The notes under the pieces: model-generated | What the model was told of the DNA's origin: nothing | Database searches by the model: none | What the model saw: only the letters and a program-made list of their open reading frames with translations | Shown here: one piece after another, positions 1 to 64,000 of the stretch | How the letters are laid out: every line of letters begins with the position of its first letter | How positions within the stretch are numbered: the stretch's first letter is position 1 | Source: Thermoanaerobaculia bacterium | Lineage (GTDB): Bacteria > Acidobacteriota > Thermoanaerobaculia > Gp7-AA8 | DNA: 64,000 nucleotides | Assembly (NCBI GenBank): GCA_036522835.1 | Contig: DATDFB010000057.1 | Location: 3,906-67,905, forward strand | Direction of reading: 5' to 3' | Program-made: the position numbers and the translations under genes

Positions 1-427
1 CCTGCGAGACGGTATTGAACACCGACTCCACTTCCTTCCGCTGCACGATCGTCCCCTGGTCGGCGTCGGTCGAGGTCTTGACCAGGCGGAGGTTCGAGTT
101 CACGGCGTTCTCGCGCGACTGCTTGTTGCGCATGAAGTCGATGGCCACGTTCGTCACCATGCGGTACAGCCAGGTGTCGAACGCGTATTGCGGATCGTAT
201 TTCTCGAGGTTCTCCCACAGCTTGATGAAGACGAGCTGGGAGATGTCCTTGGCGTCCTCGGAATTGCCGATGATGCGGTAGCAGAGGGAGTAGACCTTCG
301 ACGTTTTGCGCCGGACCAGCGCCTCGAACGCGTCGGGGTCGCCGCCCCGAATCGTTTCCACGAGCTGCCGGTCATCGGGTTCGACGGTCTCTTTGGTCGG
401 GATCATCAGGCGGAGTTCCGCTGCCAT
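1..427 (-). CDS. ECF (sigma-70 family) RNA polymerase sigma factor, 3' end truncated by the window edge
   Basis: Reverse translation from ATG at 425-427 gives MAAELRLMIPTKETVEPDDRQLVETIRGGDPDAFEALVRRKTSKVYSLCYRIIGNSEDAKDISQLVFIKLWENLEKYDPQYAFDTWLYRMVTNVAIDFMR, a typical sigma-70 region 2. It is not in the ORF track because it runs off the edge. Confidence 0.7.
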   Translation of the reverse strand, partial: MAAELRLMIPTKETVEPDDRQLVETIRGGDPDAFEALVRRKTSKVYSLCYRIIGNSEDAKDISQLVFIKLWENLEKYDPQYAFDTWLYRMVTNVAIDFMRNKQSRENAVNSNLRLVKTSTDADQGTIVQRKEVESVFNTVSQ

Positions 428-521
428 CGTAGACACAATTACGAGGGCCGTCGAGGAAACGTCTAGTCCGCCGCGAAACATTGCCGAAAATCGATTAGCC
501 CCTTAAAATCGAGGCACTTTC

Positions 522-1829
522 ATGCGGGTACTCATCGTCGGGCAAGGCGCGCGCGAGCACGCGATCGCCTGGAAACTCAAGCAATCCCCTCTGGTCAAAG
601 AGCTTTACGCCGCCCCGGGGAACGCCGGCATCGCCCAGGTGGCGGACTGCGTCAACATCGGCGTGGCCGACATCATCGAGCTGGCGGACTTCGCCGAGGG
701 GCTGAAGATCGACCTCACGGTCGTCGGCCCCGAGCTCCCCCTCACCCTAGGCATCGTCGACGAGTTCCAAAAGCGCGGCCTGGCCTGCTTCGGCCCCACC
801 CGGCTCGCCTCCGAGCTCGAAGGCTCGAAGATCTTCTCCAAGGAATTCATGCGCAAGTATTCGATCCCGACCGCCGAGGCCGTCACCTGCGCCTCGATGG
901 ACGAGGCGAAGAGCGCGCTGAAAAAGATGGGCTATCCGGCCGTGCTGAAGGTCGACGGCCTCGCCGCCGGCAAGGGCGTGGTCATCGTCAAGAAGCCGTC
1001 CGACGCCGACGAGTTCCTGCACACGGTCTTCGGCGAGAAGAAGTTCGGCAACGCGGCCGACCGCATCCTCGTCGAGGAGTTTCTGACCGGCGACGAAGTC
1101 TCGTTCATGGCCATCACCGACGGAAAGCGCACCGTGCCCCTCGCCGCGGCAAAGGATTACAAGACCGCGCTCGACGGCGACCTCGGGCCGAACACCGGCG
1201 GCATGGGGGCGCACTCGCCCGCGGTCGTGTTGAGCGGCGACATGGCCGGCGAGGTGATGAAGACCATCATCCTGCCGACCGTGGCGGGCATGGCCACCGA
1301 GGGGCGGCCATACACCGGCGTGCTCTACGCGGGGCTGATGCTGACGCCGAACGGCCCGAAAGTGCTCGAGTACAACTGCCGCTTCGGCGATCCGGAGACG
1401 CAGGTGCAGATGCTGCGGCTCGAGGATGACCTCGCCGACGTCTGCCTCAAATCCGCCCGCGGCAACCTCGGGGACACGAAGCTGGCGTGGCGCAAGGAAG
1501 CGGCGGCGTGCGTCGTCATCGCCGTCGAGGGCTACCCCGACGAGTTCGCGAAGGGGCAGGAAGTGGCCATCGATCCGGTCGACGACGAGGCTGTCGTGAT
1601 CTTCCACGGAGGCACGATCCCGCGCGGCGGGAAGATGATCAACGTGGCCGGCCGCGTGGCCAGCGTCTGCGCCCGCGGCGCGACGCTCACGGAGGCGCTG
1701 GTCAAGGCCTATCAGAACGTGTCGAAGGTGCGATTCGAGGGAGCGCGCTACCGCCGCGACATCGGCTACCGCGCGCTCGAGAACCGCGCGCGCATCTACA
1801 GCGGTACGTTCCCGAGCGTGACGACGTGA
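522..1829 (+). CDS. purD: phosphoribosylamine--glycine ligase
   Basis: 435 aa with full-length ATP-grasp PurD architecture. Starts MRVLIVGQGAREHAIAWKL. Confidence 0.93.
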   Translation: MRVLIVGQGAREHAIAWKLKQSPLVKELYAAPGNAGIAQVADCVNIGVADIIELADFAEGLKIDLTVVGPELPLTLGIVDEFQKRGLACFGPTRLASELEGSKIFSKEFMRKYSIPTAEAVTCASMDEAKSALKKMGYPAVLKVDGLAAGKGVVIVKKPSDADEFLHTVFGEKKFGNAADRILVEEFLTGDEVSFMAITDGKRTVPLAAAKDYKTALDGDLGPNTGGMGAHSPAVVLSGDMAGEVMKTIILPTVAGMATEGRPYTGVLYAGLMLTPNGPKVLEYNCRFGDPETQVQMLRLEDDLADVCLKSARGNLGDTKLAWRKEAAACVVIAVEGYPDEFAKGQEVAIDPVDDEAVVIFHGGTIPRGGKMINVAGRVASVCARGATLTEALVKAYQNVSKVRFEGARYRRDIGYRALENRARIYSGTFPSVTT

Positions 1830-2335
1830 CCGCGCCGTTCGTTTGCATCGTCATGGGCTCCGACTCCGACGCCGAGGTCATGGCGCAGGCGTGCGCGGCG
1901 CTCGACGAGCTGGGCGTCCAGTACGAGATGAAGGTGGCGTCGGCGCACCGTTCGCCGGAGCGGACGAAGCAGGTCATCGACGAGGCCGAGCGCGGCGGCG
2001 CGGCGGTCTTCATCGCCGGCGCCGGCATGGCCGCGCATCTGCCGGGCGTCGTGGCCAGCTTCACGACGAAGCCGGTCATCGGCGTGCCGCTCGCGGGAGG
2101 CGCGCTGCAGGGCTTCGACGCGCTGCTGGCGATCGTGCAGATGCCGCCGGGGATTCCGGTGGCGACGGTCGCGGTCGGCGGGGCGCGGAACGCGGGCGTG
2201 CTGGCGGCGCAGATCATGGCCGCGTCCGACGCGGCGCTGGCGGCGCGCTTGAAAGAACAGCGGGTCAAGATGGCCGAGGCGGTGGCGCAGAAGTCGAAGA
2301 AGGTGGAAAAGTCGACGCGTAGAGTGTCATCCTGA
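1826..2335 (+). CDS. purE: N5-carboxyaminoimidazole ribonucleotide mutase
   Basis: GTG start at 1826 overlaps the purD stop (GTGA). Product VTAPFVCIVMGSDSDAEVM...PVIGVPLAGGALQGFDALLAIVQMPPGIPVATVAVGG is a typical PurE. The last codons run into a family-A palindromic repeat. Confidence 0.88.
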   Translation: MTAPFVCIVMGSDSDAEVMAQACAALDELGVQYEMKVASAHRSPERTKQVIDEAERGGAAVFIAGAGMAAHLPGVVASFTTKPVIGVPLAGGALQGFDALLAIVQMPPGIPVATVAVGGARNAGVLAAQIMAASDAALAARLKEQRVKMAEAVAQKSKKVEKSTRRVSS

Positions 2336-2404
2336 GTCGCGCAGACGGCGAAGGATCCCCTCGGCGGGGGGTTCCTCACCGTCTGCGCGGCTCGGAATGA
2401 CACA
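2324..2404. repeat. Palindromic repeat family A (GTGTCAT(T/C)CCGAG...CTCGG(A/G)ATGACAC type), full copy
   Basis: Inverted termini gtgtcatcctgagtcgcgcagacggcg / cgccgtctgcgcggctcggaatgacac. Related copies at 18401, 37755 and 45109. Confidence 0.8.
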
Positions 2405-3308
2405 CGCACCGCACGCGCATGCCGACCTATCGCGCAAGCTCCTCATCGCCACGATCGCCACGGCCGTCTTCGTCGTCGTCGAGCTGATCGCCGGCATCGC
2501 CGCCAACTCCCTCGCGCTCATCGGCGACGCCTTCCACAACTTCACCGACTCGCTCGCGCTGGTCCTTGCGCTCGTGGCCGTGCGCATCGAGCGGCGGCCG
2601 GCAAACGCCACCAAGACCTACGGGTATCACCGCGCCGGCGTGCTCGCCGCGTTCATCAACTCCGGGACGCTCGTCGCCTTCACGATCTACATCTTCTACG
2701 AAGCGTGGCACCGGCTGCGCGTGCCGCACGCCGTCGACAGCCGGGCCATGCTCGTCGTCGCCGCGGTCGCGTTCGCGCTCAACGCCGCCATCACCTGGTG
2801 GCTGCACGACGAAGGGCGCGAAGACCTCAACGTCCGCAGCGCCGTGCTGCACATGCTCGGCGATGCGGCGTCGTCGGTCGGCATCGTCATCGCCGCGCTG
2901 CTCATCGCCCGCACCGGCCGGCCGTTCTGGGACCCGGCCATGTCGGTCTTGATCGGCATCCTGATTTTGTGGAGCAGCTTCGGCGTGCTGCGCGAGGCGG
3001 TGAATCTGTTGCTCGAAGGGACGCCGCCGGGCATCGATCCCGGCGCGGTCACGCGCGCCATCGAGTCGGTCGAGGGCATTCTCGGCGTGCACCACCTGCA
3101 CATCTGGGGGCTCGGCTCCGCGCGGCGCGCGCTCTCCGCGCACCTCATCGTCGGCGACGTGCCGCTCGCGGCCACGAGCCAGCTCCTCGGCCGCGTGAAC
3201 GCGCTGCTGCACGACCAGTACGGCATCGAGCACACCACCATTCAGTTCGAGCTCGCCGATTGCCCCGAGGAGGATCCGTACTGCTTGCCTATTTCGCGGG
3301 AGTCGTGA
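2397..3308 (+). CDS. cation diffusion facilitator (CDF) family metal efflux transporter
   Basis: 303 aa, six predicted TM helices. His-rich N-terminus (HAPHAH). Conserved CDF region SLALIGDAFHNFTDSLALVLAL. Confidence 0.85.
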   Translation: MTHAPHAHADLSRKLLIATIATAVFVVVELIAGIAANSLALIGDAFHNFTDSLALVLALVAVRIERRPANATKTYGYHRAGVLAAFINSGTLVAFTIYIFYEAWHRLRVPHAVDSRAMLVVAAVAFALNAAITWWLHDEGREDLNVRSAVLHMLGDAASSVGIVIAALLIARTGRPFWDPAMSVLIGILILWSSFGVLREAVNLLLEGTPPGIDPGAVTRAIESVEGILGVHHLHIWGLGSARRALSAHLIVGDVPLAATSQLLGRVNALLHDQYGIEHTTIQFELADCPEEDPYCLPISRES

Positions 3309-4806
3309 CCGTCACCTTCGTCACGCCGAACGGCAGCAGCATCGCGAAGTTCGGCGCGACGGCGTAGAACGGGCGGAGGTCGATCGGATTGCCGAGGAGC
3401 GCCGTGCCCGCTTTCGCACAGAGATCGCCCGTGCGGAGCATGTTCTCGATCGGGCGCTTCACGCGCATGGTCGGATAGAGCGCGTTCACCTCGTCGCGCA
3501 GGTTGCCTTGCGGCTTCTCTTTGTACTCCTTCGTGAACGACGTGACGGCGAGCTGATTGCCTTTCAGCTCCGCCTGCCAGGCCACGTGCGGCGCGCCCTC
3601 GGACGGGAAGCCGTCGTACCCGCCGTGGAAGAGAACCCCCGCCGGCGTCACCTCGGCGGCCATGTCGATGAGGTGTCCGCACGCGGCGGCGTTGACGTAT
3701 GACACATCCTGCCTGGCGATGCGATTCTGCGCGTCGTAGGTGTAGCGCGACGTGACGGCCTGCCCGTCGAGCACGAGCTCCTCGCGGTCGAGCAGCCACG
3801 CCTCGCCCGCTTTGTGCGCTCGGAAGTCGAGGAGGCCGGCGCGCTCGAGGTAGTCGGCGCCCTGCACGAGGCCCGGCCCGCTCAGGATCTCGCCGTCGTA
3901 CGTCCACCCCTCGCGCTTGCGCGCGTCCTGGATCTGCTTCTGCTTCACCGGCGTGTAGCGAAGGTCGTCGAACGGCACGCACGACAGCGTCTCGTTTCTG
4001 GCGACGCGGTCGTCGGCGTAGAACGACGTGCGCGTCGCGCCGTCGCTGCACGCGCGCGCATTCGCGTACGGCCCGTGCCAGCAGCGCGGGCACCACATCG
4101 CCCCCGTGGGGAGGCGGAGGCCGCAGAACGAGCAGACGATCTTCGTCTTCATGTCGTCGATCTCGCTCTCGAGCGCGAGGATGTGCGGCTCGATGTCCGC
4201 CTTTGACGCGGCGTCGAGGCCGGCGTAGCGGTGGAAGCGCTCCGCGGCCGTCGCCAAGTCGCCGCGCTTCTCGAAGATCACCGCCTCGTTGTAGACCGGC
4301 GCCGGGTCGTTCGGCCGCTTCTGCTCCGCGTCCTGAAAGAGCTTGAGCGCGGCGTCGTAGTCGCCCTTTTGGTAGAGGAAGCGGCCGCGCGTGAAGATCT
4401 CCGTGTACTCGTCCTCGGCCTGTTTCTTCTTCTGCAGCTCGCGCTGGAAGTCGAGCTCGAGCTGGAGCTTGGCGAGGTTCTCCTTTTCCGGTCCGGCCGG
4501 GTAGAGCTGGTTGTAGCGGTCGACTTTCTGCTGGGCCTCGGAGACGCGCCCGGCCTTGGCGAGCGTGAGGGCCATGTCGTACAGCACGCCGGCGACGTCG
4601 GGCTGCAACTGATCGGCCTTCGCGAACTGCGCGTAGGCCGCGGTGTAGTCCTTCATCGAATAGAACTTCTGGCCGAAGAAGACGGCCTTGGTGAACTCGT
4701 CCTCCGGCTGCTGCGCAAGACCGAATGCAGAATGCAGGATGCAGAATGCAGAAACGAGCAGCACCGCTCGCCATTCTGCATTTTGCATTCTGCATTCTGC
4801 ATTCAT
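3289..4806 (-). CDS. TPR-repeat protein with internal zinc-ribbon (CxxC...CxxC) and a C-terminal domain of unknown function
   Basis: The real protein is the C-terminal 505 aa of the 1115-aa ORF-track entry. The start ATG at 4804-4806 makes an ATGA overlap with the stop of the upstream gene. Motif IVCSFCGLRLPTGAMWCPRCW. The N-terminal 25 codons lie inside a family-D palindromic repeat. Confidence 0.55.
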   Translation of the reverse strand: MNAECRMQNAEWRAVLLVSAFCILHSAFGLAQQPEDEFTKAVFFGQKFYSMKDYTAAYAQFAKADQLQPDVAGVLYDMALTLAKAGRVSEAQQKVDRYNQLYPAGPEKENLAKLQLELDFQRELQKKKQAEDEYTEIFTRGRFLYQKGDYDAALKLFQDAEQKRPNDPAPVYNEAVIFEKRGDLATAAERFHRYAGLDAASKADIEPHILALESEIDDMKTKIVCSFCGLRLPTGAMWCPRCWHGPYANARACSDGATRTSFYADDRVARNETLSCVPFDDLRYTPVKQKQIQDARKREGWTYDGEILSGPGLVQGADYLERAGLLDFRAHKAGEAWLLDREELVLDGQAVTSRYTYDAQNRIARQDVSYVNAAACGHLIDMAAEVTPAGVLFHGGYDGFPSEGAPHVAWQAELKGNQLAVTSFTKEYKEKPQGNLRDEVNALYPTMRVKRPIENMLRTGDLCAKAGTALLGNPIDLRPFYAVAPNFAMLLPFGVTKVTVTTPAK

Positions 4807-4808
4807 TG
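4720..4808. repeat. Palindromic repeat family D (AGAATGCAGAATGC...GCATTCTGCATTCT), variant copy
   Basis: ccgaatgcagaatgcaggatgcagaatgcaga...ccattctgcattttgcattctgcattctgcattc. Related to the copies at 16331 and 19814. Confidence 0.75.
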
Positions 4809-5915
4809 CAGCAGCGCCTCCACCACCCCGCCCACCCAATCGTCGATCACCGGCGACGTTGCCAGATACGAGTAGAGTGCGTGGCGCTTCTGCTCCGACG
4901 GCGCGCTCGGGTTGCGCAGCACGCCCGCAGGATCGGGCATCAGGTCGACCACGACGTCGCGCGCGTCGCGCGGCGCCCAGTGCGAGGGCATGTCGCTGCC
5001 GAAGAGCTTCGACACGAGCGCAAGGCGGTCGCTTTCGCCGTGCGCGGCGCGCGCGGCGGCGGCGAGGCGGCCCTTCGAGCTCTCGATGAGCATGCGAAGA
5101 TTGGATAGCACCTGCAGCCGGCGCGTGCAGGCCTCGAGGATCTTGACGTCGGAGAGGGCCGTGCTGGCGGCGAGGATCTTCTGGATGCGGTCGGTCTCGA
5201 CGGAGATGAACGCGTCGGCCGGATCGTCGGCAGGGGGCGCCGGCTCGTCGACCTTCACCTCCGGCGTGGCCGGCGTGGCCACCGGCGCGGGCGGCATGGC
5301 CGGCGTCGGCACGATCTCGGCGAGCGGCAGATCGGAGATGGCCGGCGCATCGCCGATCTCGCTCTTCGGCATGCGCAGATCGGCCGGCTCGTTGGCGATC
5401 GCCGCCGGCGGCGGAGCGGGCGGCAGCGGCACGAGCTTCGCCGCACCGAACGGCGAGCCCGCCGGCGCGGCGGGGTCGCGCATCAAATCCGAATCCGTCG
5501 GCACTTCGGCGTCCATCAGCCGCTCGCGCACGCGCAGCCGCGTGTCGCCTGCCTGGCGCAGTTGAGCGTTGCGGGCCACGTCGTTGAGGTACGTCGCGCT
5601 CATGTCGCAGTGGCAGGGGCCGAAGTTGTCGGGCAGGTAGCGCTTGTCGTTGCGCTGGCGGTAGAAGTCGACGACCGCGGCGTTGTGGCGCATGGCCGCG
5701 TCGCGGGCGCGCTCGCAGGCGGCCTGCGAGGCGAACTGGTTGATGCCCGAAAACTCGTTGAAGCCGCGTAGTTCCGGGTTGTACATCTGCACGTGGTAGT
5801 GGAAGACGTCGCAGTGCGCCGGGGGCGTCGCAGAAGGCGGGCAGAGCAGCGCCTGCCCGAGGGCCGAGCCCGCCGTCACCGCCGCCACGAGAAAAACGCT
5901 TACGCGAAGCCGCAT
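4803..5915 (-). CDS. hypothetical secreted protein with Pro/Ala-rich linker
   Basis: Signal-peptide-like N-terminus MRLRVSVFLVAAVTAGSALGQA. Central PAPPPAAIANEP...PAMPPAPVATPATPE linker. The start ATG sits in the terminus of a family-B repeat. Confidence 0.5.
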   Translation of the reverse strand: MRLRVSVFLVAAVTAGSALGQALLCPPSATPPAHCDVFHYHVQMYNPELRGFNEFSGINQFASQAACERARDAAMRHNAAVVDFYRQRNDKRYLPDNFGPCHCDMSATYLNDVARNAQLRQAGDTRLRVRERLMDAEVPTDSDLMRDPAAPAGSPFGAAKLVPLPPAPPPAAIANEPADLRMPKSEIGDAPAISDLPLAEIVPTPAMPPAPVATPATPEVKVDEPAPPADDPADAFISVETDRIQKILAASTALSDVKILEACTRRLQVLSNLRMLIESSKGRLAAAARAAHGESDRLALVSKLFGSDMPSHWAPRDARDVVVDLMPDPAGVLRNPSAPSEQKRHALYSYLATSPVIDDWVGGVVEALLQ

Positions 5916-5977
5916 GTGGAGCGCGCCGGCCATGCCGGCGCCGTAAGAGCGGCGGCATGGCCGCCGCACTCCACAGA
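5911..5977. repeat. Palindromic repeat family B (CATGTGGAGTGCGGCGGCCATGCCGCCGC hairpin type), full copy
   Basis: tgtggagcgcgccggccatgccggcgc / gcggcggcatggccgccgcactccaca inverted arms with a small loop. Related copies at 11935, 39177, 48433, 50644 and 51916. Confidence 0.8.
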
Positions 5978-6039
5978 ATATACGACTTCAACACCGCGGC
6001 CCCTCTCGTCGTACCGCTGGCGACGAAAGGAGAACCTCC

Positions 6040-6507
6040 ATGAACAAGAAGCACCTCACCATCGCCGGAGTGATCGCGGCGCTCGTCCTCGTCGCGGCGC
6101 CCTTCGCGCTCGCCCAGCGGATGCACGGCGCGGCTCGCGGCGGCCCCGGCAGCGACCTCGGCGGCGTGATGTTCCTCGGGCACCTCCAGCGCGCCAAGCA
6201 CGCCCTCGGCCTCTCGGACCAGCAGGTCACCGACATCGAGACCATCTTCCGCGACCTGCGCACGCAGAACCAGACCTACCGCGACTCGCTTCACGGCGCG
6301 ATGGGCGAGATTGCCACCACGCTCATCAACAATCCGAACGATCTCGCGGCGGCGCAGGCGCTGCTCGACAAGCAGGAAGCGACCGAGCATCAGATGAAAG
6401 TCAACGCCCTGCAGGCGGCGTCGAAGGCGCTCAACGTCCTGACGCCCGATCAGCGCGCCAAGCTCGGCGACTTCATCAAGGAGCATCACGGCCCGATGGC
6501 GCGGTAA
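6040..6507 (+). CDS. periplasmic LTXXQ-motif protein (Spy/CpxP/ZraP family-like)
   Basis: Signal peptide MNKKHLTIAGVIAALVLVAAPFALA. LTPDQRAKL motif. Helical composition. Confidence 0.65.
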   Translation: MNKKHLTIAGVIAALVLVAAPFALAQRMHGAARGGPGSDLGGVMFLGHLQRAKHALGLSDQQVTDIETIFRDLRTQNQTYRDSLHGAMGEIATTLINNPNDLAAAQALLDKQEATEHQMKVNALQAASKALNVLTPDQRAKLGDFIKEHHGPMAR

Positions 6508-6511
6508 GACG

Positions 6512-7153
6512 ATGGAACTGGCGGCTGTCAACGGAGCCCTGCTCCTCGATCGTCTAAGCTGGGTAGTGACGGCAGGATTCGAGACACTGCAACAGCCCGG
6601 CGACACCTTCGAGCAGCGCGCGATCGACGCGGTCAAACGCGGCGACGCATCGGCGTACGACTATCTCGTGTCAAAATACATGAAACGAGTGGTGTCGATC
6701 GCCTGGGGAATCGTGCGCAACGCGCACGACGCGGAAGACCTCGCGCAGGAGGCTTTCGTGAAGGCCTACCAGACCATCGGCCGCTTCAAGACGGGACAAC
6801 CTTTCGGTCCGTGGATCTATCGAATCGTGACGAACCTTTCATTGGACGTGGTCAAGCATCGCAAGCGCTTCCGCCACGAAGAGCTGCGCGACGTCGAGCC
6901 GGCGGCCCGCCGCGACGAGGCCGATCTGCCGGCGCGCGCGAACGAGCTGTCGGCGCGCATCGACGAGGCCATCGAGTCGCTGCCGGAGATGCAGCGCATC
7001 GTGGCCCGGCTCTACCTGGTCGAGGAGTTCAGCCACACCGAGATCGCGGAGATGACCAATCTGAGCGAGGGGACGGTGCGCTCGCACCTCTCCCTCGCGC
7101 GCGGAAAGCTCAAAGAGCGATTGAGCGATTTGTACGGAGAAGACCATGAGTGA
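6512..7153 (+). CDS. ECF RNA polymerase sigma factor (sigma-E/RpoE-like)
   Basis: Region 2 (DAEDLAQEAFVKAYQTIGRF...PWIYRIVTNLSLDVVKHRKR) and region 4 (LPEMQRIVARLYLVEEFSHTEIAEMTNLSEGTVRSHLSLARGKLKERL). The true start may be internal. Confidence 0.85.
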   Translation: MELAAVNGALLLDRLSWVVTAGFETLQQPGDTFEQRAIDAVKRGDASAYDYLVSKYMKRVVSIAWGIVRNAHDAEDLAQEAFVKAYQTIGRFKTGQPFGPWIYRIVTNLSLDVVKHRKRFRHEELRDVEPAARRDEADLPARANELSARIDEAIESLPEMQRIVARLYLVEEFSHTEIAEMTNLSEGTVRSHLSLARGKLKERLSDLYGEDHE

Positions 7154-7448
7154 CGACAACTTCCTGGAGCGCCTCCGCGGCGACGCGCGGCAGCTTCGCT
7201 ACGAGCCCGGCGACTTCGCCTTCGCGCGCCTGCAGGCGCGCGTGCGCGAGCGCCTCACCCAGCCGACCGCGGCCCAGTTTCTGGCGTCGTGGTTCCGGCC
7301 GCTCTCCGCGTCGCTGGCGGCGCTGTCGCTGGTAGCGGCCCTCGGCACGGCCTACTATGTCGACACGCGCGACCAGGTGACGATGGACTCCATGGCATCG
7401 AACTCCGTCGAGATCACGGTGGACGGGGCCACGTACAGTGTCGACTAG
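7146..7448 (+). CDS. putative anti-sigma factor (small, single TM)
   Basis: Overlaps the sigma-factor stop. 100 aa with one hydrophobic segment (LSASLAALSLVAALGTAYYV). Position is typical for the cognate anti-sigma. Confidence 0.45.
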   Translation: MSDDNFLERLRGDARQLRYEPGDFAFARLQARVRERLTQPTAAQFLASWFRPLSASLAALSLVAALGTAYYVDTRDQVTMDSMASNSVEITVDGATYSVD

Positions 7449-7854
7449 CCCCCGCGCCGTGGCGGCGCTGCTGATCGTGGCGGCGCTCATCGCCGGCATC
7501 GTCGTCGGCGTGGCCGGCGACCGCCTCTACATGATGCGGCGCGTGCCGCATCCGCCGCGATTCATGTCCGACCGGTTCGTCGAGCACCTCGATCGCGAGC
7601 TGCAGCTCACGCCGCAACAGCGCGACGCGGTCAAGCAGATCAGCGAGCGCCACCGCCAGCGCATCCAGGCGCTCTCCGACAGCATCCGTCCGCAGATGCG
7701 CCAGGAGCTCGACGCCATGAACGCGGAGATCGAGAACGTGCTGAACCCCGATCAGCAGAAGAAGTTCCGCGAGCTGTCGTCGCGGATGCACCGCCGGCGC
7801 GGCTCGCGCAGCGGCATGCCGCCCGCGGGTAGTCCGCCGCCGCCGCAGCCCTAA
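7438..7854 (+). CDS. membrane-anchored periplasmic LTXXQ-motif protein (Spy/CpxP-like)
   Basis: N-terminal TM helix AVAALLIVAALIAGIVVGVA. Two LTXXQ-type motifs (LTPQQRDAV, LNPDQQKKF). Confidence 0.55.
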   Translation: MSTSPRAVAALLIVAALIAGIVVGVAGDRLYMMRRVPHPPRFMSDRFVEHLDRELQLTPQQRDAVKQISERHRQRIQALSDSIRPQMRQELDAMNAEIENVLNPDQQKKFRELSSRMHRRRGSRSGMPPAGSPPPPQP

Positions 7855-9077
7855 CGCGCTGAGTCCGGCCGCACGCGCAAAAAGAACGTGCAGGCCTTCC
7901 CCGTCTTCGACTCCACCCACACCGAGCCGGAGTGGGCCACGGCGAATTCGCGCACTTTGAAGAGGCCGCGGCCGGTGCGCTCGGCGGCGTTCGGGTTCCA
8001 GACGAACGACGGCTCGAAGATCGCCGCGCGCAGATCCTCGGGGACGACCGGGCCGTTGTCCATCACGAAGAACAGCAGCAGCGGACGCCCCTTGTGCTCC
8101 ATCCAGCGCACGCCGACGACGACCTGCCCGCCCGCCGGCACGTAGTGCAGCGAGTTGTCCATCAGAATGCCGAGGGTGTCGGCGAGCTGGTCGTGGTTGC
8201 GGAAGCGCTCTTCGAGATCGGGAACGTCGACCTGCAGGTGGATCCCTTTGAGATCGGCGAACTGCTGGAAGCGGTTGGCGACGGTATGCACGACGTCGAC
8301 GACTTTCGGGATGCGCGTCTCCGGCGCCGGCTCCTCGACCTCGGGGGCCATCTCCAGCGACGAGAGGACCTGATCGATCGTCCCGGCGGCGTCGTCGAGC
8401 AGCGGATCGCTGTTGCGCTTGCGCGACGCGGCGATCATGGAGTCGCGCAGGAAGCGCATCGGCATCAGCACGGTCTCGCGCACGAAGGCGACGAAGGAAG
8501 CGTGCGATTCGCTGGCCGAGTCCGCCGGACGGAAGACGAGCACCGCGCCGCTCGCGCCGCCGGAGAGCGGGACGAGCGAGTAGATGATGTTCTGGTTGCC
8601 GATGTGCAGCGCCGAGGTGGCCGGCACGGAAAGCTCGCCGATGTGCAGCCCCGCCAGCGCCTCGATCTGCTTGACCGTGCCGAGGTCCGACTGCGCGACG
8701 CCGAAGAGCTTCTTGGCCTGCGACGTGACGAACTTCACGCCGCGGTCGGGCCCGAGGACGATCGAGGCGACGCCGGCGGCGATCAGCACGTTGGCGACGC
8801 TGGTGATCGCCAGCGAAGCCGACTCGACGGGGAAGGGAACGACGGGGGCTTTCGGGAACGCATCGGGAGCCACCGCCGGCGCGGTCGCTTGCGCCGCCGA
8901 TCCCTCGCCTCGCGAGGCGGGGAGAGGGTGGCGCGAAGCGCCGGGGGAGGGGCCGACGTTCGGCACCGCGGTCGTACCGCTCTCCGTCTTCGCTTTCGGT
9001 TTCCGCGGCTTATCGCATTTCTCGCAGAGAATGCCTTCCGAGATCGCCGCGCCGCACATGAAGCACTTGGAGGCCAT
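7851..9077 (-). CDS. soluble histidine-kinase-like protein with N-terminal zinc ribbon and C-terminal HATPase_c domain
   Basis: CFMCGAAISEGILCEKCDKP zinc ribbon. N-box LMDNSLHYVPAGG, G1 VMDNGPVVPED, G2 RTGRGLFKVREF. Possible degenerate H-box SHASFVAFVRETV. Confidence 0.6.
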   Translation of the reverse strand: MASKCFMCGAAISEGILCEKCDKPRKPKAKTESGTTAVPNVGPSPGASRHPLPASRGEGSAAQATAPAVAPDAFPKAPVVPFPVESASLAITSVANVLIAAGVASIVLGPDRGVKFVTSQAKKLFGVAQSDLGTVKQIEALAGLHIGELSVPATSALHIGNQNIIYSLVPLSGGASGAVLVFRPADSASESHASFVAFVRETVLMPMRFLRDSMIAASRKRNSDPLLDDAAGTIDQVLSSLEMAPEVEEPAPETRIPKVVDVVHTVANRFQQFADLKGIHLQVDVPDLEERFRNHDQLADTLGILMDNSLHYVPAGGQVVVGVRWMEHKGRPLLLFFVMDNGPVVPEDLRAAIFEPSFVWNPNAAERTGRGLFKVREFAVAHSGSVWVESKTGKACTFFLRVRPDSAR

Positions 9078-9123
9078 TGAGGGTCACCGATCTTAGCAAA
9101 TCACGGTAGACTCCGCGCCCGCC

Positions 9124-9972
9124 ATGGAAAAAATCGTCGTCATCGGCGCCGGGACGATGGGCAACGGCATCGCCCACGTCGCCGCCGCCTCCGGGTTCCC
9201 CGTCACGCTCATCGACGTCGGCGACGAACTGCTCCGCCGCGCCGTCGACACCATCTCCGCAAACCTCCAGCGCGGCGTCGACAAAGGAAAAATGACCGCC
9301 GAGGAGAAGCAGGCGGTCCTAGGGCGGATCAACGCCGTCACCGGATTCGAGGCCGCCGCCGAGGCGGACATCGTCATCGAAGCCATCGTCGAGAACCTGG
9401 CCGCGAAAATCTCACTCTTCCAAAAGCTCGATAGCCTCGCCCCGCCGGAGTGCCTCCTGGCCTCGAACACGTCGTCGATCTCCATCACCAAGATCGCCGC
9501 GGCGACAAAGCGGCCGGAGAAGGTCATCGGCATGCACTTCATGAACCCGGTGCCGGTGATGACGCTCGTGGAGATCATCCGCGGCATCGCCACCTCGGAC
9601 GAGACCTACGCGAAAACCGAGGACCTCGCCAAGCGCATGGGGAAGACGCCGGTCGAAGCGAACGACTATCCCGGCTTCGTCTCCAACCGCGTCCTCATGC
9701 CGATGATCAACGAGGCCGTCTTCGCGCTGTACGAAGGCGTGGCCGGCAAGGAAGCGATCGACAGCGTGATGAAGCTGGGGATGAATCACCCGATGGGGCC
9801 GCTGACGCTCGCCGACTTCGTCGGCCTCGATGTCTGCCTGGCGGTCATGCGCGTGCTCGAGGAAGGCTTCGGCGATCCGAAATACCGCCCGTGCCCGTTA
9901 CTCGTAAAGATGGTGGATGCGGGGTGGCTGGGGAGGAAAACGGGAAGAGGGTTCTACGACTACCGAAAATGA
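9124..9972 (+). CDS. hbd: 3-hydroxybutyryl-CoA dehydrogenase (3-hydroxyacyl-CoA dehydrogenase family)
   Basis: [32 protein letters not shown] Rossmann N-terminus and the 3HCDH C-terminal domain. 282 aa. Confidence 0.9.
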
Positions 9973-10060
9973 CGGGAGGTCGATTTCTCGATTCTGAATT
10001 CGGAATTCCAAGTTTCGCAATTCCGGGGCCTGCCTCCCGTGTTTTAATCCGCACTCGAAC

Positions 10061-11929
10061 ATGCTCTGTCAATCCTGCAGCGCCTACAACGACGACGAAC
10101 GCGAGTTCTGCTACCGCTGCCAGAACAAGCTCATGGTCCTCTCCGGCGTCACCTCGTTCGAGGAAGACGAGATCGAGGACTACGAGGAAGAAGAGGATCT
10201 TTCCCTCGACGAGCACCTGCTCGAGCGCGTCTCGGCGATCGAGGAGATCGTCAAGCGCTCCGCCGAGACGCTGCGCACCGTCGTCGACGCCGTGCAGAAG
10301 CATGAGCGCGCCAACTTCATCAACCAAACGGGCCTGCTCTCGGTCAAGGAGCTCCTGGAGAAGAAGAACCTCGTCTCCTCCGACGAGCTCGTAGAGCTGT
10401 GGGAATCGAAGATGGGCGAGCAGATGCTCGCGCTGGAAAAGAAGCAGCGCTTCACCGAGCGCCGCGACCGCATGGTCTCGCTCTTCCGCAAGGGCGACAA
10501 GCGCGAGCGCTTCCTCCAGCACGTCGGCGAGGCCGCCGCGGCGTTCGACGGCTTCGATCCCGACCGCGGAATGAAGGCGCTCGAGGAGGCCTTCAAGCTC
10601 GACCGCGACAACTACGAGCTCTCCTTCTTCCTCGGCGAGATGTTCTTCAACGACGGCAACGTCGACCGCGCCAAGCACTACCTCGAGCGCACGCTCGAAG
10701 TGCAGCCCGACCACTTCGACGCCGCCGTCTTCTACGGCGTGCTGCTGCACGAACGGCAGGATCTCAAGGGCGCCGAGCGCTGGCTGCGCCGCGCCATCCA
10801 GATCTCCCAAGACTCGTTCCTCCCCTACTTCTCCCTCGGCGCGATCTACGCGCGCAAAGGAAAGCTGCTGCGCGCGCAGAAGTTCCTGGAGAAGGCCATC
10901 CAGATCGAGGCCATCCCGCAGGCCTACTTCCTCCTCGGTACGATCTTCTACGACAAGGGCCAGCTCGAGCGGGCCATCCGCTCGTTCCAGAACGCGCTGA
11001 AGCTCGATCCCGAGTACGAAGAGGCGATTTACCACCTCGGCCTCTGCTATCTCGACCGCAACTGGAACCGCAAGGCCATCCAGTGCTTCCAGGAGGCGCT
11101 GGAGCTCAATCCCAACAAGATGGAGTACCAGCAGGCGGTCAAGATCTACGAGGGGATCTCCGGCCACACGCCGCTCGAAGGGCCGGCCGCGACGGAGTTC
11201 GGCGAGGCGGAGACGCTGGTCACGCAGGGCAATTACATCGAGGCGCTCGATCATTACCGCCAGGCCGCGCAGGAAGAGCCGGAGAACGTCAACATCCTGA
11301 TGCCGTACGCGCTCCTCTGCTCGCACCTCGACATGAACGGCGAGGCCATCGCGGTGGCGCGGCGGATCCTCAAGCAGAAGCCGACCGAGGTCGTGGCCGC
11401 GGCCGCGTACACGACGCTCGTGGAAGCGCTGCGCGCCGAGGGGAATTACAAGGAAGCGAATCGAGCGCTCGAGGAGATGCTCGGCGAGTACACGTCGAAC
11501 TACGCGAAGTCGATCGCCTACTACGAGAAGGCTTACAACCTCGCCGAGATGGAAGAGAGCCTCGACGAAGCGCTGGAGAGCGCGCAACTGGCCCTGCGCT
11601 ACTCGCCGAAGGAGCTCAAACAGTTCCCCCTCGCCGCTCTCGGCTGGGTCTACTTCAAGCGCCGCGATTTCTCGAACGCCGTCGATTTCCTGACCAAGTC
11701 CGCTGACCTCGGTCCGACGGCGACGAATCTCATGCACCTCGGGATGGCGTTGCTCGAAAGCGGCCAGAAGGACCGCGCCCGCCAGGTCTTCCGCCGCGCC
11801 AAGAGCTTCAAGACGAAGGGCGCCGGCCTGGAGGAGAAGATCCTCGAGCAGGTGCGCTCGACGACGAAGCTGATCGACCGGTTGCACGCGCGGCGGCGGC
11901 GGGCGGCGGCGAAGCCGAGCGAGCGGTAA
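10061..11929 (+). CDS. TPR-repeat protein with N-terminal zinc ribbon
   Basis: MLCQSCSAYNDDEREFCYRCQNKL followed by at least 10 TPR-like units (YFLLGTIFYDKGQLERAIRSFQNALKLDP and similar). Confidence 0.75.
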   Translation: MLCQSCSAYNDDEREFCYRCQNKLMVLSGVTSFEEDEIEDYEEEEDLSLDEHLLERVSAIEEIVKRSAETLRTVVDAVQKHERANFINQTGLLSVKELLEKKNLVSSDELVELWESKMGEQMLALEKKQRFTERRDRMVSLFRKGDKRERFLQHVGEAAAAFDGFDPDRGMKALEEAFKLDRDNYELSFFLGEMFFNDGNVDRAKHYLERTLEVQPDHFDAAVFYGVLLHERQDLKGAERWLRRAIQISQDSFLPYFSLGAIYARKGKLLRAQKFLEKAIQIEAIPQAYFLLGTIFYDKGQLERAIRSFQNALKLDPEYEEAIYHLGLCYLDRNWNRKAIQCFQEALELNPNKMEYQQAVKIYEGISGHTPLEGPAATEFGEAETLVTQGNYIEALDHYRQAAQEEPENVNILMPYALLCSHLDMNGEAIAVARRILKQKPTEVVAAAAYTTLVEALRAEGNYKEANRALEEMLGEYTSNYAKSIAYYEKAYNLAEMEESLDEALESAQLALRYSPKELKQFPLAALGWVYFKRRDFSNAVDFLTKSADLGPTATNLMHLGMALLESGQKDRARQVFRRAKSFKTKGAGLEEKILEQVRSTTKLIDRLHARRRRAAAKPSER

Positions 11930-11934
11930 GCCCT

Positions 11935-11955
11935 GGAGTGCGGCGGCCGCACTCC
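11935..11955. repeat. Family-B-derived perfect 21-bp palindrome (GGAGTGCGGCGGCCGCACTCC) between convergent genes; likely also a terminator hairpin
   Basis: Perfect palindrome in the intergenic region between the TPR gene (+) and the DUF4097-like gene (-). Confidence 0.6.
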
Positions 11956-11978
11956 ACAAACCTTCGTCGTTCGCCGCG

Positions 11979-13505
11979 TCAGCGGTTCGACGAGAGCCGG
12001 ATCGTTCCCTCTTCCGCGTACAGCTCGAGCCTCTCGCCGCCGCCGTTGATCTTGCCGGTGGCGTGCACCTTCGTCCTCCCGCCAACCTGCTCCTTGCGGA
12101 TCTGCAGGCCGTTGAAGTCGGAGACGATCGGGTCGGCGTCGGCATCCGCGGTGAAGACCGTGGCGTCGACCTCGGCGCCGAAGCGCGAGGTGAGGTTGAG
12201 GATCACGTTGCCGCGCGCGGTGCGGGCGGTGATGCGCTGCGTGCGCTGCGTCGGGTCGGAGGTAATGGTGATGTCGCCCGAGCGCGTGTCGGCGTCGATC
12301 GGGCCGGCAGCCTGGCGGACGATGATGTCGCCGCCGAGCGATCTGAGCGTGGTCGGACCGCCGGTGTACTGCACCTCGACGATGCCGCCGTCGGTCGTGA
12401 TCGTGCCGCCGACGCGCGCGGCGCGCACGAGGATGCGCCCCACGCCGGTGTGCGCGGTCAGCCCCGCCATGGCCTCGGTGATGCTGATCGGGCCGCCGAC
12501 CGACGTGGCGTTCAGCTCCCCGTAGACCGTGCCGAGCTCGATCGCCCCCGCGCCGGTGAAGACGCGCAGCGCGCCGCGCGCTTCGCCGACCTGGATGTCG
12601 GCAACGCGCTGGGAGATCTCCATCGGCCCCTGCACGGTGGGGATCTGCACGCGCATCATCTGCGGGACCGCCGCCATCGGATCGCCGATCGTGCGCACCA
12701 GATCGCGCACCGAGCGCGCCGTCGACCCGTTCTCGCCGTTGGCCAGGATGGCCACACGGCCGAGCATCGTCCCCGTCACCAGGCGCGGCCCGCCGGGCGC
12801 GTTCACGCTGCCGTGGAAGACGCGTCCTTCCCAACGGCCGCGCAGCGGCAGCGTGGTCCAGAGGTCGCCGCGCAACGTGTCGGCAATCCAGTCGAAGTTC
12901 GAATCGAGCGGGAGATGCACCTCGATGTTGGCGTTGATGGCGTTGATCTGCGCGTGCGACACCGGCTTGGTCGTGTAGTTGTAGACGATGCGGCCGTTGG
13001 TCGAATCGACGATGGACGCGCCGGTGACGTTGTCGAACACGATCGTGCTGCTGAAGGCCTTCACCGTCACGTTGCCCATGATGTTGGAGACGTGGACCTG
13101 GTCGGCGCTCGTGGTCAGCACGCGCACGTGCACGGTCTTCGGCACGCGCACCGTGTATTTGACGCTGCTGCTCCAGCGCGGGCTGCGCAGCGGCGGCACG
13201 ACCGTCTTCACCACGCACTGGTGGGGGTTGTTGCAGTCGAAGTTGATGCTCGTGTTCTCGCGGGCCTCGTCGCGCGACTGGCGGTCGACGGCGATGATCG
13301 TCGTCACCGCGCTGATCGTCGCCTTGGCGCCGTCGACGCCGAAGATCTCGATCGTGCCGTCGGGATTGTCGATCCAGAACGTGCCGGCGATTTCGAGCGG
13401 ATACGTCTTGGTGACCGGGCCCTCGACGTACACATGGTTCGCGGCGCTGAGCGGGAGCGCGAGAGTCAGGAGCGCGGCGGCGAGTAGAGGGACCTGTCTC
13501 ATCAC
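11979..13505 (-). CDS. secreted beta-rich repeat protein, DUF4097-like putative adhesin
   Basis: Signal peptide MMRQVPLLAAALLTLALPLSAANHV. Repeated G-x-I/V-x-V strand motifs. Sits downstream of the anti-sigma gene, as is common for DUF4097 proteins. Confidence 0.55.
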   Translation of the reverse strand: MMRQVPLLAAALLTLALPLSAANHVYVEGPVTKTYPLEIAGTFWIDNPDGTIEIFGVDGAKATISAVTTIIAVDRQSRDEARENTSINFDCNNPHQCVVKTVVPPLRSPRWSSSVKYTVRVPKTVHVRVLTTSADQVHVSNIMGNVTVKAFSSTIVFDNVTGASIVDSTNGRIVYNYTTKPVSHAQINAINANIEVHLPLDSNFDWIADTLRGDLWTTLPLRGRWEGRVFHGSVNAPGGPRLVTGTMLGRVAILANGENGSTARSVRDLVRTIGDPMAAVPQMMRVQIPTVQGPMEISQRVADIQVGEARGALRVFTGAGAIELGTVYGELNATSVGGPISITEAMAGLTAHTGVGRILVRAARVGGTITTDGGIVEVQYTGGPTTLRSLGGDIIVRQAAGPIDADTRSGDITITSDPTQRTQRITARTARGNVILNLTSRFGAEVDATVFTADADADPIVSDFNGLQIRKEQVGGRTKVHATGKINGGGERLELYAEEGTIRLSSNR

Positions 13506-14542
13506 GGTTTGACGCTGCCGAGCGCCTCCGCCGCTTTGACTCGGACGTACATGTTCTCGTCGTCCTGCGCAGCCTTGGCGCGCAGCGTGTCGAGCGTGGC
13601 CGGGTCGGCCTGGCCGCCCTTCTTGAGCAGATTCGAGAGGGCCTCTACGGCTTTGAGGCGCACGGCGGGATTGGGATCGGTCTTCAGCGCCTGGATCAGC
13701 GCCTCCCGCGAGTCGCTCGTCGCGCCGCCCGCGGGCAGATTCGTCAGCGTCTCCACGGCCTTGATGCGCACGCCCTCGTGCGTGTCGTTGCGGAGGACGT
13801 TGGCCAGGGCGCGGGTGATCTCCGGATCGGCGTTGCCGGGCTGCGAGTACGTCGAGCGCACCCAGTCGATGGCCCGCGACTGCGACGGGGCCATGCGGTC
13901 CTCGTTCTCAAGGACGTAGCGCATCAGCCGCACCATGGTCTTGTCGGTTGGACGGCCGGTGACGGTCATGTGCGAGGTGATGTCGAACGAGACGCCGATC
14001 TGGTCGTCCGGCGCATTGAGCTGCGTGAAGCTCACGTTTTGGATGTCGGGACGCCCTTCGATCACCGGGCTGATGGAGTTGGCCGGCAGCACGCGCGATT
14101 CGGCGATGGAGAACGCGGCCGGCTGGTACGGCGTTGCGCTCGTGATCTTCGCCTCGGTCGTCGTCTGCGTTGCCGGCTTGTCGAAAACCGTCGTCGACGA
14201 CGTCGTCGTGCGATGTCCCGCCAAGTACGACCCGCCCGCGATCACGACGACCGCGGCGGCCTGCGCAAGCCAGCGGAACGCTGGCCGGCGACGAAACGGG
14301 ACGACGTCCGCCGATTCGACGGGAGGGTTCACGCGGTTGAGGAACTCCTGCTTCATGCGCGGCGGGACTTCGAGCTCGGGCAGTTGCTCGAGGAAGCTCC
14401 ACGTCTCGCGGTAGCCCGTCCACTCCTCGCCGCACGCCGCGCACTGCTCGATGTGCTGGTGCGTGGTCTCTCGCCGCACCGGGTCGAGCGACTCGGTCAA
14501 GAGCAGCGGCATCTGTTCGCGCATCAGAGTGCAGTCAGACAT
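13502..14542 (-). CDS. anti-sigma factor with N-terminal zf-HC2 zinc finger, one TM helix and C-terminal HEAT repeats
   Basis: HIEQCAACGEEW (zf-HC2). TM segment AVVVIAGGSYLAG. C-terminal repeats VRIKAVETLTNL / AVRLKAVEALSNL / VRVKAAEALGSV. Overlaps the upstream sigma gene. Confidence 0.7.
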   Translation of the reverse strand: MSDCTLMREQMPLLLTESLDPVRRETTHQHIEQCAACGEEWTGYRETWSFLEQLPELEVPPRMKQEFLNRVNPPVESADVVPFRRRPAFRWLAQAAAVVVIAGGSYLAGHRTTTSSTTVFDKPATQTTTEAKITSATPYQPAAFSIAESRVLPANSISPVIEGRPDIQNVSFTQLNAPDDQIGVSFDITSHMTVTGRPTDKTMVRLMRYVLENEDRMAPSQSRAIDWVRSTYSQPGNADPEITRALANVLRNDTHEGVRIKAVETLTNLPAGGATSDSREALIQALKTDPNPAVRLKAVEALSNLLKKGGQADPATLDTLRAKAAQDDENMYVRVKAAEALGSVKP

Positions 14543-15135
14543 CGTTCACCTCCGCTCGCCTCGCCGGTGAGCGCTTTCTTCAACACTTCCATGGCCCGGA
14601 ACACGCGCGTCTTCACCGCCCCCTCCGAGCATCCTGCGATCTGCGCGATCTCCGCGTACGACAGCCCCTGGTAGCGCGAGAGCAGGATGGCTTCGCGCTG
14701 GTCCGGAGTCAGGAACTGCAGCGCTTTCTGGATCCTCAGTTGGTTCTCGCGCTGCTCGAGCCGGTGATGGGGCGACTCGGACTGGCTGGCCGGCAGCGTC
14801 ACCAGAGCATCGTCCGAGTCCTTCGGCTTGTTGTCCCCTTTGCGCAGGTAGTCGCGGCACCAATTGGCCGCGATGGAAAAGAGCCAGGTGGAGAGCTTTG
14901 CCTCTCCATTGAACTGGTTGGCGTGCTTGAGCATCTTGACAAAGACTTCCTGGGTCGCGTCTTCCGCTGCCTCGCTGTTCCGGAGGAAGCGGTAGGTGAA
15001 GTTGTAAATCCGGCCTGAATAACGGTCGTAGATCTCCGAGGCGGGGGAGAAGTCGCCCGCCTGAACGATGCGCATGAGCTCCTGATCGCTCAGGGACTTC
15101 ATCTCCCTCGGTTCTCTCTGCTTCGACGCGGACAT
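14524..15135 (-). CDS. ECF RNA polymerase sigma factor
   Basis: Regions 2 and 4 present (ATQEVFVKMLKHANQF...STWLFSIAANWCRDYLRK; LTPDQREAILLSRYQGLSYAEIAQIAGCSEGAVKTRVFRAMEVLKK). The ORF extends to 15195, but that would overlap the upstream ligase gene, so I call an internal Met. Confidence 0.8.
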   Translation of the reverse strand: MSASKQREPREMKSLSDQELMRIVQAGDFSPASEIYDRYSGRIYNFTYRFLRNSEAAEDATQEVFVKMLKHANQFNGEAKLSTWLFSIAANWCRDYLRKGDNKPKDSDDALVTLPASQSESPHHRLEQRENQLRIQKALQFLTPDQREAILLSRYQGLSYAEIAQIAGCSEGAVKTRVFRAMEVLKKALTGEASGGERCLTAL

Positions 15136-15145
15136 GTCGGAAAGG

Positions 15146-16309
15146 TTACGGGCCGGCTGTTTGGAGTTGCGCAACAGCCGCCGGAGCGCCTTCATTGCGC
15201 TCGACCGAGGCGATCACCAGGGCGAAGAGGTCGAGCATGGCCAGAAAGACCTCGGTGTCGCCGAAGTTGAACTCGAACATCCCCGCGACGACGAGCCCGA
15301 CCGTAATGGCCACGCCGAGCTCGGCATATTTCGAGCCCCAGCCTCGGGCGCATTCCCTCAGAAAGAGCGCGATCAACACGACGTACGCGGCGAGCCCGAG
15401 AATGCCGCGCTCGGCCCAGAGCTGCACGAGGTTGTTGTGCAGGTGCGGGATGCGGAAGCGCGGCGCGTCGGGCTTGCGGTAGAGCGGATAGACCTCTTTC
15501 ATGTTGCCCGGGCCGACGCCGAGGACCGGAACGTCTTTGATGATCTCCACGCCGCCTTCGAACATGCGGATCCGGTCGAAGTTCGACGACTGCTTCGTGT
15601 CGAAGGCCGACAGGACCCGGGCGAAGTACGGCAGGGGGAGGAAAGTGATGACGAGGATGCCGGCCGGCACGGCCCAGGCAAGAAGGCGCGGCCGCTTCAG
15701 CGTGGCGAGCACGACGACGGCGACGAGCCAGCCGAGCCAGGCGCTGCGGGTGAAGGTCATGAGCAGCGTGAGCGTGGTCAGGATCGTGCCGCCCAGGAGC
15801 CAGAGGTTGCGGCGGTCGTGAATCCAGAGGACGAGGAAGATCAGCGCCACCGGCAGCATCAGCCCCGAATAGGTCATCACGTGCGCGGCCGGGCCGGTGA
15901 TGCGGTGCTCGAGATCGCGCTGGTGCAGTGCGAAATACTGCACAAAGCCGTAAAGCGAGGAGAAGACGCCGAAGGCGAGGAAGGTCTTCAGGGCCATCTC
16001 TTTGGTCCTCGGCACGTTCCTGAACAGGATGAGCGCGGCGGGAAAGAGCAGGCACTTCAACCACAGCGCGCTCTCGCCGAAGGCATGCTTCGACGCGCCG
16101 TTGGCGATGGAGGAGACCGAGGAGTCGAGCGCGTAGACGAAGAGCGGGAAGTAGAGGACGTGGAAGGAGGGTTTGATCTCGCCTTTCCAGATCAGCCAGG
16201 CGAGCGTGCCGATCATCAGAACGACGCCGAGCTCCGAGGAGGCGATCCAGCCGGCGCAGAAGATGTGGGCGAGGTAGAAGAAAGTCGCGAGTGCAACGCC
16301 GCGGGACAT
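15146..16309 (-). CDS. O-antigen ligase family (WaaL / O-antigen polymerase-like) membrane protein
   Basis: 387 aa with roughly 10-12 TM helices and a large periplasmic loop. O-antigen ligase-type motif region FTRSAWLGWLVAVVVLATL...HLHNNLVQLWAERGILGL. Confidence 0.75.
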   Translation of the reverse strand: MSRGVALATFFYLAHIFCAGWIASSELGVVLMIGTLAWLIWKGEIKPSFHVLYFPLFVYALDSSVSSIANGASKHAFGESALWLKCLLFPAALILFRNVPRTKEMALKTFLAFGVFSSLYGFVQYFALHQRDLEHRITGPAAHVMTYSGLMLPVALIFLVLWIHDRRNLWLLGGTILTTLTLLMTFTRSAWLGWLVAVVVLATLKRPRLLAWAVPAGILVITFLPLPYFARVLSAFDTKQSSNFDRIRMFEGGVEIIKDVPVLGVGPGNMKEVYPLYRKPDAPRFRIPHLHNNLVQLWAERGILGLAAYVVLIALFLRECARGWGSKYAELGVAITVGLVVAGMFEFNFGDTEVFLAMLDLFALVIASVERNEGAPAAVAQLQTAGP

Positions 16310-16330
16310 GGCGCGTTACGCCCGCATACC

Positions 16331-16427
16331 ACGGAAACTTAGAACGCAGAATGCGAATGCAGAATGAAGAAAGCTTCGCCGGCGATTTCTCAATTCTGCA
16401 TTCGCATTCTGCGTTCTGAATTTCCGT
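16331..16427. repeat. Palindromic repeat family D, full ~97-bp copy
   Basis: cacggaaacttagaacgcagaatgcgaatgcagaatgaagaaa...tttctcaattctgcattcgcattctgcgttctgaatttccgtg. Near-identical to the 19814 copy. Confidence 0.85.
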
Positions 16428-16446
16428 GGGCCGAAAGCAGGCGAGC

Positions 16447-16686
16447 TCACATCTCCTCGAATGCCTCGTCCACCAGCATCACCGGGATGTCACTGACGAT
16501 CGGGTAGATCCGGTGGCACTTGACGCACTGCAGGCCCTGCTCGACGACGGGCTCCTCGCCGCGGAACTTCTCCCGGAACTTGTCGCGCACGGCCGCGCTC
16601 CGCTCCGCCGACAGCGGCACCATGCGCACCTCTTCCTTGCACAGCGGGCAGGCGAGGATCTCGAGCAGTTCCGTGTCGATGGCCAT
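16447..16686 (-). CDS. Trm112-family small zinc-ribbon protein (DUF343/YcaR-like)
   Basis: MAIDTELLEILACPLCKEEV...LQCVKCHRIYPIVSDIPVMLVDEA has the typical Trm112 fold motifs. The alternative start at 16707 is rejected as it would abut the GT gene. Confidence 0.7.
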   Translation of the reverse strand: MAIDTELLEILACPLCKEEVRMVPLSAERSAAVRDKFREKFRGEEPVVEQGLQCVKCHRIYPIVSDIPVMLVDEAFEEM

Positions 16687-16717
16687 GGGCGGCGCGAAGT
16701 GTAGCATTCGCGGCGCA

Positions 16718-17776
16718 ATGCGAGTCCTGCACCTCGCCGCCGGAAACCGCTGGACCGGAGCCGCCGCGCCGGCGTTCGCCGAGGTGGCGGCGCTGCGCGA
16801 GGCGGGAGTCGATGCGCACTACGCCTACGTCGGCGGCTACAAGCTCGAGCAGAAGCTCGCCCACGTCGGCTTCGCCCACCCCGCGATCGCCAAGGCGCAG
16901 AATCCGCTGTCGTTCCTGCGCACAGCCACGAGGCTCGAGCACCTCATCGACCACCACGGCTTCGACGTCGTGCACGCGCACCTCACCTACGATCACGTGC
17001 TGGCGCGGTTCATCGCCAAGCGGGAGAAGGTGCGGATCGTGCGGACGTTCCACTCCCGGCGGGTGATCCGCGGCGACGTCTTCACGCGGGCGCTCGTCCG
17101 GCGCACCGACGCGATTTGCGTGATCAACGACGCGCTCGCCGAGGCGGCGCCGATCCGCGGCCGTTTCGCGCTCTACACACCGCCGCCGCTCGACACGCGG
17201 CAATTCACGCCCGAGGGGCCGGACTTGCGCGGGGCCTACGGCGTCGAGGGCGATGCGCTGCTCCTCGTCGCCATCGGCAAGCTCGATCCCGCGCGCGGCT
17301 TCGAGGACGTGCTGCGGACGTACGCACTGGTACGGCAGGCCATCGCCACGGCGCGGCTGATGATCATCGGCCACGGCCCGCACCGCCCGGCGCTCGAAGC
17401 GCTGGCGAGCTCGCTGCAAATCGAGCCGATCTGGGCCGGTTATCACGAGGACGATCTCGCCGAGCACTACCGCGCCGCCGACGTGCTGCTCTTCACCGCG
17501 CGCGGCTCCGACGAGGGCCACCGCGCCGTGATCGAGGCGATGGGCTGCGGCGTCGTGCCGGCGACGTATCGCCTCGACGGCATGCCCGCGATCCTCGGCG
17601 AGCTCGGCGCGGAGTCGCTGGCGGCGTCGCCGGCGCCGCAGGCGCTGGCCGAGCGCGTGATCGCCATCGCCCAAGGCGATCTCGCCGCATCGCGCCGCGC
17701 GGCGTTCGCACGGTCGGCGGAGTTTTCGTACGGGAAGGCCGCGGAGCGGCTGATGAAGCTGTACGAGTCGCTCTAA
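16718..17776 (+). CDS. glycosyltransferase family 1 (GT4-like)
   Basis: MRVLHLAAGNRWTGAAAPAFAEV N-terminus. C-terminal GT1 motif region ARGSDEGHRAVIEAMGCGVVPA. The ORF-track start at 16520 is an upstream artifact. Confidence 0.8.
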   Translation: MRVLHLAAGNRWTGAAAPAFAEVAALREAGVDAHYAYVGGYKLEQKLAHVGFAHPAIAKAQNPLSFLRTATRLEHLIDHHGFDVVHAHLTYDHVLARFIAKREKVRIVRTFHSRRVIRGDVFTRALVRRTDAICVINDALAEAAPIRGRFALYTPPPLDTRQFTPEGPDLRGAYGVEGDALLLVAIGKLDPARGFEDVLRTYALVRQAIATARLMIIGHGPHRPALEALASSLQIEPIWAGYHEDDLAEHYRAADVLLFTARGSDEGHRAVIEAMGCGVVPATYRLDGMPAILGELGAESLAASPAPQALAERVIAIAQGDLAASRRAAFARSAEFSYGKAAERLMKLYESL

Positions 17777-18396
17777 ATCGTTCGCAGCAGCGCCCGCACC
17801 GGACTGGCATCCCCACCCCGAATCCGCAGCGGCGCCGCGATCAGCTCGTACGCCCCCTCGGCCACGCCGTCGAGCACGAGCCCCTCGAGGTTGGCCATGT
17901 CGTGCTCCGCGAGCGCCTGGTGCGACTCCAGCGCCTTCGACTCGAACGGATCGACCGACGGCGTGTCGATGCCGACGAGGATCACGCCATGCTGGTGCAG
18001 CACGTCGATCACCGCGGGCGAGAGGCTGGCGAAATCGTCGTTCCAGTTGCGCGGATCGGGAAACGTGCCGGTGCGAAACAGCACGCGCGGCGCGGTGATG
18101 GCCTTGCCGGCGATGTGCATCGGGCGGATGCGGTCGCCGCGCTCGACGTTGACGTGCACGACGATGCACTGGCCGATGTAGTAATCGAGCGAGCGCGAGG
18201 CGATGTCGGCGCCGCCGGCGGCGTAATGGCTCGGCGCGTCGGCGTGCGCGCCGGCGTGGAGCGTGGTGCGGACGTCGGAGAGCGTCAGGTGCGCGCCGGC
18301 GTCGATGTCGAGGCTGACGTTGCGCGCGAACGGCGTGTCCCCGGGCCAGACTGCGACGCCCGCGTCGAGCACGGGCGAGATGTCGATGAGCGTCAT
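17773..18396 (-). CDS. kynB: cyclase-family protein / kynurenine formamidase (arylformamidase)
   Basis: 207 aa. Cyclase-family metal-binding motif region HAGAHADAPSHY...HVNVERG. Conserved length. Confidence 0.75.
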   Translation of the reverse strand: MTLIDISPVLDAGVAVWPGDTPFARNVSLDIDAGAHLTLSDVRTTLHAGAHADAPSHYAAGGADIASRSLDYYIGQCIVVHVNVERGDRIRPMHIAGKAITAPRVLFRTGTFPDPRNWNDDFASLSPAVIDVLHQHGVILVGIDTPSVDPFESKALESHQALAEHDMANLEGLVLDGVAEGAYELIAAPLRIRGGDASPVRALLRTI

Positions 18397-18400
18397 ATGA

Positions 18401-18479
18401 GTGTCATTCCGAGCCGCGAAGACGGCGAAGAATCCCGTGCCTGCCGGCAGGGGGTCCCTCGCTCCGCTCGGGATGACAC
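18401..18479. repeat. Palindromic repeat family A, full copy (intergenic)
   Basis: gtgtcattccgagccgcgaagacggcgaagaatcc...ctcgctccgctcgggatgacac. Confidence 0.8.
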
Positions 18480-18484
18480 GGCGG

Positions 18485-19816
18485 TCATGCCGAGGCGATC
18501 ACTTTCAACTCGACGAGGATCGGCGTCGGCAGGGAATCGACGCCGACCGTCGTCCGCGTCGGCTGGATCTTTCCGAGCGTCTCCGCGTAGACGCGGTTGA
18601 AGCGCTCGAAGTCGCGCTTCATGTCGGTGAGGTAGACGGTGACGTCGAGAACTTTGTCGAGCGAGCTGCCGGCCTCCTCGAGGATCGCCCTGACGTTCGC
18701 GATCGTCGCGCGCGTCTGCGTCTCGATGTCGGGCGCCGGCACCTCTCCCGTCCCCGGTTTGCGCGGGCCGACGCCGGAGAGGAAGAGGAGGTTGCCGACG
18801 CGGCGCGCGTGCGGGTATGGGCCGACCGGCGGCGGCGCCTTCGGCGTGACGAGCACCTCAGGCGTCTCTTCGCCGGGCGGCGGCGCGGCTGCGGCGAGAA
18901 CGTTGTGCGTCTCCAGTCCCGTGCCGCTCGACTGCGCGAAGGTGATCGGCGCCCCTTCGTCGAACTCCTTCTCCCACTCGATCTCTTTCTGCGGGTTCGG
19001 CGTCAGCTCGACGATGGCGTTGCCGGTGCCCCACACCGGCTGGTAGTCCCACACCTTGCCGTCGTAGCGGTTGTGCTCTCCCATCAGCGCGGCCAGCCAC
19101 CAGATGGCCTTGAAGCCCATGTCGGCGTTCGCTTCGCGGGCGAAGTCGCGCGCGACCTGGGCCACGTCCTCGAGCCGCCCCTCGCCGAGCATCTCCAGGA
19201 TCTTGCGGTTCCACTCGTCGTCCTTCGCCGAGGAGACGCGGTCGTGGGCCGGGTCGATGTCGCCGACTTCGTAGCGGTTGGAGAGGTTCGTGACGACGAC
19301 GACGACGGTTTTCTTGCCGTAGTGGTCGATGGCCGCGCGGCCGGCCATGCCGAGGGCGCGCGTCTCCTCGCGCTCCGCGTAGATGTTGCAGGACACGACG
19401 GAGGCGGGGACGGCGTTGTCCGGATTGAGGAGCTTCAGCGCCACGACGGTGCCGGTGTCGATCGGAAAGCCGTGATAGCTCACCTCCGCCGCCTGCATGC
19501 CGTTCTGTTTGCAGATCGCGCAGTAGAGTTTTCCGAATTCCGGATCGACGCGGAACTCGTAGGGGATCTCGCCGAACTGGTACCAGTTCTGATCGACGAG
19601 GATCCACTTCGGCGCGGGGTCGGTCTGGAAGAGGTGGCCGATGACGGAGAACCACTGCGTGGAGTAGACGAGGATCAGCTCCGCGCCCGACGCGGCGATC
19701 TCGCGGCCGACGGCCTCGTAGCTCGCACGCAGCGACGCCCAGCCGGGGCTCTTCTCCGGCGCGAGCAGGACGTGGGGTTGGCCGGGGACGAGATAAGCCT
19801 TCTGGATCATGGCCAC
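18485..19816 (-). CDS. fusion protein: LigB-family (class III extradiol dioxygenase-like) N-terminal domain plus RidA/YjgF (deaminase) C-terminal domain
   Basis: N-terminal ~300 aa are LigB/AmnB-like (YLVPGQPHVLLAPE..., HGFPIDTGTVVAL). C-terminal ~120 aa, VGNLLFLSGVGPRKPGTGEVPAPDIETQTRATIANVRAILEEAGSSLDKVLDVTVYLTDM...TRTTVGVDSLPTPILVELKVIA, are RidA-family. Confidence 0.65.
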   Translation of the reverse strand: MAMIQKAYLVPGQPHVLLAPEKSPGWASLRASYEAVGREIAASGAELILVYSTQWFSVIGHLFQTDPAPKWILVDQNWYQFGEIPYEFRVDPEFGKLYCAICKQNGMQAAEVSYHGFPIDTGTVVALKLLNPDNAVPASVVSCNIYAEREETRALGMAGRAAIDHYGKKTVVVVVTNLSNRYEVGDIDPAHDRVSSAKDDEWNRKILEMLGEGRLEDVAQVARDFAREANADMGFKAIWWLAALMGEHNRYDGKVWDYQPVWGTGNAIVELTPNPQKEIEWEKEFDEGAPITFAQSSGTGLETHNVLAAAAPPPGEETPEVLVTPKAPPPVGPYPHARRVGNLLFLSGVGPRKPGTGEVPAPDIETQTRATIANVRAILEEAGSSLDKVLDVTVYLTDMKRDFERFNRVYAETLGKIQPTRTTVGVDSLPTPILVELKVIASA

Positions 19817-19926
19817 GGAAAATTAGAACGCAGAATGCGAATGCAGAATGAAGAAAACGGAGTCCGTTGGCCAAGGCGCTCCGGTTTTCTCAATTCTGCA
19901 TTCGCATTCTGCGTTCTGAATTTCCT
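19814..19926. repeat. Palindromic repeat family D, full ~113-bp copy
   Basis: Same termini as the 16331 copy, with a longer central loop. Confidence 0.85.
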
Positions 19927-19930
19927 TGAT

Positions 19931-20611
19931 TTAGTGGACGTACGTCTCCCGCTCGACGACGTCTTTCCGCGACTGGATGATCGACGTCGCGAGCAGCGCG
20001 CGCCGGCCGATCTCGTCCCACTGCGCGGTGCGCACGAGGTCCGGTACGGCGAGCGACGAGCCGAGGTTGACGGCGACGCAGCCGGCGTCGAGGTAGGGCT
20101 CGATCATGTCGAGGGCCACGGGGCCGCCGGCGAGCATCTGCACGTCGCGGATGGGGCCGCGGATGGTGCGGATGTAATCGGGGCCGCCGAGGTGCGGTGC
20201 CGGGTAGACCTTGACGATGTCGGCGCCCGCTTCCCAGGCGCGGATGATCTCGGTCGGCGTGGCCGCGCCGGCGATGGAGAGGAGGTCGTTCTCCGTCGCG
20301 TACTCGATGATCTGGTAGTCGGTGTGCGGCGAGACGATCACGTGCGCGCCGGCGCGGCGGGCCAGCGCGGCGTCGTTGGCGCTGCGCACGGTGCCGGCGG
20401 CGATGACTACGTCGGCCGCGGCGTAGCGAGCGGCGAGCTTGGCGATGAGCTCGAAGGCGTCAGGCGTGGTGAGCGTGACCTCGATGATGCGCACGCCGTT
20501 GCGCGCGTACGCGTCCGCCACGGCCTCGGCCGCCTCGGCGGAGTTTTCACGGACGACGCCGATGATCTGCTCGGTGCGGGCTTTTTCGAAAAGTTCGGTG
20601 CGGAGGGACAT
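19931..20611 (-). CDS. eda: KDPG / 4-hydroxy-2-oxoglutarate aldolase
   Basis: 226 aa class I aldolase. IGVVRENSAEAA...RIIEVTLTTPDA...VIAAGTV pattern typical of Eda. Confidence 0.82.
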   Translation of the reverse strand: MSLRTELFEKARTEQIIGVVRENSAEAAEAVADAYARNGVRIIEVTLTTPDAFELIAKLAARYAAADVVIAAGTVRSANDAALARRAGAHVIVSPHTDYQIIEYATENDLLSIAGAATPTEIIRAWEAGADIVKVYPAPHLGGPDYIRTIRGPIRDVQMLAGGPVALDMIEPYLDAGCVAVNLGSSLAVPDLVRTAQWDEIGRRALLATSIIQSRKDVVERETYVH

Positions 20612-20620
20612 GGCCGAATT

Positions 20621-22939
20621 CTAGTTCAACCGCGCGGCCAGGTCCCTGAACTCCGTCTCCTCCCGCAACACATCCAGCCGCGGATCGACCTCGATGAACA
20701 CCAGCCACGCGCTCCGGTCCTCGTACGCCTCCCGCAGCTTCGCCAGCGCGGCCGCCTTCTCGCCCAACCCCGCATAAATGATCGCGATGTCGTACGGCGA
20801 GATGTAGCGCGTCTTGGCCTGCTCCGAGAGCATCGTCAGGATCAGCTCCGCCTCCCGCCGCTGACCGGCAATGGCGCGGGTGTGGCCGAGCATGGCCAGC
20901 AAGATCGGCACGCGGTCCGTCTCCAGCGCGCGCTGGAACGACTGCAACGCCTCCTCGTAGCGGCCCTGCTGCCCCAAGGCCATGCCGCGCCAGGCCTGGG
21001 CGGGGATGAACTTCTCGTCGAGCTCCAGCGCCTTCTCGAAGCGGCCGATGGCGGACTCGTAATCGCGCGCGAAATAGAACGGCCAGCCGCTGTGCACGAA
21101 GATGATGCGCGACAGCGGATCGAGCTCCACCGCCTTCTTCACCTGCTCGAGCGACGCGTCGAAGCGGCCGCGCGCGCAGAGGAGCATGGCGTAGCCGTCG
21201 TGCGCCGTCGCGTAGTTCGGATTCAGCTTGATGGCGCTCGTGTACGCCGCCTCCGCCCCCTCCCAATCCCACTCGTACCACCACTTCACCGCCGCCAGCG
21301 ACGCCCACGCCTCCGCGAGCGACCCGTCGATCTTCAGCGCCTGCTCGGCCGCCGCCTTCGCCTTCGGCATGGCCTCGCGCGGCGGCAGCGGGATGTTCGT
21401 CGCCAGCGTCATGAGGCTGTCGGCCAGCCCGGCGTACGCGCCGGCGAACGACGGATCGCTCTCGATGGCCTCCTGGAAGTGGACGATCCCCTTCTTCAGA
21501 CTCTCCTCGGTGCGCTTGTTCCACTGATAGCGCCCCTTGAGATAGAGCTGGTACGCCTCCGTGTTTTTCGTCGACGTCTTGCGCAGCCGCTTCTTCTCCG
21601 CGCCGGTGAGGCGGATGCGCAGCGCTTCGGCGATCTCCTGCGACATCTCTTCCTGCAGCGTGACGAGGTCGGCGATCTGGCGGTTGTACTGCTCGCCCCA
21701 GAGGTGCGCGCCATCGAGGGAGTCGACCAGCTCGACGTTGATGACGATGCGGTCGCCGACGTGCTTCACCCGCCCGCTCAACACCGCGCGCACGCGCAGG
21801 TCGCGGCCGACGGCGCGCGGGTCGACTTCGCGGCCTTTGTAGCGGAACACGGTGCTGCGCGCCATCACCTTGAGCTTCGGCAGTTGCGAGAGCTTGTTGA
21901 TGACACCCTCGGTCACGCCGTCGGAGAGATAGTCGGTCTCGGCGTCGGCGCCGCCGTTCTGGAACGGCAGGACGGCGATGGAGTCGATGGCTTTCGACTT
22001 CCGCGTGCGCGGGCGCGGCAGCAGGTCGATGCGCGTCGTGGAGCTCGACGAGATCGCGCGCAGCGTCAGCGCCAGGTCGCGCGCGGACTGAAACCGCTGC
22101 AGCGGGTTCTTTTCCACGCACCCTTCGATGACGCGCTGGAACTCCGGCGGCACGGCCTCGGCCAGCTCGTCACGCGAGACGTCTTCCTTGAGAATGGCCG
22201 CGATCGTGGCCGCGCCGGAGCCGCGCTGGAACGGCTTCTTCGACGTGACCATCTCGTAGAGGATGCAGCCGAGGGAAAAGATGTCCGCAGTGCCGTCGAC
22301 CGCCTCGCCCTTGAGCTGTTCCGGCGCCATGTAGGCGAGCGTCCCCACGATCGTCCCCGGATCGGTGCGGAACTTCCGCGTCGGCAGGTTGCCGGTGTCC
22401 TCGCCGGTGAGGTACGGGTCGGTCTGGGCGAGGCCGAAGTCGAGGATCTTGATGCGCCCTTCGCGCGTGAGGAAGACGTTCTCCGGCTTGAGATCGCGGT
22501 GGACCACGGCGCGCGAGTGCGCCGCCGCCAGGCCTTCGGCGATCTCCGCGCCGATGTCGACCGCGGCGCGCCATTCGATGATCGCGTTCGCGAGCCGGGC
22601 GCGCAGCGTCTCCCCTTCGAGCAGCTCCGTGACGACGAAGAAGGTGCCGTCCTGGTCGCCGTAGTCGAAGATGGAGAGGACGTTCGGGTGCGACAGCGAC
22701 GCGATGGCGCGCGCCTCGCGCTCGAAGCGCGCCAGGGCATCGGCGTCGCGCGCGGAATCGGGCAGCAGCACCTTGATGGCCACGTCGCGGCCGAGGCGGG
22801 GGTCGCGGCCGCGGTAGACCGCACCCATCCCTCCCTCGCCGAGGAGCGTAAGAACTTCGTACGGACCGACGCGGGAGCCTGAAGCCAGCATGCCGAGCGG
22901 TCCAATGCTAATCTTTTCCGCAATGGTCCTCATTAACAA
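20621..22939 (-). CDS. Ser/Thr protein kinase with C-terminal TPR domain
   Basis: Kinase subdomains: GEGGMGAVYRG, VAIKVL, HRDLKPENVFL, DFGLA, APE. C-terminal ~350 aa of TPR repeats. Met17 (22891) is an alternative start. Confidence 0.85.
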   Translation of the reverse strand: MLMRTIAEKISIGPLGMLASGSRVGPYEVLTLLGEGGMGAVYRGRDPRLGRDVAIKVLLPDSARDADALARFEREARAIASLSHPNVLSIFDYGDQDGTFFVVTELLEGETLRARLANAIIEWRAAVDIGAEIAEGLAAAHSRAVVHRDLKPENVFLTREGRIKILDFGLAQTDPYLTGEDTGNLPTRKFRTDPGTIVGTLAYMAPEQLKGEAVDGTADIFSLGCILYEMVTSKKPFQRGSGAATIAAILKEDVSRDELAEAVPPEFQRVIEGCVEKNPLQRFQSARDLALTLRAISSSSTTRIDLLPRPRTRKSKAIDSIAVLPFQNGGADAETDYLSDGVTEGVINKLSQLPKLKVMARSTVFRYKGREVDPRAVGRDLRVRAVLSGRVKHVGDRIVINVELVDSLDGAHLWGEQYNRQIADLVTLQEEMSQEIAEALRIRLTGAEKKRLRKTSTKNTEAYQLYLKGRYQWNKRTEESLKKGIVHFQEAIESDPSFAGAYAGLADSLMTLATNIPLPPREAMPKAKAAAEQALKIDGSLAEAWASLAAVKWWYEWDWEGAEAAYTSAIKLNPNYATAHDGYAMLLCARGRFDASLEQVKKAVELDPLSRIIFVHSGWPFYFARDYESAIGRFEKALELDEKFIPAQAWRGMALGQQGRYEEALQSFQRALETDRVPILLAMLGHTRAIAGQRREAELILTMLSEQAKTRYISPYDIAIIYAGLGEKAAALAKLREAYEDRSAWLVFIEVDPRLDVLREETEFRDLAARLN

Positions 22940-23822
22940 AGCGATTAACGAAGTGACGGTGAAGCTCGTCTATTACGGACCCGGTCTGTGCGGGAAGACG
23001 ACCAACCTGGAGAAGATCTACGGAAACCCGAAGCTCGAGAACAAAGGGAAGATGATCTCGATGTCGACGGAGACGGACCGAACGCTCTTTTTCGACTTCA
23101 TGCCGATGGAGCTCGGCACGATCGGCGGCCAGAAAGTGCGCGTGCAGCTCTACACCGTGCCGGGGCAGGTGTTCTACGACGCCACGCGCAAGCTCGTGCT
23201 GCGCGGCGCGGACGGCGTGGTCTTCGTGGCCGACTCGCAGTCGTCGATGCGGGAGTCGAACCTCCAATCGCTCGAGAACCTGATCACGAACCTGCGCCTC
23301 AACCGCATCGATCCGCAGAAAATCGCGCTCGTCTTTCAGTACAACAAGCGCGACCTGCCGAACGTCGACAGCGTCGAGGACATGAACGGATACCTGCATC
23401 CCGACGGCATTCCGGTCGTCGAGGCGGCGGCGATCAACGGCACCGGAGTGACGGCCACGCTGCGCACGGCGGTGGCGCGGATCCTCGACAACCTGAAGAA
23501 GGGCGTCGACACGACGCTGCACGAGGAGCCGGAGCTGGCGCCGCCGGACTTGAGCGTGGGGCTGTCGGGAAAACCTGTCGATCCGTTCGCACCAGTCGAC
23601 GAAGAGCCATTCGAGGCCGATGTCGCCGTGGCGGTGGCCGAGGAGGAGACGGAGGACCCGTTCGCGGCGCCGGCGGCGGAGATCCACGACACGGGCGCCG
23701 AGCGCGCCGAGCTCGAGGCCATGCTGGCGGGGGCGCGCGAGGTCGTGGCCTCGCTCGAAGCCGCGCTCGAGAAAGCGCGCCACCAGGAACGGCGGCTCGC
23801 GGATAAACTCGGCGCGCTTTGA
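22923..23822 (+). CDS. mglA: MglA-like Ras-superfamily small GTPase with ~115-aa acidic/coiled-coil C-terminal extension
   Basis: MVLINKAINEVTVKLVYYGPGLCGKTTNLEKIY...MSTETDRTLFFDFMP...YTVPGQVFYDATRKLVLRGADGVVFVADSQ...QYNKRDLP matches Myxococcus MglA nearly motif for motif. Extra C-terminal tail EEPELAPPDL...EAALEKARHQERRLADKLGAL. Confidence 0.85.
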   Translation: MVLINKAINEVTVKLVYYGPGLCGKTTNLEKIYGNPKLENKGKMISMSTETDRTLFFDFMPMELGTIGGQKVRVQLYTVPGQVFYDATRKLVLRGADGVVFVADSQSSMRESNLQSLENLITNLRLNRIDPQKIALVFQYNKRDLPNVDSVEDMNGYLHPDGIPVVEAAAINGTGVTATLRTAVARILDNLKKGVDTTLHEEPELAPPDLSVGLSGKPVDPFAPVDEEPFEADVAVAVAEEETEDPFAAPAAEIHDTGAERAELEAMLAGAREVVASLEAALEKARHQERRLADKLGAL

Positions 23823-24520
23823 CCTGGTTCCACGAATGGTTCGGCGAGGAGTACCTCGCGCTCTACTCGCATCGTGACGACGACGAGGCGAGGCAGCAGG
23901 TCGTCTTCTTCAAAGAGCATTGCGGCGCCGTGCGCGGGCCGCTCCTCGACCTCGCCTGCGGCAAGGGGCGGCACATCGCCGAGCTGCGCGCCGCCGGCTA
24001 TGGCGCGGTCGGCTGCGACCTCTCCTTCACGCTGCTGCGCACCGGCCGCGCCGAGTACGGGCCGCTCCCGGTGGCGCGCGCGGACATGCGCGCGCTGCCG
24101 TTCTGCACGGCGGGCTTCGCCGGCCTGGTGAGCTTCTTCACCTCGTTCGGGTACTTCTCGGTTGAGGAGGAAAACGTGGCCGTCGTACGCGAGATGGCGC
24201 GCGTGCTGGAAAAGGGGGCGGTGTTCCTCTTCGACTACCTGAATCTGCACCGGGAGCTGGAGAAACTGGTGCAGCGCGAGACGCGCGGCGACGTCACGAT
24301 CGAGCGCTGGTTCGACTCGCAGGACCGCTCGTTCAACAAACGGATAACAATCGGACAAAAGCGCTACCTGGAGCGCGTTCGCGGATACGATCTCGACGAG
24401 ATCTCGATGATGTTCACGACGGCGGGCCTGACGATTCGCGCCGCGTTCGGCGATTTCCTCGGTGCGCCGTTCGAAATGAGCTCGCCGCGGCTGATCGTGC
24501 TGGGGACGAAGAATCGATGA
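23819..24520 (+). CDS. class I SAM-dependent methyltransferase
   Basis: SAM motif I LLDLACGKGRH. Post-I acidic residue. TTG start overlapping the mglA stop. Confidence 0.7.
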   Translation: MTWFHEWFGEEYLALYSHRDDDEARQQVVFFKEHCGAVRGPLLDLACGKGRHIAELRAAGYGAVGCDLSFTLLRTGRAEYGPLPVARADMRALPFCTAGFAGLVSFFTSFGYFSVEEENVAVVREMARVLEKGAVFLFDYLNLHRELEKLVQRETRGDVTIERWFDSQDRSFNKRITIGQKRYLERVRGYDLDEISMMFTTAGLTIRAAFGDFLGAPFEMSSPRLIVLGTKNR

Positions 24521-26004
24521 CGATTCAGTTCCCGCTGGACTGTTATCCCGGGTTCAACCGATTCGTCCTCGACTGGCTCGGCGGCGATGCGAGGTTTCTT
24601 TGTCGCGGTGCCCACTCGGTAGGGGCGCACGGCGTGCGCCCGCGGCAACTTGCCGACGCGCTGATCGAATCCAACAAACGCTGGGGCCTCTTCGTCGACG
24701 ACGACGTCCGCCGCTGGCAACGCGGTGAAGGCATGACCGTCATCGCCGGCCAGCAAACCGGCTTCGCCGGCGGCCCTCTCTACACGCTCGTCAAGATCGC
24801 CACGCTCGTGCGGATGAAGCGCGACAACGAAGCGCGCGGCATCCCCACCACCGTCTTTTTCTGGCTGGCAACCGAGGATCACGACTTCGCCGAGGTGGCA
24901 AGCGTTGCCTTTCCAGCGGGCGACGCGCGCGCGCAGCGCGACCTCGTCTACCTCCGCGCCGCGCGCGCCGTGGAGACGCGCGACGTCGTCGGCCCGCAGC
25001 CCGTCCCGCCGGTGCTGATCGACGAGCTCCTTGCGTTTTTCAACATGCCGCGGCCGCCGTGGCTGCGCGAAGGGATCTCGTTCCGCGACTCCTTCGCGGA
25101 GCTGATCGCCGGCGTCTTTCCGCGCGACGTCGTGCTCGTCGATGCGCTGCTGCCGGAGCTGCGGCGCGCGGGAGCGCCGCTCTTCGCATCGATCGTGTCG
25201 ACGTGGGACGCGATTCAGAGCGCGCTCGCCACGCGCGCCGCCGAGCTGACCGCCGCCGGCTACACGCCGCAAGTCGCGCCGCGCGAGAACGGGCAGTACA
25301 CGCTGCTCTACGAGATCGGCGAGCGCGGCAACCGCGAAATCACCGACAAAGCGGCCGTGCCGGAATGGACATCCACGTCGGCGCTCACGCGGCCTTTGCT
25401 GCAGGACTCCGTGCTGCAACCTGACGTCTTCGTCGGCGGGCCGGCCGAGGTCGCGTACTACGCGCAGATCGCGCCGCTGCACGAAATGCTCGGCATTGCC
25501 ATGCCGCGCGTTGCGCTGCGCGCGCACGCGCTCATCGCGCCGAAGCGCATCGCCCGCGCGATCGAGCGCTACGACATCAAACCGGAGGACATCTTCACGA
25601 GCGCGGATGAACTGCTGGCCACGCGCGAGCCGGAAGGCGTCGCCACGATTCGCGAAGCGGCGGAAAAGGGCCGCAAAGAGCTGACGGACGTTTTCACGCA
25701 GATCGGCGACGTCGCATTTCCCGCCGATCACGCCATTGCCAGAAGAGTCAGCCGCTCCATCGGCCACATCGAGTACCACTTCGACAAGCTCGCCGAGCGG
25801 GCCACGCGCTCGCTCGTGCGCAAGGACCGCGAGCGCTACGCCGCGGTGCGCGAGCTCGTGGCCGCGCTCTTCCCCGACCGCCAGGTGCAGGACCGCGTCG
25901 CCGGCTGGTTTGCCTACTGGAGCGAATCCGGCAACCATCTCGTCGAGCGCTTGATCGAGGAGATCGAGCCGGACAGCGACGTCTGCAGGATCGTGACGCT
26001 ATGA
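24517..26004 (+). CDS. bshC: bacillithiol biosynthesis cysteine-adding enzyme BshC
   Basis: Hallmark VIAGQQTGFAGGPLYTLVKIATLV (BshC GQQxG...GPLY motif). ~495 aa. ATGA overlap with the upstream gene. Carries an in-frame family-C repeat near the N-terminus. Confidence 0.78.
   Translation: MTIQFPLDCYPGFNRFVLDWLGGDARFLCRGAHSVGAHGVRPRQLADALIESNKRWGLFVDDDVRRWQRGEGMTVIAGQQTGFAGGPLYTLVKIATLVRMKRDNEARGIPTTVFFWLATEDHDFAEVASVAFPAGDARAQRDLVYLRAARAVETRDVVGPQPVPPVLIDELLAFFNMPRPPWLREGISFRDSFAELIAGVFPRDVVLVDALLPELRRAGAPLFASIVSTWDAIQSALATRAAELTAAGYTPQVAPRENGQYTLLYEIGERGNREITDKAAVPEWTSTSALTRPLLQDSVLQPDVFVGGPAEVAYYAQIAPLHEMLGIAMPRVALRAHALIAPKRIARAIERYDIKPEDIFTSADELLATREPEGVATIREAAEKGRKELTDVFTQIGDVAFPADHAIARRVSRSIGHIEYHFDKLAERATRSLVRKDRERYAAVRELVAALFPDRQVQDRVAGWFAYWSESGNHLVERLIEEIEPDSDVCRIVTL
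24615..24645. repeat. Palindromic repeat family C (GGTAGGGGCGCACGGCGTGCGCCC), single-arm copy inside bshC
   Basis: ctcggtaggggcgcacggcgtgcgcccgcgg, encoding RGAHSVGAHGVRPR in frame. Confidence 0.75.
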
Positions 26005-26720
26005 AACCCGTCGACGCCATCTTCTTCGACGCCCATCCCGACGACATCGAGCTCTCCTGCGGCGGCACGATCGTCGACTTCGTCAGCCGCGGCCTCAGGG
26101 TCGGCATCATTGACCTCACCAGCGGCGAGATGGGGACGCGCGGCACGCCCGAGACGCGCCGCCGCGAGGCCTCCGCCTCCGCCGAGATCCTCGGCGCGTC
26201 CTTCCGCGAGCAGCTCGACTTCGGCGACGGCGCCCTCCGCACCGGCCGCGAGGAAGAGCTGCAGATCATCGGCGTCATCCGCAAGTACCGCCCGAAAATC
26301 ATCTTCGCGCCGTGGCCCGACGAGCGCCATCCCGACCACGCCCGTGCCGGGCGCCTCATCACCGAGGCGTCGTTCTACGCGGGGCTGCGCGCGCTGGAGA
26401 CGGCGCTGCCCGCGCACCGCCCGCAGGTCACGATCTACTACCTGCAGAACTACCTTCCGCCGATCAGCTTCGTCGTCGACGTGTCGAAGGCGTGGCCGAC
26501 GAAGATGCGCGCCATCGGCGCCTTCGAGTCGCAGTTCTACAAACCGAATTCGACCGAGCCGGAGACGTTCATCGCCAAGAAGTCGTTTCTCGACATGATC
26601 GAGGCGCGCGGCCGCCACTTCGGCGCGCTCATCGGCGCGGAGTACGGCGAGGCCTACGTGACGAAGCAGCCGCCGAAGATCGAGGACGTGATCGCGGCGT
26701 ACAGCGGGAGGGAACCGTGA
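26001..26720 (+). CDS. bshB: LmbE/PIG-L family deacetylase, N-acetylglucosaminyl-malate deacetylase BshB
   Basis: DAIFFDAHPDDIELSCGGTIV and HPDHARAG motifs of the LmbE family. ATGA overlap with bshC. Confidence 0.83.
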   Translation: MKPVDAIFFDAHPDDIELSCGGTIVDFVSRGLRVGIIDLTSGEMGTRGTPETRRREASASAEILGASFREQLDFGDGALRTGREEELQIIGVIRKYRPKIIFAPWPDERHPDHARAGRLITEASFYAGLRALETALPAHRPQVTIYYLQNYLPPISFVVDVSKAWPTKMRAIGAFESQFYKPNSTEPETFIAKKSFLDMIEARGRHFGALIGAEYGEAYVTKQPPKIEDVIAAYSGREP

Positions 26721-27841
26721 GAATCGGCATCACCTGCTACCCCACCTTCGGCGGCTCCGGCGTGGTAGCCACGGAGCTCGGCATCGCTCTGGCCAAGATG
26801 GGCGACGACGTCCACTTCATCAGCTACGCGCCGCCGTCGCGGCTCAACATCCTCCACGAGCGCGTGCGCTTCCACGAAGTCACGGTCACGCCGTATCCGC
26901 TCTTCGATCCGTTCCCGCCGTACACGCTGGCGCTGGCGACGAAGATGGCGGAGATCGCCGAGTACGAGCGCCTCGACGTGCTGCACGTGCACTACGCGAT
27001 CCCGCACGCCATCAGCGCCCACCTCGCCCGCGAGATCCTCGGCGACAAGATGCGCTTCGTCACCACCCTGCACGGCACCGACATCACCCTCGTCGGGCGC
27101 GACGCGTCGTATCTGCCGATCACGAAGTTCGGCATCGAAGTCTCCGACGGCGTCACGGCCGTGTCGCATTGGCTGCGCGACGAGACGGAGAAGAACTTCG
27201 GCACGAAGAAGGAGATCGCCGTCATCCCGAACTTCGTCGATCCGCTGCGCTTCCAGCGCCACGAGAGCGCGTTCTGCCACCTCTTCGGCGACGCCGGCGA
27301 CCGCCTCCTCTGCCACGTCTCGAACTTCCGTCCCGTGAAGCGGATCATGGACGTGCTGGCCGTCTTCGAGCGCGTGCTGCGCGTGATCCCGAGCCGCCTG
27401 GTGATGATCGGCGACGGCCCCGACCGTTCCAAGGCCGAGGCGTTCTGCCGTCAACATCATTTGAAGGACCGCGTCTTTTTCCTCGGCAATGTTCCGAATC
27501 TCGAAGAGATCGTCGGCGCCAGCGACGTGTTCCTCCTGCCCAGCGAGCACGAGTCGTTCGGCATGGCCGCGCTGGAGGCGATGGCCTCGGAAGTCCCGGT
27601 CATCGCCACGCGCGCGGGCGGACTGCCCGAGGTCGTGGTCGACGGCGAGACCGGATACCTCCTGCCGGTCGGCGACGTCGACGCCATGGCCGAGCGCGCC
27701 ATCGCCATCCTCACCGACAAGGTCCTGCAGCGCCGCCTCGGGCGCGCCGGACGCGCGCTGGCGGAGGAGCAGTTCAACGTGAACCGCGTCGTGCCGATGT
27801 ACCGCGAGTTCTATGAGAAGTTCCTGGTTCTTCGTTCTTAG
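26717..27841 (+). CDS. bshA: N-acetyl-alpha-D-glucosaminyl L-malate synthase BshA (GT4)
   Basis: GTG start overlapping the bshB stop. VRIGITCYPTFGGSGVVATELGIALAKMGDDVHFISYAPPSRL matches the BshA N-terminus. C-terminal GT4 EHESFGMAALEAMA motif. Confidence 0.85.
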   Translation: MRIGITCYPTFGGSGVVATELGIALAKMGDDVHFISYAPPSRLNILHERVRFHEVTVTPYPLFDPFPPYTLALATKMAEIAEYERLDVLHVHYAIPHAISAHLAREILGDKMRFVTTLHGTDITLVGRDASYLPITKFGIEVSDGVTAVSHWLRDETEKNFGTKKEIAVIPNFVDPLRFQRHESAFCHLFGDAGDRLLCHVSNFRPVKRIMDVLAVFERVLRVIPSRLVMIGDGPDRSKAEAFCRQHHLKDRVFFLGNVPNLEEIVGASDVFLLPSEHESFGMAALEAMASEVPVIATRAGGLPEVVVDGETGYLLPVGDVDAMAERAIAILTDKVLQRRLGRAGRALAEEQFNVNRVVPMYREFYEKFLVLRS

Positions 27842-29892
27842 TTCTTGGTTGGTCGGGCGTAGATCTCCGCGTAGTTCTCGTACGAATTCAGCACCTTGCG
27901 CACGTAGTCCTTCGTCTCGTCGAAGCTGACGGCGGTGAGGAAGAAGTCGTCGCCGGGGCCGGCGGCGAGGCGCGACCAGAGCGCGGCCTGCTTCGGGCCG
28001 GCGTTGTAGGCGGCGGCGATCTTGTAGCGGTCGCCGCCGAGCTCTTTCGACAGCGTGGCCACGTACTTCGCGCCCAGGCGGATGACGACGCGCGGGTCGT
28101 AGAGATCGTCTTCGTCGACGTCGACGAGGCCGATGTCGCGGCCGATCTGCCGCGCCGTGGTGATGATGAGCTGCAGGAGACCTCGCGCCGCCGCCTCCGA
28201 CTTCGCGCGCGGATCGAAGCGCGACTCCTCGCGCATGATGGCGAAAAGCAGCGTCGGATCGGCGCTGTAGCTCTTCGCGTCGGCCTCGATGAAGCTCGCG
28301 AAGTAGCGCGGATAGAGCAGCTCGCGGACGACGCGCGGGAGGAGCTGCGGGACGAAGTCGTCGGGCACGCCGTTCATCACCGTCTCGATGGCGCGGATCG
28401 ACTCGTGCGAGGCATTGCCGAGGTTCAGGGCGAGCGATTGCGTGAGGCCGCTCTGCATGGGGTGCAGCGGCCAGATCTTCGGGATGTCGTCGGCCGCCTC
28501 GTCGAAGAGGCCCATGGCCATGAGCTGTTCGGCGCGCGAGGCATCGGGCGGGAGAGGGACGTGCGGGAAGGGGAGCGGCTTCAGGTCGAGGACGGCCTTG
28601 TACGGCGGCTTCTGTTGGTAGCTCGCGGCAATTTGCTTCAGGTCCGGCTGGAAATGCAGCCGCTGCCGCGCGAAGTAGGCGAAGTGCGTCGGCACGGTGG
28701 CGTGGATGACCCGGAGATAGGCCTCGCGCGACGCCTGCGGATTCGACGACTCCAGCGCGCGGCCGCGCCAGTAGTCGATCTCGTACGGATCGAATTTGTC
28801 GAGCAGGTTCCGCGGGATGGCGTTCAGCGTGACGACGCACGCGCCGGCGTTCCCCGCGCCGAGCATGCCGACGGCGTAGGCGAGCGAGGCGTCGACGAGC
28901 GCGCGGTCCTTCGGGAAGAGCTTGCGCATCGCCGCCAGATCCGCCGCCGCATCGGCAAAGCGCCGCTGCTTAAGGCGCGTGCGCAAACGCTGCGTCAACG
29001 CGGCGGCGGTCGAGGCCGTGCGCGCCGGCACGGCGATGGCCTGCGTCATGAGCTGCTCCGCGCCGGCGTCATTCCCCTGCAGTTGCGCGGCGCGCGCGGC
29101 ATGCCAGAGGAAGGTAATCTTCATTGCCGCGCTCTTCGTCTGCTGCGCGCCGCGGAGGTACGTCGCCTGCGCCTGCGCAAACTTTTCGTCGCCGTAGTAG
29201 GCGCGGCCGATCGAAAAGGTGATGTCGTCGCTCGGCGGCACGGAACCGAGCAGCGCCACGGCGCGGTCGAAGTGGCGGTGGTTGAGCATGGCCGTGCCGA
29301 GGAGAATTCTCTGTGGCGGCGTGAGCCGCGCGCGCAGCTCCGCCGTGTCGAGAGCGCGCGCGACGTGCTCCGCGGCGTCGTCCATCGTGCCGCCGGCGAG
29401 GATGGCCAGACACGCCGCGCCGTTCCGCGACGCTTCGGCGAGGCGCGCCTGAATGTCGCGTGACGGCGGAAGCCGCTGCGCGAACGCCGACAGCCGCTGC
29501 GGGTCCTTCATGAGGTATTCGACTTCGTCCTCGATGGCTTGCTGGCGATAGAACGCGTGCGGGTACTCGAAGATCAGCGTTTGCCGGTCGCGGCTCGCCG
29601 CCTCGCCGTCCTCGATCTCGGCCTTGTGGTAGAGCGCAAGGTCGCGGAAGGGATTCCCCGGCGCGAGGAACGGCGCCAGCTCTTTCGCCGCGGCAGCGCG
29701 CTCATTGCGGTCGACGAGAAGCCGGGCACGGAGGTACGAGGGCGCCGGCGCAGCCGGCAGCGCCGTCCTCTCGACACGAAAGACCCGCCGGCGCGCCACG
29801 CGCTGCCGCGCGGCGACGATCCCGAGAATGACGACGATCAGGATGAGGGCAGCAAGGGCGGAAAGGAGAAGGACGAGTCGTTTCTTCGTCAA
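27838..29892 (-). CDS. lytic murein transglycosylase (Slt family) with N-terminal membrane anchor
   Basis: C-terminal SLT domain LLFAIMREESRFDPRAKSEAAARGLLQLI...AAYNAGP. N-terminal TM LVLLLSALAALILIVVILGIVAA. Long superhelical region. Confidence 0.8.
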   Translation of the reverse strand: MTKKRLVLLLSALAALILIVVILGIVAARQRVARRRVFRVERTALPAAPAPSYLRARLLVDRNERAAAAKELAPFLAPGNPFRDLALYHKAEIEDGEAASRDRQTLIFEYPHAFYRQQAIEDEVEYLMKDPQRLSAFAQRLPPSRDIQARLAEASRNGAACLAILAGGTMDDAAEHVARALDTAELRARLTPPQRILLGTAMLNHRHFDRAVALLGSVPPSDDITFSIGRAYYGDEKFAQAQATYLRGAQQTKSAAMKITFLWHAARAAQLQGNDAGAEQLMTQAIAVPARTASTAAALTQRLRTRLKQRRFADAAADLAAMRKLFPKDRALVDASLAYAVGMLGAGNAGACVVTLNAIPRNLLDKFDPYEIDYWRGRALESSNPQASREAYLRVIHATVPTHFAYFARQRLHFQPDLKQIAASYQQKPPYKAVLDLKPLPFPHVPLPPDASRAEQLMAMGLFDEAADDIPKIWPLHPMQSGLTQSLALNLGNASHESIRAIETVMNGVPDDFVPQLLPRVVRELLYPRYFASFIEADAKSYSADPTLLFAIMREESRFDPRAKSEAAARGLLQLIITTARQIGRDIGLVDVDEDDLYDPRVVIRLGAKYVATLSKELGGDRYKIAAAYNAGPKQAALWSRLAAGPGDDFFLTAVSFDETKDYVRKVLNSYENYAEIYARPTKN

Positions 29893-30338
29893 ACGTCATC
29901 TCGGGCCAGCGTTCCCGACAGAACTGCGTGCGGGGCGCGCCTGAGAATCTCGTTCTTAGCAATCGCGTAGCCAAGGATCGCGTCGACCAGCACCCGCCGC
30001 CCGTCCGCGGAGAGCAGCACCAGAATCTTCCGCTTGATCTCGCGGATCTCCACGATCTCCTCCCAGCGCAGCCACCGCCCCGGCTTCCCGAGCCACGACA
30101 GCACGCGGTTCTCGTACATCACGCCGTCGTCGCTGAAATAGATGTGGTCGCCGTACTGCACCGCCGCCGCGGCGAGCGTGCCGAGGAAGAGGAGCACCAG
30201 CACCGTCAGCGTGAACGGCTCGATCTCCTTCGCGCCGTGCGAGAGGTAGTCGAACACCAGCGCCGCCGAGGCGAACGTCGCCGCGCAGGAGATGAGCCGC
30301 GCGATGGGCGTTCGGTCGAAGCGGAGGATACGGTTCAT
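29889..30338 (-). CDS. hypothetical small membrane protein
   Basis: 149 aa with two TM helices. Stop overlaps the slt start. Confidence 0.45.
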   Translation of the reverse strand: MNRILRFDRTPIARLISCAATFASAALVFDYLSHGAKEIEPFTLTVLVLLFLGTLAAAAVQYGDHIYFSDDGVMYENRVLSWLGKPGRWLRWEEIVEIREIKRKILVLLSADGRRVLVDAILGYAIAKNEILRRAPHAVLSGTLARDDV

Positions 30339-30360
30339 GTATGGCGTAGAACGAATTGTG

Positions 30361-30445
30361 CGGGGTTCTTAGTTCTTAGTTCTTGGTTCTTAAGTTTTGC
30401 CGAAACCCAAGAACCTAACAACATAAGAACCTAAGAACCACTACA
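30361..30445. repeat. AAGAAC-rich palindromic element (GGTTCTTAGTTCTTAGTTCTTGGTTCTTAAG...CCAAGAACCTAACAACATAAGAACCTAAGAACC) in divergent promoter region
   Basis: Imperfect inverted repeat of TTCTTAG/CTAAGAA units. Related short motifs at 27838-27860 and flanking the 56447 tandem array. Confidence 0.6.
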
Positions 30446-30456
30446 ATCCCCCGCCC

Positions 30457-32157
30457 ATGCGCTGGAGCCAGTCCTTCATTCACACCCTGCGCGAAGTTCC
30501 GGCCGACGCGGACGTCGTCAGCCAGAGACTGATGATGCGCGCCGGCATGATCCGCAAAGTAGCCGCCGGAATTTACACCTATCTCCCCCTCGGCCTCCGT
30601 TCGATGCAGAAGCTCGAGGCCATCATCCGCGAGGAGATGAACCGCGCCGGCGCGGTGGAGCTCCTCGGGCCGACCATCCACCCGGGCGAGTTGTGGATGG
30701 AGTCGGGACGCTGGCAGCGCTACGGCAAGGAGCTCCTGCGCATCAAAGACCGCCACGAGCGCGACTTCGTCTACGGCCCCACGGCCGAGGAGGTCGTGAC
30801 CGACGCCGTGCGGAACACGCTCAACTCCTATCGACAGCTCCCGATCAACCTCTATCAGATCCAGACCAAGTTTCGCGACGAAGTGCGGCCCCGCTTCGGC
30901 CTCATGCGCGGGCGCGAGTTCACCATGAAGGACGCGTACTCCTTCCACGCCACGGCATCGTCGCTCGACGAGACGTACGAGAAGATGCGCGACGCCTACA
31001 GCGCCATCTTCCGCCGCTGCGCGCTCGACCACGTGCCGGTCGAGGCCGACACCGGCAACATCGGCGGCAGCGCCTCGCACGAGTTCATGGTGCTGGCGCA
31101 GTCGGGCGAGGACGCGGTCGTGTCGTGCCCCAACTGCCGCTACGGCGCGAACGTGGAGAAGGCCACGTCGAAGTTCTTCCTCGACGAGCCGGAGCCCGCG
31201 CCGATGGAAGCGATGGCCGAATTGCACACGCCGGGAACGCAGACGATCGACGACGTCGGCCGCTTCCTCGGCAAGCCGACCTCGCAGCTCGTCAAGACCC
31301 TCGTCTTCGACACCGACAAAGGGTGTCTGATGGTCCTCGTGCGCGGCGACCGCGAGGGGAACGAGGTCAAGATCAAGAACGTCTCCGGCGCCGAGTGGAT
31401 GGAGATGATGCCCGACGCGCGCTTCGAGGAGGCCACGGGCGGCCCGGTCGGCTATTGCGGTCCGGTCGGGACGAAGGCGGCACGCGTGATCGCCGACGTA
31501 TCGCTCAAAGGCCACGTCAACTGGATCGTCGGTGGCAATAAGAAGGACTACCACCTCGGCGGCGCGAATCCCGGCCGCGACTTCCCCGAGCCGGAGTACG
31601 CCGACGTCACGACCGTCTTCGCCGGCGATCCCTGTCCGCGCTGCGGCACGCCGCTGGAGATCAACCGCGGCATCGAGGTCGGCCATGTGTTCAAGCTCGG
31701 AACGAAGTACTCCGAGCCGATGGGCTGCACGTTCCTCGATGAGAACGGCGAGCGCAAGCCGATGATCATGGGCTGCTACGGCTTGGGCGTCGGCCGCACG
31801 GTCGCCGCCGCGGTGGAGCAGAGCCACGACGACGACGGCATCATCTGGCCGATCCCGATCGCGCCGTACACCGTCGTCGTGACCGCGCTCGGCAAAGAGG
31901 AGAGCGTGCGCGCGACGGCCGAGGAGGTCTACGCGAAGCTCCTGGCCGCCGGCGTCGACGTGCTCTTCGACGACCGCGACGAGCGCCCCGGCGTGAAGTT
32001 CAAGGACGCGGATCTGATCGGTTTTCCGCTGCGCATCGCCGTCGGCGCGAAGAGCCTGGCGAACGGCGTCATCGAGTGGAGCTGGCGCAAGGATCGCGCG
32101 AAGCAGCTCGGGCCGCCGGGCGAGGTGGTGGAGACGGTCATAACGGCCGCTCGGTAG
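30457..32157 (+). CDS. proS: proline--tRNA ligase
   Basis: 566 aa, bacterial-type ProRS. Starts MRWSQSFIHTLREVPADADVVSQRLMMRAGMIRK. Confidence 0.95.
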   Translation: MRWSQSFIHTLREVPADADVVSQRLMMRAGMIRKVAAGIYTYLPLGLRSMQKLEAIIREEMNRAGAVELLGPTIHPGELWMESGRWQRYGKELLRIKDRHERDFVYGPTAEEVVTDAVRNTLNSYRQLPINLYQIQTKFRDEVRPRFGLMRGREFTMKDAYSFHATASSLDETYEKMRDAYSAIFRRCALDHVPVEADTGNIGGSASHEFMVLAQSGEDAVVSCPNCRYGANVEKATSKFFLDEPEPAPMEAMAELHTPGTQTIDDVGRFLGKPTSQLVKTLVFDTDKGCLMVLVRGDREGNEVKIKNVSGAEWMEMMPDARFEEATGGPVGYCGPVGTKAARVIADVSLKGHVNWIVGGNKKDYHLGGANPGRDFPEPEYADVTTVFAGDPCPRCGTPLEINRGIEVGHVFKLGTKYSEPMGCTFLDENGERKPMIMGCYGLGVGRTVAAAVEQSHDDDGIIWPIPIAPYTVVVTALGKEESVRATAEEVYAKLLAAGVDVLFDDRDERPGVKFKDADLIGFPLRIAVGAKSLANGVIEWSWRKDRAKQLGPPGEVVETVITAAR

Positions 32158-32211
32158 GGGCGCACGGCGTGCGCCCTCAGCGTCCGGGCGCACGCCGTGC
32201 GCCCCTACCTG
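32153..32211. repeat. Palindromic repeat family C, full two-arm copy
   Basis: cggtaggggcgcacggcgtgcgccc...gggcgcacgccgtgcgcccctacctg. Confidence 0.8.
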
Positions 32212-32224
32212 TTATCCTTTTCCT

Positions 32225-33607
32225 ATGCGCAAGACCTTTCTTTTGCTCGCGTTAACTGCGGCTCTGCCCGCCTTTGCCCAGAACACCGACATCGAGTCCC
32301 TCTCCGGCCTGCAATTCAATTTCGGCAACCCCGGCGCCCGCTCCCTCGGCATGGGCGGCGCGTTCCTCGGCCTCGCCGACGACGCCTCGGCCGCCGAGGC
32401 GAACCCGGCCGGGCTCACCATCCTGCGCAAGCCCGAGGTCTCCATCGAGATCCGCAACTACGTCGAGCAGCAGACCTTCACCACCACCGGCACCTATCCG
32501 GACATCAGCCGCACCGACTTCAACCATTACAGCCAGCGCGTCCCCATCACCTTCGCCAGCGCGGTTTACCCGTACAAGAACGCCACCTTCGGCCTCTACT
32601 ACCACGAGGCGCTGCGCAATCAAGGCTCGGGGCAGGTCATCCCCATCCGCAACGAATTCAGCGGCGCGGTGACGGCCGACGTCCCGAACTTCTACCTCGC
32701 CAAGGGCGGGACCGCTCCGGTCACGCGCGATCAGTGCATCGCCATCAACGTCGCGGCGAAGGACGACTTCGCCTGCCTGCAGTACACCATCCTTCCGTTC
32801 CTCAGCGCGCTCGACGTCACCGAGCGCACGTTCGGCCTGGCCGGCGCGTACAAGATCGGCAAGTTCTCCTTCGGCGGCACCGTGCGCTACCAGCGCTTCA
32901 ACGAGACCGCGTTCACCTTCCGCGTCACGCCGGACTTCGATTTCTCGTCGATCTCCGTGCAGGCCACGAGTGACATCCGTGAGAACAGCGACAAGGCGAA
33001 GGACGTCAGCGACGTCACCTTCACCGCGGGCGTGAAGTGGACGCCGAACGACCGCTTCAGCGCCGGCGCGGTCTACAAGCAGGGGGCGCGCTACAAGGCC
33101 CCCACCTTCGCCGCGAACGAGGATACAAACTTCGACTTCGTCAAAGTCTCCGACACGACCTTCCACATCCCCGACATCTTCGGCGCCGGCGTTTCCGTCC
33201 GGCCCATCCCGGTGCTGACGGTCAACGTCGACGCCGTGCGGGTGAAGTACTCGAACCTCGTCGACAACTTCGTCTCCATCAACGAGTCGGTGCGCGAGAT
33301 CGACCAAGCCTACAAGGCTCCCGACGTCACGGAGCTCCACGCCGGCGCGGAGTACTTCTTCGCGACGAAGATTCCGCTGGCGCTGCGCGTCGGCTGGTGG
33401 CACGACCCGGCGCACTCGATCGAATACCGCGGACCGCTGAGCACGCCCGACCGCGTCGCCGCGGCGATCCTCTACCCGCGCGGCGAGTCGCAGAACCACC
33501 GCTCCATCGGCGCGGGATTAGCGTGGCCGCGATTCCAGGTTGATGCCGCGTATGACACCTCACCGCACTACAAGGTCGCCTCGGTTTCGATGGTTGCTCG
33601 TTTCTAG
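32225..33607 (+). CDS. outer-membrane transport protein of the OMPP1/FadL/TodX family
   Basis: Signal peptide MRKTFLLLALTAALPAFA. N-terminal SLGMGGAFLGLADDASAAEANPAGLT motif typical of FadL/TodX. Beta-barrel composition. C-terminal aromatic residue. Confidence 0.68.
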   Translation: MRKTFLLLALTAALPAFAQNTDIESLSGLQFNFGNPGARSLGMGGAFLGLADDASAAEANPAGLTILRKPEVSIEIRNYVEQQTFTTTGTYPDISRTDFNHYSQRVPITFASAVYPYKNATFGLYYHEALRNQGSGQVIPIRNEFSGAVTADVPNFYLAKGGTAPVTRDQCIAINVAAKDDFACLQYTILPFLSALDVTERTFGLAGAYKIGKFSFGGTVRYQRFNETAFTFRVTPDFDFSSISVQATSDIRENSDKAKDVSDVTFTAGVKWTPNDRFSAGAVYKQGARYKAPTFAANEDTNFDFVKVSDTTFHIPDIFGAGVSVRPIPVLTVNVDAVRVKYSNLVDNFVSINESVREIDQAYKAPDVTELHAGAEYFFATKIPLALRVGWWHDPAHSIEYRGPLSTPDRVAAAILYPRGESQNHRSIGAGLAWPRFQVDAAYDTSPHYKVASVSMVARF

Positions 33608-35519
33608 CGCGCTGCTCGTCTGCGCGCTCGCGGCGAGCGCGCAGGTGCAGGAATCGATCACCGTCAACCTCATCGAAGTGCCGGTGACGGTCGTCGACTC
33701 GAGCGGCAACCCGGTCCGCGGGCTCACCGCCGCGAACTTCAAGCTCTACGACCAGGGGAAAGAGGTCGCCGTCAGCTCGGTCGACACAATCGACTTCGCC
33801 TCGAAGGAGTCGATGAGCGCGGTCTCGCCGCTGAATCCGGCGGCGCGGCGCAAGTTCCTCGTCCTCTTCGATCTTTCCTTCTCGAAGCCGTCGTCGCTGG
33901 CGCGCGCGCAGGAGGCGGCGCGGGCGTTCGTGACCAAGTCGGTGCAGCCGCGCGACCTCGTCGGCGTCGGCACGGTCGACAAGCGCGGCTTCCGCCTCGT
34001 TGCCTCGTTCACCACGGACCGCAAGCTCGTCGCCGACGCGATCGCCAATCCGGCGCAGATGAAGACGGACGATCCGCTGCACCTCGGCCGCAGCGGCATC
34101 GCCTTCGAGCTCTCCGACCATTCGAGCGAGACCGGGAAAGGGAGAGCGGCGATGGGCGACGAGAACGTCGCCGCGCTCATGGCCGACTCCATGCGCCAGA
34201 ACCGCGAGACCGCGCGCGCCGAGGCCGAGAAGGAGATGGACTTCCTCGGCGACCTGGCCAAAACGCTGCGCAGCATCCCGGGGAAGAAGCAGGTCGTCTT
34301 CCTCTCCGAGGGCTTCGACCCGCGCTTCATTTCCGGAAGCGACGCGCGCGAGGACCTCACCTACCAGGCCAGCGTCTTCGATACGAGCGACGACAAACGC
34401 TTCGGCTCGAACAGCGCCTCCACGACACTGCGGCGGATGGCCGACGCCTTCCGCGGCTCCGACGTCGTTCTGCACGCGCTCGACATCCAGGGTCTGCGCG
34501 TCGACAACAGCATCGAGGGCGGCTTCGTCAACAGCAACGACTCGCTGCGCCTCCTGGCCCAGCCGACCGGCGGCATGGTCTTCAAGAACGCGAACAAGAT
34601 CGAGACCGACTTCGAGCGCCTCATGAAGACGGAGGAAGTCGTCTACGTGCTGTCGTTTCAGGCGCCGGCGTCGAAGCCCGGCAAGTTCCACGACCTGAAG
34701 GTGAAGCTCGTCAACGTCCCGGGCGGCGCGAAGGCCTTCGCGCGCGCCGGCTACTACGAGAGCGGCAGCGAGACGCAGCAGGAGCGCACGATGACGAATG
34801 CCGAGATCGTGATGAACGACGTGGAGCAGAAGGACTTCCGCACCGCGTCGCTCGCCGCGGCGTTCCCGACGATGACGGATGCGGCGCAGGTGCCGGTCAT
34901 CGTCGAGATCAGCGGCACCGACCTCGAGAAACAGAACGCCGTCGACTTCTACGTCTACGCATTCGATGAAGAGGGGACGGTGCGCGACCGCCTCTACCAG
35001 CGCGTGACGCTCGACCTAGGCAAGGTCGGCGCGAAGCTGCGCGCGAACGGCCTGAAGTACTGGGCCACGCTGTCGCTGCCGCCGGGCAAGTACGCGGTGA
35101 AGACGCTCGTCCTGGCCGGAGCGAAGAAAGGCTTCGCGCGCGCCGACGTCGTCGTCCCCGCGTCCAACCAGCTCACCGCCGCGCCGATCTTCGTCGACGA
35201 CAGCTCGGCCAATTGGGTGCTGGTGAAGGGAACGTCGCACGCGCAGGCGGCGGCGTATCCGTTCGACCTCAGCGGCGAGCATTTCATCCCCGCCGCCACG
35301 GCGCGCACGAAGCGCTTCGCCGTCTTCGTGCCGAACGCGAAGCCGGAGGACGTCACCTTCGAGACGACGCCGAAGGTGAAGTTCCTCGGCGCGGCAAAGA
35401 GCGGGGGGGCGACGGCGCTGGTGATGGAGCTCGACCAGGCGGTAAAGGACGTGGAGCTGACGATCCGCAAGAAGGGCGTGGCCACGCCGGAGAAGATTCC
35501 GCTGCACATCGTGCAGTAA
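33552..35519 (+). CDS. secreted VWA-domain protein (VWFA-related Acidobacterial domain, TIGR03436-like)
   Basis: Signal peptide, then ITVNLIEVPVTVVDSSGNPVRGLTAANFKLYDQGKEVAV and RKFLVLFDLSFS (VWA MIDAS region). Start chosen at ATG 33552; the ORF track starts at TTG 33540. Confidence 0.72.
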   Translation: MTPHRTTRSPRFRWLLVSSALLVCALAASAQVQESITVNLIEVPVTVVDSSGNPVRGLTAANFKLYDQGKEVAVSSVDTIDFASKESMSAVSPLNPAARRKFLVLFDLSFSKPSSLARAQEAARAFVTKSVQPRDLVGVGTVDKRGFRLVASFTTDRKLVADAIANPAQMKTDDPLHLGRSGIAFELSDHSSETGKGRAAMGDENVAALMADSMRQNRETARAEAEKEMDFLGDLAKTLRSIPGKKQVVFLSEGFDPRFISGSDAREDLTYQASVFDTSDDKRFGSNSASTTLRRMADAFRGSDVVLHALDIQGLRVDNSIEGGFVNSNDSLRLLAQPTGGMVFKNANKIETDFERLMKTEEVVYVLSFQAPASKPGKFHDLKVKLVNVPGGAKAFARAGYYESGSETQQERTMTNAEIVMNDVEQKDFRTASLAAAFPTMTDAAQVPVIVEISGTDLEKQNAVDFYVYAFDEEGTVRDRLYQRVTLDLGKVGAKLRANGLKYWATLSLPPGKYAVKTLVLAGAKKGFARADVVVPASNQLTAAPIFVDDSSANWVLVKGTSHAQAAAYPFDLSGEHFIPAATARTKRFAVFVPNAKPEDVTFETTPKVKFLGAAKSGGATALVMELDQAVKDVELTIRKKGVATPEKIPLHIVQ

Positions 35520-35521
35520 CG

Positions 35522-36145
35522 TCACCGTGCGGCGGCGAGCGAATCCAGCGGAACGTCGAGGAGCTCGAATTTCTCCCAACCCTTGAAGTCGTAGTGCCAC
35601 CACTCCGACGGCAACGGCTCGAAGCCGTGTCGCGTCATGACCTCGCGCAACCTGGCGCGGTTGGCGATGGCCTCGGCGGGGAGATCGTTGAAGTCGTTCC
35701 GCGCGCGCGGCGTGAAGTCGTCGAAGCCGGTCGGCATCAGGAGCTCCTTGCCGGTCTCGAGGTCGATGAGCGTCAGATCGACGGCCGCGCCGCGGTTGTG
35801 CCGCGAGCCCTTCTTCGGGTCGGCGACATAGTCGGGATTCTTGATCGGCTCCCACATCGCCACCGTCACGCGGTAGGGGCGGTAGGCGTCCCAGACTTTC
35901 AGCCCGAGGCGTTGCGGCGCGAGCTCGCGCTCGACATCGGCGAGCGCCGCGGCCACCGGCGCGCGGAGGTAGGCCTTCGCCACCGGATACAGCTGCGTGT
36001 GCATGAAGTTGTTCGTCGTGGCGTAGCGGAGGTCGAGGGCGACGCCGGTGGTGGAAAGGTCGATCATCTCCCGCGGGTCGACGCTGCGCGCCACGCGCGG
36101 GCCGGTGGCGCAGGCGATCAGCAGGAGCAGCAGAAGCCGCTTCAT
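35522..36145 (-). CDS. ddpX: D-alanyl-D-alanine dipeptidase (VanX/DdpX, peptidase M15D)
   Basis: SRHNRGAAVDLTL and EWWHYD zinc-binding motifs. Signal peptide. Confidence 0.85.
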   Translation of the reverse strand: MKRLLLLLLIACATGPRVARSVDPREMIDLSTTGVALDLRYATTNNFMHTQLYPVAKAYLRAPVAAALADVERELAPQRLGLKVWDAYRPYRVTVAMWEPIKNPDYVADPKKGSRHNRGAAVDLTLIDLETGKELLMPTGFDDFTPRARNDFNDLPAEAIANRARLREVMTRHGFEPLPSEWWHYDFKGWEKFELLDVPLDSLAAAR

Positions 36146-36165
36146 TCGAAGACATAATACCGGCC

Positions 36166-37332
36166 GTGGAATTCGACATCTTCTTCTCGATCTGCCAGAC
36201 GGAGGTCGACGGGTATCTGCCCGACGAGCGAACGATGTTCGCGAATTTCTTCGAGCAGGTCGAGCTCGCCGACCGTCTCGGCTTCGGCACGGCGTGGGTG
36301 GCGGAGAGCCATCTTTCGACCGAGGTGCAGAAGACCAATCCCGGCGCGGTCATTCCGCACTTCGTCGGGGAGATCGGGCTCAACACCGACATCCTGCAGC
36401 TCGCGCACCGCGTCTTCGCGCGCACGAAGCGGATCGGCGTCGGCTCAGCGATCCTGAACATCCTCTGCAACGGCGGGCCGATTGCGCATGCGGAGCGGAT
36501 CAAGACGTTCCTGGCTTTGCACGGGCTCGACCCCGAGGAGCGGCGCACGCTGACGATCGGCTTCGCCTCGGGGCGCTTCCCGTTCATCAACGTGCCGTAC
36601 GGCGTCGTGCCGCGGAATCCGGTCGAGAGCGCGGCGTGGCCCGTGGTCAAGAACAAGATTTTCGAAGAGGCGACGGAGATTTTTCTCCGCCTGCTCAAAG
36701 GGGAGACGCTCAACTCGACGATGATCGCCCCGCGCGTGCTGCGGCGCGGCGACTTCCGCTCCGAGGAGGACTGGCAGCGCGTGCTCGAAGCGCACGGGCA
36801 GTACGTCGACGACGTGCCGCTCGCGCCACGCTGGACGTTCCCGAACCTGAAGATCGTTCCGCAGGAGTCGCGCATGGACCTCCTGCGACTCTCCATCGGG
36901 TCGCACGACCCGGCGCTGCAGGCGTTCGCGAACACGTTCCTGCCGGTCGGCGTCTTCAATCTCTCCATCACGCCGGGAAAAGAGATCGAGGAGACGAACC
37001 GTCGGATGCTGACGCAGTACCACGGCGGCGGATGGGAGCGGCGCCTCATGCCGCGCACGGTGCTCGTTTTTCCGAACGAGGCGGAGGCGACGACGGCGCT
37101 CTCGAACTACTGGCGCGCGCTGGAGGGGACGCTCGACGAGGAAAAGGTGCGCCGGGCCACGAACAACGCGCTCGTCGGCGACGCCGGGACGATCGCGCGG
37201 CAGATGCGGGAACGCTTCGATCCCGCGGACCGTTTGATGCTCTGGTTCGACTTCAACAACCACGACTCCAAGCGCGTGATGCAGAGCATGGACGACTTCA
37301 TGACCAAGGTGGCGCCGAGCTTCGCCGGATGA
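36166..37332 (+). CDS. LLM-class (luciferase-like) flavin-dependent oxidoreductase
   Basis: MEFDIFFSICQ...LGFGTAWVAESHL typical LLM N-terminus. 388 aa. Confidence 0.78.
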   Translation: MEFDIFFSICQTEVDGYLPDERTMFANFFEQVELADRLGFGTAWVAESHLSTEVQKTNPGAVIPHFVGEIGLNTDILQLAHRVFARTKRIGVGSAILNILCNGGPIAHAERIKTFLALHGLDPEERRTLTIGFASGRFPFINVPYGVVPRNPVESAAWPVVKNKIFEEATEIFLRLLKGETLNSTMIAPRVLRRGDFRSEEDWQRVLEAHGQYVDDVPLAPRWTFPNLKIVPQESRMDLLRLSIGSHDPALQAFANTFLPVGVFNLSITPGKEIEETNRRMLTQYHGGGWERRLMPRTVLVFPNEAEATTALSNYWRALEGTLDEEKVRRATNNALVGDAGTIARQMRERFDPADRLMLWFDFNNHDSKRVMQSMDDFMTKVAPSFAG

Positions 37333-39167
37333 TCCGCCGCACGCTGCTGCTCTTCGCCGCCAATCTCGTGCTCTTCACGCTGCTGCGGGTGGCGTTTCTC
37401 CTGGTCTTCGGCCATCGCCTGGCCGGGAACGATCTTCTGCGCGCCTTTTACCTCGGATTGAAATTCGACGCGCGGCTGGCGGCGCTGGTCGTCGCGCCGA
37501 TCGCGATTTTCGGCACGCGCCGCGCGGCGACGATCGTCTTCGCAATCTTCGAGCTCATCGTCCTCCTCTGCTACGCCATCGACTTCGGCTCGTACGCGTA
37601 CGTCCACCAGCGCGTGAACGCCAGCGAGCTGGAGTTCCTCCGCAATCCGCTGATCTCGCTGCACATGGTGTGGGAGTCGTACCACGTCGTCTGGTTCGGG
37701 CTGGGCATCCTGCTGTTCCTCGCGGCGCTCGTGTTCGCGCTGCGCGGCGGCGACGTGTCATCCCGAGCGCAGCGAGGGATCCCCCGCGACCCGCTCTGGC
37801 AGCGCATCGCCCTCATCGTCTTTCTTCTGGCGTGCATCTACGGCAAGGCCTCGCGCTACCCGCTGCGCTGGAGCGACGCCTACGTCGCACGCGATCCCTT
37901 CGCCGCGGAGCTCGCGCTCAACCCGCCGCAGTTCCTCTTCGAGACGATGCGCGAGGAGCCGGTGAAGCTCGACGAGAACCGCGTGCGGCGGCTCTACCCG
38001 GTCATGGCCGCGTATGCCGGAGTCGATCGCCCCGATCCGAAATCGCTGTCGCTGGCGCGCACGCCGAGGCTCTTTCCGCAGACCACCGGGGCGCCCAACG
38101 TCGTCGTCATCCAGCTCGAGTCCTTCGCGGCGTTCAAGAGCGGCGCGTTCGGCAACCGCGCCAACGGCTGCCCGAACGTCGACCGCCTGGCGCGCGAGGG
38201 GCTGCTCTTCACGAACTACTACTCCCCCTCGGAGAAGACCGCGCGCGCGCTCTATGCCGCCGTCTTCGGCATGGCCGACGTGAGCCCGTGGCAGGCCGCC
38301 GGCAACAACCCCATGGCGGTCGACCAGTACACGATCATCAACGCCTTCCGCGGCTACGAGAAGTATTTCTTCCTCGGCGGGAGCGCGAACTGGTCGAACA
38401 TCCGCGGGATGCTCGCGCACAATATCGACGGACTGAAGATCTTCGAGGAAGGCTCGTACAAAGCGAAGCCGGTCGACGTCTGGGGCGTGACGGACGAAGA
38501 GGTGTTCCTCACGGCGAGCGACGAGCTCTCGAAACAGCGCAAGCCATTCTTCGCGCTGATCCTGACCTCCGGCAATCACCGCCCCTACACCGTGCCGAAG
38601 GAGACGCACGGCTACGCGCGCGAGATCCTGTCGAACGAAGACCTGCGCGCGAACGGCTTCGAGTCGAACGACGAGTACAACTCCTTCCGCTACCTCGACC
38701 ACGCCGTCGGCCTCTTTTTCGAGAAGGCCGAGAAGGAGCCGTGGTTCAAGAACACCGTCTTTGTTCTCTACGGCGACCACGGCACGCGCACCGGCGCGCC
38801 CGGCGAAGCGCTCACGCTCGGCGACCTCTCGCTCATCGTCTACCACGTGCCGATGATCATCTACGCGCCCGGCTTCAACGTGCCGCCGCGCAGGATCGAC
38901 ATCGCCGCGAGCCACATGGACCTGATGCCGACGATCGCGAGCTTTTGCGGAGTGCCGTACCGCAATCAGACGCTGGGCATCGATCTCTTCGATCCGAATT
39001 CCGCCGGACACTCGGCAGCGTTCGTTTTTACAACGTTTCGCCAGCCGCCCACCCTCGGCCTGGTCGAAGGCGCGCGCTACACGATCGTAAAATCGGGGAC
39101 GAGCAACACCCTTCCGGAAGCGTTTTATGAGTTTTCTCGTTGGCTGATGCTGCACAATAAACCGTAA
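37329..39167 (+). CDS. LTA-synthase / sulfatase-family (alkaline-phosphatase superfamily) polytopic membrane enzyme
   Basis: ATGA overlap with the LLM gene. N-terminal 5 TM helices, then sulfatase-domain motifs VVVIQLESF...YSPSEKTARALYAAV...GDHG. Contains an in-frame family-A repeat arm. Confidence 0.78.
   Translation: MIRRTLLLFAANLVLFTLLRVAFLLVFGHRLAGNDLLRAFYLGLKFDARLAALVVAPIAIFGTRRAATIVFAIFELIVLLCYAIDFGSYAYVHQRVNASELEFLRNPLISLHMVWESYHVVWFGLGILLFLAALVFALRGGDVSSRAQRGIPRDPLWQRIALIVFLLACIYGKASRYPLRWSDAYVARDPFAAELALNPPQFLFETMREEPVKLDENRVRRLYPVMAAYAGVDRPDPKSLSLARTPRLFPQTTGAPNVVVIQLESFAAFKSGAFGNRANGCPNVDRLAREGLLFTNYYSPSEKTARALYAAVFGMADVSPWQAAGNNPMAVDQYTIINAFRGYEKYFFLGGSANWSNIRGMLAHNIDGLKIFEEGSYKAKPVDVWGVTDEEVFLTASDELSKQRKPFFALILTSGNHRPYTVPKETHGYAREILSNEDLRANGFESNDEYNSFRYLDHAVGLFFEKAEKEPWFKNTVFVLYGDHGTRTGAPGEALTLGDLSLIVYHVPMIIYAPGFNVPPRRIDIAASHMDLMPTIASFCGVPYRNQTLGIDLFDPNSAGHSAAFVFTTFRQPPTLGLVEGARYTIVKSGTSNTLPEAFYEFSRWLMLHNKP
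37755..37790. repeat. Palindromic repeat family A, single-arm (solo) copy inside the sulfatase-family gene
   Basis: gtgtcatcccgagcgcagcgagggatcccccgcgac, encoding VSSRAQRGIPRD in frame. Confidence 0.7.
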
Positions 39168-39176
39168 TCGCAAACG

Positions 39177-39206
39177 ACAGCGGCGGCATGGCCGCCGCAC
39201 TCCACA
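39177..39206. repeat. Palindromic repeat family B, single-arm copy immediately upstream of the hflX start codon
   Basis: acagcggcggcatggccgccgcactccaca, followed directly by ATG. Confidence 0.75.
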
Positions 39207-40460
39207 ATGCCTGAAACTGCCATCGCCGTAGGACTTCTCCTGCCGGACACATCGCGTACCGTCGCCGACGAGCACCTCGACGAGCTCGAGAAACTGATCG
39301 AGACGGCCGGCGGCAACGTCGTCGCCAAAATGCTGGCCCGCCGCCCCGCGCCCGATCCCGCCACCTTCGTCGGCAAGGGGAAGGCGGAAGAGATCAAGGT
39401 CATCGCCGAGAATCACGGCGCGCAGCTCGTGGTCTTCGACGACGACTTGAGCCCCGCGCAGGTGCGCAACCTCGAGAAGATCACGGGCGTCAAGGTCATC
39501 GACCGCAGCGGCCTCATTCTCGACATCTTCGCCGGCCGCGCGCGCAGCCGCGAGGCGCGCACGCAGGTGGAGCTGGCGCAGCTCGAGTACACGCTGCCGC
39601 GCCTCACCCGCGCCTGGACGCACCTGGAGCGGCAGGCCGGCGGCATCGGCACGCGCGGCGTCGGCGAGACGCAGATCGAGCTCGACCGCCGCATCATCCG
39701 CAACCGCATCGCCCACCTCAAAGAAGAGCTGCGCAAGATCGAGCGGACGCGCGTCACGCAGCGCAAGGCGCGCAGCAGCGCCTTCACCGTCGCGCTGGTC
39801 GGCTACACGAATGCCGGGAAGTCGACGCTCTTCAACCAGCTCACGCGCGGCGGCGCCGAGGCGGTCGACAAGCTGTTCGCCACGCTCGATGCGAAGTCGC
39901 AGCGCGCCGCGTTCGAGATGCCGCGCGAGACCGTCGTCATCGACACCGTCGGCTTCATCCGCAAGCTGCCGCACAACCTCGTGGCCTCGTTCCGCTCGAC
40001 GATGGAGGAGGCGGTCGCCGCCGACCTCGTGCTGCACGTCATCGATGTGAGCCATCCACAGTACGAAGAGCAGCGCACCGTCGCCGAGGAAGTGTTGAAA
40101 GAGCTCGGCGTGCCGGCGGAGCGGGTCATGGAGGTCTACAACAAAGTCGACCGCGCCGAGACCATGATCCGCCGCAAGGGCGCCGTCGGCGTGTCCGCGC
40201 TGACGGGGCGGAACATCGACAAGCTGGTCGATGCCATCCGGCAGCGCGAGCTCGAAGGCGGCGAGGTCGTGCAGCTCGAGATCCCGCACTCCGAGCCGAA
40301 GCTCCTGGCGGAGCTGCACGAGACCGCGGTGGTGTACGCGCAGACGGCATCCGACGACATCACGGCCGTCACGGCGTGGCTGCCGTTCGAGGTCCTGCCG
40401 CGATTCACCGAGTACCGGCGGCCCGACGTGGCCGCCGCCGCGCGCGCGACGCTCAGGTGA
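39207..40460 (+). CDS. hflX: GTPase HflX
   Basis: HflX N-terminal domain, then G-domain motifs GYTNAGKSTL, DTVGF, NKVD. Confidence 0.9.
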   Translation: MPETAIAVGLLLPDTSRTVADEHLDELEKLIETAGGNVVAKMLARRPAPDPATFVGKGKAEEIKVIAENHGAQLVVFDDDLSPAQVRNLEKITGVKVIDRSGLILDIFAGRARSREARTQVELAQLEYTLPRLTRAWTHLERQAGGIGTRGVGETQIELDRRIIRNRIAHLKEELRKIERTRVTQRKARSSAFTVALVGYTNAGKSTLFNQLTRGGAEAVDKLFATLDAKSQRAAFEMPRETVVIDTVGFIRKLPHNLVASFRSTMEEAVAADLVLHVIDVSHPQYEEQRTVAEEVLKELGVPAERVMEVYNKVDRAETMIRRKGAVGVSALTGRNIDKLVDAIRQRELEGGEVVQLEIPHSEPKLLAELHETAVVYAQTASDDITAVTAWLPFEVLPRFTEYRRPDVAAAARATLR

Positions 40461-41577
40461 TCGTGCGCAAGCGGTCGTTGATGACGCGCGTCCGCCCGCC
40501 GGCGTTGATGCGCAGCTCGAGACCCGGCTTGCCGTCCAGATCGGACGCGCCGAGGTACGTCCATGCCGCGCCGGCCGTGTAGGTGAAGCTCGATCCGTCG
40601 GCATCGTGGTAGATGTCGATGGCGCTTCCCACGTTGAACACGAGATCGTTGCCGGGCCGCCCATCGGTGTCGACGGCGTCGACCAGCGTCCACCCTTTCG
40701 TGCTGACGAGGTGGCTCGTCACGGTGCCGCCGGCGTCGTGAATGATGCGAACGGCCGATCCGATGTTGAGAATCAGCTCCGCGCCCGCCTTGCCGTCGAG
40801 ATCGGCGGCGCGCATGAACTTCCACGAGCTGCCGCCGTCGTAGTCCCTCGACGCGCCCGTGCCGGCGTGAACGATCCGGATTTTGGAGCCGAGATTCAGC
40901 ACCAACTCCGCGCCCGGCAGTCCGTCGAGCTCCGCCGAGGTGACCAACGCCCACGCCGGCCCGAGAGCCGGAAAATCGACGACGCTGTTGCTGCCGTCGC
41001 GGATCACGCGGAGCGTCGATCCGAGATTCACCGCCAGCTCGGCGCCCGGCTTCCCGTCGAGCTCCGCGATCGTGACGACCGTCCAGACCGGGCCGAGATT
41101 CGCAGTATCGCTCGAGGTGCCGGCCGCGTCGTGAATGATGCGGATCGTCGAGCCGAGGTTCAGCACGAGCTCCGCGCCGGCTTTGCCGTCGGTATCCACC
41201 GTGGCGATCAGCTTCCACGCCGCCGCCGCGTTGTAGTCCTGCATCTTGCCGGTCGCGTCGCGGATCACGCGGATCTTCGCGCCGAGATTGAGCACGAGCT
41301 CCAGGCCGGGTCGGCCGTCGAGATCGGCCGCGCCCGCGAAGGCCCACCCGGCGCCGGCGGCGTACGTGTTCGACGTTCCGTTCGCGCGCTGCACGCGGAT
41401 CGTGGCGCCCTCGTTGAAGACCTTCTCGGCCGCACCGTCGCCGTTCGTGTCCCAACTGCCCATCAGGATGCTGCCGGCAGCCATGGCATCCGAGGCGAGG
41501 AGAAAGAGGGTCAGGAGCCGGAGAAACCGCATCGAAACTCCTGTCGTTTCGTACAGATGACGTCGCGCGCGGCCCAA
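40453..41577 (-). CDS. secreted beta-propeller-like protein with ~8 tandem FG-GAP-like repeats
   Basis: Repeating DLDGKPGAELVLNLGSxIRIIHDAxGT unit of ~37 aa (111 nt at DNA level). Signal peptide MRFLRLLTLFLLASDAMAAG. The true start is possibly Met16. Confidence 0.6.
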   Translation of the reverse strand: MGRARRHLYETTGVSMRFLRLLTLFLLASDAMAAGSILMGSWDTNGDGAAEKVFNEGATIRVQRANGTSNTYAAGAGWAFAGAADLDGRPGLELVLNLGAKIRVIRDATGKMQDYNAAAAWKLIATVDTDGKAGAELVLNLGSTIRIIHDAAGTSSDTANLGPVWTVVTIAELDGKPGAELAVNLGSTLRVIRDGSNSVVDFPALGPAWALVTSAELDGLPGAELVLNLGSKIRIVHAGTGASRDYDGGSSWKFMRAADLDGKAGAELILNIGSAVRIIHDAGGTVTSHLVSTKGWTLVDAVDTDGRPGNDLVFNVGSAIDIYHDADGSSFTYTAGAAWTYLGASDLDGKPGLELRINAGGRTRVINDRLRTIT

Positions 41578-41599
41578 ACGTGATAGGAATCAGGAAGCG

Positions 41600-42088
41600 A
41601 TGAAAATCCGTCCAGCCGAGGCGAAGGACCGCCCGCGCATCCGCGAGATCCTCGTTGCCACGGCGCGATTCACGGACGACGAGATCCGCGCCGCGGTCGA
41701 GCTCGTCGACCACTACCTCGACCATCCCGCCCGCTCCGAATACCTCACCTTCGTTCTCGAGTCGCCCGAGAGCGGCCCCAGCCGCCAGGTGCAGGGCTAC
41801 GTCACTTACGGCGCTACGCCGAAGACCGAGGGCGTGTTCGATCTCTACTGGATCGCCGTCGACCCGCGGCACCAGGGGCAGGGCTTCGGACAGCTTCTTC
41901 TACGCTTCGTAGAGAACGAAGTGCGCCGGCACCGAGGCAGAATGTTGCTCATCGAGACCTCGTCGAAGGAAAGTTATTCGTCGACGTTGCGCTTTTACCA
42001 ACGCAGCGGTTACGACGAGATCTCGCGAATTAAAGACTTCTACCGCATCGAGTGCGACAAAATCGTCTTCTGTAAGAAATTCGCATGA
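41600..42088 (+). CDS. GNAT family N-acetyltransferase
   Basis: Acetyl-CoA binding motif HQGQGFGQLLL. 162 aa. Confidence 0.8.
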   Translation: MKIRPAEAKDRPRIREILVATARFTDDEIRAAVELVDHYLDHPARSEYLTFVLESPESGPSRQVQGYVTYGATPKTEGVFDLYWIAVDPRHQGQGFGQLLLRFVENEVRRHRGRMLLIETSSKESYSSTLRFYQRSGYDEISRIKDFYRIECDKIVFCKKFA

Positions 42089-42873
42089 GCCCGAACCTGA
42101 CCCTTTACGCCGCACTCGGCCTCTACGCCGCCGGCACGCTGATGGCCTTGGCGTCGCTGTTCGGGCGGCGTTTGCAGACGCCGGCGCTGGTGCTGATGCT
42201 GGCCGGGTTCGTCAGCCACACGGTCTGGATCGGGACGATTTGCGTGCGCACGCACCACCCGCCGCTCACGAACCTGCCGGAGATCGCGGCGTTCCTGTCG
42301 TGGACGGTGTTCGTCGTGGAGCTGGTGCTGCTGTTCAAGTACCGCGTGCACGCGGCGTCGTTCTTCGTCTACCCGCTCGTGCTGATGCTCCTGACCGTCT
42401 CGGCCGTCGTGCACGAGCCGTTCGCGCTGGCCGGCCCGACGGCGCAGTCGAAGCTCTTCACGACGCACATCCTCCTCTCGACGGTCGGCGTGGCCGCACT
42501 GCTCATCGGCGTCGCGTTCAATGCGCTGGCCTGGATGCAAGACCGGTCGCTCAAGTCGAAGCACCGCGGGCGGACGTGGGAGTGGATCCCGAGCCTCAAC
42601 GTCTGCAAGACGCTGAGTTACCGGGCGCTGGCCGTCGGCTTCAGCATCTACACGCTCGGGATTCTGACGGGGATTCTCTGGTCCTACCGCACGACTTCGG
42701 AGCTGCTCGACCTGCGCGTCAAGCAGGTCGGCGCGATCGTGGCGTGGGTGCTCTTCGCAACGCTCCTGCAGTCGTACGTCAGCGGCGCGTATCGCGCGCG
42801 GAGGGCCATGGTGATCTCGGCCTGCGCGCTCGTGGCGGTGCTCGTGGCCATTTTGGGGATCCGGCATGTCTGA
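42085..42873 (+). CDS. cytochrome c assembly protein (CcsA/HemX-like) associated with hemA
   Basis: 8 TM helices, W-rich region. Conserved position immediately upstream of hemA. Confidence 0.72.
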   Translation: MSPNLTLYAALGLYAAGTLMALASLFGRRLQTPALVLMLAGFVSHTVWIGTICVRTHHPPLTNLPEIAAFLSWTVFVVELVLLFKYRVHAASFFVYPLVLMLLTVSAVVHEPFALAGPTAQSKLFTTHILLSTVGVAALLIGVAFNALAWMQDRSLKSKHRGRTWEWIPSLNVCKTLSYRALAVGFSIYTLGILTGILWSYRTTSELLDLRVKQVGAIVAWVLFATLLQSYVSGAYRARRAMVISACALVAVLVAILGIRHV

Positions 42874-43070
42874 GCAGAACGCTCGCACTCTGCCAACGCT
42901 CGGGAGAACGACCGGGAGGCCTCCGGCGGGCGGGCACGGCCCGCAGCGTTTGTTGGCGCGCAAATCATGTTTCCTGCGAAACCCGTACGTTCGGCCGGAG
43001 GCAACCAGCGCTGCGGGCCGCGCCCGCCCGCCGGAGGCCCTTCGTCGTCCCCTGCGTTGGCAGAGTGCGA
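42867..43070. repeat. ~205-bp nested inverted repeat (MITE-like element or structured leader) filling the intergenic region upstream of hemA
   Basis: Outer 26-bp perfect inverted repeat gcagaacgctcgcactctgccaacgc (42867-42892) / gcgttggcagagtgcgagcgttctgc (43045-43070). Inner inverted pairs ggcctccggcgggcgggc / gcccgcccgccggaggcc and cggcccgcagcg / cgctgcgggccg. Confidence 0.8.
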
Positions 43071-43092
43071 GCGTTCTGCACGGGAGGGCGAC

Positions 43093-44355
43093 ATGGCCCT
43101 GATCGCCATCGGCCTCAACCACCGCACTGCCCCCGTGGACGTGCGCGAGCGGCTCAGCGTGGCCGAGTCGAAGCTGCCGGAGTTGATCGCGAGCCTCACG
43201 GCCATGAGCGGCGTCGACGGCGGCGCCATCGTCTCGACCTGCAACCGCGTCGAGACCTACGTCTCCGCCTCGAGCGAAGACATCATCGAAGCGGTCGTCG
43301 ACTGGCTCGCCGAGCGCGCCGGCGCCGACCGGGCCGAGATCGAGAAGCACCTCTACATCCTTCGCCACGGCGACGTGGTCAAGCACCTCTTCCGCGTGGC
43401 CGCGGGGCTCGACTCGATGATTGTCGGCGAGCCGCAGATCCACGGCCAGGTGCGCGCGGCGTTCCTGGAGTCGCAGCGCTGCGGCGCGCTCGACGCACTG
43501 CTGATGCACGTCTTCGAGCAGACCATGCGCGTGGCCAAGAAGATCCGCACCGACACCGGCATCGGCGAGCACGCCGTCTCCGTGCCGTACGCCGCGGTGG
43601 AGCTGGCGAAGAAGATCTTCGGCGAGCTCGACGGCCTGCAGGCGCTGCTCCTCGGCGCGGGCGACATCGGCGAGCTAACGGCGGAGCACCTCGCGGGCTC
43701 GGGTGTGCGCCAGATCTTCGTGGCCAACCGCGCCTACGAGCGCGGCGTGCAGCTCGCCGAGCGCTTCGGCGGCGCGGCCATCCAGTTCAGCGCTGTCGAG
43801 CCGTACCTGGCCACGTGCGACATCGTCATCGCCTCGACCGCAGCGCCGCACTTCGTCATCGAGCGCGGCCAGGTCGCGCGCGCGCTGGAGTCGCGGAAGA
43901 TGAAGAACCTCTTCCTCATCGACCTGAGCGTGCCGCGCAACATCGACCCGGCCATCGCCAAGGTCGAGGGCGCCTATCTCTACAACATCGACGACCTCCA
44001 GCTCGTGGCCGAGTCGAACCGCGAGCTGCGCATGAAGAAGGCCCAGCAGGCGGAGGAGATCGTGGCGCGCGAGGTGGAGTCGTTCCGCCGCCGCATCGCC
44101 GCCATGGACGCGGTGCCGACGATCGTCGAGCTGCAGCAGCGCCTCGAGGAGATCCGCGCCACGGAGCTGGAACGGTGCCTCCGCCGCGTCGGCCCGATCA
44201 CCGCCGAGCAGCGCGAGGCCATCGAGATGATGACCACGCAGATGGTCAACAAGATCCTCCACTACCCGATCCTCCAGCTCAAGGAAGCCGACGAGCCGCA
44301 GGAGCAGCGCGAGTCGCTCCGCAAGACGATTCGAAAGATCTTCGGGCTGCGATGA
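43093..44355 (+). CDS. hemA: glutamyl-tRNA reductase
   Basis: MALIAIGLNHRTAPVDVRERL...GEPQIHGQV canonical HemA. The ORF-track start at 42967 lies inside the inverted repeat and is unlikely. Confidence 0.9.
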   Translation: MALIAIGLNHRTAPVDVRERLSVAESKLPELIASLTAMSGVDGGAIVSTCNRVETYVSASSEDIIEAVVDWLAERAGADRAEIEKHLYILRHGDVVKHLFRVAAGLDSMIVGEPQIHGQVRAAFLESQRCGALDALLMHVFEQTMRVAKKIRTDTGIGEHAVSVPYAAVELAKKIFGELDGLQALLLGAGDIGELTAEHLAGSGVRQIFVANRAYERGVQLAERFGGAAIQFSAVEPYLATCDIVIASTAAPHFVIERGQVARALESRKMKNLFLIDLSVPRNIDPAIAKVEGAYLYNIDDLQLVAESNRELRMKKAQQAEEIVAREVESFRRRIAAMDAVPTIVELQQRLEEIRATELERCLRRVGPITAEQREAIEMMTTQMVNKILHYPILQLKEADEPQEQRESLRKTIRKIFGLR

Positions 44356-45356
44356 GCGAGACAATCCGCATCGGCACGCGCGGCAGCCAACTCGCGCTCT
44401 GGCAAGCCAACGAAGTGTCGAACCGGCTCAGCGAAATCGGCTACCGGCCGGAGATCGCGGTCATCAAGACGACGGGCGACAAGCGCACCGACGTGCCGCT
44501 GTCGTCGGTCGGCGGCAAGGGCCTCTTCATCAAGGAGCTCGAGGAGGCGCTGGCGCGGCGCGAGATCGATGTGGCCGTGCACTCGCTCAAGGACGTGCCG
44601 TCGCTCGTCCCCGAGCCGTTCGTGCTGGCCGGCTTCCTCGAGCGCGCCGACGCCCGCGACGCCTGGGTGCAGCTCGACGGCACGCGCATCGAGGAGCTGG
44701 CTGCAGGCGCGGTCGTCGGCACGAGCGCGCCGCGGCGGCGCGCGCAACTGCGGCTGCTCTTTCCGTCGCTCACGCTCGAGGAGATGCGCGGCAACGTCGA
44801 CACGCGCATCAATAAACTGCGCGCCGGCTTGTACGACGGCGCGGTGCTGGCGTCGGCCGGACTCATTCGACTCGGCCGTTCCAGCGAGATCACCGCGCAG
44901 TTCGACGTCGACCAGATGGTGCCGGCCGCGGGGCAGGGCATCGTCACGATCGAGTGCAACAAAGACGACGATCGCGCGCGCCAGGCCGCCGCGGCGATCA
45001 ACCACCATCCCAGCGAGGCCGCGGCGCGCGCCGAGCGCGGCGTGCTGCAGAAGTTCGGCGAGGCGCTCGACTGCTACTCCGCCGTGGCCGTGCATGCGAC
45101 GTGGGCCCGTGTCATTCCGCGTCGCGAAGACGGCGAGGAGTCCCGTGCACACGACGACGGCGATGCTCCGTCGGCAGGAGATCCTTCGCCGTCTTCGCGG
45201 CTCGGGATGACACGTCTCAAGATCCGCGCGTTCTTCGGCGAGCTCGAAGGCGAGCGCCATTTGCACGTCACGCGCGAAGGCGACGAGGCCGACGCCGTCG
45301 TGCAGCAAGTCTTCGACGAGCTCGTCGACCGCGGAGCCATGGAGCTGCTCAAGTGA
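44352..45356 (+). CDS. hemC: porphobilinogen deaminase (hydroxymethylbilane synthase) carrying an in-frame repeat insertion
   Basis: ATGA overlap with hemA. IRIGTRGSQLALWQA N-terminus. Contains a ~35-aa insertion (RVIPRREDGEESRAHDDGDAPSAGDPSPSSRLGMT) encoded by a family-A repeat. Confidence 0.88.
   Translation: MSETIRIGTRGSQLALWQANEVSNRLSEIGYRPEIAVIKTTGDKRTDVPLSSVGGKGLFIKELEEALARREIDVAVHSLKDVPSLVPEPFVLAGFLERADARDAWVQLDGTRIEELAAGAVVGTSAPRRRAQLRLLFPSLTLEEMRGNVDTRINKLRAGLYDGAVLASAGLIRLGRSSEITAQFDVDQMVPAAGQGIVTIECNKDDDRARQAAAAINHHPSEAAARAERGVLQKFGEALDCYSAVAVHATWARVIPRREDGEESRAHDDGDAPSAGDPSPSSRLGMTRLKIRAFFGELEGERHLHVTREGDEADAVVQQVFDELVDRGAMELLK
45109..45214. repeat. Palindromic repeat family A, full copy inserted in-frame within hemC domain 3
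   Basis: gtgtcattccgcgtcgcgaagacggcgaggagtcc...cgccgtcttcgcggctcgggatgacacg. Confidence 0.8.
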
Positions 45357-46810
45357 AGAGCGGAAAAGTCTTTCTCACCGGCGCCGGCCCGGGCGATCCG
45401 GGGCTCCTGACGACGCTCGCCGCGCAGTTGATCGCGACGGCCGATCTCATCGCCACCGACGCGCTGGTCTCGCGCGAGATCGTGGCGCTCTTTCCGAAAA
45501 CGGCGCAGGTCGTCTACGTCGGCAAACGCGCCAGCGCGCACACGCTGCCGCAGGACCAGATCAATCAGCTCCTCATCGACGAGGCGAAGAAGGGGAAGCG
45601 CGTCGTGCGGCTCAAGGGCGGCGATCCGTTCGTCTTCGGCCGCGGCGGGGAGGAGGCGGAGGAGCTCGCCGCCGCCGGCGTGGAGTTCGAGATCGTCCCC
45701 GGCATCTCCTCGGCGATCGCCGGCCCCGCCTACGCCGGCATTCCGGTCACGCACCGCGCCCACGCCACGTCGGTGACGCTCGTGACCGGCCACGAATCGG
45801 AAGAGTCGACGGGAATCCAATGGGCCGCGCTCGCGCAGCTCAACGGCACGATCGTCTTCATGATGGGTCTCGCCAATCTGCCGCTCATCGCGCGCAAGCT
45901 GCGCGAGCACGGCGTTCCCGGCACGCGCCGCGCCGCGGTGATCTCGCACGCTACGCGTCCCGAGCAGCGCACCGTGGCCGGCACGCTCGACGACATCGAG
46001 TCGCGCGCGGCGGAGGCGAAGATCGAGCCGCCGGCGCTCATCGTGGTGGGCGAGGTCGTGCAGCTCCACGACACGATCGATTGGTTCGAGTCGAAGCCGC
46101 TCTTCGGCCGCCGCGTCGTCGTCACGCGCGCCCGCGAGCAAGCCTCGGATCTGAAGCGCCTCTTCGAGGAGAGCGGCGCGCAGGTCGTGCAGTTTCCGAC
46201 GATCGAGATCGTGCCGCCGGAGTCGTGGGATTCGCTCGACCGCGCCGTCGACGAGGCGTGGGACTGGCTGATCTTCACCTCGACGAACGGCGTGGGCGCC
46301 TTCTTCGAGCGCCTCTTCGCCCGCGGCAAAGACGTGCGGGCGATTGCGCCGAAGATCGCCGCCGTCGGCGAGGCTACGGCCGCGTCGCTGCGCGCGCGCG
46401 GCATCGCGCCCGACGTCGTTCCCGACAAGTTCCTGTCCTCCGCCCTGATTCCGTTGCTGCCCGAGAATCCCGGCCGCACGGCGATCGTCCGCGCGCAGGA
46501 AGGGCGCGACGATCTCCTCGACGCGCTGCGCGGGCGCGGCGCCGAGGTGCATCTGGCGGTGGCGTACCGCAACGTTCCAGTCGTGCACGACAAGGACGAG
46601 CTTCACGACATCGACGTCGTCACGTTCACCAGCGCCTCGACCGTCGACAACTTCTTCGCCAGCGGCGGCAACGCCAACGGCGCGCTCGTGGCCTCGATCG
46701 GCCCGATCACCAGCGAGGCGATCCGGAAGCACGGGCGCGCCGTCGACGTCGAGGCGCCGGCGGCGACGATTCAGGCGCTGCACGACGCGGTGGTGGCGCG
46801 GCTGCGCTAG
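45353..46810 (+). CDS. cobA: bifunctional uroporphyrinogen-III C-methyltransferase / uroporphyrinogen-III synthase (CobA-HemD fusion)
   Basis: GTGA overlap with hemC. N-terminal CobA/SUMT motifs VFLTGAGPGDPGLLT, RLKGGDPFVFGRGGEE. C-terminal ~230 aa HemD-like. Confidence 0.85.
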   Translation: MKSGKVFLTGAGPGDPGLLTTLAAQLIATADLIATDALVSREIVALFPKTAQVVYVGKRASAHTLPQDQINQLLIDEAKKGKRVVRLKGGDPFVFGRGGEEAEELAAAGVEFEIVPGISSAIAGPAYAGIPVTHRAHATSVTLVTGHESEESTGIQWAALAQLNGTIVFMMGLANLPLIARKLREHGVPGTRRAAVISHATRPEQRTVAGTLDDIESRAAEAKIEPPALIVVGEVVQLHDTIDWFESKPLFGRRVVVTRAREQASDLKRLFEESGAQVVQFPTIEIVPPESWDSLDRAVDEAWDWLIFTSTNGVGAFFERLFARGKDVRAIAPKIAAVGEATAASLRARGIAPDVVPDKFLSSALIPLLPENPGRTAIVRAQEGRDDLLDALRGRGAEVHLAVAYRNVPVVHDKDELHDIDVVTFTSASTVDNFFASGGNANGALVASIGPITSEAIRKHGRAVDVEAPAATIQALHDAVVARLR

Positions 46811-47062
46811 CGCCTCGTCAGCCGCAGTACGGCGGGCACTCGCCAGAGGTTGCGCAGCAGCAACAGACCGCGCAGTGAATGTGCTGATGCTCGCACGTAA
46901 ATCGTCACCGTTGTAGTGCGACTCGCACTCGCTCCGTCCCGGTCTCGTTCCAGGTGCCGAACGCGAAGGCAAAACCGGCGCGCCCGTTCAACTTCGCCAA
47001 GGACGGCCGGCGACGCATGGACACATCAGCGGCGCGGCCGCCTGCGCGGTTGGCGGTGTGGC

Positions 47063-50000
47063 ATGCCATACGAATGCCAGTCAGGCTTGGACGCCGCCGC
47101 CCTCAGCTACACTCCGCGCGTGCCGCGCGTCCTCAAAGCCTCGCTCTGGCTGGCCGCCTTCTTTTTCGCCTGCGGTATTTTCCTCGGCACGACGCAACTG
47201 CTTCGGGCCGTGCCGCCGACGCCGCACGTGGCCGTGGGGCGGGTGACGGTCGAGAACGCGTCGAAGCTGCGCGAGTACCTCACGGCGCTCCTCTTTTTCG
47301 TCCTCGTCCCGCCGCTGACGATCGGCCTCTATCGGCTCGGCTCCCGGCAGCTCGAGCGGTTTCCCGGCACCCTTCCCTCGGCACTCTTCGTCGCGCCATT
47401 TTTCCTCGCGCCGTTCCTTTATCTGACGACGTTCAAGTGGGGCTGGCCGCTCATCATCCCGCTCGCGGCGTCGCAGCTCGGCCCGCGCGCGCTGCTGCTC
47501 TTCCGGCGCACGCGCTGGCTGCGACAGCTCCTGGCGATGAAAGCGTTCAACGCCCTCATCGCCGCCGAGGCGCTGGCGTGGATCCTCTTCTTCTACATCG
47601 GCACGTGGCACCGCATCGCCCACATCGCCACGCTCTTTCTCGAGATCGTCTTCGTCGGCTTCTTCATCGCCCTCTTCTGGTGCGCCTTCGCCCTGATCGC
47701 GCGGATCGCCTCGTTCACCGGCGGCATCGACATCGAGGTCGCGTTCCAGAGAGTCGCCGCCGGCGCGCTGCCGCTGATCATCCTGCCGGCGCTCGGCCTT
47801 CGCTTCGTCCCGGCGCACATCGCCATCTCCACGGTCATGGCCGTGACGTTCGCGACGATCGCGATGGTTCTGCAAGGCAAGGAGCCGGTCGATGCGAGGC
47901 GCGTCCGCAACGTCACCGCGTACGTCATCTTCCCGCTCCTCCTCTATTGCGTCAGCTACGCCTCGACCGCGGCGCTCTCGCAGTGGATCGACCTCTTCCA
48001 CCGCGGCGAGTCGCTCGGCCCAGCCTTCGACTACCTCCGCGGCAAAGTCCCGTACCGCGACGTCTTCGTCCTGCACGGCCTGCTCGAGGACGGCCAGCTC
48101 GACGCCTGGCTCTTCCAGCTCTTCGGCCGCAATGCCGGCATCGCCCTGGCGCGGCCCGTGATCCTAGGCTCGTTCGCCGTGCCGGCGCTCTGGTACGTCG
48201 GCATGGCCATCTTCGACTCGATCCCGCTCGCGGCGCTGGTGATGCTCCTCGGGGCCGTGACAACGGTCGACAACGAGCGCGAGTTGTGGGAGATCCTCGT
48301 CCTGGCGCTGCTCCTCGGCGCGCTGCGGCGGAAATCGAAAATGCTCTATGTCCTCAGCGGCGTCGCCGCCGGCGTCACGCTCTTCTTCAGCTTCGACATC
48401 GGCCTCTACTCGATCGCCGGCGGCTTGATCGTTTGTGGAGTGCGGTGGCCACGCCACCGCTCTGACAGCGGCGGCATGGCCGCCGCACTCCAGATCTTCG
48501 GCATCGCGATCGGCACCGCACCGTTCATCGCATATCTGGCGAGCAAAGGTGCCGTTAAAGCCTTCTTCGAAACCTCCTTCGTCACGATCCCGCGAATCAT
48601 CGACGCCGTCTGGTCGCTCCCCTTTCCCGACCTCACCTCCACGTTCCGCAGCAAGAATCTCAACCTCCACACACTCTCCGACTTTTTCCTCTACGAGCAC
48701 TTCCGCTACATCCTCAATCCGCTCGTCATCTGCCTGGCCATTCTGGTGCTGCTGTGGCGGCGCAAGCGGTGGGAGTGGATCGACACCGCCCTCTTCGCGC
48801 TCACGATCTTCGCCGTCCTCACCCAGCGCAGCGCGTTGGGCCGCGCCGACTTCCCGCATCAATACTTCTCCGCGTTTCTCATCGGCCCGATGATCCTCAT
48901 CCTCCTCGTGCTTCTCGCGCGGGCGGGGCAGTGGTCGGTGGCGCTGCTCGTGCCGCTGCTCGCCGTCGTGCTGTGGGTGCCGGACATCGCCAACGGCCGC
49001 ATCGACGACACCTGCCACTACCAGGGCCGCGTCAGCGGCACCATTCGCGACCCGAAGGCGGAGGAGGTGCGCAACCGCATCGACGCCGTGCGCTACTGGG
49101 TCTGGCAGCACAGCAAGCCGAATCAGCCGATCTTCGACTTCTCGAACCAGCCGGCGCTCTACTTCTTCTGCGAGCGGCCGAATCCGACGCGCTTCTACCA
49201 GGTGCCGATCCTCTCGCCGCCGGCGCTGCAGCGCGAGACGATTCTGGCGCTCGAGCGCGCGAAGCCGCCCGTCGTCATCCGGCGCTCGCCGCAGGAGTTC
49301 GACGTCTTCGACGGCATCGACAACGCCATCCGCGCGCAGGCCGTGGCCGCGTATCTCGACGACTTCTACGTCTTCGCCCACACCACGCGCGGCGTCGAGG
49401 TGTGGGTGCGCAAGGCGCCGGCGCCGCAGCTCAATCTCGCCGGTTACATGCGCCGCTACCGCATCCCCACGCTCGAGGAGCTCGGCACGATCGGCGGGCG
49501 CTCGCGCGTCGTCTTCCCGACCGTCGGCACCGTGCCGGGCGTCGGCGGTGCGTACTGGCGCTCCGATTTGATGCTGCACAACCCGTGGAAGGAGACGATC
49601 TCGCTCGACCTCCGTTACGTCGCCGGCGACGTCCGCGCGCACCGCAACGTCATCCTAGGCGCCGGGCAGAGCATCGTCTGGCCCGACGTCGTACGCACGT
49701 TCTTCGGCGCGCCGGAGAGCCGCGGGGTGCTGTGGATCGAGTACCGCGGCACGAACGCGCCCGTCGCGCGGGTGAAGACGTCCGATGTCGCGCACGAGGC
49801 GAAGGCGACGATCGACGCGCCGCTGACGCTCGCCGGCTCCGCGACGGCCGGGACGCCGAGCGACGACCTGACGATTTTCGGCCTCCCCTCGACGAAGGAC
49901 CGGCGGATCAACATCGGCATCGTGAACGTCGGCGCGATTCCGGCCACGTTCCGCATCACGGCGCGCTCGCGCACCGGGCAGCCGATCGGCAGGCCGATCG

Positions 50001-50188
50001 AGGAAGGGCTGGCCGAGGACGAGTCGTACACGCTGACCGACCTCGAGTCGCAGTTGCGCGCGCGGCTCGATGAGACGACGAGCGTGCACGTCGGCGTCGT
50101 GGCCGGGACGTGCATCGCCTACGCGACGGTCGTCGACATCAACGGCGACACGCAGTTCATCGCCGCGCTGCCGTCGCAGCAGCCATGA
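47063..50188 (+). CDS. large polytopic membrane protein (~1041 aa) with C-terminal extracytoplasmic beta-rich domain; function unknown
   Basis: At least 12 TM helices in the first ~650 aa. Soluble C-terminal ~400 aa. Start at first plausible ATG (47063); a downstream GTG is an alternative. Contains an in-frame family-B repeat. Confidence 0.5.
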   Translation: MPYECQSGLDAAALSYTPRVPRVLKASLWLAAFFFACGIFLGTTQLLRAVPPTPHVAVGRVTVENASKLREYLTALLFFVLVPPLTIGLYRLGSRQLERFPGTLPSALFVAPFFLAPFLYLTTFKWGWPLIIPLAASQLGPRALLLFRRTRWLRQLLAMKAFNALIAAEALAWILFFYIGTWHRIAHIATLFLEIVFVGFFIALFWCAFALIARIASFTGGIDIEVAFQRVAAGALPLIILPALGLRFVPAHIAISTVMAVTFATIAMVLQGKEPVDARRVRNVTAYVIFPLLLYCVSYASTAALSQWIDLFHRGESLGPAFDYLRGKVPYRDVFVLHGLLEDGQLDAWLFQLFGRNAGIALARPVILGSFAVPALWYVGMAIFDSIPLAALVMLLGAVTTVDNERELWEILVLALLLGALRRKSKMLYVLSGVAAGVTLFFSFDIGLYSIAGGLIVCGVRWPRHRSDSGGMAAALQIFGIAIGTAPFIAYLASKGAVKAFFETSFVTIPRIIDAVWSLPFPDLTSTFRSKNLNLHTLSDFFLYEHFRYILNPLVICLAILVLLWRRKRWEWIDTALFALTIFAVLTQRSALGRADFPHQYFSAFLIGPMILILLVLLARAGQWSVALLVPLLAVVLWVPDIANGRIDDTCHYQGRVSGTIRDPKAEEVRNRIDAVRYWVWQHSKPNQPIFDFSNQPALYFFCERPNPTRFYQVPILSPPALQRETILALERAKPPVVIRRSPQEFDVFDGIDNAIRAQAVAAYLDDFYVFAHTTRGVEVWVRKAPAPQLNLAGYMRRYRIPTLEELGTIGGRSRVVFPTVGTVPGVGGAYWRSDLMLHNPWKETISLDLRYVAGDVRAHRNVILGAGQSIVWPDVVRTFFGAPESRGVLWIEYRGTNAPVARVKTSDVAHEAKATIDAPLTLAGSATAGTPSDDLTIFGLPSTKDRRINIGIVNVGAIPATFRITARSRTGQPIGRPIEEGLAEDESYTLTDLESQLRARLDETTSVHVGVVAGTCIAYATVVDINGDTQFIAALPSQQP
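48433..48493. repeat. Palindromic repeat family B, full two-arm copy in-frame inside the large membrane-protein gene
   Basis: tgtggagtgcggtggccacgccaccgct...agcggcggcatggccgccgcactccaga, encoding CGVRWPRHRSDSGGMAAALQ. Confidence 0.8.
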
Positions 50189-50736
50189 TCGAGCTCGCGT
50201 TGCCCTGGGGCGATCGCGCCATCGCCATCCGCGACGTCGACGATCCGGAATCGTGGCTGCGCGGAGACGAGCTCGCGGTCGCGCGCGCCTTCCCGCGCGA
50301 GAAGCGCAGACAGGAGTGGATGCTCGCCCGCGCCGCTGCGAAAGTGCTCGCGCGCCGCCGCGGCCTCGGCGACATCGCCGTCGAGCGCCCGCTCGTGTCG
50401 GTCTCGCACTCAGGCCCGTGGGCCGCGGCGGCGATCGACACGATGCCGGTCGGCATCGACATCGAAGTCGTGCGCGACGTCAGCGAGCGCGCCGCGCGGC
50501 ACTTCCTTACCGAGGAGCAGATCGCGCAGATGGAGTCATGCACGATTCCGCATCGCCTGCTGCACTTCTGGTGCGCAAAGGAGGCGGCATGGAAGCGGCT
50601 GTGCGGCTCGATTCCGTTTCTGAAAGGCGTCCCGCTGACGCTTCTGGAGTGCGGCGGCCATGCCGCCGCTTTCGATTCCGTGGAGACGATCGAGCTCGGC
50701 GGCGTCGTCGTCGCCCTCACGCGCCCCACTTCTTGA
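50185..50736 (+). CDS. 4'-phosphopantetheinyl transferase (Sfp/EntD type)
   Basis: ATGA overlap with the upstream membrane-protein gene. GIDIE and FWCAKEAAWK PPTase motifs. In-frame family-B repeat arm near the C-terminus. Confidence 0.7.
   Translation: MIELALPWGDRAIAIRDVDDPESWLRGDELAVARAFPREKRRQEWMLARAAAKVLARRRGLGDIAVERPLVSVSHSGPWAAAAIDTMPVGIDIEVVRDVSERAARHFLTEEQIAQMESCTIPHRLLHFWCAKEAAWKRLCGSIPFLKGVPLTLLECGGHAAAFDSVETIELGGVVVALTRPTS
50644..50670. repeat. Palindromic repeat family B, single-arm copy in-frame inside the PPTase gene
   Basis: ctggagtgcggcggccatgccgccgct, encoding LECGGHAAA. Confidence 0.75.
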
Positions 50737-51571
50737 GCAGCGCCCGCGCGTCGTCCACCGCCGCGGCGTTCTCCACCTCGAACTCCGGCGGGTTCGGCGC
50801 GGCGATGGTCTCCTTCAGCATCTGCACCGCCTGCGGCCCAGTGTGGCTGTCGTTGCTCACCATCGCCTCCGCCAGGAACACCTTCGTGATCTTGTTCGTC
50901 GGGTCGACTTTCAGCGACTCGTTGAGAAACCGCACCGCCTCCTTCGACGACGCCCAGCCGGTGAGGAAGGGGATGCGCGGCGTCTGATCGTGCAGGCGGC
51001 CCAGGACGCGCTGGGGAGAGCCGCCGTCCATCCGCGGATCGACGAGCATCGCGATCGTCGCCTCCCGTTTGATGCGGTCGGCGGCGCCCTCGCGCGCGGC
51101 GGCCATCTTGCCGTAGGCAAGCGCCCACTCGCCCCAGTTGATCGCGTCCCAGAGGAACGTTTCGCCGGCGCCGGGGATGGTGCGCGCGACGTCGGCGACG
51201 CGCTTCTCCGTCGCCTTCGCCACCGAGGTCACGCCTTTCGCTTTCAGCAGATTGTCGACAACGGCGAGCGCGCCTTCGCCGGCCTTCTTCGCGTCACCGT
51301 AAATTTTCTTCTTCTCGTCGTTCGACGCGGCGACGTACGCGCCCTTGAAGCGGTACGCGCGCAGCAGCTTCCAGCGCGCCTCGACGTCGTTCGGGCTCGC
51401 GGCGACGGCGCGCTGGTACGCGGCGATGGCGGCATCGATCTGCGCCGCCTTGGCCCTCCCGCCCACGTGCCCCTCGGCGCGCGCATTCCAATGCTGGTCG
51501 CCCTCCGCAACCTGCGCCAGCGCGGCGACGGGCATCGTGAGAGCGAGGAGCGCGATGAAGATGTTTCGCAT
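50717..51571 (-). CDS. hypothetical secreted alpha-helical protein
   Basis: Signal peptide MRNIFIALLALTMPVAALAQ. 284 aa. The ORF-track upstream extension is an artifact running into a repeat. Confidence 0.5.
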   Translation of the reverse strand: MRNIFIALLALTMPVAALAQVAEGDQHWNARAEGHVGGRAKAAQIDAAIAAYQRAVAASPNDVEARWKLLRAYRFKGAYVAASNDEKKKIYGDAKKAGEGALAVVDNLLKAKGVTSVAKATEKRVADVARTIPGAGETFLWDAINWGEWALAYGKMAAAREGAADRIKREATIAMLVDPRMDGGSPQRVLGRLHDQTPRIPFLTGWASSKEAVRFLNESLKVDPTNKITKVFLAEAMVSNDSHTGPQAVQMLKETIAAPNPPEFEVENAAAVDDARALLKKWGA

Positions 51572-51612
51572 ACGTGCGATTTTATGGCACACCGCTTGAA
51601 CCGGCTTCAGCC

Positions 51613-51915
51613 ATGCGCAGCATTGTTTGTCTCGCCGCCGTCCTCGCACTCGCGGCTTGCCGCGGCGAGAAGATTCCGCGCGACTACCAGAACAACCCGC
51701 CGGCGATGACGCACCCGGTGACGAAGTCGTCCGATACGCCGACCGCGCACGGCATGCCCGGCCCGGCGCCGGAGCCGAGCAAGGGCGCCGAGGGGAAGAA
51801 CGTGAGCCGGCAGCCGACGTCGCCGACCTCGACAACGTACACCCTCGGCGATCAGGCGCCGACGCAGACGACCAGCACCTCCGCGACGGGGACGCAGTTG
51901 AAGGTGAAGCCATAA
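51613..51915 (+). CDS. small low-complexity lipoprotein
   Basis: MRSIVCLAAVLALAAC lipobox, followed by a Pro/Thr/Ser-rich tail. Confidence 0.4.
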   Translation: MRSIVCLAAVLALAACRGEKIPRDYQNNPPAMTHPVTKSSDTPTAHGMPGPAPEPSKGAEGKNVSRQPTSPTSTTYTLGDQAPTQTTSTSATGTQLKVKP

Positions 51916-51980
51916 TGCGGAGTGCGGCGGCCATGCCGCCGCTGTAACAGCGCCGGCATGGCCGGCGCACTCCACATGCG
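51916..51980. repeat. Palindromic repeat family B, full copy; its right terminus contains the fmt start codon
   Basis: tgcggagtgcggcggccatgccgccgctgtaacagcgccggcatggccggcgcactccacATGcg. Confidence 0.8.
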
Positions 51981-52836
51981 CCTGCTTTTTTTCGGAACCC
52001 CGCAATTCGCCGTGCCGACACTCGAGGCCATCGCGCGCGAGCACGAGGTCGTGCTCGTCGTCGCGCAGCCCGACAAGCCCGCGGGCCGCGGCATGCATCT
52101 GCAGGCTCCCGCGGTGGTCGTGCGCGCGCGCGAGCTTGGGCTGCCGGTGGCGCAGCCGCCGAAGATCCGCGACTTCGCGCCGCCCGCGGCCGAGGCGGCG
52201 ATCGTCGTCGCGTACGGAAAGATCCTGCCGGCGGCGCTGCTCGCCACGATGCCGTTCTACAACGTGCACGCGTCGCTGCTGCCGAAGTACCGCGGCGCGG
52301 CGCCGATCCAGCGTTCCATCGAGCACGGCGAAGCGGAAACGGGCGTGACGATCATGCGCATCGACGAGCAGCTCGATCATGGGCCGACGCTGCTGGCTGC
52401 GTCGACGGCAATCGACCCCGATGAGCATTCGCCGGGGCTCGGCTCCCGGCTTTCGGCTCTCGGCGCGGATTTGATGCGGCGGGTGCTGCGCGAGCGGCCG
52501 GCCGAGGTCGAGCAGGACCACGCGCGGGCCACGCTCGCGCCGAAGATCGACAAGGAGGAGGGACTCGTCGACTGGAGCGCCCCGGCGCGGGCGATCTACG
52601 ACAAGTTCCGCGCCTTCGATCCATGGCCCGGGATTTTCACGGACACGATGAAGTTGATCGACGTCGCGCCGGCTTCCGGCCAGGGCGCGCCGGAAAGCAT
52701 CCTCGCCATCGACGACGGCGTCGTCGTCGCTTGCGGCGAGGGCGCGCTGCGCGTGCGCACGATCCAGCGCGCGGGAAAGCCGCGCGTGAACGCCGCCGAC
52801 GTGGCGCGCGCGGAACGCTGGCGCGTCTTCCCATGA
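51976..52836 (+). CDS. fmt: methionyl-tRNA formyltransferase
   Basis: MRLLFFGTPQFAVPTLEAI...NVHASLLPKYRGAAPIQRSI canonical Fmt. Confidence 0.9.
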   Translation: MRLLFFGTPQFAVPTLEAIAREHEVVLVVAQPDKPAGRGMHLQAPAVVVRARELGLPVAQPPKIRDFAPPAAEAAIVVAYGKILPAALLATMPFYNVHASLLPKYRGAAPIQRSIEHGEAETGVTIMRIDEQLDHGPTLLAASTAIDPDEHSPGLGSRLSALGADLMRRVLRERPAEVEQDHARATLAPKIDKEEGLVDWSAPARAIYDKFRAFDPWPGIFTDTMKLIDVAPASGQGAPESILAIDDGVVVACGEGALRVRTIQRAGKPRVNAADVARAERWRVFP

Positions 52837-53984
52837 ACGAGCGCCAGCGCGCGCTGCACCTCCTCCGCCGCATCGAGCGCGAGCAGGCGTTTGCCGCGCC
52901 GCTTCTGGCCCAGGAATCCGGCTTCGTCCGCACGCTCGTCCTCGGCGTGCTGCGCTGGCGCTCGCGTCTCGACTTCGCCGTGTCGGCACACGCGAAACGA
53001 AAAATCGACGATCAAGTCCTCGATGTCCTCCGCCTCGGCGCGTACCAACTGCTCTTCATGGACATCGCCAAGTACGCCGCCGTCGCGGAGACAGTGGAGC
53101 TCGCGCCAAAGCATGCGCGCGGCTTCGTCAACGCGATGCTGCGGCGCGTGACGGACGTCGAGCCCAAAGATCTCGCCACCCGCACCGCCCACCCCCCCTG
53201 GCTGATCGCGCGCTGGGTGCGCCACTACGGCGAGGAGCGCGCCGCGCGCATCGCCGCCGCGAATCAGGAGCTGTCGTATCCGGACGTGATCGCGAACGAG
53301 CCGCCGCCCGAGGCCACGCCGTCCGAGCTCGTCCCCGGCATGTGGAAGCTGCATGGATCCTCCGCCGACGTCGAAGGCATCGTTCTCGACGAAGGAAGCG
53401 CGGTCATCGGCGACCTCGCCGCGGCGACGTCAAACGACATTCTCGACCTCGCCGCCGCGCCGGGCGGGAAGAGCATCGTCGCGGCGCTGCGCGGGGCGCA
53501 TGTGGTGAGCAACGATGTCTCGATTGGACGGCTGCTCGGCGGGCGCATGCTATGCGCCCCTACCGGTAGGGGCGCACGGCGTGCGCCCCTCGTTGTCTCC
53601 GACGCGCGGCAACCGCCGTTCCGAAGAACGTTCGACACCGTCCTCCTCGATGCGCCGTGCAGTGCCACCGGCACGATCCGCAAGAATCCGGAGCTGAAGT
53701 GGCGTCTGCGCGAGGAGGACCTGCCGTCGTTCGCGAAACTGCAGCGCGAGATGCTGGAAAGCGCCGTGCGCCTCGCAAAACGCTACGTCGTCTACTCCAC
53801 CTGCTCTCTCGAGCCCGAAGAAAACGACGAAGTCGTGAACGGATTCGAACGGGAAGACGCGGCGGGCTTCGTCAACGATAACGTCCGCCGCTGGGTCGAA
53901 GACGGCGTGCTCCGCCTCACGCCCGAGTCGGGCGCGGACGGCTTCACCGCGTTTGTGCTAAGAATTCCGCCCCATGCCGCGTGA
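52833..53984 (+). CDS. rsmB: 16S rRNA (cytosine-C5)-methyltransferase RsmB/Sun family, with in-frame repeat insertion
   Basis: ATGA overlap with fmt. NusB-like N-terminus. ILDLAAAPGGKS SAM motif, DAPCSATG catalytic motif. Family-C repeat encodes MLCAPTGRGARRAPL between the motifs. Confidence 0.82.
   Translation: MNERQRALHLLRRIEREQAFAAPLLAQESGFVRTLVLGVLRWRSRLDFAVSAHAKRKIDDQVLDVLRLGAYQLLFMDIAKYAAVAETVELAPKHARGFVNAMLRRVTDVEPKDLATRTAHPPWLIARWVRHYGEERAARIAAANQELSYPDVIANEPPPEATPSELVPGMWKLHGSSADVEGIVLDEGSAVIGDLAAATSNDILDLAAAPGGKSIVAALRGAHVVSNDVSIGRLLGGRMLCAPTGRGARRAPLVVSDARQPPFRRTFDTVLLDAPCSATGTIRKNPELKWRLREEDLPSFAKLQREMLESAVRLAKRYVVYSTCSLEPEENDEVVNGFEREDAAGFVNDNVRRWVEDGVLRLTPESGADGFTAFVLRIPPHAA
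53546..53593. repeat. Palindromic repeat family C copy in-frame inside rsmB
   Basis: gcatgctatgcgcccctaccggtaggggcgcacggcgtgcgcccctcg. Confidence 0.78.
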
Positions 53985-56016
53985 CATCCCTGTTGGCAAC
54001 GGCTCGTTGCTCGTTGCCTTCGATGCCAAGTACCGCCTCGCCGACATCTACTTCCCCCATGTCGGCCACGAGAACCACAGCGGCGCGCGCTTCCGCTTCG
54101 GCATCTTCGCCGACGGCGTTTGCAGTTGGATCGAGGACGACCGCTGGCAGCGCACGCTCGGGTACCTGCGCGACACGATCGTCAGCGACGTGGTGGCCGA
54201 GAACGCCGAGCTGGGCCTGCGCCTGCGCTGCCACGACGCCGTCGATGCCGACGCCAACGTCTACGTCCGCAAAATCGTGGTGCGCAACACGCGCGACGAC
54301 GCCCGCACGGTGAAGTTCTTCTTCCACCACGACTTCAACCTCTACGGCAACCCGAACGGCGACACGGCCATGTTCGATCCCGACTCGGCGAGCGTCATCC
54401 ACTACAAGATGAAGCGCTACTTCCTCGTCAGCGCCGGCACGGATGCGCGCAGCGGCATCGACGAGTACGCATGCGGGCGGAGCGGCATCGGCGGCGAGGA
54501 GGGGACGTGGCGCGACGCCGAGGATGGCGCGCTGTCGATGAATGCCATTCAGCAGGGGTCGGTCGACTCGACGATCGCCATCAGCGTCGACATCGAAGCG
54601 CACGGCAGCGCCACCGTCTACTACTGGATCTGCGCCGGCGCGCGCTACGGCGAAGTGCGCGAGCTCGACCGCTACGTGCGCGAGGAGACGCCGGCGCGCA
54701 TCATCGCCCGCACCGCGTCGCTTTGGTACACGTGGGTCAACAAGAACGGCGAGGATCTCTCCGACCTGCCCGAGGAGATCGGCGATCTCTACCGGCGCTC
54801 GCTCCTGGTCGTGCAGACGCAGTGCGACCACGAGGGCGGCATCACCGCCGCGAACGACTCCGACATCGAGTGGAGCCACAACGATCACTACTCGTACGTC
54901 TGGCCGCGCGACGGCGCCTTCGTCGCCGACGCCATGGACCGCGCCGGCTTCCACGCCCTGGCGCGGCGCTTCCTACAGTTCGCGCACGACTCGATCTCCA
55001 GCGAAGGCTACTTCCTGCACAAGTACGCGCCCGACGGCTCGGTGGCGTCGGCGTGGAACCCGTGGGTACGCCGCGGCAAGAAACAACTCCCCATTCAGGA
55101 AGACGAGACCGCGCTGATCCTCTGGCTCGTGGCGCGGCACTACGAGCGGACGCGCGACCTCGAGTTCGTCCGGGCCGTCTACCGGCGCCTGGTCGTGCAG
55201 CCGGCGGAGTTCATGATCGACTTCCGCGATCCGCTCACGCATCTGCCGCAGCCGTCGTTCGACATCTGGGAGGAGCGGCAGGGCGTCTTCACCTTCACCT
55301 GCGCCGCGGTCTCCGCGGGGTTGCGCGCCGCCTCGGAGCTCGCCAACCTGTTCAACGAGCAGGAGCGGCGCAACCGCTACGCGCGCGCGGCGGCCGAGGT
55401 GCGCGATGCCATCGTGCGGCATCTGTGGCTCGAACAGGAGGGGCGCTTCGCGCGCGGCCTGGCGCTGCGCGACGACGACACGCTCGAGCTCGACGCCACG
55501 ATCGACGCCTCGGCGTTCGGTACGTTCTACCTCGACGTCTTTCCGGCGGAGAGCGCCATGGTGGAGGGCACGATGCGCGCCGTGCGCGAGGCGCTGTGGA
55601 TCTCGACGGAGACCGGCGGCGTGGCCCGTTACGAGCGCGACCGCTACCAGCGCACGAGCAACGATGACGAGAGCATCGCCGGGAACCCGTGGCTGATCTG
55701 CACGCTCTGGCTGGCCGAGCACGCCGTGGCGCGGGCGACGTCCGTGGCGGAGCTGCAATCGGCGCTCGACCTGGTGCGCTGGGCGCGCTCGAAGGCGCGG
55801 CCGTCGCTGGTGTTGCCCGAGCAGATCGATCCGTCGACGGGCGCGCCGCTCTCCGTCGCGCCGTTCACGTGGAGTCACGCGCAGGTGATCTCGGTCGTGC
55901 GCGGCTACCTCGACGCGCTTCGTTTTCTGCGCCGCGAATCGCGCGACAACGCCGCGCGCGGCGAGGAAAAAATCGCGCGCGATCATCCCGTTGACAAACC
56001 GAAATGGTTTCCATAG
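53974..56016 (+). CDS. glycoside hydrolase family 15 (glucoamylase / glucodextranase / trehalase-like)
   Basis: 680 aa. N-terminal beta-sandwich domain plus (alpha/alpha)6 catalytic domain with GH15 motifs (WPRDGAFVADAM, TFTCAAVSAGL). Confidence 0.78.
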   Translation: MPRDIPVGNGSLLVAFDAKYRLADIYFPHVGHENHSGARFRFGIFADGVCSWIEDDRWQRTLGYLRDTIVSDVVAENAELGLRLRCHDAVDADANVYVRKIVVRNTRDDARTVKFFFHHDFNLYGNPNGDTAMFDPDSASVIHYKMKRYFLVSAGTDARSGIDEYACGRSGIGGEEGTWRDAEDGALSMNAIQQGSVDSTIAISVDIEAHGSATVYYWICAGARYGEVRELDRYVREETPARIIARTASLWYTWVNKNGEDLSDLPEEIGDLYRRSLLVVQTQCDHEGGITAANDSDIEWSHNDHYSYVWPRDGAFVADAMDRAGFHALARRFLQFAHDSISSEGYFLHKYAPDGSVASAWNPWVRRGKKQLPIQEDETALILWLVARHYERTRDLEFVRAVYRRLVVQPAEFMIDFRDPLTHLPQPSFDIWEERQGVFTFTCAAVSAGLRAASELANLFNEQERRNRYARAAAEVRDAIVRHLWLEQEGRFARGLALRDDDTLELDATIDASAFGTFYLDVFPAESAMVEGTMRAVREALWISTETGGVARYERDRYQRTSNDDESIAGNPWLICTLWLAEHAVARATSVAELQSALDLVRWARSKARPSLVLPEQIDPSTGAPLSVAPFTWSHAQVISVVRGYLDALRFLRRESRDNAARGEEKIARDHPVDKPKWFP

Positions 56017-56067
56017 ATTGTCGAAACCGGCTTAAAACAAGGGGTTTCGCACAGGAGGAAGGCGTAT

Positions 56068-56373
56068 ATGGCAGGAAAAGGTGACGTCATCAACGAGATC
56101 GCCGACCAGGCTGGGATCTCGAAGAAGGAAGCGGCCGCAGCGTTCGACGCATTCGTCAGCTACATCTCCGGCTCGTGCCAGCGAGGCGAGCGCTGCTCGA
56201 TCCCAGGGCTCGGCAGCTTCTCCGTCTCGCAGCGCAAGGCGCGCGAGGGCCGCAACCCCCGCACGAACGAAAAGATCACCATCCCGGCATCGAAGAACGT
56301 CCGCTTCAAGGCCGGCAAGGACCTCAAGGACGCCGTAAACGTTTCCGGTAAGCGGGGGTCGAAGAAGAAGTAG
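56068..56373 (+). CDS. HU family DNA-binding protein with Lys-rich tail
   Basis: MAGKGDVINEIADQAGISKKEAAAAFDAF...RNPRTNEKITIPASKNVRFKAGKDLKD, the typical HU/IHF fold sequence. Confidence 0.85.
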   Translation: MAGKGDVINEIADQAGISKKEAAAAFDAFVSYISGSCQRGERCSIPGLGSFSVSQRKAREGRNPRTNEKITIPASKNVRFKAGKDLKDAVNVSGKRGSKKK

Positions 56374-56446
56374 CCCGTCACCTGCCAGAAGCCTGCGATG
56401 AACGAGCGCTCCGGGAAGCCGGAGCGTTTTTCGTTTAAGTTGTTAG

Positions 56447-56690
56447 GTTCGCAGGTTGTTACGTTCTTCACCGATCGAAGAGCGCACGCTTCCGATCGAA
56501 GAACGAACGCTTCAATCGGAATCGTGCGCTCTTCGATTTTAATCGTACGCTCTTCGATCTTTATCGCGCGCTCTTCGATCTTTATCGCGCGCTCTTCGAT
56601 CGGAATCGCGCGCTCTTCGATCGGAATGGCGCACTCTTCGATCGGAATCGTGCGTTCTTCGGTTGCAAGCGTGCGTTCTTCGAAAACAAC
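56447..56690. repeat. Tandem repeat array, ~21-23 bp unit (GCTCTTCGATCGGAATCGCGC consensus), ~9-10 copies; first two units in inverted orientation
   Basis: Successive units gctcttcgattttaatcgtac / gctcttcgatctttatcgcgc (x2) / gctcttcgatcggaatcgcgc / gctcttcgatcggaatggcgca / ctcttcgatcggaatcgtgcgt and so on. Preceded by inverted units gatcgaagagcgc. Flanked by AAGAAC-type motifs. No unique spacers, so not CRISPR. Confidence 0.8.
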
Positions 56691-56723
56691 CTAAGAACTC
56701 AACAACTTAACAACCGGATCACC

Positions 56724-57749
56724 TCAAACCCACGCCCGCGGTACGAACAACGTCTCATACAACTTGATCGCGTACCGATCCGTCATCCCGGCCACGAAGT
56801 CGATGGCCAGCCGCTCGGTCGTCTCTTCGCTGTTCACCGGCAGGTACTCCTCGGGGTGGGCGACGACGTACTCGAAGAGCGCGGTGACGATGCGCTTCGC
56901 TTTTTCCAATTCGTCGCGCACGGCGGGGATGAGGTACATGTGCTCGAACATGTAGCGGCGTAGCTCTTCGAGCGCCTCCAGCACCTCGGCCGACATGCGG
57001 ATCGCCTCGTAGCCGCAGGCGAGCGTCTGGGCGACGACGTCGCGCACCATGCGGTCGATGCGCTGGCTGCCGGTGGGGCCGAGCGTGTCGCGGATCGCCT
57101 TCGGGATGTCGTCCTCGGTCAAGAGGCCGGCGCGGATGCCGTCGTCGATGTCGTGGTTCACGTAGGCGACGATGTCGGAGATGCGCACGATGTCGCCCTC
57201 GAGCGTGAGCGCCCGGGAGCGCGGCCGCGAGCGCAGCAACTCTCCCTTCTCGCCCTTCGAATGTTTGAGGATGCCGTCGCGCACTTCGATCGTGAGGTTG
57301 AGGCCGCGGCCGTCGTTCTCCAGCACCTCCACGACGCGCACCGACTGCCGGTAGTGATCGAAGCCGCCGCGCACGAGCTTATTGAGCGCCGCCTCGCCGG
57401 CGTGCCCGAACGCGGAGTGCCCGAGGTCGTGGCCGAGACCGATGGCCTCGGTGAGCACTTCGTTGAGGCGCAGCGACTTCGCGATCGTGCGCGCGATCTG
57501 CGTCACCTCCAGCACGTGCGTCAGGCGCGTGCGGTAGTGGTCGCCCTCGGGTGCGAGGAACACCTGCGTCTTGTGCTTGAGGCGCCGGAAGGCCTTGCAG
57601 TGAATGATGCGGTCGCGGTCGCGCTGGTAGGAGGGGCGGAGGTCGTCCTCCGGCTCGGCGCGGTCGCGGCCGCGCGTGCCGGCGCTCTTCGCGGCGCGCG
57701 GGTGAAACGTCTCGGCTTCGATTTGCTCGAGGGTCTCGCGGATCGTCAC
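56724..57749 (-). CDS. dgt: dGTPase-like HD-domain triphosphohydrolase
   Basis: HD motif region RLTHVLEVTQIARTIAKSL...GHDLGHSAFGH. 341 aa. Confidence 0.85.
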   Translation of the reverse strand: MTIRETLEQIEAETFHPRAAKSAGTRGRDRAEPEDDLRPSYQRDRDRIIHCKAFRRLKHKTQVFLAPEGDHYRTRLTHVLEVTQIARTIAKSLRLNEVLTEAIGLGHDLGHSAFGHAGEAALNKLVRGGFDHYRQSVRVVEVLENDGRGLNLTIEVRDGILKHSKGEKGELLRSRPRSRALTLEGDIVRISDIVAYVNHDIDDGIRAGLLTEDDIPKAIRDTLGPTGSQRIDRMVRDVVAQTLACGYEAIRMSAEVLEALEELRRYMFEHMYLIPAVRDELEKAKRIVTALFEYVVAHPEEYLPVNSEETTERLAIDFVAGMTDRYAIKLYETLFVPRAWV

Positions 57750-57762
57750 CGCGGCAATCGTA

Positions 57763-59337
57763 TCAGTGCCGCGCCGCGCGGCGGCGCACGTTCGGCGCCG
57801 GCGGGATCACCAGCAGCGTCACGCTCTTCGCCGGCAGCGTGAGCGAGAGCGCGCCGCCGCTGACGGCGACGTCGGCTAGGCGCGCGACGTGAGTGCCGGA
57901 GGCGAGCTGCCACCGCTGCGCGTTCGCGGCGGCGTTGAAGTTCGACAACTTGACGGCTGCCGCCGTCGTGCCGCTGAGGACTTTCACGATCATCACCGTG
58001 AGCGCGTTGTCGGACGAGCGCTGCGCGGCGAAGACGGCGACATCGTCCGGATTCGGGCCGCCGGCGCCGACCGAGGTGTCGCCGAACGCCGACTTCGCGC
58101 CGTCGTAGTTGCGATAGATCTTGATCGCGTCGTACGCCGGCGAGCCGGCAGCGGGCGTCGTCCAGCGCGCGGCGAGGTCGAGGCCCTCGCGGCCGAAGAT
58201 GCCGAGGACGTCCGCCTGCGCCGTGGCGCCGTTCATGTTCCCCTCGGCGCCCCAGTTGTACTCGGTGATCCCGATCGGCAGTCCCGCCGCCCACTCGCGC
58301 ATGCGCGGAATCAGCCGCACCGTGTCGCCGATCCACGACTCATCGACGTACTTCGGGTCCCACAGCGAGCGCGTGGAGCGGTTGCGGCGGAGCTGCATGG
58401 CCGTGGAGAGGTCGTCGCTGAGCTCGCCGCTTTGCGGGTAATAGTGCACGGTGACGACGTCGAGCAGCCCGCGCAACTGCGAGACGAGCCACGGCACGGA
58501 CTCCGCGCCGCCGTGCGCCGTGCGGTCGGGAAAGCTCGACCAGTCGTGCGCCGCGGCCCACTGCTGGTCGTAGCCGCTGTAGAAGTACCCGGCCCAGCCC
58601 CACTCCTCGGGGCCGCAGATCAGCGCATTCGGGTCGGTGGCGCGGATGCGCTGGGCGTGATCGCGCATCTTCGCCAGCACTTCGTCCATCGTTGCGCCGG
58701 CCGGGTGCACGTCGCGGTGCGTGGCGTGCCAGATCGACGGCTCGTTGTCGAGCAGGTACCAGCGCACGCCGCCCCACTGCGTGACGAGATGTTGCACCCA
58801 GGCCTGCTGGAAGAGCGCGTCGACCGGCATGTTCGCGTCGTTTGGATCGTTGCCGCCGATCTCGCTGCCGTTCGCGCGCACGCCGTTGCCGGCGTCAGGC
58901 ATGTATGGGTCGGTGGACTGCTGCGCGCCGTACTTCGCCACGGAGAAGCTCGCCAGCTTGGCGCGGTTCGGACCGAGCTTCGCCGTCCAGCCGATCATGG
59001 GGATGGTGATCATCGGCTGCGCGCCGGCCGACTTCGTGTCGCGGATGAACGCGTCGGCGCTCTCGCCGGCGAGCGCGCTGGTCTCGCCGATCGACTCGTA
59101 GAACCAGTCGGCGGCGCGGTTGGCGGCGTTGAGCTGCCAGTTGTAGCGCGTCGCGGCGTTGCCGCCGGAGCGGTTCAGCGGGACGTTGAGGTCGGCCAGT
59201 TGCGCCGCCGTGGCGAAGGCGACCCCGTAGACGTTCGGATTGATCGGATGGCGATTCGCGGCCGCGTCGACGTTGATGGCGATCTGCGCGAAAAGCGCCG
59301 GCGCGAAGAAGAGCGCGGCGAGCACACTCCAGCCCAA
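57763..59337 (-). CDS. secreted glycoside hydrolase (GH44-like TIM-barrel plus beta-sandwich)
   Basis: Signal peptide MGWSVLAALFFAPALFAQ. 524 aa. Conserved acidic/aromatic pattern (ITEYNWGAEG) resembling GH44 endoglucanases. Family assignment is tentative. Confidence 0.5.
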   Translation of the reverse strand: MGWSVLAALFFAPALFAQIAINVDAAANRHPINPNVYGVAFATAAQLADLNVPLNRSGGNAATRYNWQLNAANRAADWFYESIGETSALAGESADAFIRDTKSAGAQPMITIPMIGWTAKLGPNRAKLASFSVAKYGAQQSTDPYMPDAGNGVRANGSEIGGNDPNDANMPVDALFQQAWVQHLVTQWGGVRWYLLDNEPSIWHATHRDVHPAGATMDEVLAKMRDHAQRIRATDPNALICGPEEWGWAGYFYSGYDQQWAAAHDWSSFPDRTAHGGAESVPWLVSQLRGLLDVVTVHYYPQSGELSDDLSTAMQLRRNRSTRSLWDPKYVDESWIGDTVRLIPRMREWAAGLPIGITEYNWGAEGNMNGATAQADVLGIFGREGLDLAARWTTPAAGSPAYDAIKIYRNYDGAKSAFGDTSVGAGGPNPDDVAVFAAQRSSDNALTVMIVKVLSGTTAAAVKLSNFNAAANAQRWQLASGTHVARLADVAVSGGALSLTLPAKSVTLLVIPPAPNVRRRAARH

Positions 59338-59423
59338 GTACGCCGGCCAGTGCGTGTGAGCGTTCGCGCCGTGAAGGATTGGGGCAATCTAGGCTTCCGT
59401 CGCTGGAGAAGAGGTGAGCCAGC

Positions 59424-59855
59424 TCACAAACGGAGCTCCAGGAAGCGCGAGCCCTCGACGGGATTGAAGCGATACGGCGCGATGTCGGTGAAGCCGAGCT
59501 CCTCGTACAGCGCCATGGCCGCGCGCATCTGCGGCAGCGTATCGAGGCGCATCCGCTCGTAGCCGCGGCGCCGCGCCTCGGCGATGACGGCCTCCGCCAG
59601 CGCGCGGCCGAGGCCGCGGCCGCGGGCGGTGGGGCGGACGTAGAGGCGCTTCATCTCGCAGATGCGCTCGTCAATCCGGCGCAGCGCCACACAGCCGCCG
59701 GCGTCGCCGGCGACGAAGATGCACTCGTAAAACTCGCCGAGATGCGCGAGCTCGTCGTCGAAGTTCTGGAATCCGAGGTCGACGCCGAGCGACGCCGCGT
59801 ACTCGAGGAAGAGCTCGCGGACGACGCCGAGATCGCGCGCGGGAGCGATGGTCAT
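59424..59855 (-). CDS. GNAT family N-acetyltransferase
   Basis: 143 aa. [13 protein letters not shown] acetyl-CoA motif. The ORF-track upstream extension to 60752 is antisense to the methyltransferase gene. Confidence 0.72.
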
Positions 59856-59864
59856 TCGCCGATA

Positions 59865-60854
59865 ATGCGCAGCGCTTCGATGCGACGCAAGCTGATGGAG
59901 ATCCTCGCGGAGCCCGGCACGGGCGCGCCGCTGCGGCTGGAGGTGACGCGCGGCTCCGGCGACGTCGTCGAGGAAGGCGCGCTCGTCTCCGAGACGAAGC
60001 GCTATCCGATCGCCGGCGGCATTCCGCGCTTCGTCGAGCCCGACAACTACGCGGCGTCGTTCGGCCAGCAGTGGAACGCCTTCCGCGAAGTGCAGCTCGA
60101 CTCGGCGAACGGCGCGTCGTATTCGCGGCGGCGCTTCGACGCCGAGGTTGGGTGGGCGGAGGATGAGCTGCGCGGGAAGTGGCTGCTCGACGCCGGCTGC
60201 GGCGCCGGACGCTTCGCCGAGGTGAGCGCGGCGCGCGGGGCGAACCTCGTCGCGCTCGATCTCTCCTCGGCCGTCGATGCCGCGGCCAAAACGCTCGCGC
60301 GCTTTCCGAACGCCGACGTCGTGCAGGGGAGCATCCTCGATCCGCCGTTCCGCCGCGGCGCGTTCGACTTCTGCTATTGCATCGGCGTCATCCAGCACAC
60401 CCCCGACCCGCCGCGGGCCATCCGCACGCTCGCCGGCGCCGTGCGCCCCGGCGGAAAGTTCGCGTTCACGATGTACGGGCGGCGCTGGTACACGAAGCTC
60501 TATGCGAAGTACCTGGTGCGCCCGCTGACGAAGCGGATGCGGCCGGCCACGCTGCTGGCGGCGATCGAGACGACGATGCCGTTCTTCTTCCCGCTGACCG
60601 ACGCCTTGTTCCGCGCGCCGCTCATCGGAAAGCTCGCCGGCTTCACCATTCCGATCGCGAACGATCCGTCGATGACGGAGCTCACGCGCGAGCAGCGCTA
60701 CCGCCTGGCCATCCTCGACACCTTCGACATGCTCGCGCCGCAGCACGACCACCCGATGACGTGGCAGGAGATGGAGCGCGAGCTGCGCGCGGCGGGAGCG
60801 GCGCGGTGGGAGTTCAGGAGCCGGGTGCCGGTGGTCGTGTCAGGAGTCCGCTAG
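59865..60854 (+). CDS. class I SAM-dependent methyltransferase with N-terminal Trm112-like segment
   Basis: SAM motif [11 protein letters not shown] and motif II/III region. Start chosen at the first Met outside the divergent GNAT gene. Confidence 0.68.
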
Positions 60855-61631
60855 CTCGCCCCGCAGCGTCGTCACCGCCTGGCCGCCGAGCTTGACCCGG
60901 TCGCCGGCGAGCCGCACGCGCAGCTCGCCGCCGCGCCGGGAAACCTGCAGCGCGCGCATTTCCGTCTTGCCGAGACGCGCGGACCAGAACGGCGCGAGGC
61001 AGCAGTGCGCGCTGCCGGTGACCGGATCCTCGGGGACGCCGGCGGCTGGGGCGAAGAAGCGCGAGACGAAGTCGGCGCCGTCCGTCGACGCCTTGCTCGT
61101 CACCATCACGCCGCGCGCCTGGATCTGCGCCAGCCGCGCGAAGTCGGGCTGCAGGGCACGCACCTCGTCCTCGGAATCGACTTCGACGAGGTAGTCGAGC
61201 TCGTTGCGGCCGACGTAGGCCGCGCGTTGCACGCCGAGCGACGGCAGCAGGCCATCCGGCGGCGCGGTCTCTCGTTCCCTCAACGCGGGGAAGTCGAGCT
61301 CGATCCACTCCCCGTCGCGCGATGCCGTCAACGCGCCGCTCAGCGTGTAGAAGCGCGCAACGTCGTTCGCGCCGAGCCGCCCCTCCTCCCACAGCGCGTG
61401 CGCGCTGCCGAGCGTGGCGTGGCCGCAGAGCTTCACCTCGACCGAGGGGGTGAACCAGCGCAGCGACCAGCCGTCGCCGCGCGGGAGGAGGAACGCCGTC
61501 TCGGAGAGATTCATCTCCGCGGCGACGTTCCTCATCCACTCATCGCCGCGCTCGCGGTCGAGAAAGCAGACCGCCGCGGGGTTGCCGCGGAACGGCTCGG
61601 ACGTGAACGCGTCGACCTGGATCAGGCGCAT
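60840..61631 (-). CDS. PhzF-family (phenazine biosynthesis-like) isomerase
   Basis: MRLIQVDAFTSEPFRGNPAAVCFL and PVTGSAHCCLAPFW motifs typical of PhzF/DAP-epimerase-like fold. Confidence 0.85.
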   Translation of the reverse strand: MRLIQVDAFTSEPFRGNPAAVCFLDRERGDEWMRNVAAEMNLSETAFLLPRGDGWSLRWFTPSVEVKLCGHATLGSAHALWEEGRLGANDVARFYTLSGALTASRDGEWIELDFPALRERETAPPDGLLPSLGVQRAAYVGRNELDYLVEVDSEDEVRALQPDFARLAQIQARGVMVTSKASTDGADFVSRFFAPAAGVPEDPVTGSAHCCLAPFWSARLGKTEMRALQVSRRGGELRVRLAGDRVKLGGQAVTTLRGELADS

Positions 61632-62420
61632 CTAGAACCCCGGAACCTTCGCCGCTTTCTTGTACAGCAGCCAGACCACGAAAAAGCCGAGAACGATCAC
61701 GCCGGCGGCGTATGCGTCGCGCGCGGCATTGCTGAACATCGGGAAGTAGTGGTTGCTGAGCATGAACAGCACCAGCGGCACCGACATGTACGTGTTGTGC
61801 CGCGAGCGCAGCCCGGCGATCTTCACCTCGGCCGAGTCGGCCGGCAGCGGCGTCCCCGCCTTCGTCGCGGCGATGATCTTTTTCTGGTACGGCCAGATCA
61901 GCATCCAGACATTGAGCGCCATCGTCGTGCCGAAGGTCATGCCGCCGTGGATGTAGAGCGCGCGGCCGCCGTAATGGCCGACGCACTCCAGGAGAGCCCA
62001 AACGCCGGCATAGAGCACCAGACAGATCGCCGCGCCGACGACCTTGTTCGGAAGCGCCTTCATGATCGCGTTGTAGACCACGAAGCCGACGGCGAGCGTG
62101 ACCAGGTAGATGGCCAGCCAGAGCCAGGGGTTGTTGTCGGCGTGGTTGTCGTCGAAGAGCTGCTTCCGTTCGGAGTAGTAGACAAGTCCAGCCAGGACGA
62201 AGCCGGTGATCCAGGTCCAGGCCGCGCCCCAGCGGAACCAGAACAGCGCGCGCGGCATTAGCTCGGGGTTGACGGCGCGCTTGGTCGGGCCGTCGATCTT
62301 GCCCTGGAACGGGCCGTTGACCCAGTTGAAGAACCAGAGATGGCCGATCCAGGCGATGGCGGCGATCACGTGAGCCCAGCGAAAGAAGAGGTTGAGTAGC
62401 GTGTTCAGCGGTTCATTCAT
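61632..62420 (-). CDS. DUF989-family integral membrane protein (urate hydroxylase PuuD N-terminal domain-like)
   Basis: N-terminal FRWAHVIAAIAWIGHLWFFNWVN motif and about 6 TM helices. Confidence 0.5.
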   Translation of the reverse strand: MNEPLNTLLNLFFRWAHVIAAIAWIGHLWFFNWVNGPFQGKIDGPTKRAVNPELMPRALFWFRWGAAWTWITGFVLAGLVYYSERKQLFDDNHADNNPWLWLAIYLVTLAVGFVVYNAIMKALPNKVVGAAICLVLYAGVWALLECVGHYGGRALYIHGGMTFGTTMALNVWMLIWPYQKKIIAATKAGTPLPADSAEVKIAGLRSRHNTYMSVPLVLFMLSNHYFPMFSNAARDAYAAGVIVLGFFVVWLLYKKAAKVPGF

Positions 62421-62468
62421 GCGCCCTCCTCAAAGATCTGTCGTTTGGAGTAGCCTGCCGCCGATTAT

Positions 62469-63158
62469 ATGGAATTCCAAGAACGCATCGCCGTCATCAC
62501 CGGCGCGTCGAGCGGCATCGGCGCCAGTTGCGCGCGGAAACTCGCCGAGCGCGGCGCCCGCGTCGTCCTCTTCGCCCGCTCGCTCGACAAGCTGCGCGAG
62601 ATCGCCGCGCGGCACGAAGACCGCATGCTCGCCGTCTCCGGCGACGTGGCCGAGGAAGCCGACATCGAGCGTCTCTTCGCGGAGACGGAGTCGCGCTTCG
62701 GCGCGTGCGACCTCCTGATCAACAACGCCGGCATGATCGATCCGAAGCCGATGGAAGCGACGAGCGCGGACGACTGGGACCGCATGTTCGCGGTGAACGT
62801 CCGCGGCGCGTTCCTCTGCGCGCGGCGCGCGCTGCGGGCGATGCCGGGCGGCGCGGCGATCGTCAACGTCGCCTCGATCTCCGGCGTGGCCGGCCCGGAG
62901 AAGTTCCCCGGCTGGATCTCCTACTGCGCGAGCAAGGGGGCGGTGATCTCCATGACCGAGGCGATGGCGGTGGAGCTGAAGGGGCGTGGCGTGCGCGTGA
63001 ACTGCGTGAGCCCCGGCTCGGTCGACACGAAGATGTGGGCGGAGGCGAGCGGAGGCGCGCCCGCGGACATGACGCCGGACGAGGTCGCGGAAACGATTCT
63101 CTTTCTGGCCTCGGAGCGCTCGCGGCCGATGAACGGACAGAACGTCAATGTGTGGTGA
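62469..63158 (+). CDS. SDR family short-chain dehydrogenase/reductase
   Basis: TGASSGIG cofactor motif, NNAG, catalytic S...YxxxK (YCASK). Confidence 0.85.
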   Translation: MEFQERIAVITGASSGIGASCARKLAERGARVVLFARSLDKLREIAARHEDRMLAVSGDVAEEADIERLFAETESRFGACDLLINNAGMIDPKPMEATSADDWDRMFAVNVRGAFLCARRALRAMPGGAAIVNVASISGVAGPEKFPGWISYCASKGAVISMTEAMAVELKGRGVRVNCVSPGSVDTKMWAEASGGAPADMTPDEVAETILFLASERSRPMNGQNVNVW

Positions 63159-63170
63159 CGGGCGCAGATC

Positions 63171-64000
63171 GTGACGTCGCAAGAACACCACCTGCGCCCG
63201 ACCTGGGCCGAGGTCGACCTCGGCGCGTTCCGCCGCAACGTCGACGCCGTCGCGCGCATGCTGCCGGAGCGCTCGCGCCTCATCGCCGTGCTGAAGGCAA
63301 ACGCGTACGGCCACGGCGCGGTGGAGGTGGCGCGCGCGTGCCACCACGACCGCGTGGCCATGATCGCCGTGGCGTTGCTCGAGGAGGCGCTACAGCTGCG
63401 CGCCGCCGGCATCGCGCTGCCGATCCTCGTGCTCGGAGCGCTGACGCGCGAGCAGATCGCCGTGGCCACGGACAAGAGCATTGTCCCCGGCGTCATCGGC
63501 CCCGAGGAGCTCGCCTACGCGTGCGACGTGGCGCGGGACCGCGACGTCACCGTGCACCTCAAGCTCGACAGCGGCATGGGGCGGATGGGGATTCTCGAAG
63601 CGGAGCTCCCGCGGGCGATCGAGATGATCCGCTCCGCGCCGCGGCTGCGCATCGACGCGATCTACACCCACTACGCGAACGCGGACGATCCGCTCGACGC
63701 ATTCACGCAGACGCAGACGGAGAATTTTCAGCGCCTGCTGGCCAAGCTGCGCGAGGCGGGCATCGACGCGCCGGCGCACCACGCCGCGAACAGCGCGGCC
63801 ACGATGCGGGGATTGGTCGCGCCGGGAGACTACGCGCGAACGGGAATCGTGCTGTACGGCGTCAAGCCGCTGGAGCCTGTCCTCCGCTGGCGCACGGAGA
63901 TCGTGCGCTTGAAAACGCTCCCCCCCGGCTACGCCATCGGCTACGGCACGACCTTCCACACCGCGCGCGAAAGCCGCATCGCCACGCTGCCCGTCGGTTA
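63171..64000 (+). CDS. alr: alanine racemase (3' end beyond window)
   Basis: GTG start. AVLKANAYGHG PLP-lysine motif. Continues to the window end without a stop. Confidence 0.85.
   Translation, partial: MTSQEHHLRPTWAEVDLGAFRRNVDAVARMLPERSRLIAVLKANAYGHGAVEVARACHHDRVAMIAVALLEEALQLRAAGIALPILVLGALTREQIAVATDKSIVPGVIGPEELAYACDVARDRDVTVHLKLDSGMGRMGILEAELPRAIEMIRSAPRLRIDAIYTHYANADDPLDAFTQTQTENFQRLLAKLREAGIDAPAHHAANSAATMRGLVAPGDYARTGIVLYGVKPLEPVLRWRTEIVRLKTLPPGYAIGYGTTFHTARESRIATLPVG

Follow-up and report, generated by a model that had tools for sequence, protein, structure and literature searches.

A palindromic repeat, probably of REP/REPIN type, ends flush with the start codons of three genes in a Thermoanaerobaculia contig

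The window analyzed here, a 64,000-nucleotide stretch of a Thermoanaerobaculia contig, carries a short palindromic repeat, family B, whose copies meet the start codons of three genes: one for a putative secreted protein, hflX and fmt (Table 1). A search of the whole window with a 22-mer, allowing up to three mismatches, identified eight half-units at five loci, arranged as three inverted doublets and two singlets, where 100 shuffles gave none. The first-pass annotation had placed three of six copies at start codons; its three start-flush loci stand, but the count is properly eight half-units at five loci. Three of the five loci are extragenic, one of these copies lying in a divergent promoter region, and the other two lie in frame inside genes.

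Table 1. Family-B copies in the window and the features next to them
Feature	Position	Strand	Description
Secreted-protein gene	4803..5915	-	370 aa; signal-peptide-like N-terminus MRLRVSVFLVAAVTAGSALGQ; ATG 5915-5913, flush with doublet
Family-B doublet (REPIN-like)	5915..5975	.	Left unit TGTGGAGCGCGCCGGCCATGCCGGCGC 5915-5941, spacer 5942-5948, right unit GCGGCGGCATGGCCGCCGCACTCCACA 5949-5975
-10-like hexamer TATATT	5977..5982	-	TATAAT in 4/4 relatives; 1 base from distal end of doublet
Family-B singlet	39180..39206	+	GCGGCGGCATGGCCGCCGCACTCCACA; preceded by GACA at 39176-39179
hflX	39207..40460	+	Pfam GTP-bdg_N, GTP-bdg_M, MMR_HSR1
Family-B doublet	48434..48494	.	In frame in variable loop of conserved ~1040-aa membrane protein; read as ...CGVRWPRHRSDSGGMAAALQ...
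Family-B singlet	50643..50669	-	3' part of 4'-phosphopantetheinyl transferase gene (Pfam ACPS); read as ...LLECGGHAAAF...
-10-like hexamer CATAAT	51911..51916	+	Overlaps stop TAA and first base of doublet
Family-B doublet	51916..51976	.	Entire spacer between TAA (51913-51915) of 113-aa ORF and fmt ATG
fmt (methionyl-tRNA formyltransferase)	51976..52836	+	Pfam Formyl_trans_N from residue 1, Formyl_trans_C

Each unit is 27 nt long and consists of a tag, 5'-T(G/C)TGGAGT, an 8-bp G+C stem and a 3-nt loop. The conserved tag is GGAGTGCGG, which reads CCGCACTCC on the opposite strand, and its end of the unit faces outward in every case, in singlets as well as in inverted doublets. All three doublets of the window have 7-nt spacers, and many further doublets are found in other MAGs. 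The predicted RNA folds of doublets reach -54 to -68 kcal/mol, with values of -68 kcal/mol (z=-7.3) for the copy at the secreted-protein gene and -59 kcal/mol (z=-6.6) for that at fmt. Using an exact 24-mer of the core, we collected at least 59 loci; the core is present in no fewer than 59 contigs, most of them belonging to Thermoanaerobaculia MAGs, at up to six per 8 kb. Six variants have fully compensated stems, and doubly changed stem cells number 14 against 4.2±1.7 in shuffles, with none of 500 shuffles as high. These compensatory changes indicate that the hairpin is under constraint. A mini-ORF (GGAG-N10-ATG in the loop, MPPL-stop) was considered and rejected, as its stop depends on the orientation of the spacer and is missing in several copies read by eye.

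At the three start-flush loci, the end of the repeat meets the true ATG at an offset of 0 or -1 nt, just as the first-pass annotation had described. The minus strand at the secreted-protein gene reads ...GCGCTCCACATG, and base 5915 is both the last base of the element and the A of the ATG. The fmt junction, ...GCACTCCACATG, likewise has an A at 51976 that is common to element and start codon. The hflX singlet lies between the TAA of a sulfatase-family gene (39165-39167) and the hflX ATG, which directly follows ...GCACTCCACA and is the first possible in-frame start. All three ATGs are real starts: the N-termini of the related proteins start at the identical codon, and the Pfam domain Formyl_trans_N aligns with fmt from its first residue; the secreted-protein homologs at 94% and 89% identity are likewise 370 aa long. 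A Pfam search of the secreted protein returned no family.

Element-free orthologous loci, which are available for all three genes, show that the positions of these start codons are native. The doublet at the secreted-protein gene is missing at four such loci (L081, L082, L084 and L085); there, TATAAT is followed by 14-15 nt, GCGGCCGTTCTCGC, and then by the ATG, and this GCGGCCGTTCTCGC leader is missing in the window. Two relatives without the fmt doublet, L062 and L071, have TAG-AATCGCGCCCC(G)-GTG instead. The fmt start codon is GTG or TTG in 5/5 element-free relatives versus ATG in the window, and TAGAAT, TACAAT or TAGCAT lies 8-9 nt before the start in L062, L071, L063, L067 and L069. At the hflX junction, stop and start overlap as ATGA in the element-free L071, and L070 has an unrelated palindrome. 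The native spacers of the three genes in relatives span only 0-15 nt, and the element stands in place of the 8-15 nt that lead from a -10-like TAnAAT box, or from the upstream stop, to the start. Native spacer bases are retained on neither side of the element at fmt or at the secreted-protein gene. Resting on these two close filled/empty comparisons, the pattern appears to be one of replacement rather than plain insertion, which is not predicted by the known IS200/IS605-type mechanism.

Site polymorphism is seen among relatives that are 84-91% identical in DNA. L062, at 91% identity, has two sites in common with the window, lacks the fmt copy and carries an extra copy in rsmB, the loop of which is occupied by different families in the window and in L062. 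L071, at about 85% identity, lacks all four copies of the window stretch that it covers. The movement of REP/REPIN elements is commonly attributed to a RAYT (Y1/HUH) transposase, and the polymorphism suggests that family B is mobile as well.

Each of the three start-flush elements has a -10-like hexamer on one side and the ATG on the other. The TATATT/TATAAT and CATAAT hexamers may serve as promoters, and a two-hexamer sigma-70 scan found no promoter in the region of the secreted-protein gene or in L081. Shine-Dalgarno sequences are scarce in this lineage; many genes have none, and in these a TAnAAT box stands just 7-15 nt ahead of the start codon. If the hexamers are used, the three mRNAs would begin inside or just before the element, and its hairpin would form the whole 5' UTR, leaving 4-8 bases unpaired ahead of the AUG. 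Folds computed from such transcription starts have a very stable 5'-terminal hairpin and an unpaired AUG, making a 5'-UTR hairpin effect on the secreted-protein gene, hflX and fmt plausible. That effect would probably be close to neutral, or else a modest modulation in which the 5' end is protected or initiation is reduced, and would not involve a donated ribosome-binding site.

We consider it unlikely that family B is a functional translation-initiation or regulatory module, supplying an ATG and GGAG context or a controlling 5'-UTR hairpin. The placement between -10-like box and ATG and the free AUG are consistent with such a role, as are the start-flush copies in three other MAGs (L026, L042 and L033), including an L026 doublet that exactly fills the interval from a TAA to the start ATG of a gene with an N-terminus that looks rimM-like in the translation, read by eye. 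The proposal that the terminus carries both an ATG and a GGAG is correct in part. The terminal A of ...CTCCACA is the A of the ATG in two of the three cases, and at fmt the GTG or TTG of five relatives has become ATG; the adjacent GGAG, however, is antisense. The sense bases before the flush ATG are ...GCACUCCAC(A), and these do not constitute donated Shine-Dalgarno context. Nor does the sense-strand GGAG of the doublet fit a ribosome-binding site, being located ~55 nt upstream and paired in the stem. The absence of the fmt copy from a 91%-identical relative and of 4/4 covered copies from L071, together with the unrelated palindrome filling the hflX junction in L070, also speaks against a module; polymorphism of copies between such close relatives argues against a conserved regulatory role.

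The distribution of copies relative to gene boundaries bears on this question as well. We compared 115 unit ends with uniform placement in the non-genic DNA of the same loci, with genes outside the window called by a crude GC3 rule. Ends within 3 nt of an ORF start number 6/115 (1.2% expected, p=0.002) and those within 10 nt number 12/115 (3.1% expected, p=3e-4), so the anticipated bias toward start codons is present, at approximately fourfold. Stop codons, however, are abutted far more often, with 11/115 ends within 3 nt (0.34% expected, p=4e-13; p about 1e-13 to 1e-20 for stop-flush enrichment), and copies also lie inside genes. The bias is therefore not confined to starts, which counts against a start-codon module. 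The stop codons peak at exactly 3 nt from the GGAG, and none lies at 10-16 nt.

Overall, family B is probably a REP/REPIN family, selfish palindromic repeats in soil Thermoanaerobaculia (Acidobacteriota), in which gap-filling between genes explains the flush ends. The elements persist where nothing breaks, in short gaps between a stop (or a -10-like hexamer) and a start and in variable protein loops. Because the TAnAAT box is only 7-15 nt from the start in many genes lacking a Shine-Dalgarno sequence, the permitted gap is tiny, and an element that fills the whole gap ends exactly at the ATG. With native spacers of only 0-15 nt, flushness at the three genes is largely forced once an element is present. 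The native spacer of 8-15 nt is lost at both fmt and the secreted-protein gene, where the terminal A of the element completes the ATG.

A rival account, in which flushness reflects geometry only (random insertion and survival in the few free bases between packed genes, with no preference of the element itself), is possible, if somewhat doubtful. The shortness of the native spacers agrees with it, and slots of this kind are filled by other repeats too: an unrelated palindrome family at window positions 19813-19928 also fills a stop-to-start gap, and different families occupy the same slots across lineages, both at the hflX junction of L070 and in the rsmB loop. Geometry, however, does not account for the loss of spacer bases on both sides at fmt and the secreted-protein gene, nor for the flush end always being the tag end. 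Also against geometry, an A stands immediately outside T(C/G)TGGAG in 19/25 ends in a hand tally of QHVS-type MAGs and in 30/63 ends in a computed table of all non-DATEZA ends. The absence of stops at 10-16 nt likewise counts against it, and the sharp mode at 3 nt is not explained by selection alone.

Both in-gene copies of the window leave their reading frames intact. The doublet in the membrane protein is common to the window and L062; membrane-protein relatives at 57-83% protein identity (L060, L061 and L063-L073) differ from it in both the sequence and the length of this loop, and no family-B unit was found elsewhere in L060-L079. In a gap-free alignment of the transferase with nine homologs, the singlet replaces a loop without changing its length. 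A separate tRNA scan of the window made one call, a 94-nt tRNA-Cys inside an ORF that is probably false and is unrelated to the element.

This length-neutral overwriting of a coding loop, the exact replacement of the -10-to-start segment at two loci, and the flush tag ends with an A preferred at -1 could all be accommodated by targeted integration into single-stranded DNA, in which an HUH transposase joins the tag end at a preferred short target (after ...TRA or between ...CA and T), or in the open-promoter bubble between the -10 box and the start, and the intervening strand is replaced. We consider this distinctly unlikely, as only two close filled/empty pairs are available, no such replacement has been described for RAYTs, and the stop-codon-flush copies have no promoter bubble. 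The more specific idea of RAYT strand replacement at transcription bubbles, by which REPINs would overwrite a short target in single-stranded form (from -10 to start of leaderless-type genes, 8-15 nt, or a coding loop of equal length), is very unlikely. Were overwriting to occur, leaderless mRNAs would acquire a 5'-terminal hairpin, and the terminal bases of the element would restore the stop and start codons; replacement of target bases would also bear on the mechanism by which REPINs spread. Nine doublets (window, L010, L032, L039, L054 and L062) showed no direct target-site duplication (TA or TNA) in their outer flanks, and where doublet flanks are similar, they are inverted rather than direct, for example TGA...TCA. 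Microhomology at the breakpoints (RTGCGC, CTCSC) was suggestive, yet inconsistent between the two sides.

The assignment of family B to the REP/REPIN class draws on a candidate transposase in a related MAG. There, in L090, a 183-aa protein has family-B doublets on both sides (1308-1427 and 2059-2178) with units identical to those of the window. It contains the HUH motif HYH; searches gave 71.7 bits with NCBIfam REP_Tyr_transpos (cut-off 80; E=5.5e-20), E=2e-4 with Pfam Y1_Tnp and E=1e-3 with E. coli RayT. Hairpins flanking RAYT homologs in other phyla retain the GGAGTGCGG tag. The association with RAYT is thus suggested by one other MAG with identical units and by homologs with related tags; no RAYT gene was found in the 64-kb window or in the fragments of close relatives. 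In L045 and L020, where inverted units stand far apart, the ORFs enclosed by them were considered as RAYT candidates but proved to be ordinary genes.

The alternative to a DNA repeat, in which family B would be a structured regulatory RNA or intrinsic terminator, is extremely unlikely, despite the stable, conserved hairpin of the family with covariation and its many copies just after stops. The units occur in both orientations, as inverted doublets and within coding regions, and they flank a transposase gene. At the gathering score, Rfam gave no match in the whole window, and at E<=10 the element itself drew only generic long-hairpin (miRNA-precursor) matches below threshold. An intrinsic-terminator scan of 5800-6150 likewise found none at the element, where ACUCCASA rather than a U-tract follows the stems.

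Family B also shares features with other small palindromic elements. Rickettsia palindromic elements, to which PMC3733652 also refers, are 100-150 nt long, A+T-rich and CGTC-tagged, and are not known to have an associated transposase. Like them, family B can sit in frame within coding genes, where a surface segment is added or replaced and the protein is not destroyed; unlike them, its in-gene copies are 27 or 61 nt long and belong to a family apparently associated with RAYT. Correia elements of Neisseria, which measure 100-155 bp, are flanked by a duplicated TA target and contain promoter hexamers as well as an IHF site, and their hairpins in 5' UTRs can alter mRNA processing and expression. 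Family B is similarly a small inverted-repeat element beside gene starts and a probable part of the 5' UTR, but it has no target duplication in any doublet, no promoter hexamers and no IHF site. REP hairpins near stops in E. coli reportedly affect translation or mRNA stability, in work ascribed to Newbury in 1987 and to Liang and Deutscher in 2015. Family-B hairpins also fall within the ribosome footprint of the stop (20/115 ends at <=9 nt).

The closest resemblance is to REP/BIME elements and to REPINs with their RAYT transposases. In E. coli, Pseudomonas and Stenotrophomonas, these are imperfect palindromes of 20-40 nt with a conserved short tag at the 5' foot (Bertels & Rainey 2011, PMC3116915; PMC3733652). 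As in family B, they occur as singlets and inverted doublets in many copies that are polymorphic between relatives, with a RAYT gene flanked by repeats; their ends overlap coding-region boundaries, and copies are found inside ORFs (PMC3733652). REPs are expected mainly in extragenic DNA, between convergent genes or genes of the same direction, a placement that family B may share in part. Di Nocera (2013, PMC3733652) had already described REPs within ORFs, REPs overlapping the ends of genes and REPs as sources of stop codons, and had noted that such repeats confound start calls. Family B is thus an ordinary kind of element of an already known class. It is distinguished by its Thermoanaerobaculia host, its loop of only 3 nt and its tag, GGAG(T) within T(G/C)TGGAGTGCGG, preceded by T(G/C)T. 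The literal GTAG or CGTC tag is absent; GGAG differs from GTAG by one base, occupies the same place and is equally conserved, and a GGAG-type tag is also conserved beside RAYT homologs in other phyla. Where GTAG REPs are reported to supply a TAG stop (PMC3733652), the terminal A (or AT) of family B completes TGA, TAA or ATG. The apparent replacement of native spacers has not been described for REPs. A literature search on REPs of Acidobacteria and on REPINs located at start codons returned nothing specific, and no study of a REP effect on a downstream start codon was found in the literature searched.

These comparisons extend the REP/RAYT system to Thermoanaerobaculia and suggest that a GGAG-type tag is common to a very large RAYT clade across phyla. 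The filled/empty pairs further suggest that REP units can take the place of the whole leader of near-leaderless genes lacking a Shine-Dalgarno sequence, including the essential fmt, without lethality. As the first-pass annotation had cautioned, the elements do confound start calling in soil Acidobacteriota MAGs: longest-ORF callers place gene starts within the repeat, at GTG 5969 and GTG 51922 in this window, and knowing family B allows such calls to be corrected.

The first-pass annotation had listed six copies of the family-B palindrome in the window. The repeat family itself is real, but its eight half-units are spread over five loci instead. The 22-mer of the family-B unit finds eight matches in the 64-kb window (67% G+C) at ≤3 mismatches versus none in 100 shuffles. 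Each unit has an 8-bp G+C stem with a 3-nt loop; its tail, ACTCC-A(C/G)A, is unpaired and in the doublets points outward.

Positions of family-B elements, flush start codons, syntenic relatives, and other repeats (window coordinates unless a contig is named)
Feature	Position	Strand	Details
Family-B doublet	5915-5975 (within 5911-5977)		61 nt, inverted; TGTGGAGCGCGCCGGCCATGCCGGCGC - CGTAAGA - GCGGCGGCATGGCCGCCGCACTCCACA
Family-B doublet	48434-48494		
Family-B doublet	51916-51976		
Family-B singlet	39180-39206	+	
Family-B singlet	50643-50669	-	
Secreted-protein gene start	ATG 5915-5913	-	junction ...GCGCTCCACATGCGG; A of ATG is last base of element
hflX start	ATG 39207	+	junction ...CTCCACA, then ATG
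fmt start	ATG 51976	+	junction ...CTCCACATG; A common to element and ATG
Relative L062	47743-62114		91% DNA identity
Relatives L071, L070	roughly 34.8-62.4 kb		about 84-88% DNA identity
Relatives L081, L082	1-12.3 kb		about 90-92% identity
Relatives L084, L085			more distant
Family-B doublets flanking transposase gene	L090 1308-1427, 2059-2178		
Palindrome, not family-B	53531-53592		core TGCGCCCCTACC / GGTAGGGGCGCA; in frame in rsmB-like methyltransferase loop
Second inverted-repeat family	19813-19928, 16329-16429; related sequence near 4690-4790		A+T-richer; CCACGGAAA.TTAGAACGCAGAATGCGAATGCAGAATGAAGAAA
Third palindromic family	2324-2403, 18401-18483, 37751-37787, 45108-45214		inverted pairs; GTGTCATTCCGAGCCGCGAAGACGGCGAAGAATCCC...
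Tandem 21-nt unit	56489-56698		CTTCGATCGGAATCGCGCGCT, about ten copies, between/over small ORFs
Long imperfect inverted repeat	42874-43079		59-nt arms 78%, inner 38-nt arms 92% complementary; flanked by two same-strand genes
Repeat-protein gene	40453-41577	-	374 aa; ≥6 repeats of 129-132 nt (...DLDGKPG.ELV.N.GS..R...)
tRNA-Cys call (ARAGORN, 94 nt)	17605-17698		probably false positive; inside GC3-supported ORF
Small hairpin	6000-6039		TCGTCG-N9-CGACGA
G-rich palindrome, unrelated	L070 3432-3508		GGGCGCAGGGGGCAGGGCGCAGGTGGTG...CACCACCTGCGCCCTGCCCCCTGCGC; sulfatase-gene stop to hflX

With one genome per species scanned for exact matches, the 24-nt family-B core occurs in at least 59 contigs; Thermoanaerobaculia MAGs form the majority, with a few contigs from Sumerlaeota, Hydrogenedentes, Brocadiia, Myxococcota, and Gemmatimonadaceae. 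Stem changes are fully compensated and the tail is constant, as in the variants GCGCCGGC/GCCGGCGC, GCGGCAGC/GCTGCCGC, GCGGTGGC/GCCACCGC, GCGGTCGC/GCGACCGC, GCGGTGCC/GGCACCGC, and GCGCAGGC/GCCTGCGC. Across 37 distinct units, both-side changes occur in 14 cells versus 4.2±1.7 in shuffles, a value reached in 0 of 500. Neither family-B nor the window matched an Rfam family. A search of all loci with Escherichia coli RayT recovered one ORF, in contig L090, with family-B doublets on both sides. Its 183-aa product carries an HUH motif (HYH) and matches NCBIfam REP_Tyr_transpos (E = 5.5e-20; 71.7 bits, slightly below the cut-off of 80) and Pfam Y1_Tnp (E = 2e-4). Homologues of this protein number over 3,000 at E ≤ 1e-20, and all three homologue loci inspected (Thermoanaerobaculia, Pirellulaceae, and a 3-Mb contig) have flanking hairpins in which the stems differ and the tag GGAGTGCGG/CCGCACTCC is kept. 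The layout corresponds to a REP/REPIN-RAYT arrangement, and family-B is probably a RAYT-associated REP/REPIN family with a GGAG-type tag. Described REP tags are GTAG or CGTC (PMC3733652), whereas family-B has GGAG in that place. Elsewhere, tag repeats (GCCGCACTCC/AGTCGCACTCC + AGATAGAAA) that lack complete hairpins form an array upstream of a tandem RAYT gene pair (L088, 940-1130), and a longer repeat in a Myxococcota contig (L006, 5650-6191) contains three identical units at 238-280-nt spacing.

At the three flush genes, the ATGs are the true starts because the Pfam Formyl_trans_N alignment of fmt begins at residue 1, hflX (with its usual Pfam domains) has no in-frame start codon between the upstream stop and 39207, the relatives start at the same codon, and secreted-protein homologues of 94% and 89% identity are likewise 370 aa long. 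As first proposed, the element terminus contributes to the start codon, supplying the A of the ATG in the secreted-protein gene and fmt. The other end of the fmt doublet adjoins the TAA (51913-51915) of the upstream ORF. The concern that these elements confound start calling was also justified: longest-ORF calling places starts at GTG 5969 and GTG 51922, both within family-B.

Syntenic relatives, obtained from a single metagenome scan plus a single protein search, provide element-free versions of these sites. The fmt site lacks family-B in L062 and L071 (...GCCGTAG-AATCGCGCCCC(G)-GTG CGC...), and in L063, L067, and L069 TACAAT or TAGCAT is followed by 9 nt and TTG; the window reads ...GCCATAA[TGCGGAG...CTCCAC]ATG CGC..., with the element in brackets. 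The fmt start position is native; in the window the 8-nt segment 3' of the -10-like TAGAAT has been lost and GTG/TTG changed to ATG. At the secreted-protein gene, L081, L082, L084, and L085 alike have GTTGAAC.CGTATAATC-GCGGCCGTTCTCGC-ATGCGC, and the window reads GTTGAAGTCGTATATTC[TGTGGAG...CTCCAC]ATGCGG; here the element stands in place of a conserved 14-15-nt leader, touching the -10-like box at one end and the ATG at the other. At hflX, L071 has a stop/start overlap (CCATGAGT), the window has TAA-TCGCAAAC-singlet-ATG, and in L070 a non-family-B palindrome separates TGA from TATAAT-CGA-ATG. Because family-B is absent from all four sites covered in L071 and from fmt in L062, and L062 has an additional in-frame doublet in rsmB, where the window has a different palindrome, the family appears to have moved after the divergence of genomes about 9% apart. 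The rsmB-like loop is native in L071, L063, and L067, 9-15 aa shorter than that of the window, and is an in-gene slot shared by different repeat families.

Two further copies lie inside genes. The doublet at 48434 contributes 21 in-frame codons to a conserved membrane protein, at a variable loop, and is common to the window and L062; relatives with 57-83% protein identity carry other loop sequences. The singlet at 50643, inside a 4'-phosphopantetheinyl transferase gene, is a length-neutral replacement of nine codons because the protein aligns without gaps with nine homologues. At both close filled/empty pairs (fmt and the secreted-protein gene), the native spacer is absent, not displaced. In a hand tally of QHVS-type MAGs, 19 of 25 ends have A outside T(C/G)TGGAG, and the flanking sequences read contain no target duplication. 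The missing spacer, the length-neutral coding singlet, the A preference, and the lack of target duplication are not predicted by known IS200/IS605-type insertion; post-insertion selection, gene-conversion-like copying, and single-stranded target replacement are all possible explanations.

The start-codon association is real and statistically supported. Using 115 unit ends from the window and contigs L001-L059, a GC3-based ORF rule, and a null of non-genic positions drawn at random from those sequences, we find tag ends within 3 nt of an ORF start in 6 cases (null 1.2%, p = 0.002), within 10 nt in 12 (3.1%, p = 3e-4), and within 16 nt in 19 (4.7%, p = 2e-6). It is not specific to starts, however, since stop codons of inward genes are abutted too, within 3 nt at 11 of the 115 ends (null 0.34%, p = 4e-13) and within 9 nt at 20 (0.89%, p = 5e-20), and copies occur inside genes. 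The commonest stop distance is exactly 3 nt, and no stop lies at 10-16 nt. Counted as trinucleotides, reverse-complement stops occupy offset 3 in 15 of 63 cases versus an estimated 2 or so from base composition. A 611-aa ORF in L020 that ends ...SVTVE, glmS-like as judged from translation alone, has its stop 4 nt from GGAG. A doublet in L026 exactly fills a TAA-to-ATG gap before a gene whose translated N-terminus looks rimM-like, a singlet in L033 lies between TAA and ATG, flush with the ATG, and a four-hairpin array in L042 takes up a divergent spacer and is flush with the ATG at each end. Start flushness is therefore one aspect of a general placement against coding-region boundaries. Family-B shares this habit with the REPs of Di Nocera et al. 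(PMC3733652), which had already been reported to supply stop codons from their termini and to occur at annotated N-termini and inside ORFs. The 19813 copy of the second repeat family also fills a TAA-to-ATG gap, leaving 2 nt on each side.

A donated GGAG or translation-initiation context, also suggested by the first-pass annotation, is not borne out. The sense-strand bases before the flush ATGs are GCACUCCAC(A), the adjoining GGAG is antisense, and the doublet's sense-strand GGAG lies about 55 nt upstream and is paired. GGAG/GAGG precedes 12 of 78 candidate first starts in the window, a rate equal to the internal background (12.7%), and in L082 a TAnnnT box ends 7-15 nt before the ATG in 7 of 22 called genes. 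TAnAAT-like boxes end at this distance ahead of the L082 genes at 2182, 5960, 6855, 13949, 18192, and 10001 and ahead of window gene starts too. The GGAG rate and these boxes suggest widespread leaderless or very-short-leader, SD-independent initiation in this Thermoanaerobaculia lineage. In the relatives, all three flush genes belong to this SD-less, short-leader type, so an element that follows the -10-like box and precedes the start breaks no SD. The folding energy of whole doublets is -54 to -68 kcal/mol, and the AUG lies at the stem foot. If transcription begins some 7 nt beyond the retained -10-like hexamers, the outermost bases of the 5' arm are lost, and the flush mRNAs would have at their 5' terminus a hairpin of -47 to -50 kcal/mol, followed by 4-7 free bases and the AUG. 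The element hairpin would thus become the 5' UTR of these genes, where it could shield the 5' end or reduce initiation. A separate conserved small hairpin, at 6000-6039 and in relatives, lies with a strong AGGAG upstream of an LTXXQ/Metal_resist gene, itself followed by an ECF sigma factor gene, and may act as an operator or leader structure.

Follow-up and report, generated by a model that had tools for sequence, protein, structure and literature searches.

A predicted AmnA-type alpha subunit fused to a RidA deaminase in Thermoanaerobaculia, probably from a broken-up 2-aminophenol-type meta-cleavage cluster

A 443-aa protein of a Thermoanaerobaculia bacterium probably consists of the alpha subunit of an AmnAB/CnbC-type dioxygenase linked to a RidA deaminase, descends from a conserved cluster that has been broken up, and would pair with a separately encoded AmnB. 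Its gene is the middle one of three minus-strand genes (Table 1) found where a sequence-only reading had placed them in the window, the 64-kb stretch of DNA that was analysed. The third-position GC of all three ORFs is 0.92-0.93 in a window of 67% GC, which is typical for real genes of this window. As a whole, that reading was borne out in part: the fusion, its pathway context and the link to kynB stand, while a catalytic LigB half and a self-contained route do not.

Table 1 Features of the fusion locus and of the related gene elsewhere in the window.
Feature	Position	Strand	Description
eda	19931-20611	-	226 aa, class I KHG/KDPG aldolase
Palindromic insertion	19825-19917		MITE/REP-like, in the eda-fusion gap; perfect arms of 25 nt
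amnA::ridA fusion	18485-19816	-	443 aa, LigB + RidA
N-terminal domain, aa 1-273	18998-19816	-	Predicted AmnA/CnbCa-type non-catalytic alpha subunit of 2-aminophenol 1,6-dioxygenase
Linker, aa ~274-319	18860-18997	-	Pro/Ala/Glu-rich, length varies among homologues
RidA domain, aa 320-443 + stop	18485-18859	-	RidA-type enamine/imine deaminase; putative 2-aminomuconate deaminase (AmnD role)
Second small repeat, core	18454-18477	-	In the fusion-kynB spacer
kynB	17773-18396	-	207 aa, predicted kynurenine (aryl)formamidase
Luciferase-like monooxygenase (LLM)	36166-37332	+	PF00296; orthologue of the conserved cluster's first gene

The N-terminal part of the fusion matches PF02900 LigB (residues 14-261, 70 bits, cutoff 26) and the C-terminal part PF01042 RidA/L-PSP (residues 326-442, 103 bits, cutoff 27), and a Pfam scan at E up to 0.01 returned nothing beyond these two families. 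Because the same architecture recurs in the best 120 matches of each of two database searches and in relatives from at least 503 GTDB species genomes (Thermoanaerobaculia), the fusion is neither a frameshift nor an assembly artefact. In a moderately confident AF2 model (overall pLDDT 69), residues 1-273 fold as a single domain and residues 281-318 have pLDDT below 50. Homologues are 416-502 aa long, and the length differences fall in the linker. The true start may be ATG 19810, as the GTG at 19816 sits within an inserted palindromic repeat. The palindrome between eda and the fusion gene (arms AGAACGCAGAATGCGAATGCAGAAT; RNA fold -66.8 kcal/mol, z-score -11.2) is missing from the equivalent site of a 98% identical relative, L001, in which the eda TAG directly abuts the fusion ATG. 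Similarly, the 88-nt spacer between the fusion gene and kynB (RNA fold -50.5 kcal/mol, z-score -3.0) carries a repeat with a second copy at 37757-37780, and in L001 these two genes abut with no spacer.

Among solved structures, the N-terminal domain is far closer to alpha chains (phmmer against PDB: 7txy_A, E 1.2e-58; 3vsg_A, 3.7e-52; 8ihg_B, 2e-50) than to beta chains (1.3e-22 to 1.1e-19). In the beta subunit of CtAPD, the Fe ligands are His13, His62 and Glu251, with Tyr129 and His195 in the second sphere (PMC5291488). In an alignment, the ligand positions correspond to Gly12, Gln54 and Asp232 of the fusion, and the second-sphere positions to Thr121 and Asn180. G12, Q54, N180 and D232 are invariant in all 73 homologues aligned (48 type-A, with amnB directly upstream of the fusion, and 25 type-B, with eda upstream and amnB unlinked), and at the position matching Tyr129 T, P, S or A occur, but in no case Tyr. 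Known alpha subunits are substituted in the same way, with G/Q/D at the ligand positions and either G or S in place of His195. As judged from these residues, the domain is an AmnA-type, iron-free, non-catalytic alpha subunit. The earlier proposal of a ring-cleaving LigB half is thus overturned, as the metal ligands are replaced and the domain is of alpha and not beta type. The domain was rejected as a class III extradiol dioxygenase of the catalytic LigB/AmnB beta type since the 2-His-1-carboxylate site is not kept, and as a MEMO1/AmmeMemoRadiSam-type LigB-like protein since the Pfam scan gave only PF02900 and PF01042 and AmnA chains are the closest solved structures. Alone, the fusion would be unable to cleave the ring and would have to pair with a separately encoded, Fe(II)-holding AmnB. 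AmnA and AmnB of M. rosaria are each insoluble if expressed alone (PMC10470539).

The roles of RidA residues Tyr17, Arg105 and Glu120 (E. coli numbering) have been described, with Arg105 being catalytic (PMC4433059). The equivalents of Tyr17, Gly31, Arg105 and Glu120 in the fusion are Y334, G348, R421 and E436, all invariant in the 73 homologues. The best solved match of this half is PH0854, a generic, archetypal RidA and not a 2-aminomuconate deaminase (PDB matches: 2dyy, 1e-30; the 2-aminomuconate deaminase 6izh, 9.5e-23), and the TIGR00004 score of 105.8 bits falls 0.45 bit short of the cutoff of 106.25; on these grounds, sequence alone does not allow a pathway deaminase to be told apart from a general RidA. 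The RidA half is 53-59% identical to stand-alone RidA genes following amnA in other phyla, and in type-A relatives and cross-phylum clusters the RidA-family gene sits together with amnB/amnA and an AMSDH-type dehydrogenase, although neither amnB nor such a dehydrogenase neighbours it in the window's own locus. As proposed earlier, the RidA half occupies the place of AmnD in known operons, and the fusion belongs to a 2-aminophenol meta-cleavage context. In the AmnD role, it would convert 2-aminomuconate to 4-oxalocrotonate and NH3.

The conserved cluster spans several bacterial phyla. MAGs of Bacteriovoracia, Planctomycetota and Bdellovibrionota carry the order LLM-AsnaseII-Aldedh-AmnB-AmnA-RidA-cyclase, in which amnA and ridA are separate neighbouring genes; AmnA of Bacteriovoracia and Planctomycetota is 62-63% identical to the N-terminal half of the window's protein. 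Tryptophan 2,3-dioxygenase (TDO) adjoins, and sometimes heads, the cluster (two cases). The order of the conserved cluster can be written [TDO]-[SDR]-LLM-asparaginase-II-like-amnC-amnB-amnA-ridA-kynB, and the fusion gene probably arose by joining its adjacent amnA and ridA. Of the 82 loci, 49 (48 unique; about 60%) have directly upstream of the fusion a gene for a 305-aa true AmnB (3vsg_B, E 4.9e-130), ~70% identical to CnbCb and with all metal ligands kept. This amnB often overlaps the fusion gene, for example by 4 nt in L081, and is preceded by an AmnC-like Aldedh, for which 2-aminomuconate-6-semialdehyde dehydrogenases are the closest solved structures (4u3w, 3.2e-140).

In the window's lineage, the cluster is split. 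The window LLM, 76% and 75% identical to those of the loci L081 and L106, is preceded by ProRS, TodX and an M15 peptidase as in L081, but is followed by no AsnaseII, Aldedh or AmnB and lies ~16 kb from the fusion locus. The 64-kb window holds no AmnB-like sequence anywhere and no amnC or asparaginase-II-like gene, which weighs against the favoured reading. On the JGI contig Ga0247666_1000002, however, an intact lone amnB (L139, 210.6-211.5 kb) lies 57.5 kb from a type-B GTPase-eda-fusion-GT4-Trm112 locus like that of the window (L162, 269.0-270.4 kb), and from this one related contig we infer that amnB is also present in the window's own genome. A metagenomic survey gave 80 amnB loci at 88% or more identity to the query: the fusion follows directly in 37 and 1.6-2.4 kb downstream in three more, five stop at a contig edge, and 35 have no fusion within the fetched flank. 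Many Thermoanaerobaculia-type contigs carry such a lone amnB, ~90% identical to type-A amnB. It is therefore likely that amnA::ridA-kynB moved behind eda, with the LLM left 16 kb away and amnB outside the window. As the catalytic AmnB would be a separate protein encoded elsewhere, the locus is better seen as a fragment of a larger, dispersed cluster than as the condensed, self-contained route first suggested.

The unlinking of amnB in 26 of the 82 loci (type B), and its absence from the window, could also mean that the protein works without AmnB, as a general RidA protecting against reactive enamines or imines, with the alpha-like domain helping only in oligomerisation, solubility or regulation, or having gained a new binding role. 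The archetypal RidA domain would fit this, and alpha-like domains are elsewhere fused to unrelated partners, e.g., ABC permeases in Rhodospirillaceae MAGs. Yet the explanation is unlikely, given that lone, intact amnB persists as described, once together with a type-B locus, that the cluster member kynB stays attached, and that in type-B pairs RidA has diverged more than the alpha domain. The N/C divergence ratio is 0.82 in type-A and 0.70 in type-B pairs; with the alpha domain better conserved in both, nothing points to decay once amnB was unlinked.

The neighbours differ in their bearing on the pathway. The kynB product matches PF04199 and, over 205 of 206 profile positions but just short of the cutoff, the arylformamidase profile TIGR03035 (221.7 bits, cutoff 223.05); all of its closest solved structures are kynurenine formamidases (4cob, 2.7e-50; 4cog, 1.6e-48), and it contains HAGAHADAPSH, the KynB metal-binding motif HxGxHxDxPxH. 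In the Bacteriovoracia and Planctomycetota clusters, ridA is followed by a cyclase gene with 52-58% identity to kynB. Of 75 classifiable loci, 38 have kynB next to the fusion. kynB is an old member and the last gene of the conserved cluster, and the amnA-ridA-kynB order conserved across phyla makes the proposed kynB link genuine. The eda product (PF01081, 124.7 bits; TIGR01182, 164.5 bits, cutoff 156.05) contains DIVKVYPA and IEVTL and has the Schiff-base lysine context of the family. However, eda is a lineage-specific upstream neighbour whose proposed pathway role is weakly supported, because it joins the fusion in one lineage only (26 of 82 loci, type B) and occurs in no type-A locus and in none of the cross-phylum clusters examined. 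A synteny breakpoint lies on the upstream side of the fusion gene; eda may therefore have come to lie beside it as a side effect of rearrangement.

Tight packing in type-B loci, with both gene pairs abutting in L001, and a gene order kept in 22 of 26 of them might instead indicate a self-sufficient operon for a kynurenine-derived compound, in which formamidase action is followed by RidA deamination and Eda aldol cleavage without AmnB. This is rather improbable, as none of the three proteins would be able to open an aromatic ring, and the distribution of eda and the breakpoint also argue against it. Scarcely credible, and already refuted at the sequence level, is a single polypeptide whose LigB/AmnB-type domain cleaves an aminoaromatic ring and whose RidA domain deaminates the product: the Pfam name "catalytic LigB subunit" and the use of both families in the amn pathway favour it, but other residues stand at two of three Fe-ligand positions and at both second-sphere positions (G12, Q54, T121, N180; invariant but for position 121, never Tyr), the domain lies far nearer to non-catalytic alpha than to beta chains, and most relatives keep a separate intact amnB alongside the fusion.

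On the favoured reading of an alpha subunit joined through a disordered linker of ~45 residues to a RidA deaminase, the deaminase would be tethered to the ring-cleaving complex and would act on unstable 2-amino-2-enoate products before they cyclise to picolinate. The deaminase step lies two steps past ring cleavage, with AmnC between, so simple channelling is not obvious. Assembly also weighs against this reading, as RidA proteins are trimers or hexamers and AmnAB is an alpha2-beta2 complex (PMC6742747, PMC10470539). A dehydrogenase resembling AMSDH and carrying three fused RidA domains (P0133), and fused proteins of L164 and L168 that group with unfused lineages, suggest that joining this RidA to pathway enzymes has been selected more than once. 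KynB probably releases an arylamine from an N-formyl precursor (N-formylkynurenine or similar) before ring cleavage. Of the aminoaromatic or tryptophan-derived route proposed earlier, a tryptophan-derived substrate is a fair lead, because the amnA-ridA-kynB order is conserved and two clusters adjoin TDO; the self-contained route was not upheld.

Compared with known systems, the N-terminal domain shares its fold family with AmnA/CnbCa (3vsg_A, 8ihg_B, 7txy_A), aligning over the full length (residues 5-271), with STQW where the beta subunit has SPHW and likewise without the 2-His-1-carboxylate site. Most fusion relatives are, like AmnA/CnbCa, encoded straight after amnB, whereas the window's gene is not beside amnB; moreover, the fusion bears a C-terminal RidA domain and is only ~35-45% identical to characterised alpha subunits. 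The RidA half shares with AmnD/AmnE (Pseudomonas sp. AP-3, 6izh) and NbaF the RidA subfamily, the cleft residues including the Arg105 equivalent, and the deaminase position of an amnC/amnB/amnA cluster. Unlike these free-standing trimers or hexamers, it is covalently tied to a dioxygenase alpha subunit, and its closest solved relative is the generic PH0854. The kynB product aligns with KynB (4cob, 4cog, 4co9) over nearly its full length; KynB usually clusters with kynA/kynU, neither of which occurs among the Pfam-scanned window genes (all but a few small 3'-end genes), and here it accompanies amnA::ridA instead.

In canonical amn/cnb operons (amnBACFEDHG, amnRJBACDFEHG) and the actinobacterial ARO microcompartment locus, AmnB, AmnA, AmnC and the deaminase carry out the early steps (PMC3790839; PMC10470539), and the conserved cluster holds the same set. 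It lacks the 4-oxalocrotonate decarboxylase, hydratase, class II aldolase and acetaldehyde dehydrogenase of these operons, and instead includes the LLM, an asparaginase-II-like hydrolase and KynB, in some cases joined by TDO and SDR. No KMO, kynureninase or ACMSD was found within the clusters examined. Finally, the cluster shares with the kynurenine branch of bacteria and animals (HAAO, ACMSD, AMSDH, 2-aminomuconate deaminase; nba genes) the entry steps TDO and KynB as well as an AMSDH-type dehydrogenase and a RidA-type deaminase following o-aminophenol ring cleavage, while its ring-cleaving enzyme is a two-subunit LigB-type protein in place of the cupin HAAO.

The three open reading frames encoding an Eda-type aldolase, a two-domain LigB-RidA protein (the fusion) and a KynB-like protein are co-directional and have GC3 values of 0.92-0.93, as expected of real genes in sequence of 67% GC. 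The sequence-only reading had described a LigB-RidA fusion with kynB-like and Eda neighbours, and this arrangement is real, as the reading frames lie where they were placed and the architecture recurs widely. The same two domains were found in 120 of the 120 best matches of one search and in 120 of 120 of a second, made with a type-B profile (see below), and relatives with this architecture come from 503 or more GTDB species genomes, the best 80 all being Thermoanaerobaculia or Acidobacteriota MAGs. Among the relatives' loci fetched for comparison, L001, on DATELQ010000110.1, is 98% identical. The top solved relatives of the kynB product are all kynurenine formamidases (4cob, E 2.7e-50).

Features of the three-gene locus (window positions)
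Feature	Position	Strand	Product and domain matches
eda	19931-20611	minus	226 aa; Eda-type aldolase, TIGR01182 above cutoff
LigB-RidA fusion	18485-19816	minus	443 aa; PF02900 at residues 14-261, PF01042 at residues 326-442
kynB	17773-18396	minus	207 aa; cyclase family, arylformamidase model 221.7 bits (cutoff 223.05)

AlphaFold2 predicts two folded domains with a joining segment (residues 281-318) of pLDDT below 50; since the mean pLDDT is only 69, the model served only to set the domain limits and to show that the linker is disordered. A tblastn search of the whole window with both halves of the fusion found no paralogue. A scan for promoters and terminators returned zero promoter-like sites and no significant terminator excess, a result with no bearing on co-transcription. 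Upstream of eda, on its strand, a gene for a 772-aa Ser/Thr kinase with TPR repeats (20621-22939) stops 9 nt short of it. Elsewhere in the window, two reading frames of 1090 aa (46916-50188) and 388 aa (4803-5969) have GC3 of 0.90-0.91 and good coding signal and match no Pfam family.

The Pfam name of the N-terminal domain, "catalytic LigB subunit", invites a ring-cleavage reading of the fusion. Compared with solved structures, this domain is closest to the iron-free alpha chains of 2-aminophenol/2-amino-5-chlorophenol 1,6-dioxygenase (7txy_A, 1.2e-58; 3vsg_A, 3.7e-52; 8ihg_B, 2e-50), while the catalytic beta chains score merely 1.3e-22 to 1.1e-19. In the Comamonas enzyme the beta subunit holds the iron, with His13, His62 and Glu251 as ligands and Tyr129 and His195 in the second sphere (PMC5291488; PMC10470539). 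In an alignment with the beta subunit CnbCb, one Thermoanaerobaculia AmnB and two known alpha subunits, the positions of His13, His62, Glu251, Tyr129 and His195 are occupied in the fusion by Gly12, Gln54, Asp232, Thr121 and Asn180, the same substitution pattern as in known non-catalytic alpha subunits. Across 48 + 25 homologues, Gly12, Gln54, Asp232 and Asn180 are invariant, and the Tyr129-equivalent position is T, P, S or A and never Tyr. With its metal ligands replaced, which the sequence-only reading had itself listed as evidence against its proposal, and alpha chains as its closest matches, the LigB half is therefore not the ring-cleaving dioxygenase first proposed. Judged from its sequence, it is an AmnA-type non-catalytic subunit, predicted to be incapable of cleaving rings. 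Membership in the MEMO/AmmeMemoRadiSam family, another non-catalytic LigB-like group, was rejected, as no such Pfam match exists and AmnA is the clear best match. In three database proteins (P0150, P0153 and P0161), a branched-chain amino acid ABC permease domain is followed by a fused AmnA-like LigB domain, and P0153, from Rhodospirillaceae MAGs, carries an additional alpha/beta-hydrolase domain after the AmnA-like domain.

The C-terminal half reads as an archetypal RidA domain. It scores 105.8 bits against TIGR00004 (cutoff 106.25), its best structure is PH0854 (1e-30), and the Pseudomonas 2-aminomuconate deaminase 6izh matches at 9.5e-23. The equivalents of Tyr17, Gly31, Arg105 and Glu120, whose roles are described in PMC4433059, are invariant among homologues. 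The earlier interpretation is partly supported: fusion to a RidA deaminase stands, dioxygenase activity does not, and instead of a condensed route the locus is a dispersed fragment of a larger gene cluster. A different RidA fusion is seen in P0133 (873 aa, on a JGI contig of 2934 nt), which joins an aldehyde dehydrogenase domain resembling 2-aminomuconate-semialdehyde dehydrogenase (AMSDH) to three tandem RidA domains. A helper subunit tied covalently to the pathway deaminase is a natural Rosetta-stone link, and the AMSDH fusion is likewise; both would point to a RidA type acting on unstable 2-aminomuconate-type enamines after aminophenol cleavage, and they offer a handle on how cells avoid losing such compounds to picolinate.

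The parent cluster is preserved across phyla. In MAGs of Bacteriovoracia (L163), Planctomycetota (L165) and Bdellovibrionota (L166), the gene order is [SDR]-LLM-AsnaseII-Aldedh-AmnB-AmnA-RidA-cyclase, where LLM is a luciferase-like monooxygenase, AsnaseII an asparaginase-II-like protein and Aldedh an aldehyde dehydrogenase resembling AmnC, and amnA and ridA are separate genes. In L163 and L165, AmnA and RidA are 62-63% and 53-59% identical, respectively, to the two halves of the window protein, and the cyclase is 52-58% identical to the window KynB. As amnA and ridA are adjacent yet split in other phyla, the window protein is a fusion of two neighbouring cluster genes, and the window locus is one scattered piece of a cluster conserved across phyla, in which kynB is an old member and eda is not. 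AmnB itself is ~70% identical to Planctomycetota, Bdellovibrionota and Cyanobacteriota homologues. A gene for tryptophan 2,3-dioxygenase (TDO) adjoins the cluster on the opposite strand in L166, and in L168 the order TDO-SDR-LLM-AsnaseII-Aldedh-AmnB-AmnA::RidA-cyclase lies entirely on one strand. Fused amnA::ridA genes also occur in L164, L169 and one JGI contig. When each half was placed in a rough neighbour-joining tree, the fused L164 and L168 proteins fell among the split lineages and not with the Thermoanaerobaculia fusions, which hints, from trees without support values, at more than one fusion event.

Loci drawn from 80 species genomes fall into two arrangements. Type A (49 loci, 48 unique) has the order LLM, AsnaseII (PF06089), Aldedh, often a membrane protein, a 305-aa LigB protein and the fusion, with kynB following in 16 of the 49; in L081, the 305-aa gene lies at 9087-10004 of that locus and shares its last 4 nt with the start of the fusion. 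This 305-aa protein is a true AmnB (3vsg_B, E 4.9e-130, ~70% identical) with all ligands kept, and the top solved relatives of the Aldedh are 2-aminomuconate-6-semialdehyde dehydrogenases (4u3w, 3.2e-140). Type B, comprising 26 loci including the window and L001, has no amnB within 10 kb; here a GTPase gene on the opposite strand, sometimes a Ser/Thr kinase gene, eda and the fusion are followed by kynB in 22 of 26. A complete chromosome of type B is OY970380.1. The kinase gene precedes eda only in the window, L001, L038, L052 and L058, the GTPase gene directly preceding it in the other type-B loci. Downstream, both types have in common a glycosyltransferase, Trm112, an O-antigen ligase, an ECF sigma factor and an anti-sigma factor; in some relatives, kynB and the glycosyltransferase gene are separated by 2 kb that encode a GGDEF-EAL protein and include a 193-aa reading frame of no family. 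In L001 the TAG of eda is followed directly by the ATG of the fusion. Yet eda sits on a synteny breakpoint, and no other version of the cluster contains it; the case for any pathway role of Eda is weak. In L066, an AmnC-like gene is followed by a 613-nt gap (9387-10001 of that locus) and then the fusion gene, with amnB missing, which may represent a deletion of the catalytic subunit gene.

The window carries further remains of the cluster. The left shoulder of type A is present at 30.4-37.3 kb, where genes for ProRS, TodX/FadL, a 659-aa protein of no family, an M15 peptidase and LLM (30457-37332) stand in the same order as upstream of the L081 cluster. What comes after LLM in type A, namely the genes for AsnaseII, the AmnC-like protein and AmnB, is missing here, and the cluster has therefore been broken up in the lineage of the window. 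On the 3' side of LLM lie 1.9 kb without a confident gene, including a 486-aa reading frame of no family (37670-39130), and then HflX. Searching the window by tblastn with the type-A block proteins recovered LLM only; with both fusion halves, no AmnB-like sequence was found anywhere in the 64 kb. Likewise, TDO, kynureninase, kynurenine 3-monooxygenase (KMO), HAAO and ACMSD were absent from the ~40 window genes scanned.

The catalytic partner may nevertheless reside elsewhere in the genome. A metagenome scan with AmnB gave 80 loci, 88-96% identical to the query, of which 37 have the fusion directly after amnB and three more have it 1.6-2.4 kb downstream, while five stop at a contig edge and 35 have no fusion in the fetched flank. 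A gene for a 155-aa secreted protein follows amnB in 36 of the 80, and in the loci without fusion this conserved gene precedes unrelated housekeeping genes. The protein (L106:8912-9379, and the same in 35 other lone-amnB loci) is predicted to be secreted and belongs to no family; next come an oppositely oriented gene for a BNR/sialidase-like repeat protein and then GalU, Maf and an Mce-like gene. Searching with a profile of type-B fusions yielded P0453, on JGI contig Ga0247666_1000002 (289,704 bp). This single contig has a GTPase-eda-fusion-GT4-Trm112-Wzy-sigma locus at ~269-270 kb and an intact lone amnB (L139) at 210.6-211.5 kb, with the PHPPH, SPHW, SHRH and SEVK motifs present, 57.5 kb from the fusion on its downstream side; in that direction the window covers just 18.5 kb. 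In both locus types, conservation is higher in the alpha domain than in the RidA domain (N/C divergence ratio 0.82 among A-A pairs, 0.70 among B-B pairs), and thus its constraint was not relaxed after unlinking. Together, these results make it likely, if not proven, that amnB is retained, unlinked, in the source genome. In Thermoanaerobaculia, AmnB (P0271 and other matches) shows very strong conservation, with 1469 member sequences in one 90%-identity cluster. In NCBI MAG records it goes under [quoted passage not shown], apparently a misannotation, and public labels for the fusion are inconsistent, being either "Rid family detoxifying hydrolase" or "amnA".

Two repeats accompany the locus. The first is a MITE/REP-like element, palindromic and AT-rich, whose 25-nt arms are perfect (AGAACGCAGAATGCGAATGCAGAAT); it has one copy between eda and the fusion (19825-19917) and another between trm112 and the O-antigen ligase gene (16341-16417). 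Its RNA fold has an energy of -66.8 kcal/mol (z-score -11), L001 lacks both copies at the corresponding sites, and none of the 161 fetched loci contains an exact match to the 20-nt core of the element (GCAGAATGCGAATGCAGAAT). As this element supplies the GTG at 19816, the fusion may in fact start with the ATG at 19810. The other repeat, GTCATCCCGAGCGSAGCGAGGGA, is small and forms a hairpin between the fusion and kynB (18454-18477), within their 88-nt spacer; it recurs at 37757-37780, just after the LLM gene, where type A continues with AsnaseII, and is a possible marker of rearrangement junctions.

Going by what is known of these families, the alpha half would bind AmnB, which would perform Fe(II)-dependent 1,6-cleavage of an o-aminophenol; AmnC would then oxidise the semialdehyde, and the RidA half would deaminate 2-aminomuconate or the semialdehyde itself. 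Upstream, KynB would release the arylamine from an N-formyl precursor. With the deaminase tethered to the dioxygenase, less of these unstable enamines would be lost to picolinate. Two open problems face this model, namely that RidA proteins form trimers or hexamers, which does not match an alpha2-beta2 dioxygenase, and that the AmnC step falls between the two tethered activities.

The more interesting lead is the cluster itself and not the fusion. It pairs entry enzymes of the kynurenine pathway with an aminophenol dioxygenase and two unassigned enzymes, LLM and AsnaseII, in Acidobacteriota, Bdellovibrionota/Bacteriovoracia and Planctomycetota. It could be speculated, as a tentative idea that we consider rather unlikely, that the fusion, kynB and LLM are dispersed pieces of a so far undescribed bacterial pathway leading from tryptophan via free 2-aminophenol to central metabolism. 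We infer the chemistry from gene content, the observations being the gene orders alone, including the single-strand operon of L168. TDO and KynB would yield kynurenine, whose aryl ketone LLM, as a flavin- or F420-type enzyme, would convert by Baeyer-Villiger oxidation to the 2-aminophenyl ester of aspartate. This ester would rearrange to N4-(2-hydroxyphenyl)asparagine, which AsnaseII would hydrolyse to aspartate and 2-aminophenol, and AmnB, AmnA::RidA and AmnC would finally cleave, oxidise and deaminate the ring. AsnaseII is distantly related to class 3 asparaginases of Rhizobium etli (E 7.5e-21), and LLM has no close relative among solved structures. Searches of a library of open-access papers gave nothing relevant on the fusion, on aminophenol metabolism in Thermoanaerobaculia or on a route from kynurenine to 2-aminophenol. 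The cluster makes a specific hypothesis of new tryptophan catabolism testable with four or five recombinant proteins. AmnA::RidA is itself a variant of a known system; it is frequent in Thermoanaerobaculia, and automatic annotation already labels it amnA or Rid. The 2-aminophenol route would bypass KMO, kynureninase, HAAO and ACMSD.

Follow-up and report, generated by a model that had tools for sequence, protein, structure and literature searches.

Organization of the mglA locus

The window, by which we mean the whole 64-kb stretch of DNA that was analyzed, comes from a soil acidobacterium of the class Thermoanaerobaculia. Its plus strand carries, in order, mglA, a methyltransferase gene, bshC, bshB, and bshA (Table 1), with a 4-nt overlap at all four junctions (TTGA, ATGA, ATGA, and GTGA, in that order). 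mglA and the nmbA-bshCBA genes share this strand without intergenic space, and a terminator scan of the plus strand from 22500 to 28200 found no terminator-like site within the gene string. A divergent kinase-TPR gene is separated from mglA by 31 bp, and the stop codon of bshA is overlapped by that of a convergent SLT gene. We reproduced the open reading frames and annotations of the gene string given in a preliminary description of this DNA, including the 4-nt start/stop overlaps and the divergent STK-TPR neighbor; the complete bsh pathway that it placed downstream of mglA was confirmed by profile matches for BshA, BshB, and BshC.

Table 1. Coordinates of genes, protein segments, and promoter-like elements at the mglA locus.
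Feature	Position	Strand	Evidence
STK-TPR kinase gene	20621..22891	-	Pkinase E = 1.2e-51 and several TPR families
-10-like hexamer TAGCAT for kinase gene	22905..22910	-	13 nt upstream of kinase ATG
Extended -10-like element TGCTAATCT for mglA	22906..22914	+	8 nt upstream of ATG 22923
mglA (MglA-like GTPase, 299 aa)	22923..23822	+	match to M. xanthus MglA
MglA Group-1 GTPase domain, residues 1-195	22923..23507	+	E = 7e-67 to M. xanthus MglA
Acidic, proline-rich disordered linker, residues 196-256	23508..23690	+	pLDDT, composition
C-terminal amphipathic heptad helix, residues 257-299	23691..23819	+	AlphaFold2, conservation
-10-like hexamer TAAACT, candidate internal promoter for nmbA-bshCBA	23804..23809	+	9 nt before nmbA TTG
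nmbA, probable (bacillithiol N-methyltransferase), TTG start	23819..24520	+	best PDB match 9RI2
bshC (cysteine-adding enzyme)	24517..26004	+	Pfam BshC domains
bshB1 (GlcNAc-malate deacetylase)	26001..26720	+	TIGR04001
bshA (GlcNAc-malate synthase), GTG start	26717..27841	+	TIGR03999

Three observations support the mglA start codon at 22923: the N-terminal MglA alignment, the gene calls of homologues, and the conserved -10 hexamer that lies 8 nt before it. The most likely start of the kinase gene is the ATG at 22891, from which homologues in 27 loci align; starting at 22828, as in the JGI call, would cut the Gly-rich loop. The kinase gene is present in only 27 of the 70 relatives with enough upstream sequence.

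Four of the genes belong to thiol biosynthesis. BshA and BshB1 scored well above their NCBIfam cut-offs (TIGR03999, 510.9 against 273.7 bits; TIGR04001, 272.3 against 182.5 bits). BshC exceeded the gathering scores of both Pfam domains (Rossmann-like_BshC, 129.7 bits; CC_BshC, 53.1 bits) and fell below the TIGR03998 cut-off (236.1 against 265.8). The methyltransferase, which matches Pfam Methyltransf_25 and Methyltransf_11, is probably NmbA, the known bacillithiol N-methyltransferase, judging from its similarity to the Chlorobaculum tepidum enzyme (CtNmbA; PDB 9RI2). Residues 2-229 aligned with residues 15-259 of the 9RI2 chain (E = 4.6e-24; 35% identity over 223 aa), the next-best methyltransferase reaching E = 5e-9. 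When compared with the substrate- and SAM-site residues and the motif I (VLDIAxGxG) described for CtNmbA (PMC12719100), six of seven residues were conserved (W16, W20, R70, Y134, F135, and K198), H31 being replaced by Ser next to a conserved H32, and motif I read LLDLACGKG (residues 42-50), preserving AxGxG. The preliminary description had the class right in calling this protein a SAM-dependent methyltransferase and missed its identity within the thiol pathway: with 9RI2 as the best match, the methyltransferase belongs to that pathway rather than being an extra component, and the four genes downstream of mglA correspond to the known N-methyl-bacillithiol pathway. BshA would form GlcNAc-malate, BshB would deacetylate it, BshC would add cysteine, and NmbA would methylate the cysteine amine. 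All four enzymes of C. tepidum (NmbA is CT1040 in that organism) are thus present here too. The locus differs from that system in forming one overlapping operon in the order nmbA-bshC-bshB-bshA, whose 4-nt overlaps are expected to couple translation, and in a BshC that lies slightly below the NCBIfam equivalog cut-off.

The overlap of nmbA with bshC in a single gene string is an arrangement kept in 49 loci, and NmbA occurs in 49 of the 53 bsh-linked Thermoanaerobaculia loci. About a third of bacillithiol (BSH)-positive Acidobacteria were predicted to carry nmbA (PMC6282198), and according to a 2025 survey NmbA is missing from most Acidobacteriota that have the BSH pathway (PMC12719100). The gene content seen here indicates that Thermoanaerobaculia probably make N-methyl-bacillithiol, and their nmbA-bshCBA operon refines the published surveys.

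A long-tailed family of MglA

We classified the GTPase by the Group-1 MglA criteria of Wuichet and Sogaard-Andersen 2014 (PMC4316618). The GTPase domain aligned end to end with the MglA proteins of M. xanthus and T. thermophilus (5YMX, 6H17, and 3T12; E = 7e-67 and 1.4e-52), the match to M. xanthus MglA (5YMX) covering residues 2-198 with 58% identity over 195 aa. The P-loop GPGLCGKT (G1, residues 19-26), R53-T54, TVPGQ, and NKRD (G4, residues 141-144) are identical in the two proteins, and with them G19, G21, K25, T26, R53, T54, T78, Q82, and N141/K142/D144; matches to Pfam Ras and Arf exceeded thresholds. Both the intrinsic arginine finger R53 with the adjacent G2 threonine T54, in alignments of 19, 48, and 62 sequences, and the G3 motif T78-V-P-G-Q82 with its catalytic glutamine were invariant, as was Cys23 of the P-loop (GPGLCGKTT) among relatives. 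Median identity of the GTPase domain across 74 relatives was 86%, above that of any neighboring gene. By these sequence features the window protein is a genuine Group-1 MglA-type Ras-like switch. With the P-loop including Gly21, R53, and TVPGQ with Q82 all intact, nucleotide cycling and a requirement for a GAP are expected.

The protein departs from Group 1 in its length, which is 299 aa as compared with approximately 170-235 aa for single-domain forms; among the entries of the 2014 catalogue excerpted here, Group-1 lengths run from 168 to 233 aa with one exception of 313 aa (PMC4316618). The extra length is a C-terminal tail. The preliminary description had reported an acidic, coiled-coil extension of about 115 aa; the tail proved real, with an acidic linker and a heptad helix, and its length is 104 aa. 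It consists of a 61-aa acidic, proline-rich segment followed by a 43-aa heptad helix. The linker contains 18 D/E, 1 K/R, and 9 P (net charge about -17) and three (D/E)PF motifs, which recur across 75 homologues even though linker length varies. AlphaFold2 gave pLDDT values below 50 over most of residues 195-253 and a helix spanning 257-298, with pLDDT 92-98 in blocks covering 261-299; the GTPase domain itself was modeled poorly (mean pLDDT 59.6), the alignment being too uniform. Within the helix, which is nearly neutral (8 D/E, 7 K/R), L278, E279, and A285 are invariant and L268, A281, L282, R286, and E289 nearly so. In a sequence search the tail matched no other protein, and the helix was found on no other protein architecture among 1.84 billion representatives.

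The low complexity and variable length of the linker could mean that the extension is an artefact of the annotation or the sequence, for example through loss of a stop codon or translation of intergenic DNA, and that the true product is a normal 195-aa MglA. We consider this hardly credible. The 120 best database matches all measure 285-351 aa at coverage of at least 90%, and among 80 species-level loci all 74 complete genes, which come from independent genomes, are extended (234-428 aa; the 234-aa homologue looks frameshifted, and homologues with intact tails span 264-428 aa). No relative has a stop codon near residue 195, the terminal helix has invariant residues, and even the distant forms of 411-428 aa keep a helix. 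GC3 is 0.85 in the linker, indicating that it is coding, and holds at 0.85-0.86 in the tail. The proposal of an MglA-type GTPase with a conserved C-terminal extension is therefore upheld by the E value of 7e-67, the identical motifs, and the retention of the tail in homologues. These alignments place mglA in a large Acidobacteriota family of Group-1 MglA proteins in which the GTPase domain is followed by a disordered acidic linker and, at the C terminus, a conserved heptad helix.

Members of this family are not found beside mglB. In the 2014 catalogue, 390 of 449 MglA genes are coupled to mglB, and a Roadblock/LC7 gene within four genes is typical, not obligatory (PMC4316618). Neither the 64-kb window nor the regions within 10 kb of the mglA homologues of 80 related genomes yielded an mglB: the best tblastn match had E = 0.85, and the best match of an MglB HMM, built from 120 sequences and run with --max on 11,712 six-frame ORFs, had E = 4.9. 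Pfam scans found no Robl_LC7 domain among the called window genes. These searches agree with the earlier statement that the GTPase lacks an adjacent mglB. Canonical MglA is thus about 195 aa with mglB adjacent, whereas the window MglA has a 104-aa extension and bsh neighbors instead.

Other MglA relatives offer partial parallels. M. xanthus SofG carries terminal extensions. Bdellovibrio bacteriovorus MglA and SofG are likewise without an adjacent mglB (PMC4316618, PMC3983030). A partner of Bdellovibrio MglA is the TPR-domain protein Bd2492, and here the divergent neighbor is a kinase-TPR gene; Bdellovibrio MglA, however, has Ser21 and is predicted to be GTP-locked, whereas the invariant Gly21 predicts a hydrolyzing GTPase. 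In M. xanthus the gene for the Ser/Thr/Tyr-type kinase MasK adjoins the mgl operon, as a kinase gene adjoins mglA here, and masK mutations suppress an mglA allele (PMC3546991). The likeness is one of type and position. The kinase described here carries a fused TPR region, its gene runs divergently from mglA, and it occurs in only 27 of 70 relatives.

How the tail functions can be considered in two ways. The tethered helix may serve as a coiled-coil docking or oligomerization module that positions the GTPase or recruits partners, and the neighboring kinase-TPR protein, present in 27 relatives, would be one candidate. Alternatively, the tail might be an intramolecular regulator that replaces MglB/RomR function, its acidic segment or helix folding onto the allosteric pocket (alpha5 and the beta2-beta3 loop) to give a self-exchanging or self-inhibited GTPase for which an adjacent mglB is dispensable. 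This alternative draws on M. xanthus, where the acidic C-terminal helix of MglB binds that pocket of MglA and an acidic helix of RomR is reported to do the same (PMC6785124). It also fits the conservation of pocket residues L64 and I67, the presence of R181 and R186 in alpha5 where M. xanthus has K181 and K185, the linker charge of about -17, and the absence of mglB within 10 kb in 80 of 80 relatives as opposed to coupling in 390 of 449 genes elsewhere. We nevertheless regard it as unlikely. The conserved terminal helix is nearly neutral and its heptad pattern is more typical of a coiled coil; moreover, Gly21, which elsewhere correlates with the presence of MglB (PMC3983030), is invariant, so that mglB may simply lie elsewhere in the genome.

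Gene order and promoter-like elements

In 53 of 69 informative Thermoanaerobaculia loci, nmbA or bshC is the next gene on the same strand after mglA (16 of 69 differ), and the adjacency persists to deep divergence, with BshC identity down to 39%. The flanks are conserved too, with an aldolase gene upstream (56 loci) and SLT, a 149-aa gene, and proS downstream. Eleven loci that form a sister group, nine of them counted as informative, keep the upstream neighbors and mglA in a context of CDF, purE, response regulator, and mnmA genes, and the downstream bsh genes are absent. In distant Acidobacteriota the same long MglA has ntrYX-like genes upstream and uppS-cdsA-rseP downstream.

Every promoter call made here is that of a sequence motif, from which we infer promoter activity and leaderless transcripts. 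TACAAT, TAGAAT, or a similar hexamer lies 6-16 nt before the kinase start in 30 of 32 kinase-bearing loci (window included). The extended -10-like element of mglA overlaps the kinase -10 hexamer by 2 bp, and its 8-nt spacing predicts a leaderless or near-leaderless mRNA. Upstream of mglA, TAnnnT was found in 76 of 81 loci (TAAGCT in 44, TAATCT in 10, TAACAT in 10) against a background of 1.7% per 17-nt window. From this pattern, -10-only, leaderless-type promoters seem to predominate in the lineage, which should help in annotating it.

By the same kind of motif, a candidate internal promoter separates mglA from the bsh genes in the window. The hexamer TAAACT sits in mglA codons GAT AAA CTC, the GAT-AAA codon pair having an expected frequency of approximately 3% under the genome's codon usage. 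TAGACT, TACACT, TACAGT, or TAAACT ends 7-14 nt before nmbA in 26 of 50 loci, and the same set was found in 0 of 47 loci before bshC, 2 of 49 before bshB, and 3 of 47 before bshA. Of the 22 relatives whose mglA-nmbA gap is at least 100 nt, 18 carry a separate -10-like hexamer before nmbA, and in 12 of the 22 spaced junctions mglA is followed by a GC-rich hairpin (z of -3 or below, values that are optimistic because they derive from best-of-window selection). Among the 32 junctions shorter than 100 nt, 24 have no such hexamer, suggesting genuine co-transcription in many genomes. In the window, transcripts of nmbA-bshCBA probably arise in two ways, through read-through of transcription begun at the mglA promoter and by initiation at the -10-like element in the last mglA codons.

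Relationship between MglA and the thiol genes

We favor, with a probability of about 55%, the view that the locus combines two units with separate functions, placed next to each other by the gene order of this lineage and compacted here into one overlapping gene string. The long MglA (MglA-L) would act as a nucleotide-dependent polarity or motility switch like MglA, and a direct functional link to nmbA-bshCBA would be absent. Some of the evidence runs against this view. The TTG start of nmbA favors read-through and translational coupling from mglA, TTG being a poor start codon for leaderless mRNA. In addition, the absence of a -10-like hexamer from 24 of 32 short junctions makes the bsh genes there seem dependent on the mglA promoter, and selection for co-expression, not chance, could explain this.

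These observations, together with the same-strand adjacency in 53 of 69 loci down to 39% BshC identity and the terminator-free overlaps of the window, would also fit a joint function of the long MglA and N-methyl-bacillithiol synthesis as the reason for their co-transcription. The GTPase might, for example, be redox-controlled through S-thiolation of the invariant Cys23, or GTPase and kinase might control thiol synthesis; P-loop cysteines of Rho GTPases are redox-sensitive. We judge such a joint module improbable. MglA is equally conserved in loci without nearby bsh genes, the sister group and distant Acidobacteriota keep the long form in other contexts, and flanking synteny is just as conserved as the adjacency itself. 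Cys23 is also present in M. xanthus MglA and so is not specific to bsh-linked proteins, and many relatives have independent promoter-like elements and hairpins.

The preliminary description had envisaged a polarity GTPase co-transcribed with thiol genes. This stands as far as the overlaps, the missing terminator, and the many compact junctions go, and is qualified by the -10-like hexamers that nmbA has of its own. Its further suggestion of an uncharacterised regulatory module found little support, given the equally conserved flanks, the long MglA elsewhere without bsh genes, and the separate -10-like elements. It had named two observations that would speak against it. Loss of the adjacency in related genomes was seen in the sister group and more distant Acidobacteriota, and not in the 53 of 69 loci that keep it; independent promoters for bshC are approached by the hexamers before nmbA (18 of 22 at gaps of at least 100 nt), with about zero directly before bshC. 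On balance, mglA and the bsh genes seem to be paired through shared transcription and not as parts of one regulatory machine.

The main novelty of the locus is the long-tailed GTPase, an uncharacterised version of MglA. At its most speculative, and with little chance of holding in full, the long-tailed MglA would represent a class of prokaryotic polarity GTPases that is new, widespread among soil Acidobacteriota, and uncoupled from mglB. Its tail would then regulate the switch from within through the alpha5/beta2-beta3 pocket, in place of the MglB/RomR acidic helix, and redox control of the P-loop cysteine might be the reason why the gene is so often fused transcriptionally to N-methyl-bacillithiol synthesis. 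Ras-like polarity control in bacteria is studied chiefly in MglA, and almost everything known of its mechanism comes from the mglB-coupled, single-domain form. Across a whole class of abundant soil bacteria, the long form appears to be the usual MglA; never beside mglB and equipped with a defined extra module, it offers a concrete, testable case of switch rewiring.

Organization of the gene string and the probable N-methyl-bacillithiol pathway

The five plus-strand genes listed in the table lie in a window of approximately 67% GC content and are joined at all four junctions by 4-nt overlaps (TTGA, ATGA, ATGA and GTGA). The gene order and the 4-nt overlaps agree with the preliminary description, which had placed such a string divergently from a Ser/Thr kinase-TPR gene. 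BshA and BshB1 pass their NCBIfam equivalog cut-offs; BshC scores slightly under its own (236 versus 265.8), and both of its Pfam BshC domains pass. A terminator scan found no terminator-like site on the plus strand of the gene string. The bshA stop codon (TAG, 27839-27841) overlaps that of a convergent lytic transglycosylase gene (27838-27840, minus strand), leaving no space for a terminator between these convergent genes.

Coordinates of the gene string, its divergent neighbour and the -10-like elements
Feature	Position	Strand	Remark
MglA-like GTPase gene mglA	22923-23822	+	first of five-gene string
class I methyltransferase gene, probable nmbA	23819-24520	+	
bshC	24517-26004	+	
bshB1	26001-26720	+	
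bshA	26717-27841	+	
Ser/Thr kinase gene with TPR region	ATG at 22891	-	upstream of mglA, divergent
mglA extended -10-like element TGCTAATCT	22906-22914	+	comparative alignment
kinase -10-like element TAGCAT	22905-22910	-	comparative alignment
nmbA -10-like element TAAACT	23804-23809	+	within mglA codons GAT-AAA-CTC

Among solved structures the methyltransferase best matches 9RI2, along its full length and with E = 4.6e-24, against 5e-9 for the methyltransferase ranked second; 9RI2 is NmbA, the bacillithiol N-methyltransferase of Chlorobaculum tepidum (PMC12719100). The two proteins are 35% identical over 223 residues, and the window protein has an NmbA-type motif I (LLDLACGKG) and keeps W16, W20, R70, Y134, F135 and K198 of the C. 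tepidum enzyme, with H31 replaced by Ser. Taken with the overlap with bshC, these features indicate that the methyltransferase is probably NmbA, and hence that the four genes downstream of mglA would encode the N-methyl-bacillithiol pathway. This pathway is already known (PMC6282198), and nmbA and the bsh genes represent it here as a neat operon.

A homologue scan with one genome per species yielded 80 loci, all from Thermoanaerobaculia or unclassified Acidobacteriota MAGs; the nearest, DATELQ010000110, has an identical gene order and an MglA of 91% identity. Two of the loci, L002 and L007, with the long mglA, lie on complete Thermoanaerobaculia chromosomes (OY970284.1 and OY970380.1). A 2025 survey reported that most Acidobacteriota having the bacillithiol pathway lack NmbA (PMC12719100), whereas an NmbA-like gene is present in the operon of 49 of the 53 bsh-linked Thermoanaerobaculia loci. 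That survey searched RefSeq (PMC12719100), and this sampling may be the cause of the discrepancy. Four relatives (L018, L023, L034 and L041) are without nmbA, and their bshC begins 2-8 nt after mglA with no -10-like hexamer; judging from this arrangement, they would apparently make bacillithiol rather than N-methyl-bacillithiol, from the mglA promoter.

Elsewhere in the window there are two ECF sigma-factor genes (6040-7854 and 14524-15195 regions), one of them flanked by two genes for LTXXQ/Metal_resist periplasmic proteins, and a CDF transporter gene (2397-3308) several kilobases upstream. Together these look like an envelope or metal-stress cluster with no relation to the mglA finding. Two large ORFs (33540-35519 and 46916-50188; 659 and 1090 aa) have a clear coding signature (GC3 0.91-0.92) and no Pfam match.

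Promoter-like elements and the relation of mglA to the bsh genes

Upstream regions were aligned on their start codons and examined for TAnnnT hexamers, for which the background is 1.7% per 17-nt window. A hexamer is found 5' of mglA in 76 of 81 loci, mostly as TGnTAAGCT, and occupies one of two layouts, at 7-12 nt from the ATG in the first and at approximately 25-30 nt, with an intervening GGAGG, in the second. For the kinase gene, 30 of 32 loci have one, which reads TACAAT or TAGAAT and in most cases is 6-13 nt from the ATG. For nmbA the figure is 26 of 50; the hexamer is TAGACT, TACACT, TACAGT or TAAACT, and its 3' end lies 7-14 nt from the start. The corresponding counts are 0/47 for bshC, 2/49 for bshB and 3/47 for bshA. 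The positions of the elements in the window support 22923 as the mglA start and 22891 as that of the kinase gene. Both GAT and AAA, two of the mglA codons that contain the nmbA element, are rare in this genome. A sigma-70 scan of the window found no promoters by a two-hexamer criterion, which misses -10-only elements of the kind revealed by the comparative alignment.

The kinase and mglA start codons are 31 bp apart (22892-22922), and their hexamers (minus-strand TAGCAT and plus-strand TAATCT, the latter at 22909-22914) stand back to back and share 2 bp, an overlap repeated in L001 and L029. On this geometry, RNA polymerase may be able to bind only one of these promoters at a time. Across the window and L001-L080, nmbA, mglA and the kinase gene each have conserved -10-only elements, which lie mostly 6-14 nt before the start without a Shine-Dalgarno sequence; mglA has this close layout in roughly half of the loci. 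Leaderless mRNAs may accordingly be common in Thermoanaerobaculia. In the window, transcripts are predicted to begin near 22921-22923 for mglA, near 22891-22897 (minus strand) for the kinase gene and near 23815-23819 for nmbA.

The state of the mglA junction differs among relatives. The hexamer is present in 18 of the 22 loci with a wide junction (gap of at least 100 nt) and absent from 24 of the 32 with a compact one (gap below 100 nt). Folding of 22 spaced junctions (gaps of 53-343 nt) gave a GC-rich hairpin with z <= -3 in 12, often right after the mglA stop. From this pattern, the bsh genes appear to form a unit of their own in many relatives and to rely upon the mglA promoter in others. 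The junction in the window is fully compact yet retains the hexamer. GC-rich hairpins 3' of mglA were seen in L015, L020, L047, L051, L056 and L059, with a loop that reads GCTGAAGC in some loci (e.g. L020, L047 and L056); they could be terminators or members of a repeated palindromic element family.

The preliminary description had proposed that the GTPase and the thiol pathway constitute an uncharacterised regulatory module. Their adjacency is kept in 53 of 69 informative loci, where the next same-strand gene after mglA is nmbA (49) or bshC (4), and is lost in the remaining 16, which comprise a coherent sister group, two single loci in other contexts and four distant Acidobacteriota. The sister group, marked by a common tail motif, still has the LigB/RidA fusion gene and the aldolase gene upstream, with convergent CDF-transporter, purE and response-regulator genes downstream of mglA. 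In the distant Acidobacteriota with scanned flanks, the long mglA comes after an ntrY-like kinase gene and, in L080, a sigma-54 regulator gene as well; in the one such locus with a downstream scan (L076) it precedes uppS-cdsA-rseP. Median identity to the window protein is 86% for the GTPase domain, 80% for ProS, 75% for BshA and 58% for BshC. Because the flanking synteny is as conserved as the mglA-bsh adjacency, preservation of gene order is by itself poor evidence that mglA and the bsh genes are functionally linked. The gene content of the proposal stands and its interpretation is partly supported; a GTPase-thiol regulatory module is improbable given the separate promoter-like elements and the other contexts of mglA. 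Best supported is a reading in which the polarity-type GTPase and the thiol-biosynthesis operon function as separate units; they would be neighbours by descent in the class, with transcriptional fusion of varying degree.

The divergent kinase gene recalls known systems, in that the MasK kinase of M. xanthus adjoins the mgl operon (PMC3546991) and the MglA of Bdellovibrio has a TPR partner (PMC3983030). Among the 70 relatives with enough upstream sequence, only 27 have it next to mglA on the upstream side. In a comparison covering window 20621-22939 (minus strand), the JGI call (L081) starts the kinase at window-equivalent 22828 (735 aa), which cuts the Gly-rich ATP-binding loop and is likely an annotation error.

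The long-tailed MglA family

MglA of M. xanthus aligns to residues 2-198 of MglA-L, the 299-aa product of the window mglA, with E = 7e-67 and 58% identity, and all checked catalytic and G-motif residues are identical, bearing out its identification as an MglA-type GTPase. The JGI gene call names it 'signal recognition particle receptor subunit beta', which looks like an annotation error. Gly21, R53 and Q82 are invariant in the family, and on this basis MglA-L should hydrolyse GTP. We found no Roadblock/LC7 gene in the window or any related locus by tblastn, an MglB HMM or Pfam scans of called genes, as had been noted for the immediate neighbourhood of mglA; the HMM was built from 120 MglB sequences, all Deinococcota-type, retrieved with T. 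thermophilus MglB as query. A conserved 149-aa downstream gene (29889-30338), with N-terminal segments that are hydrophobic as judged by eye, was considered as a divergent MglB and rejected, being missed by the HMM and without a Pfam match. Loss of mglB in other lineages accompanies Ser or Ala at MglA position 21 (PMC3983030), whereas Gly21 is invariant here, so a GAP for MglA-L is predicted to be encoded outside the locus, elsewhere in the genome.

The C-terminal extension was confirmed, at 104 residues rather than the approximately 115 first reported. Its plan is constant across homologues: the conserved junction sequence LKNNVDTTL leads into a linker rich in acidic residues and proline, which differs in length among homologues and bears (D/E/S)PF motifs (a median of two in each tail), and the tail ends in a helix of approximately 40 residues with a heptad pattern, in which L278, E279 and A285 are invariant. 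AlphaFold2 predicts most of 195-253 to be disordered and 257-298 to be helical (pLDDT 92-98 over 261-299); its GTPase-domain model is poor (mean pLDDT 59.6), because the alignment of close homologues has almost no diversity. A tail-only search of 1.84 billion representative proteins gave 44 matches, and the nine inspected are all C-terminal fragments of the same family or chimeric calls, so that other architectures give no hint of function. The heptad pattern of the helix and its invariant residues, which are small and charged, suggest that it serves as a coiled-coil module for docking or oligomerisation, tethered by a flexible acidic segment. Alternatively, the tail might bind the allosteric pocket of its own GTPase, which in M. 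xanthus accepts an acidic helix of MglB or RomR (PMC6785124); consistent with this, MglA-L has the conserved L64 and I67 of the pocket, and R181 and R186 stand at the positions of M. xanthus K181 and K185.

Complete homologues are 264-428 aa long, with the sole exception of a 234-aa product of an apparently frameshifted gene, and the best 120 matches in a large protein collection are 285-351 aa at a query coverage of at least 90%. MglAs of 411-428 aa, longer still and sharing the terminal helix, are encoded in the distant Acidobacteriota L076, L078, L079 and L080. The flanks of L076 and L080 were scanned, and in both mglA follows an NtrY-like histidine kinase gene, in L080 also a sigma-54 response regulator gene; these distant long MglAs may be tied to two-component signalling. 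In a 2014 survey of prokaryotic small GTPases, Acidobacteria are represented by just two MglAs, 194 and 196 aa long (PMC4316618), and our literature search found no papers linking MglA with Acidobacteriota. The long-tailed MglA family, without coupling to mglB, is an undescribed variant of MglA.
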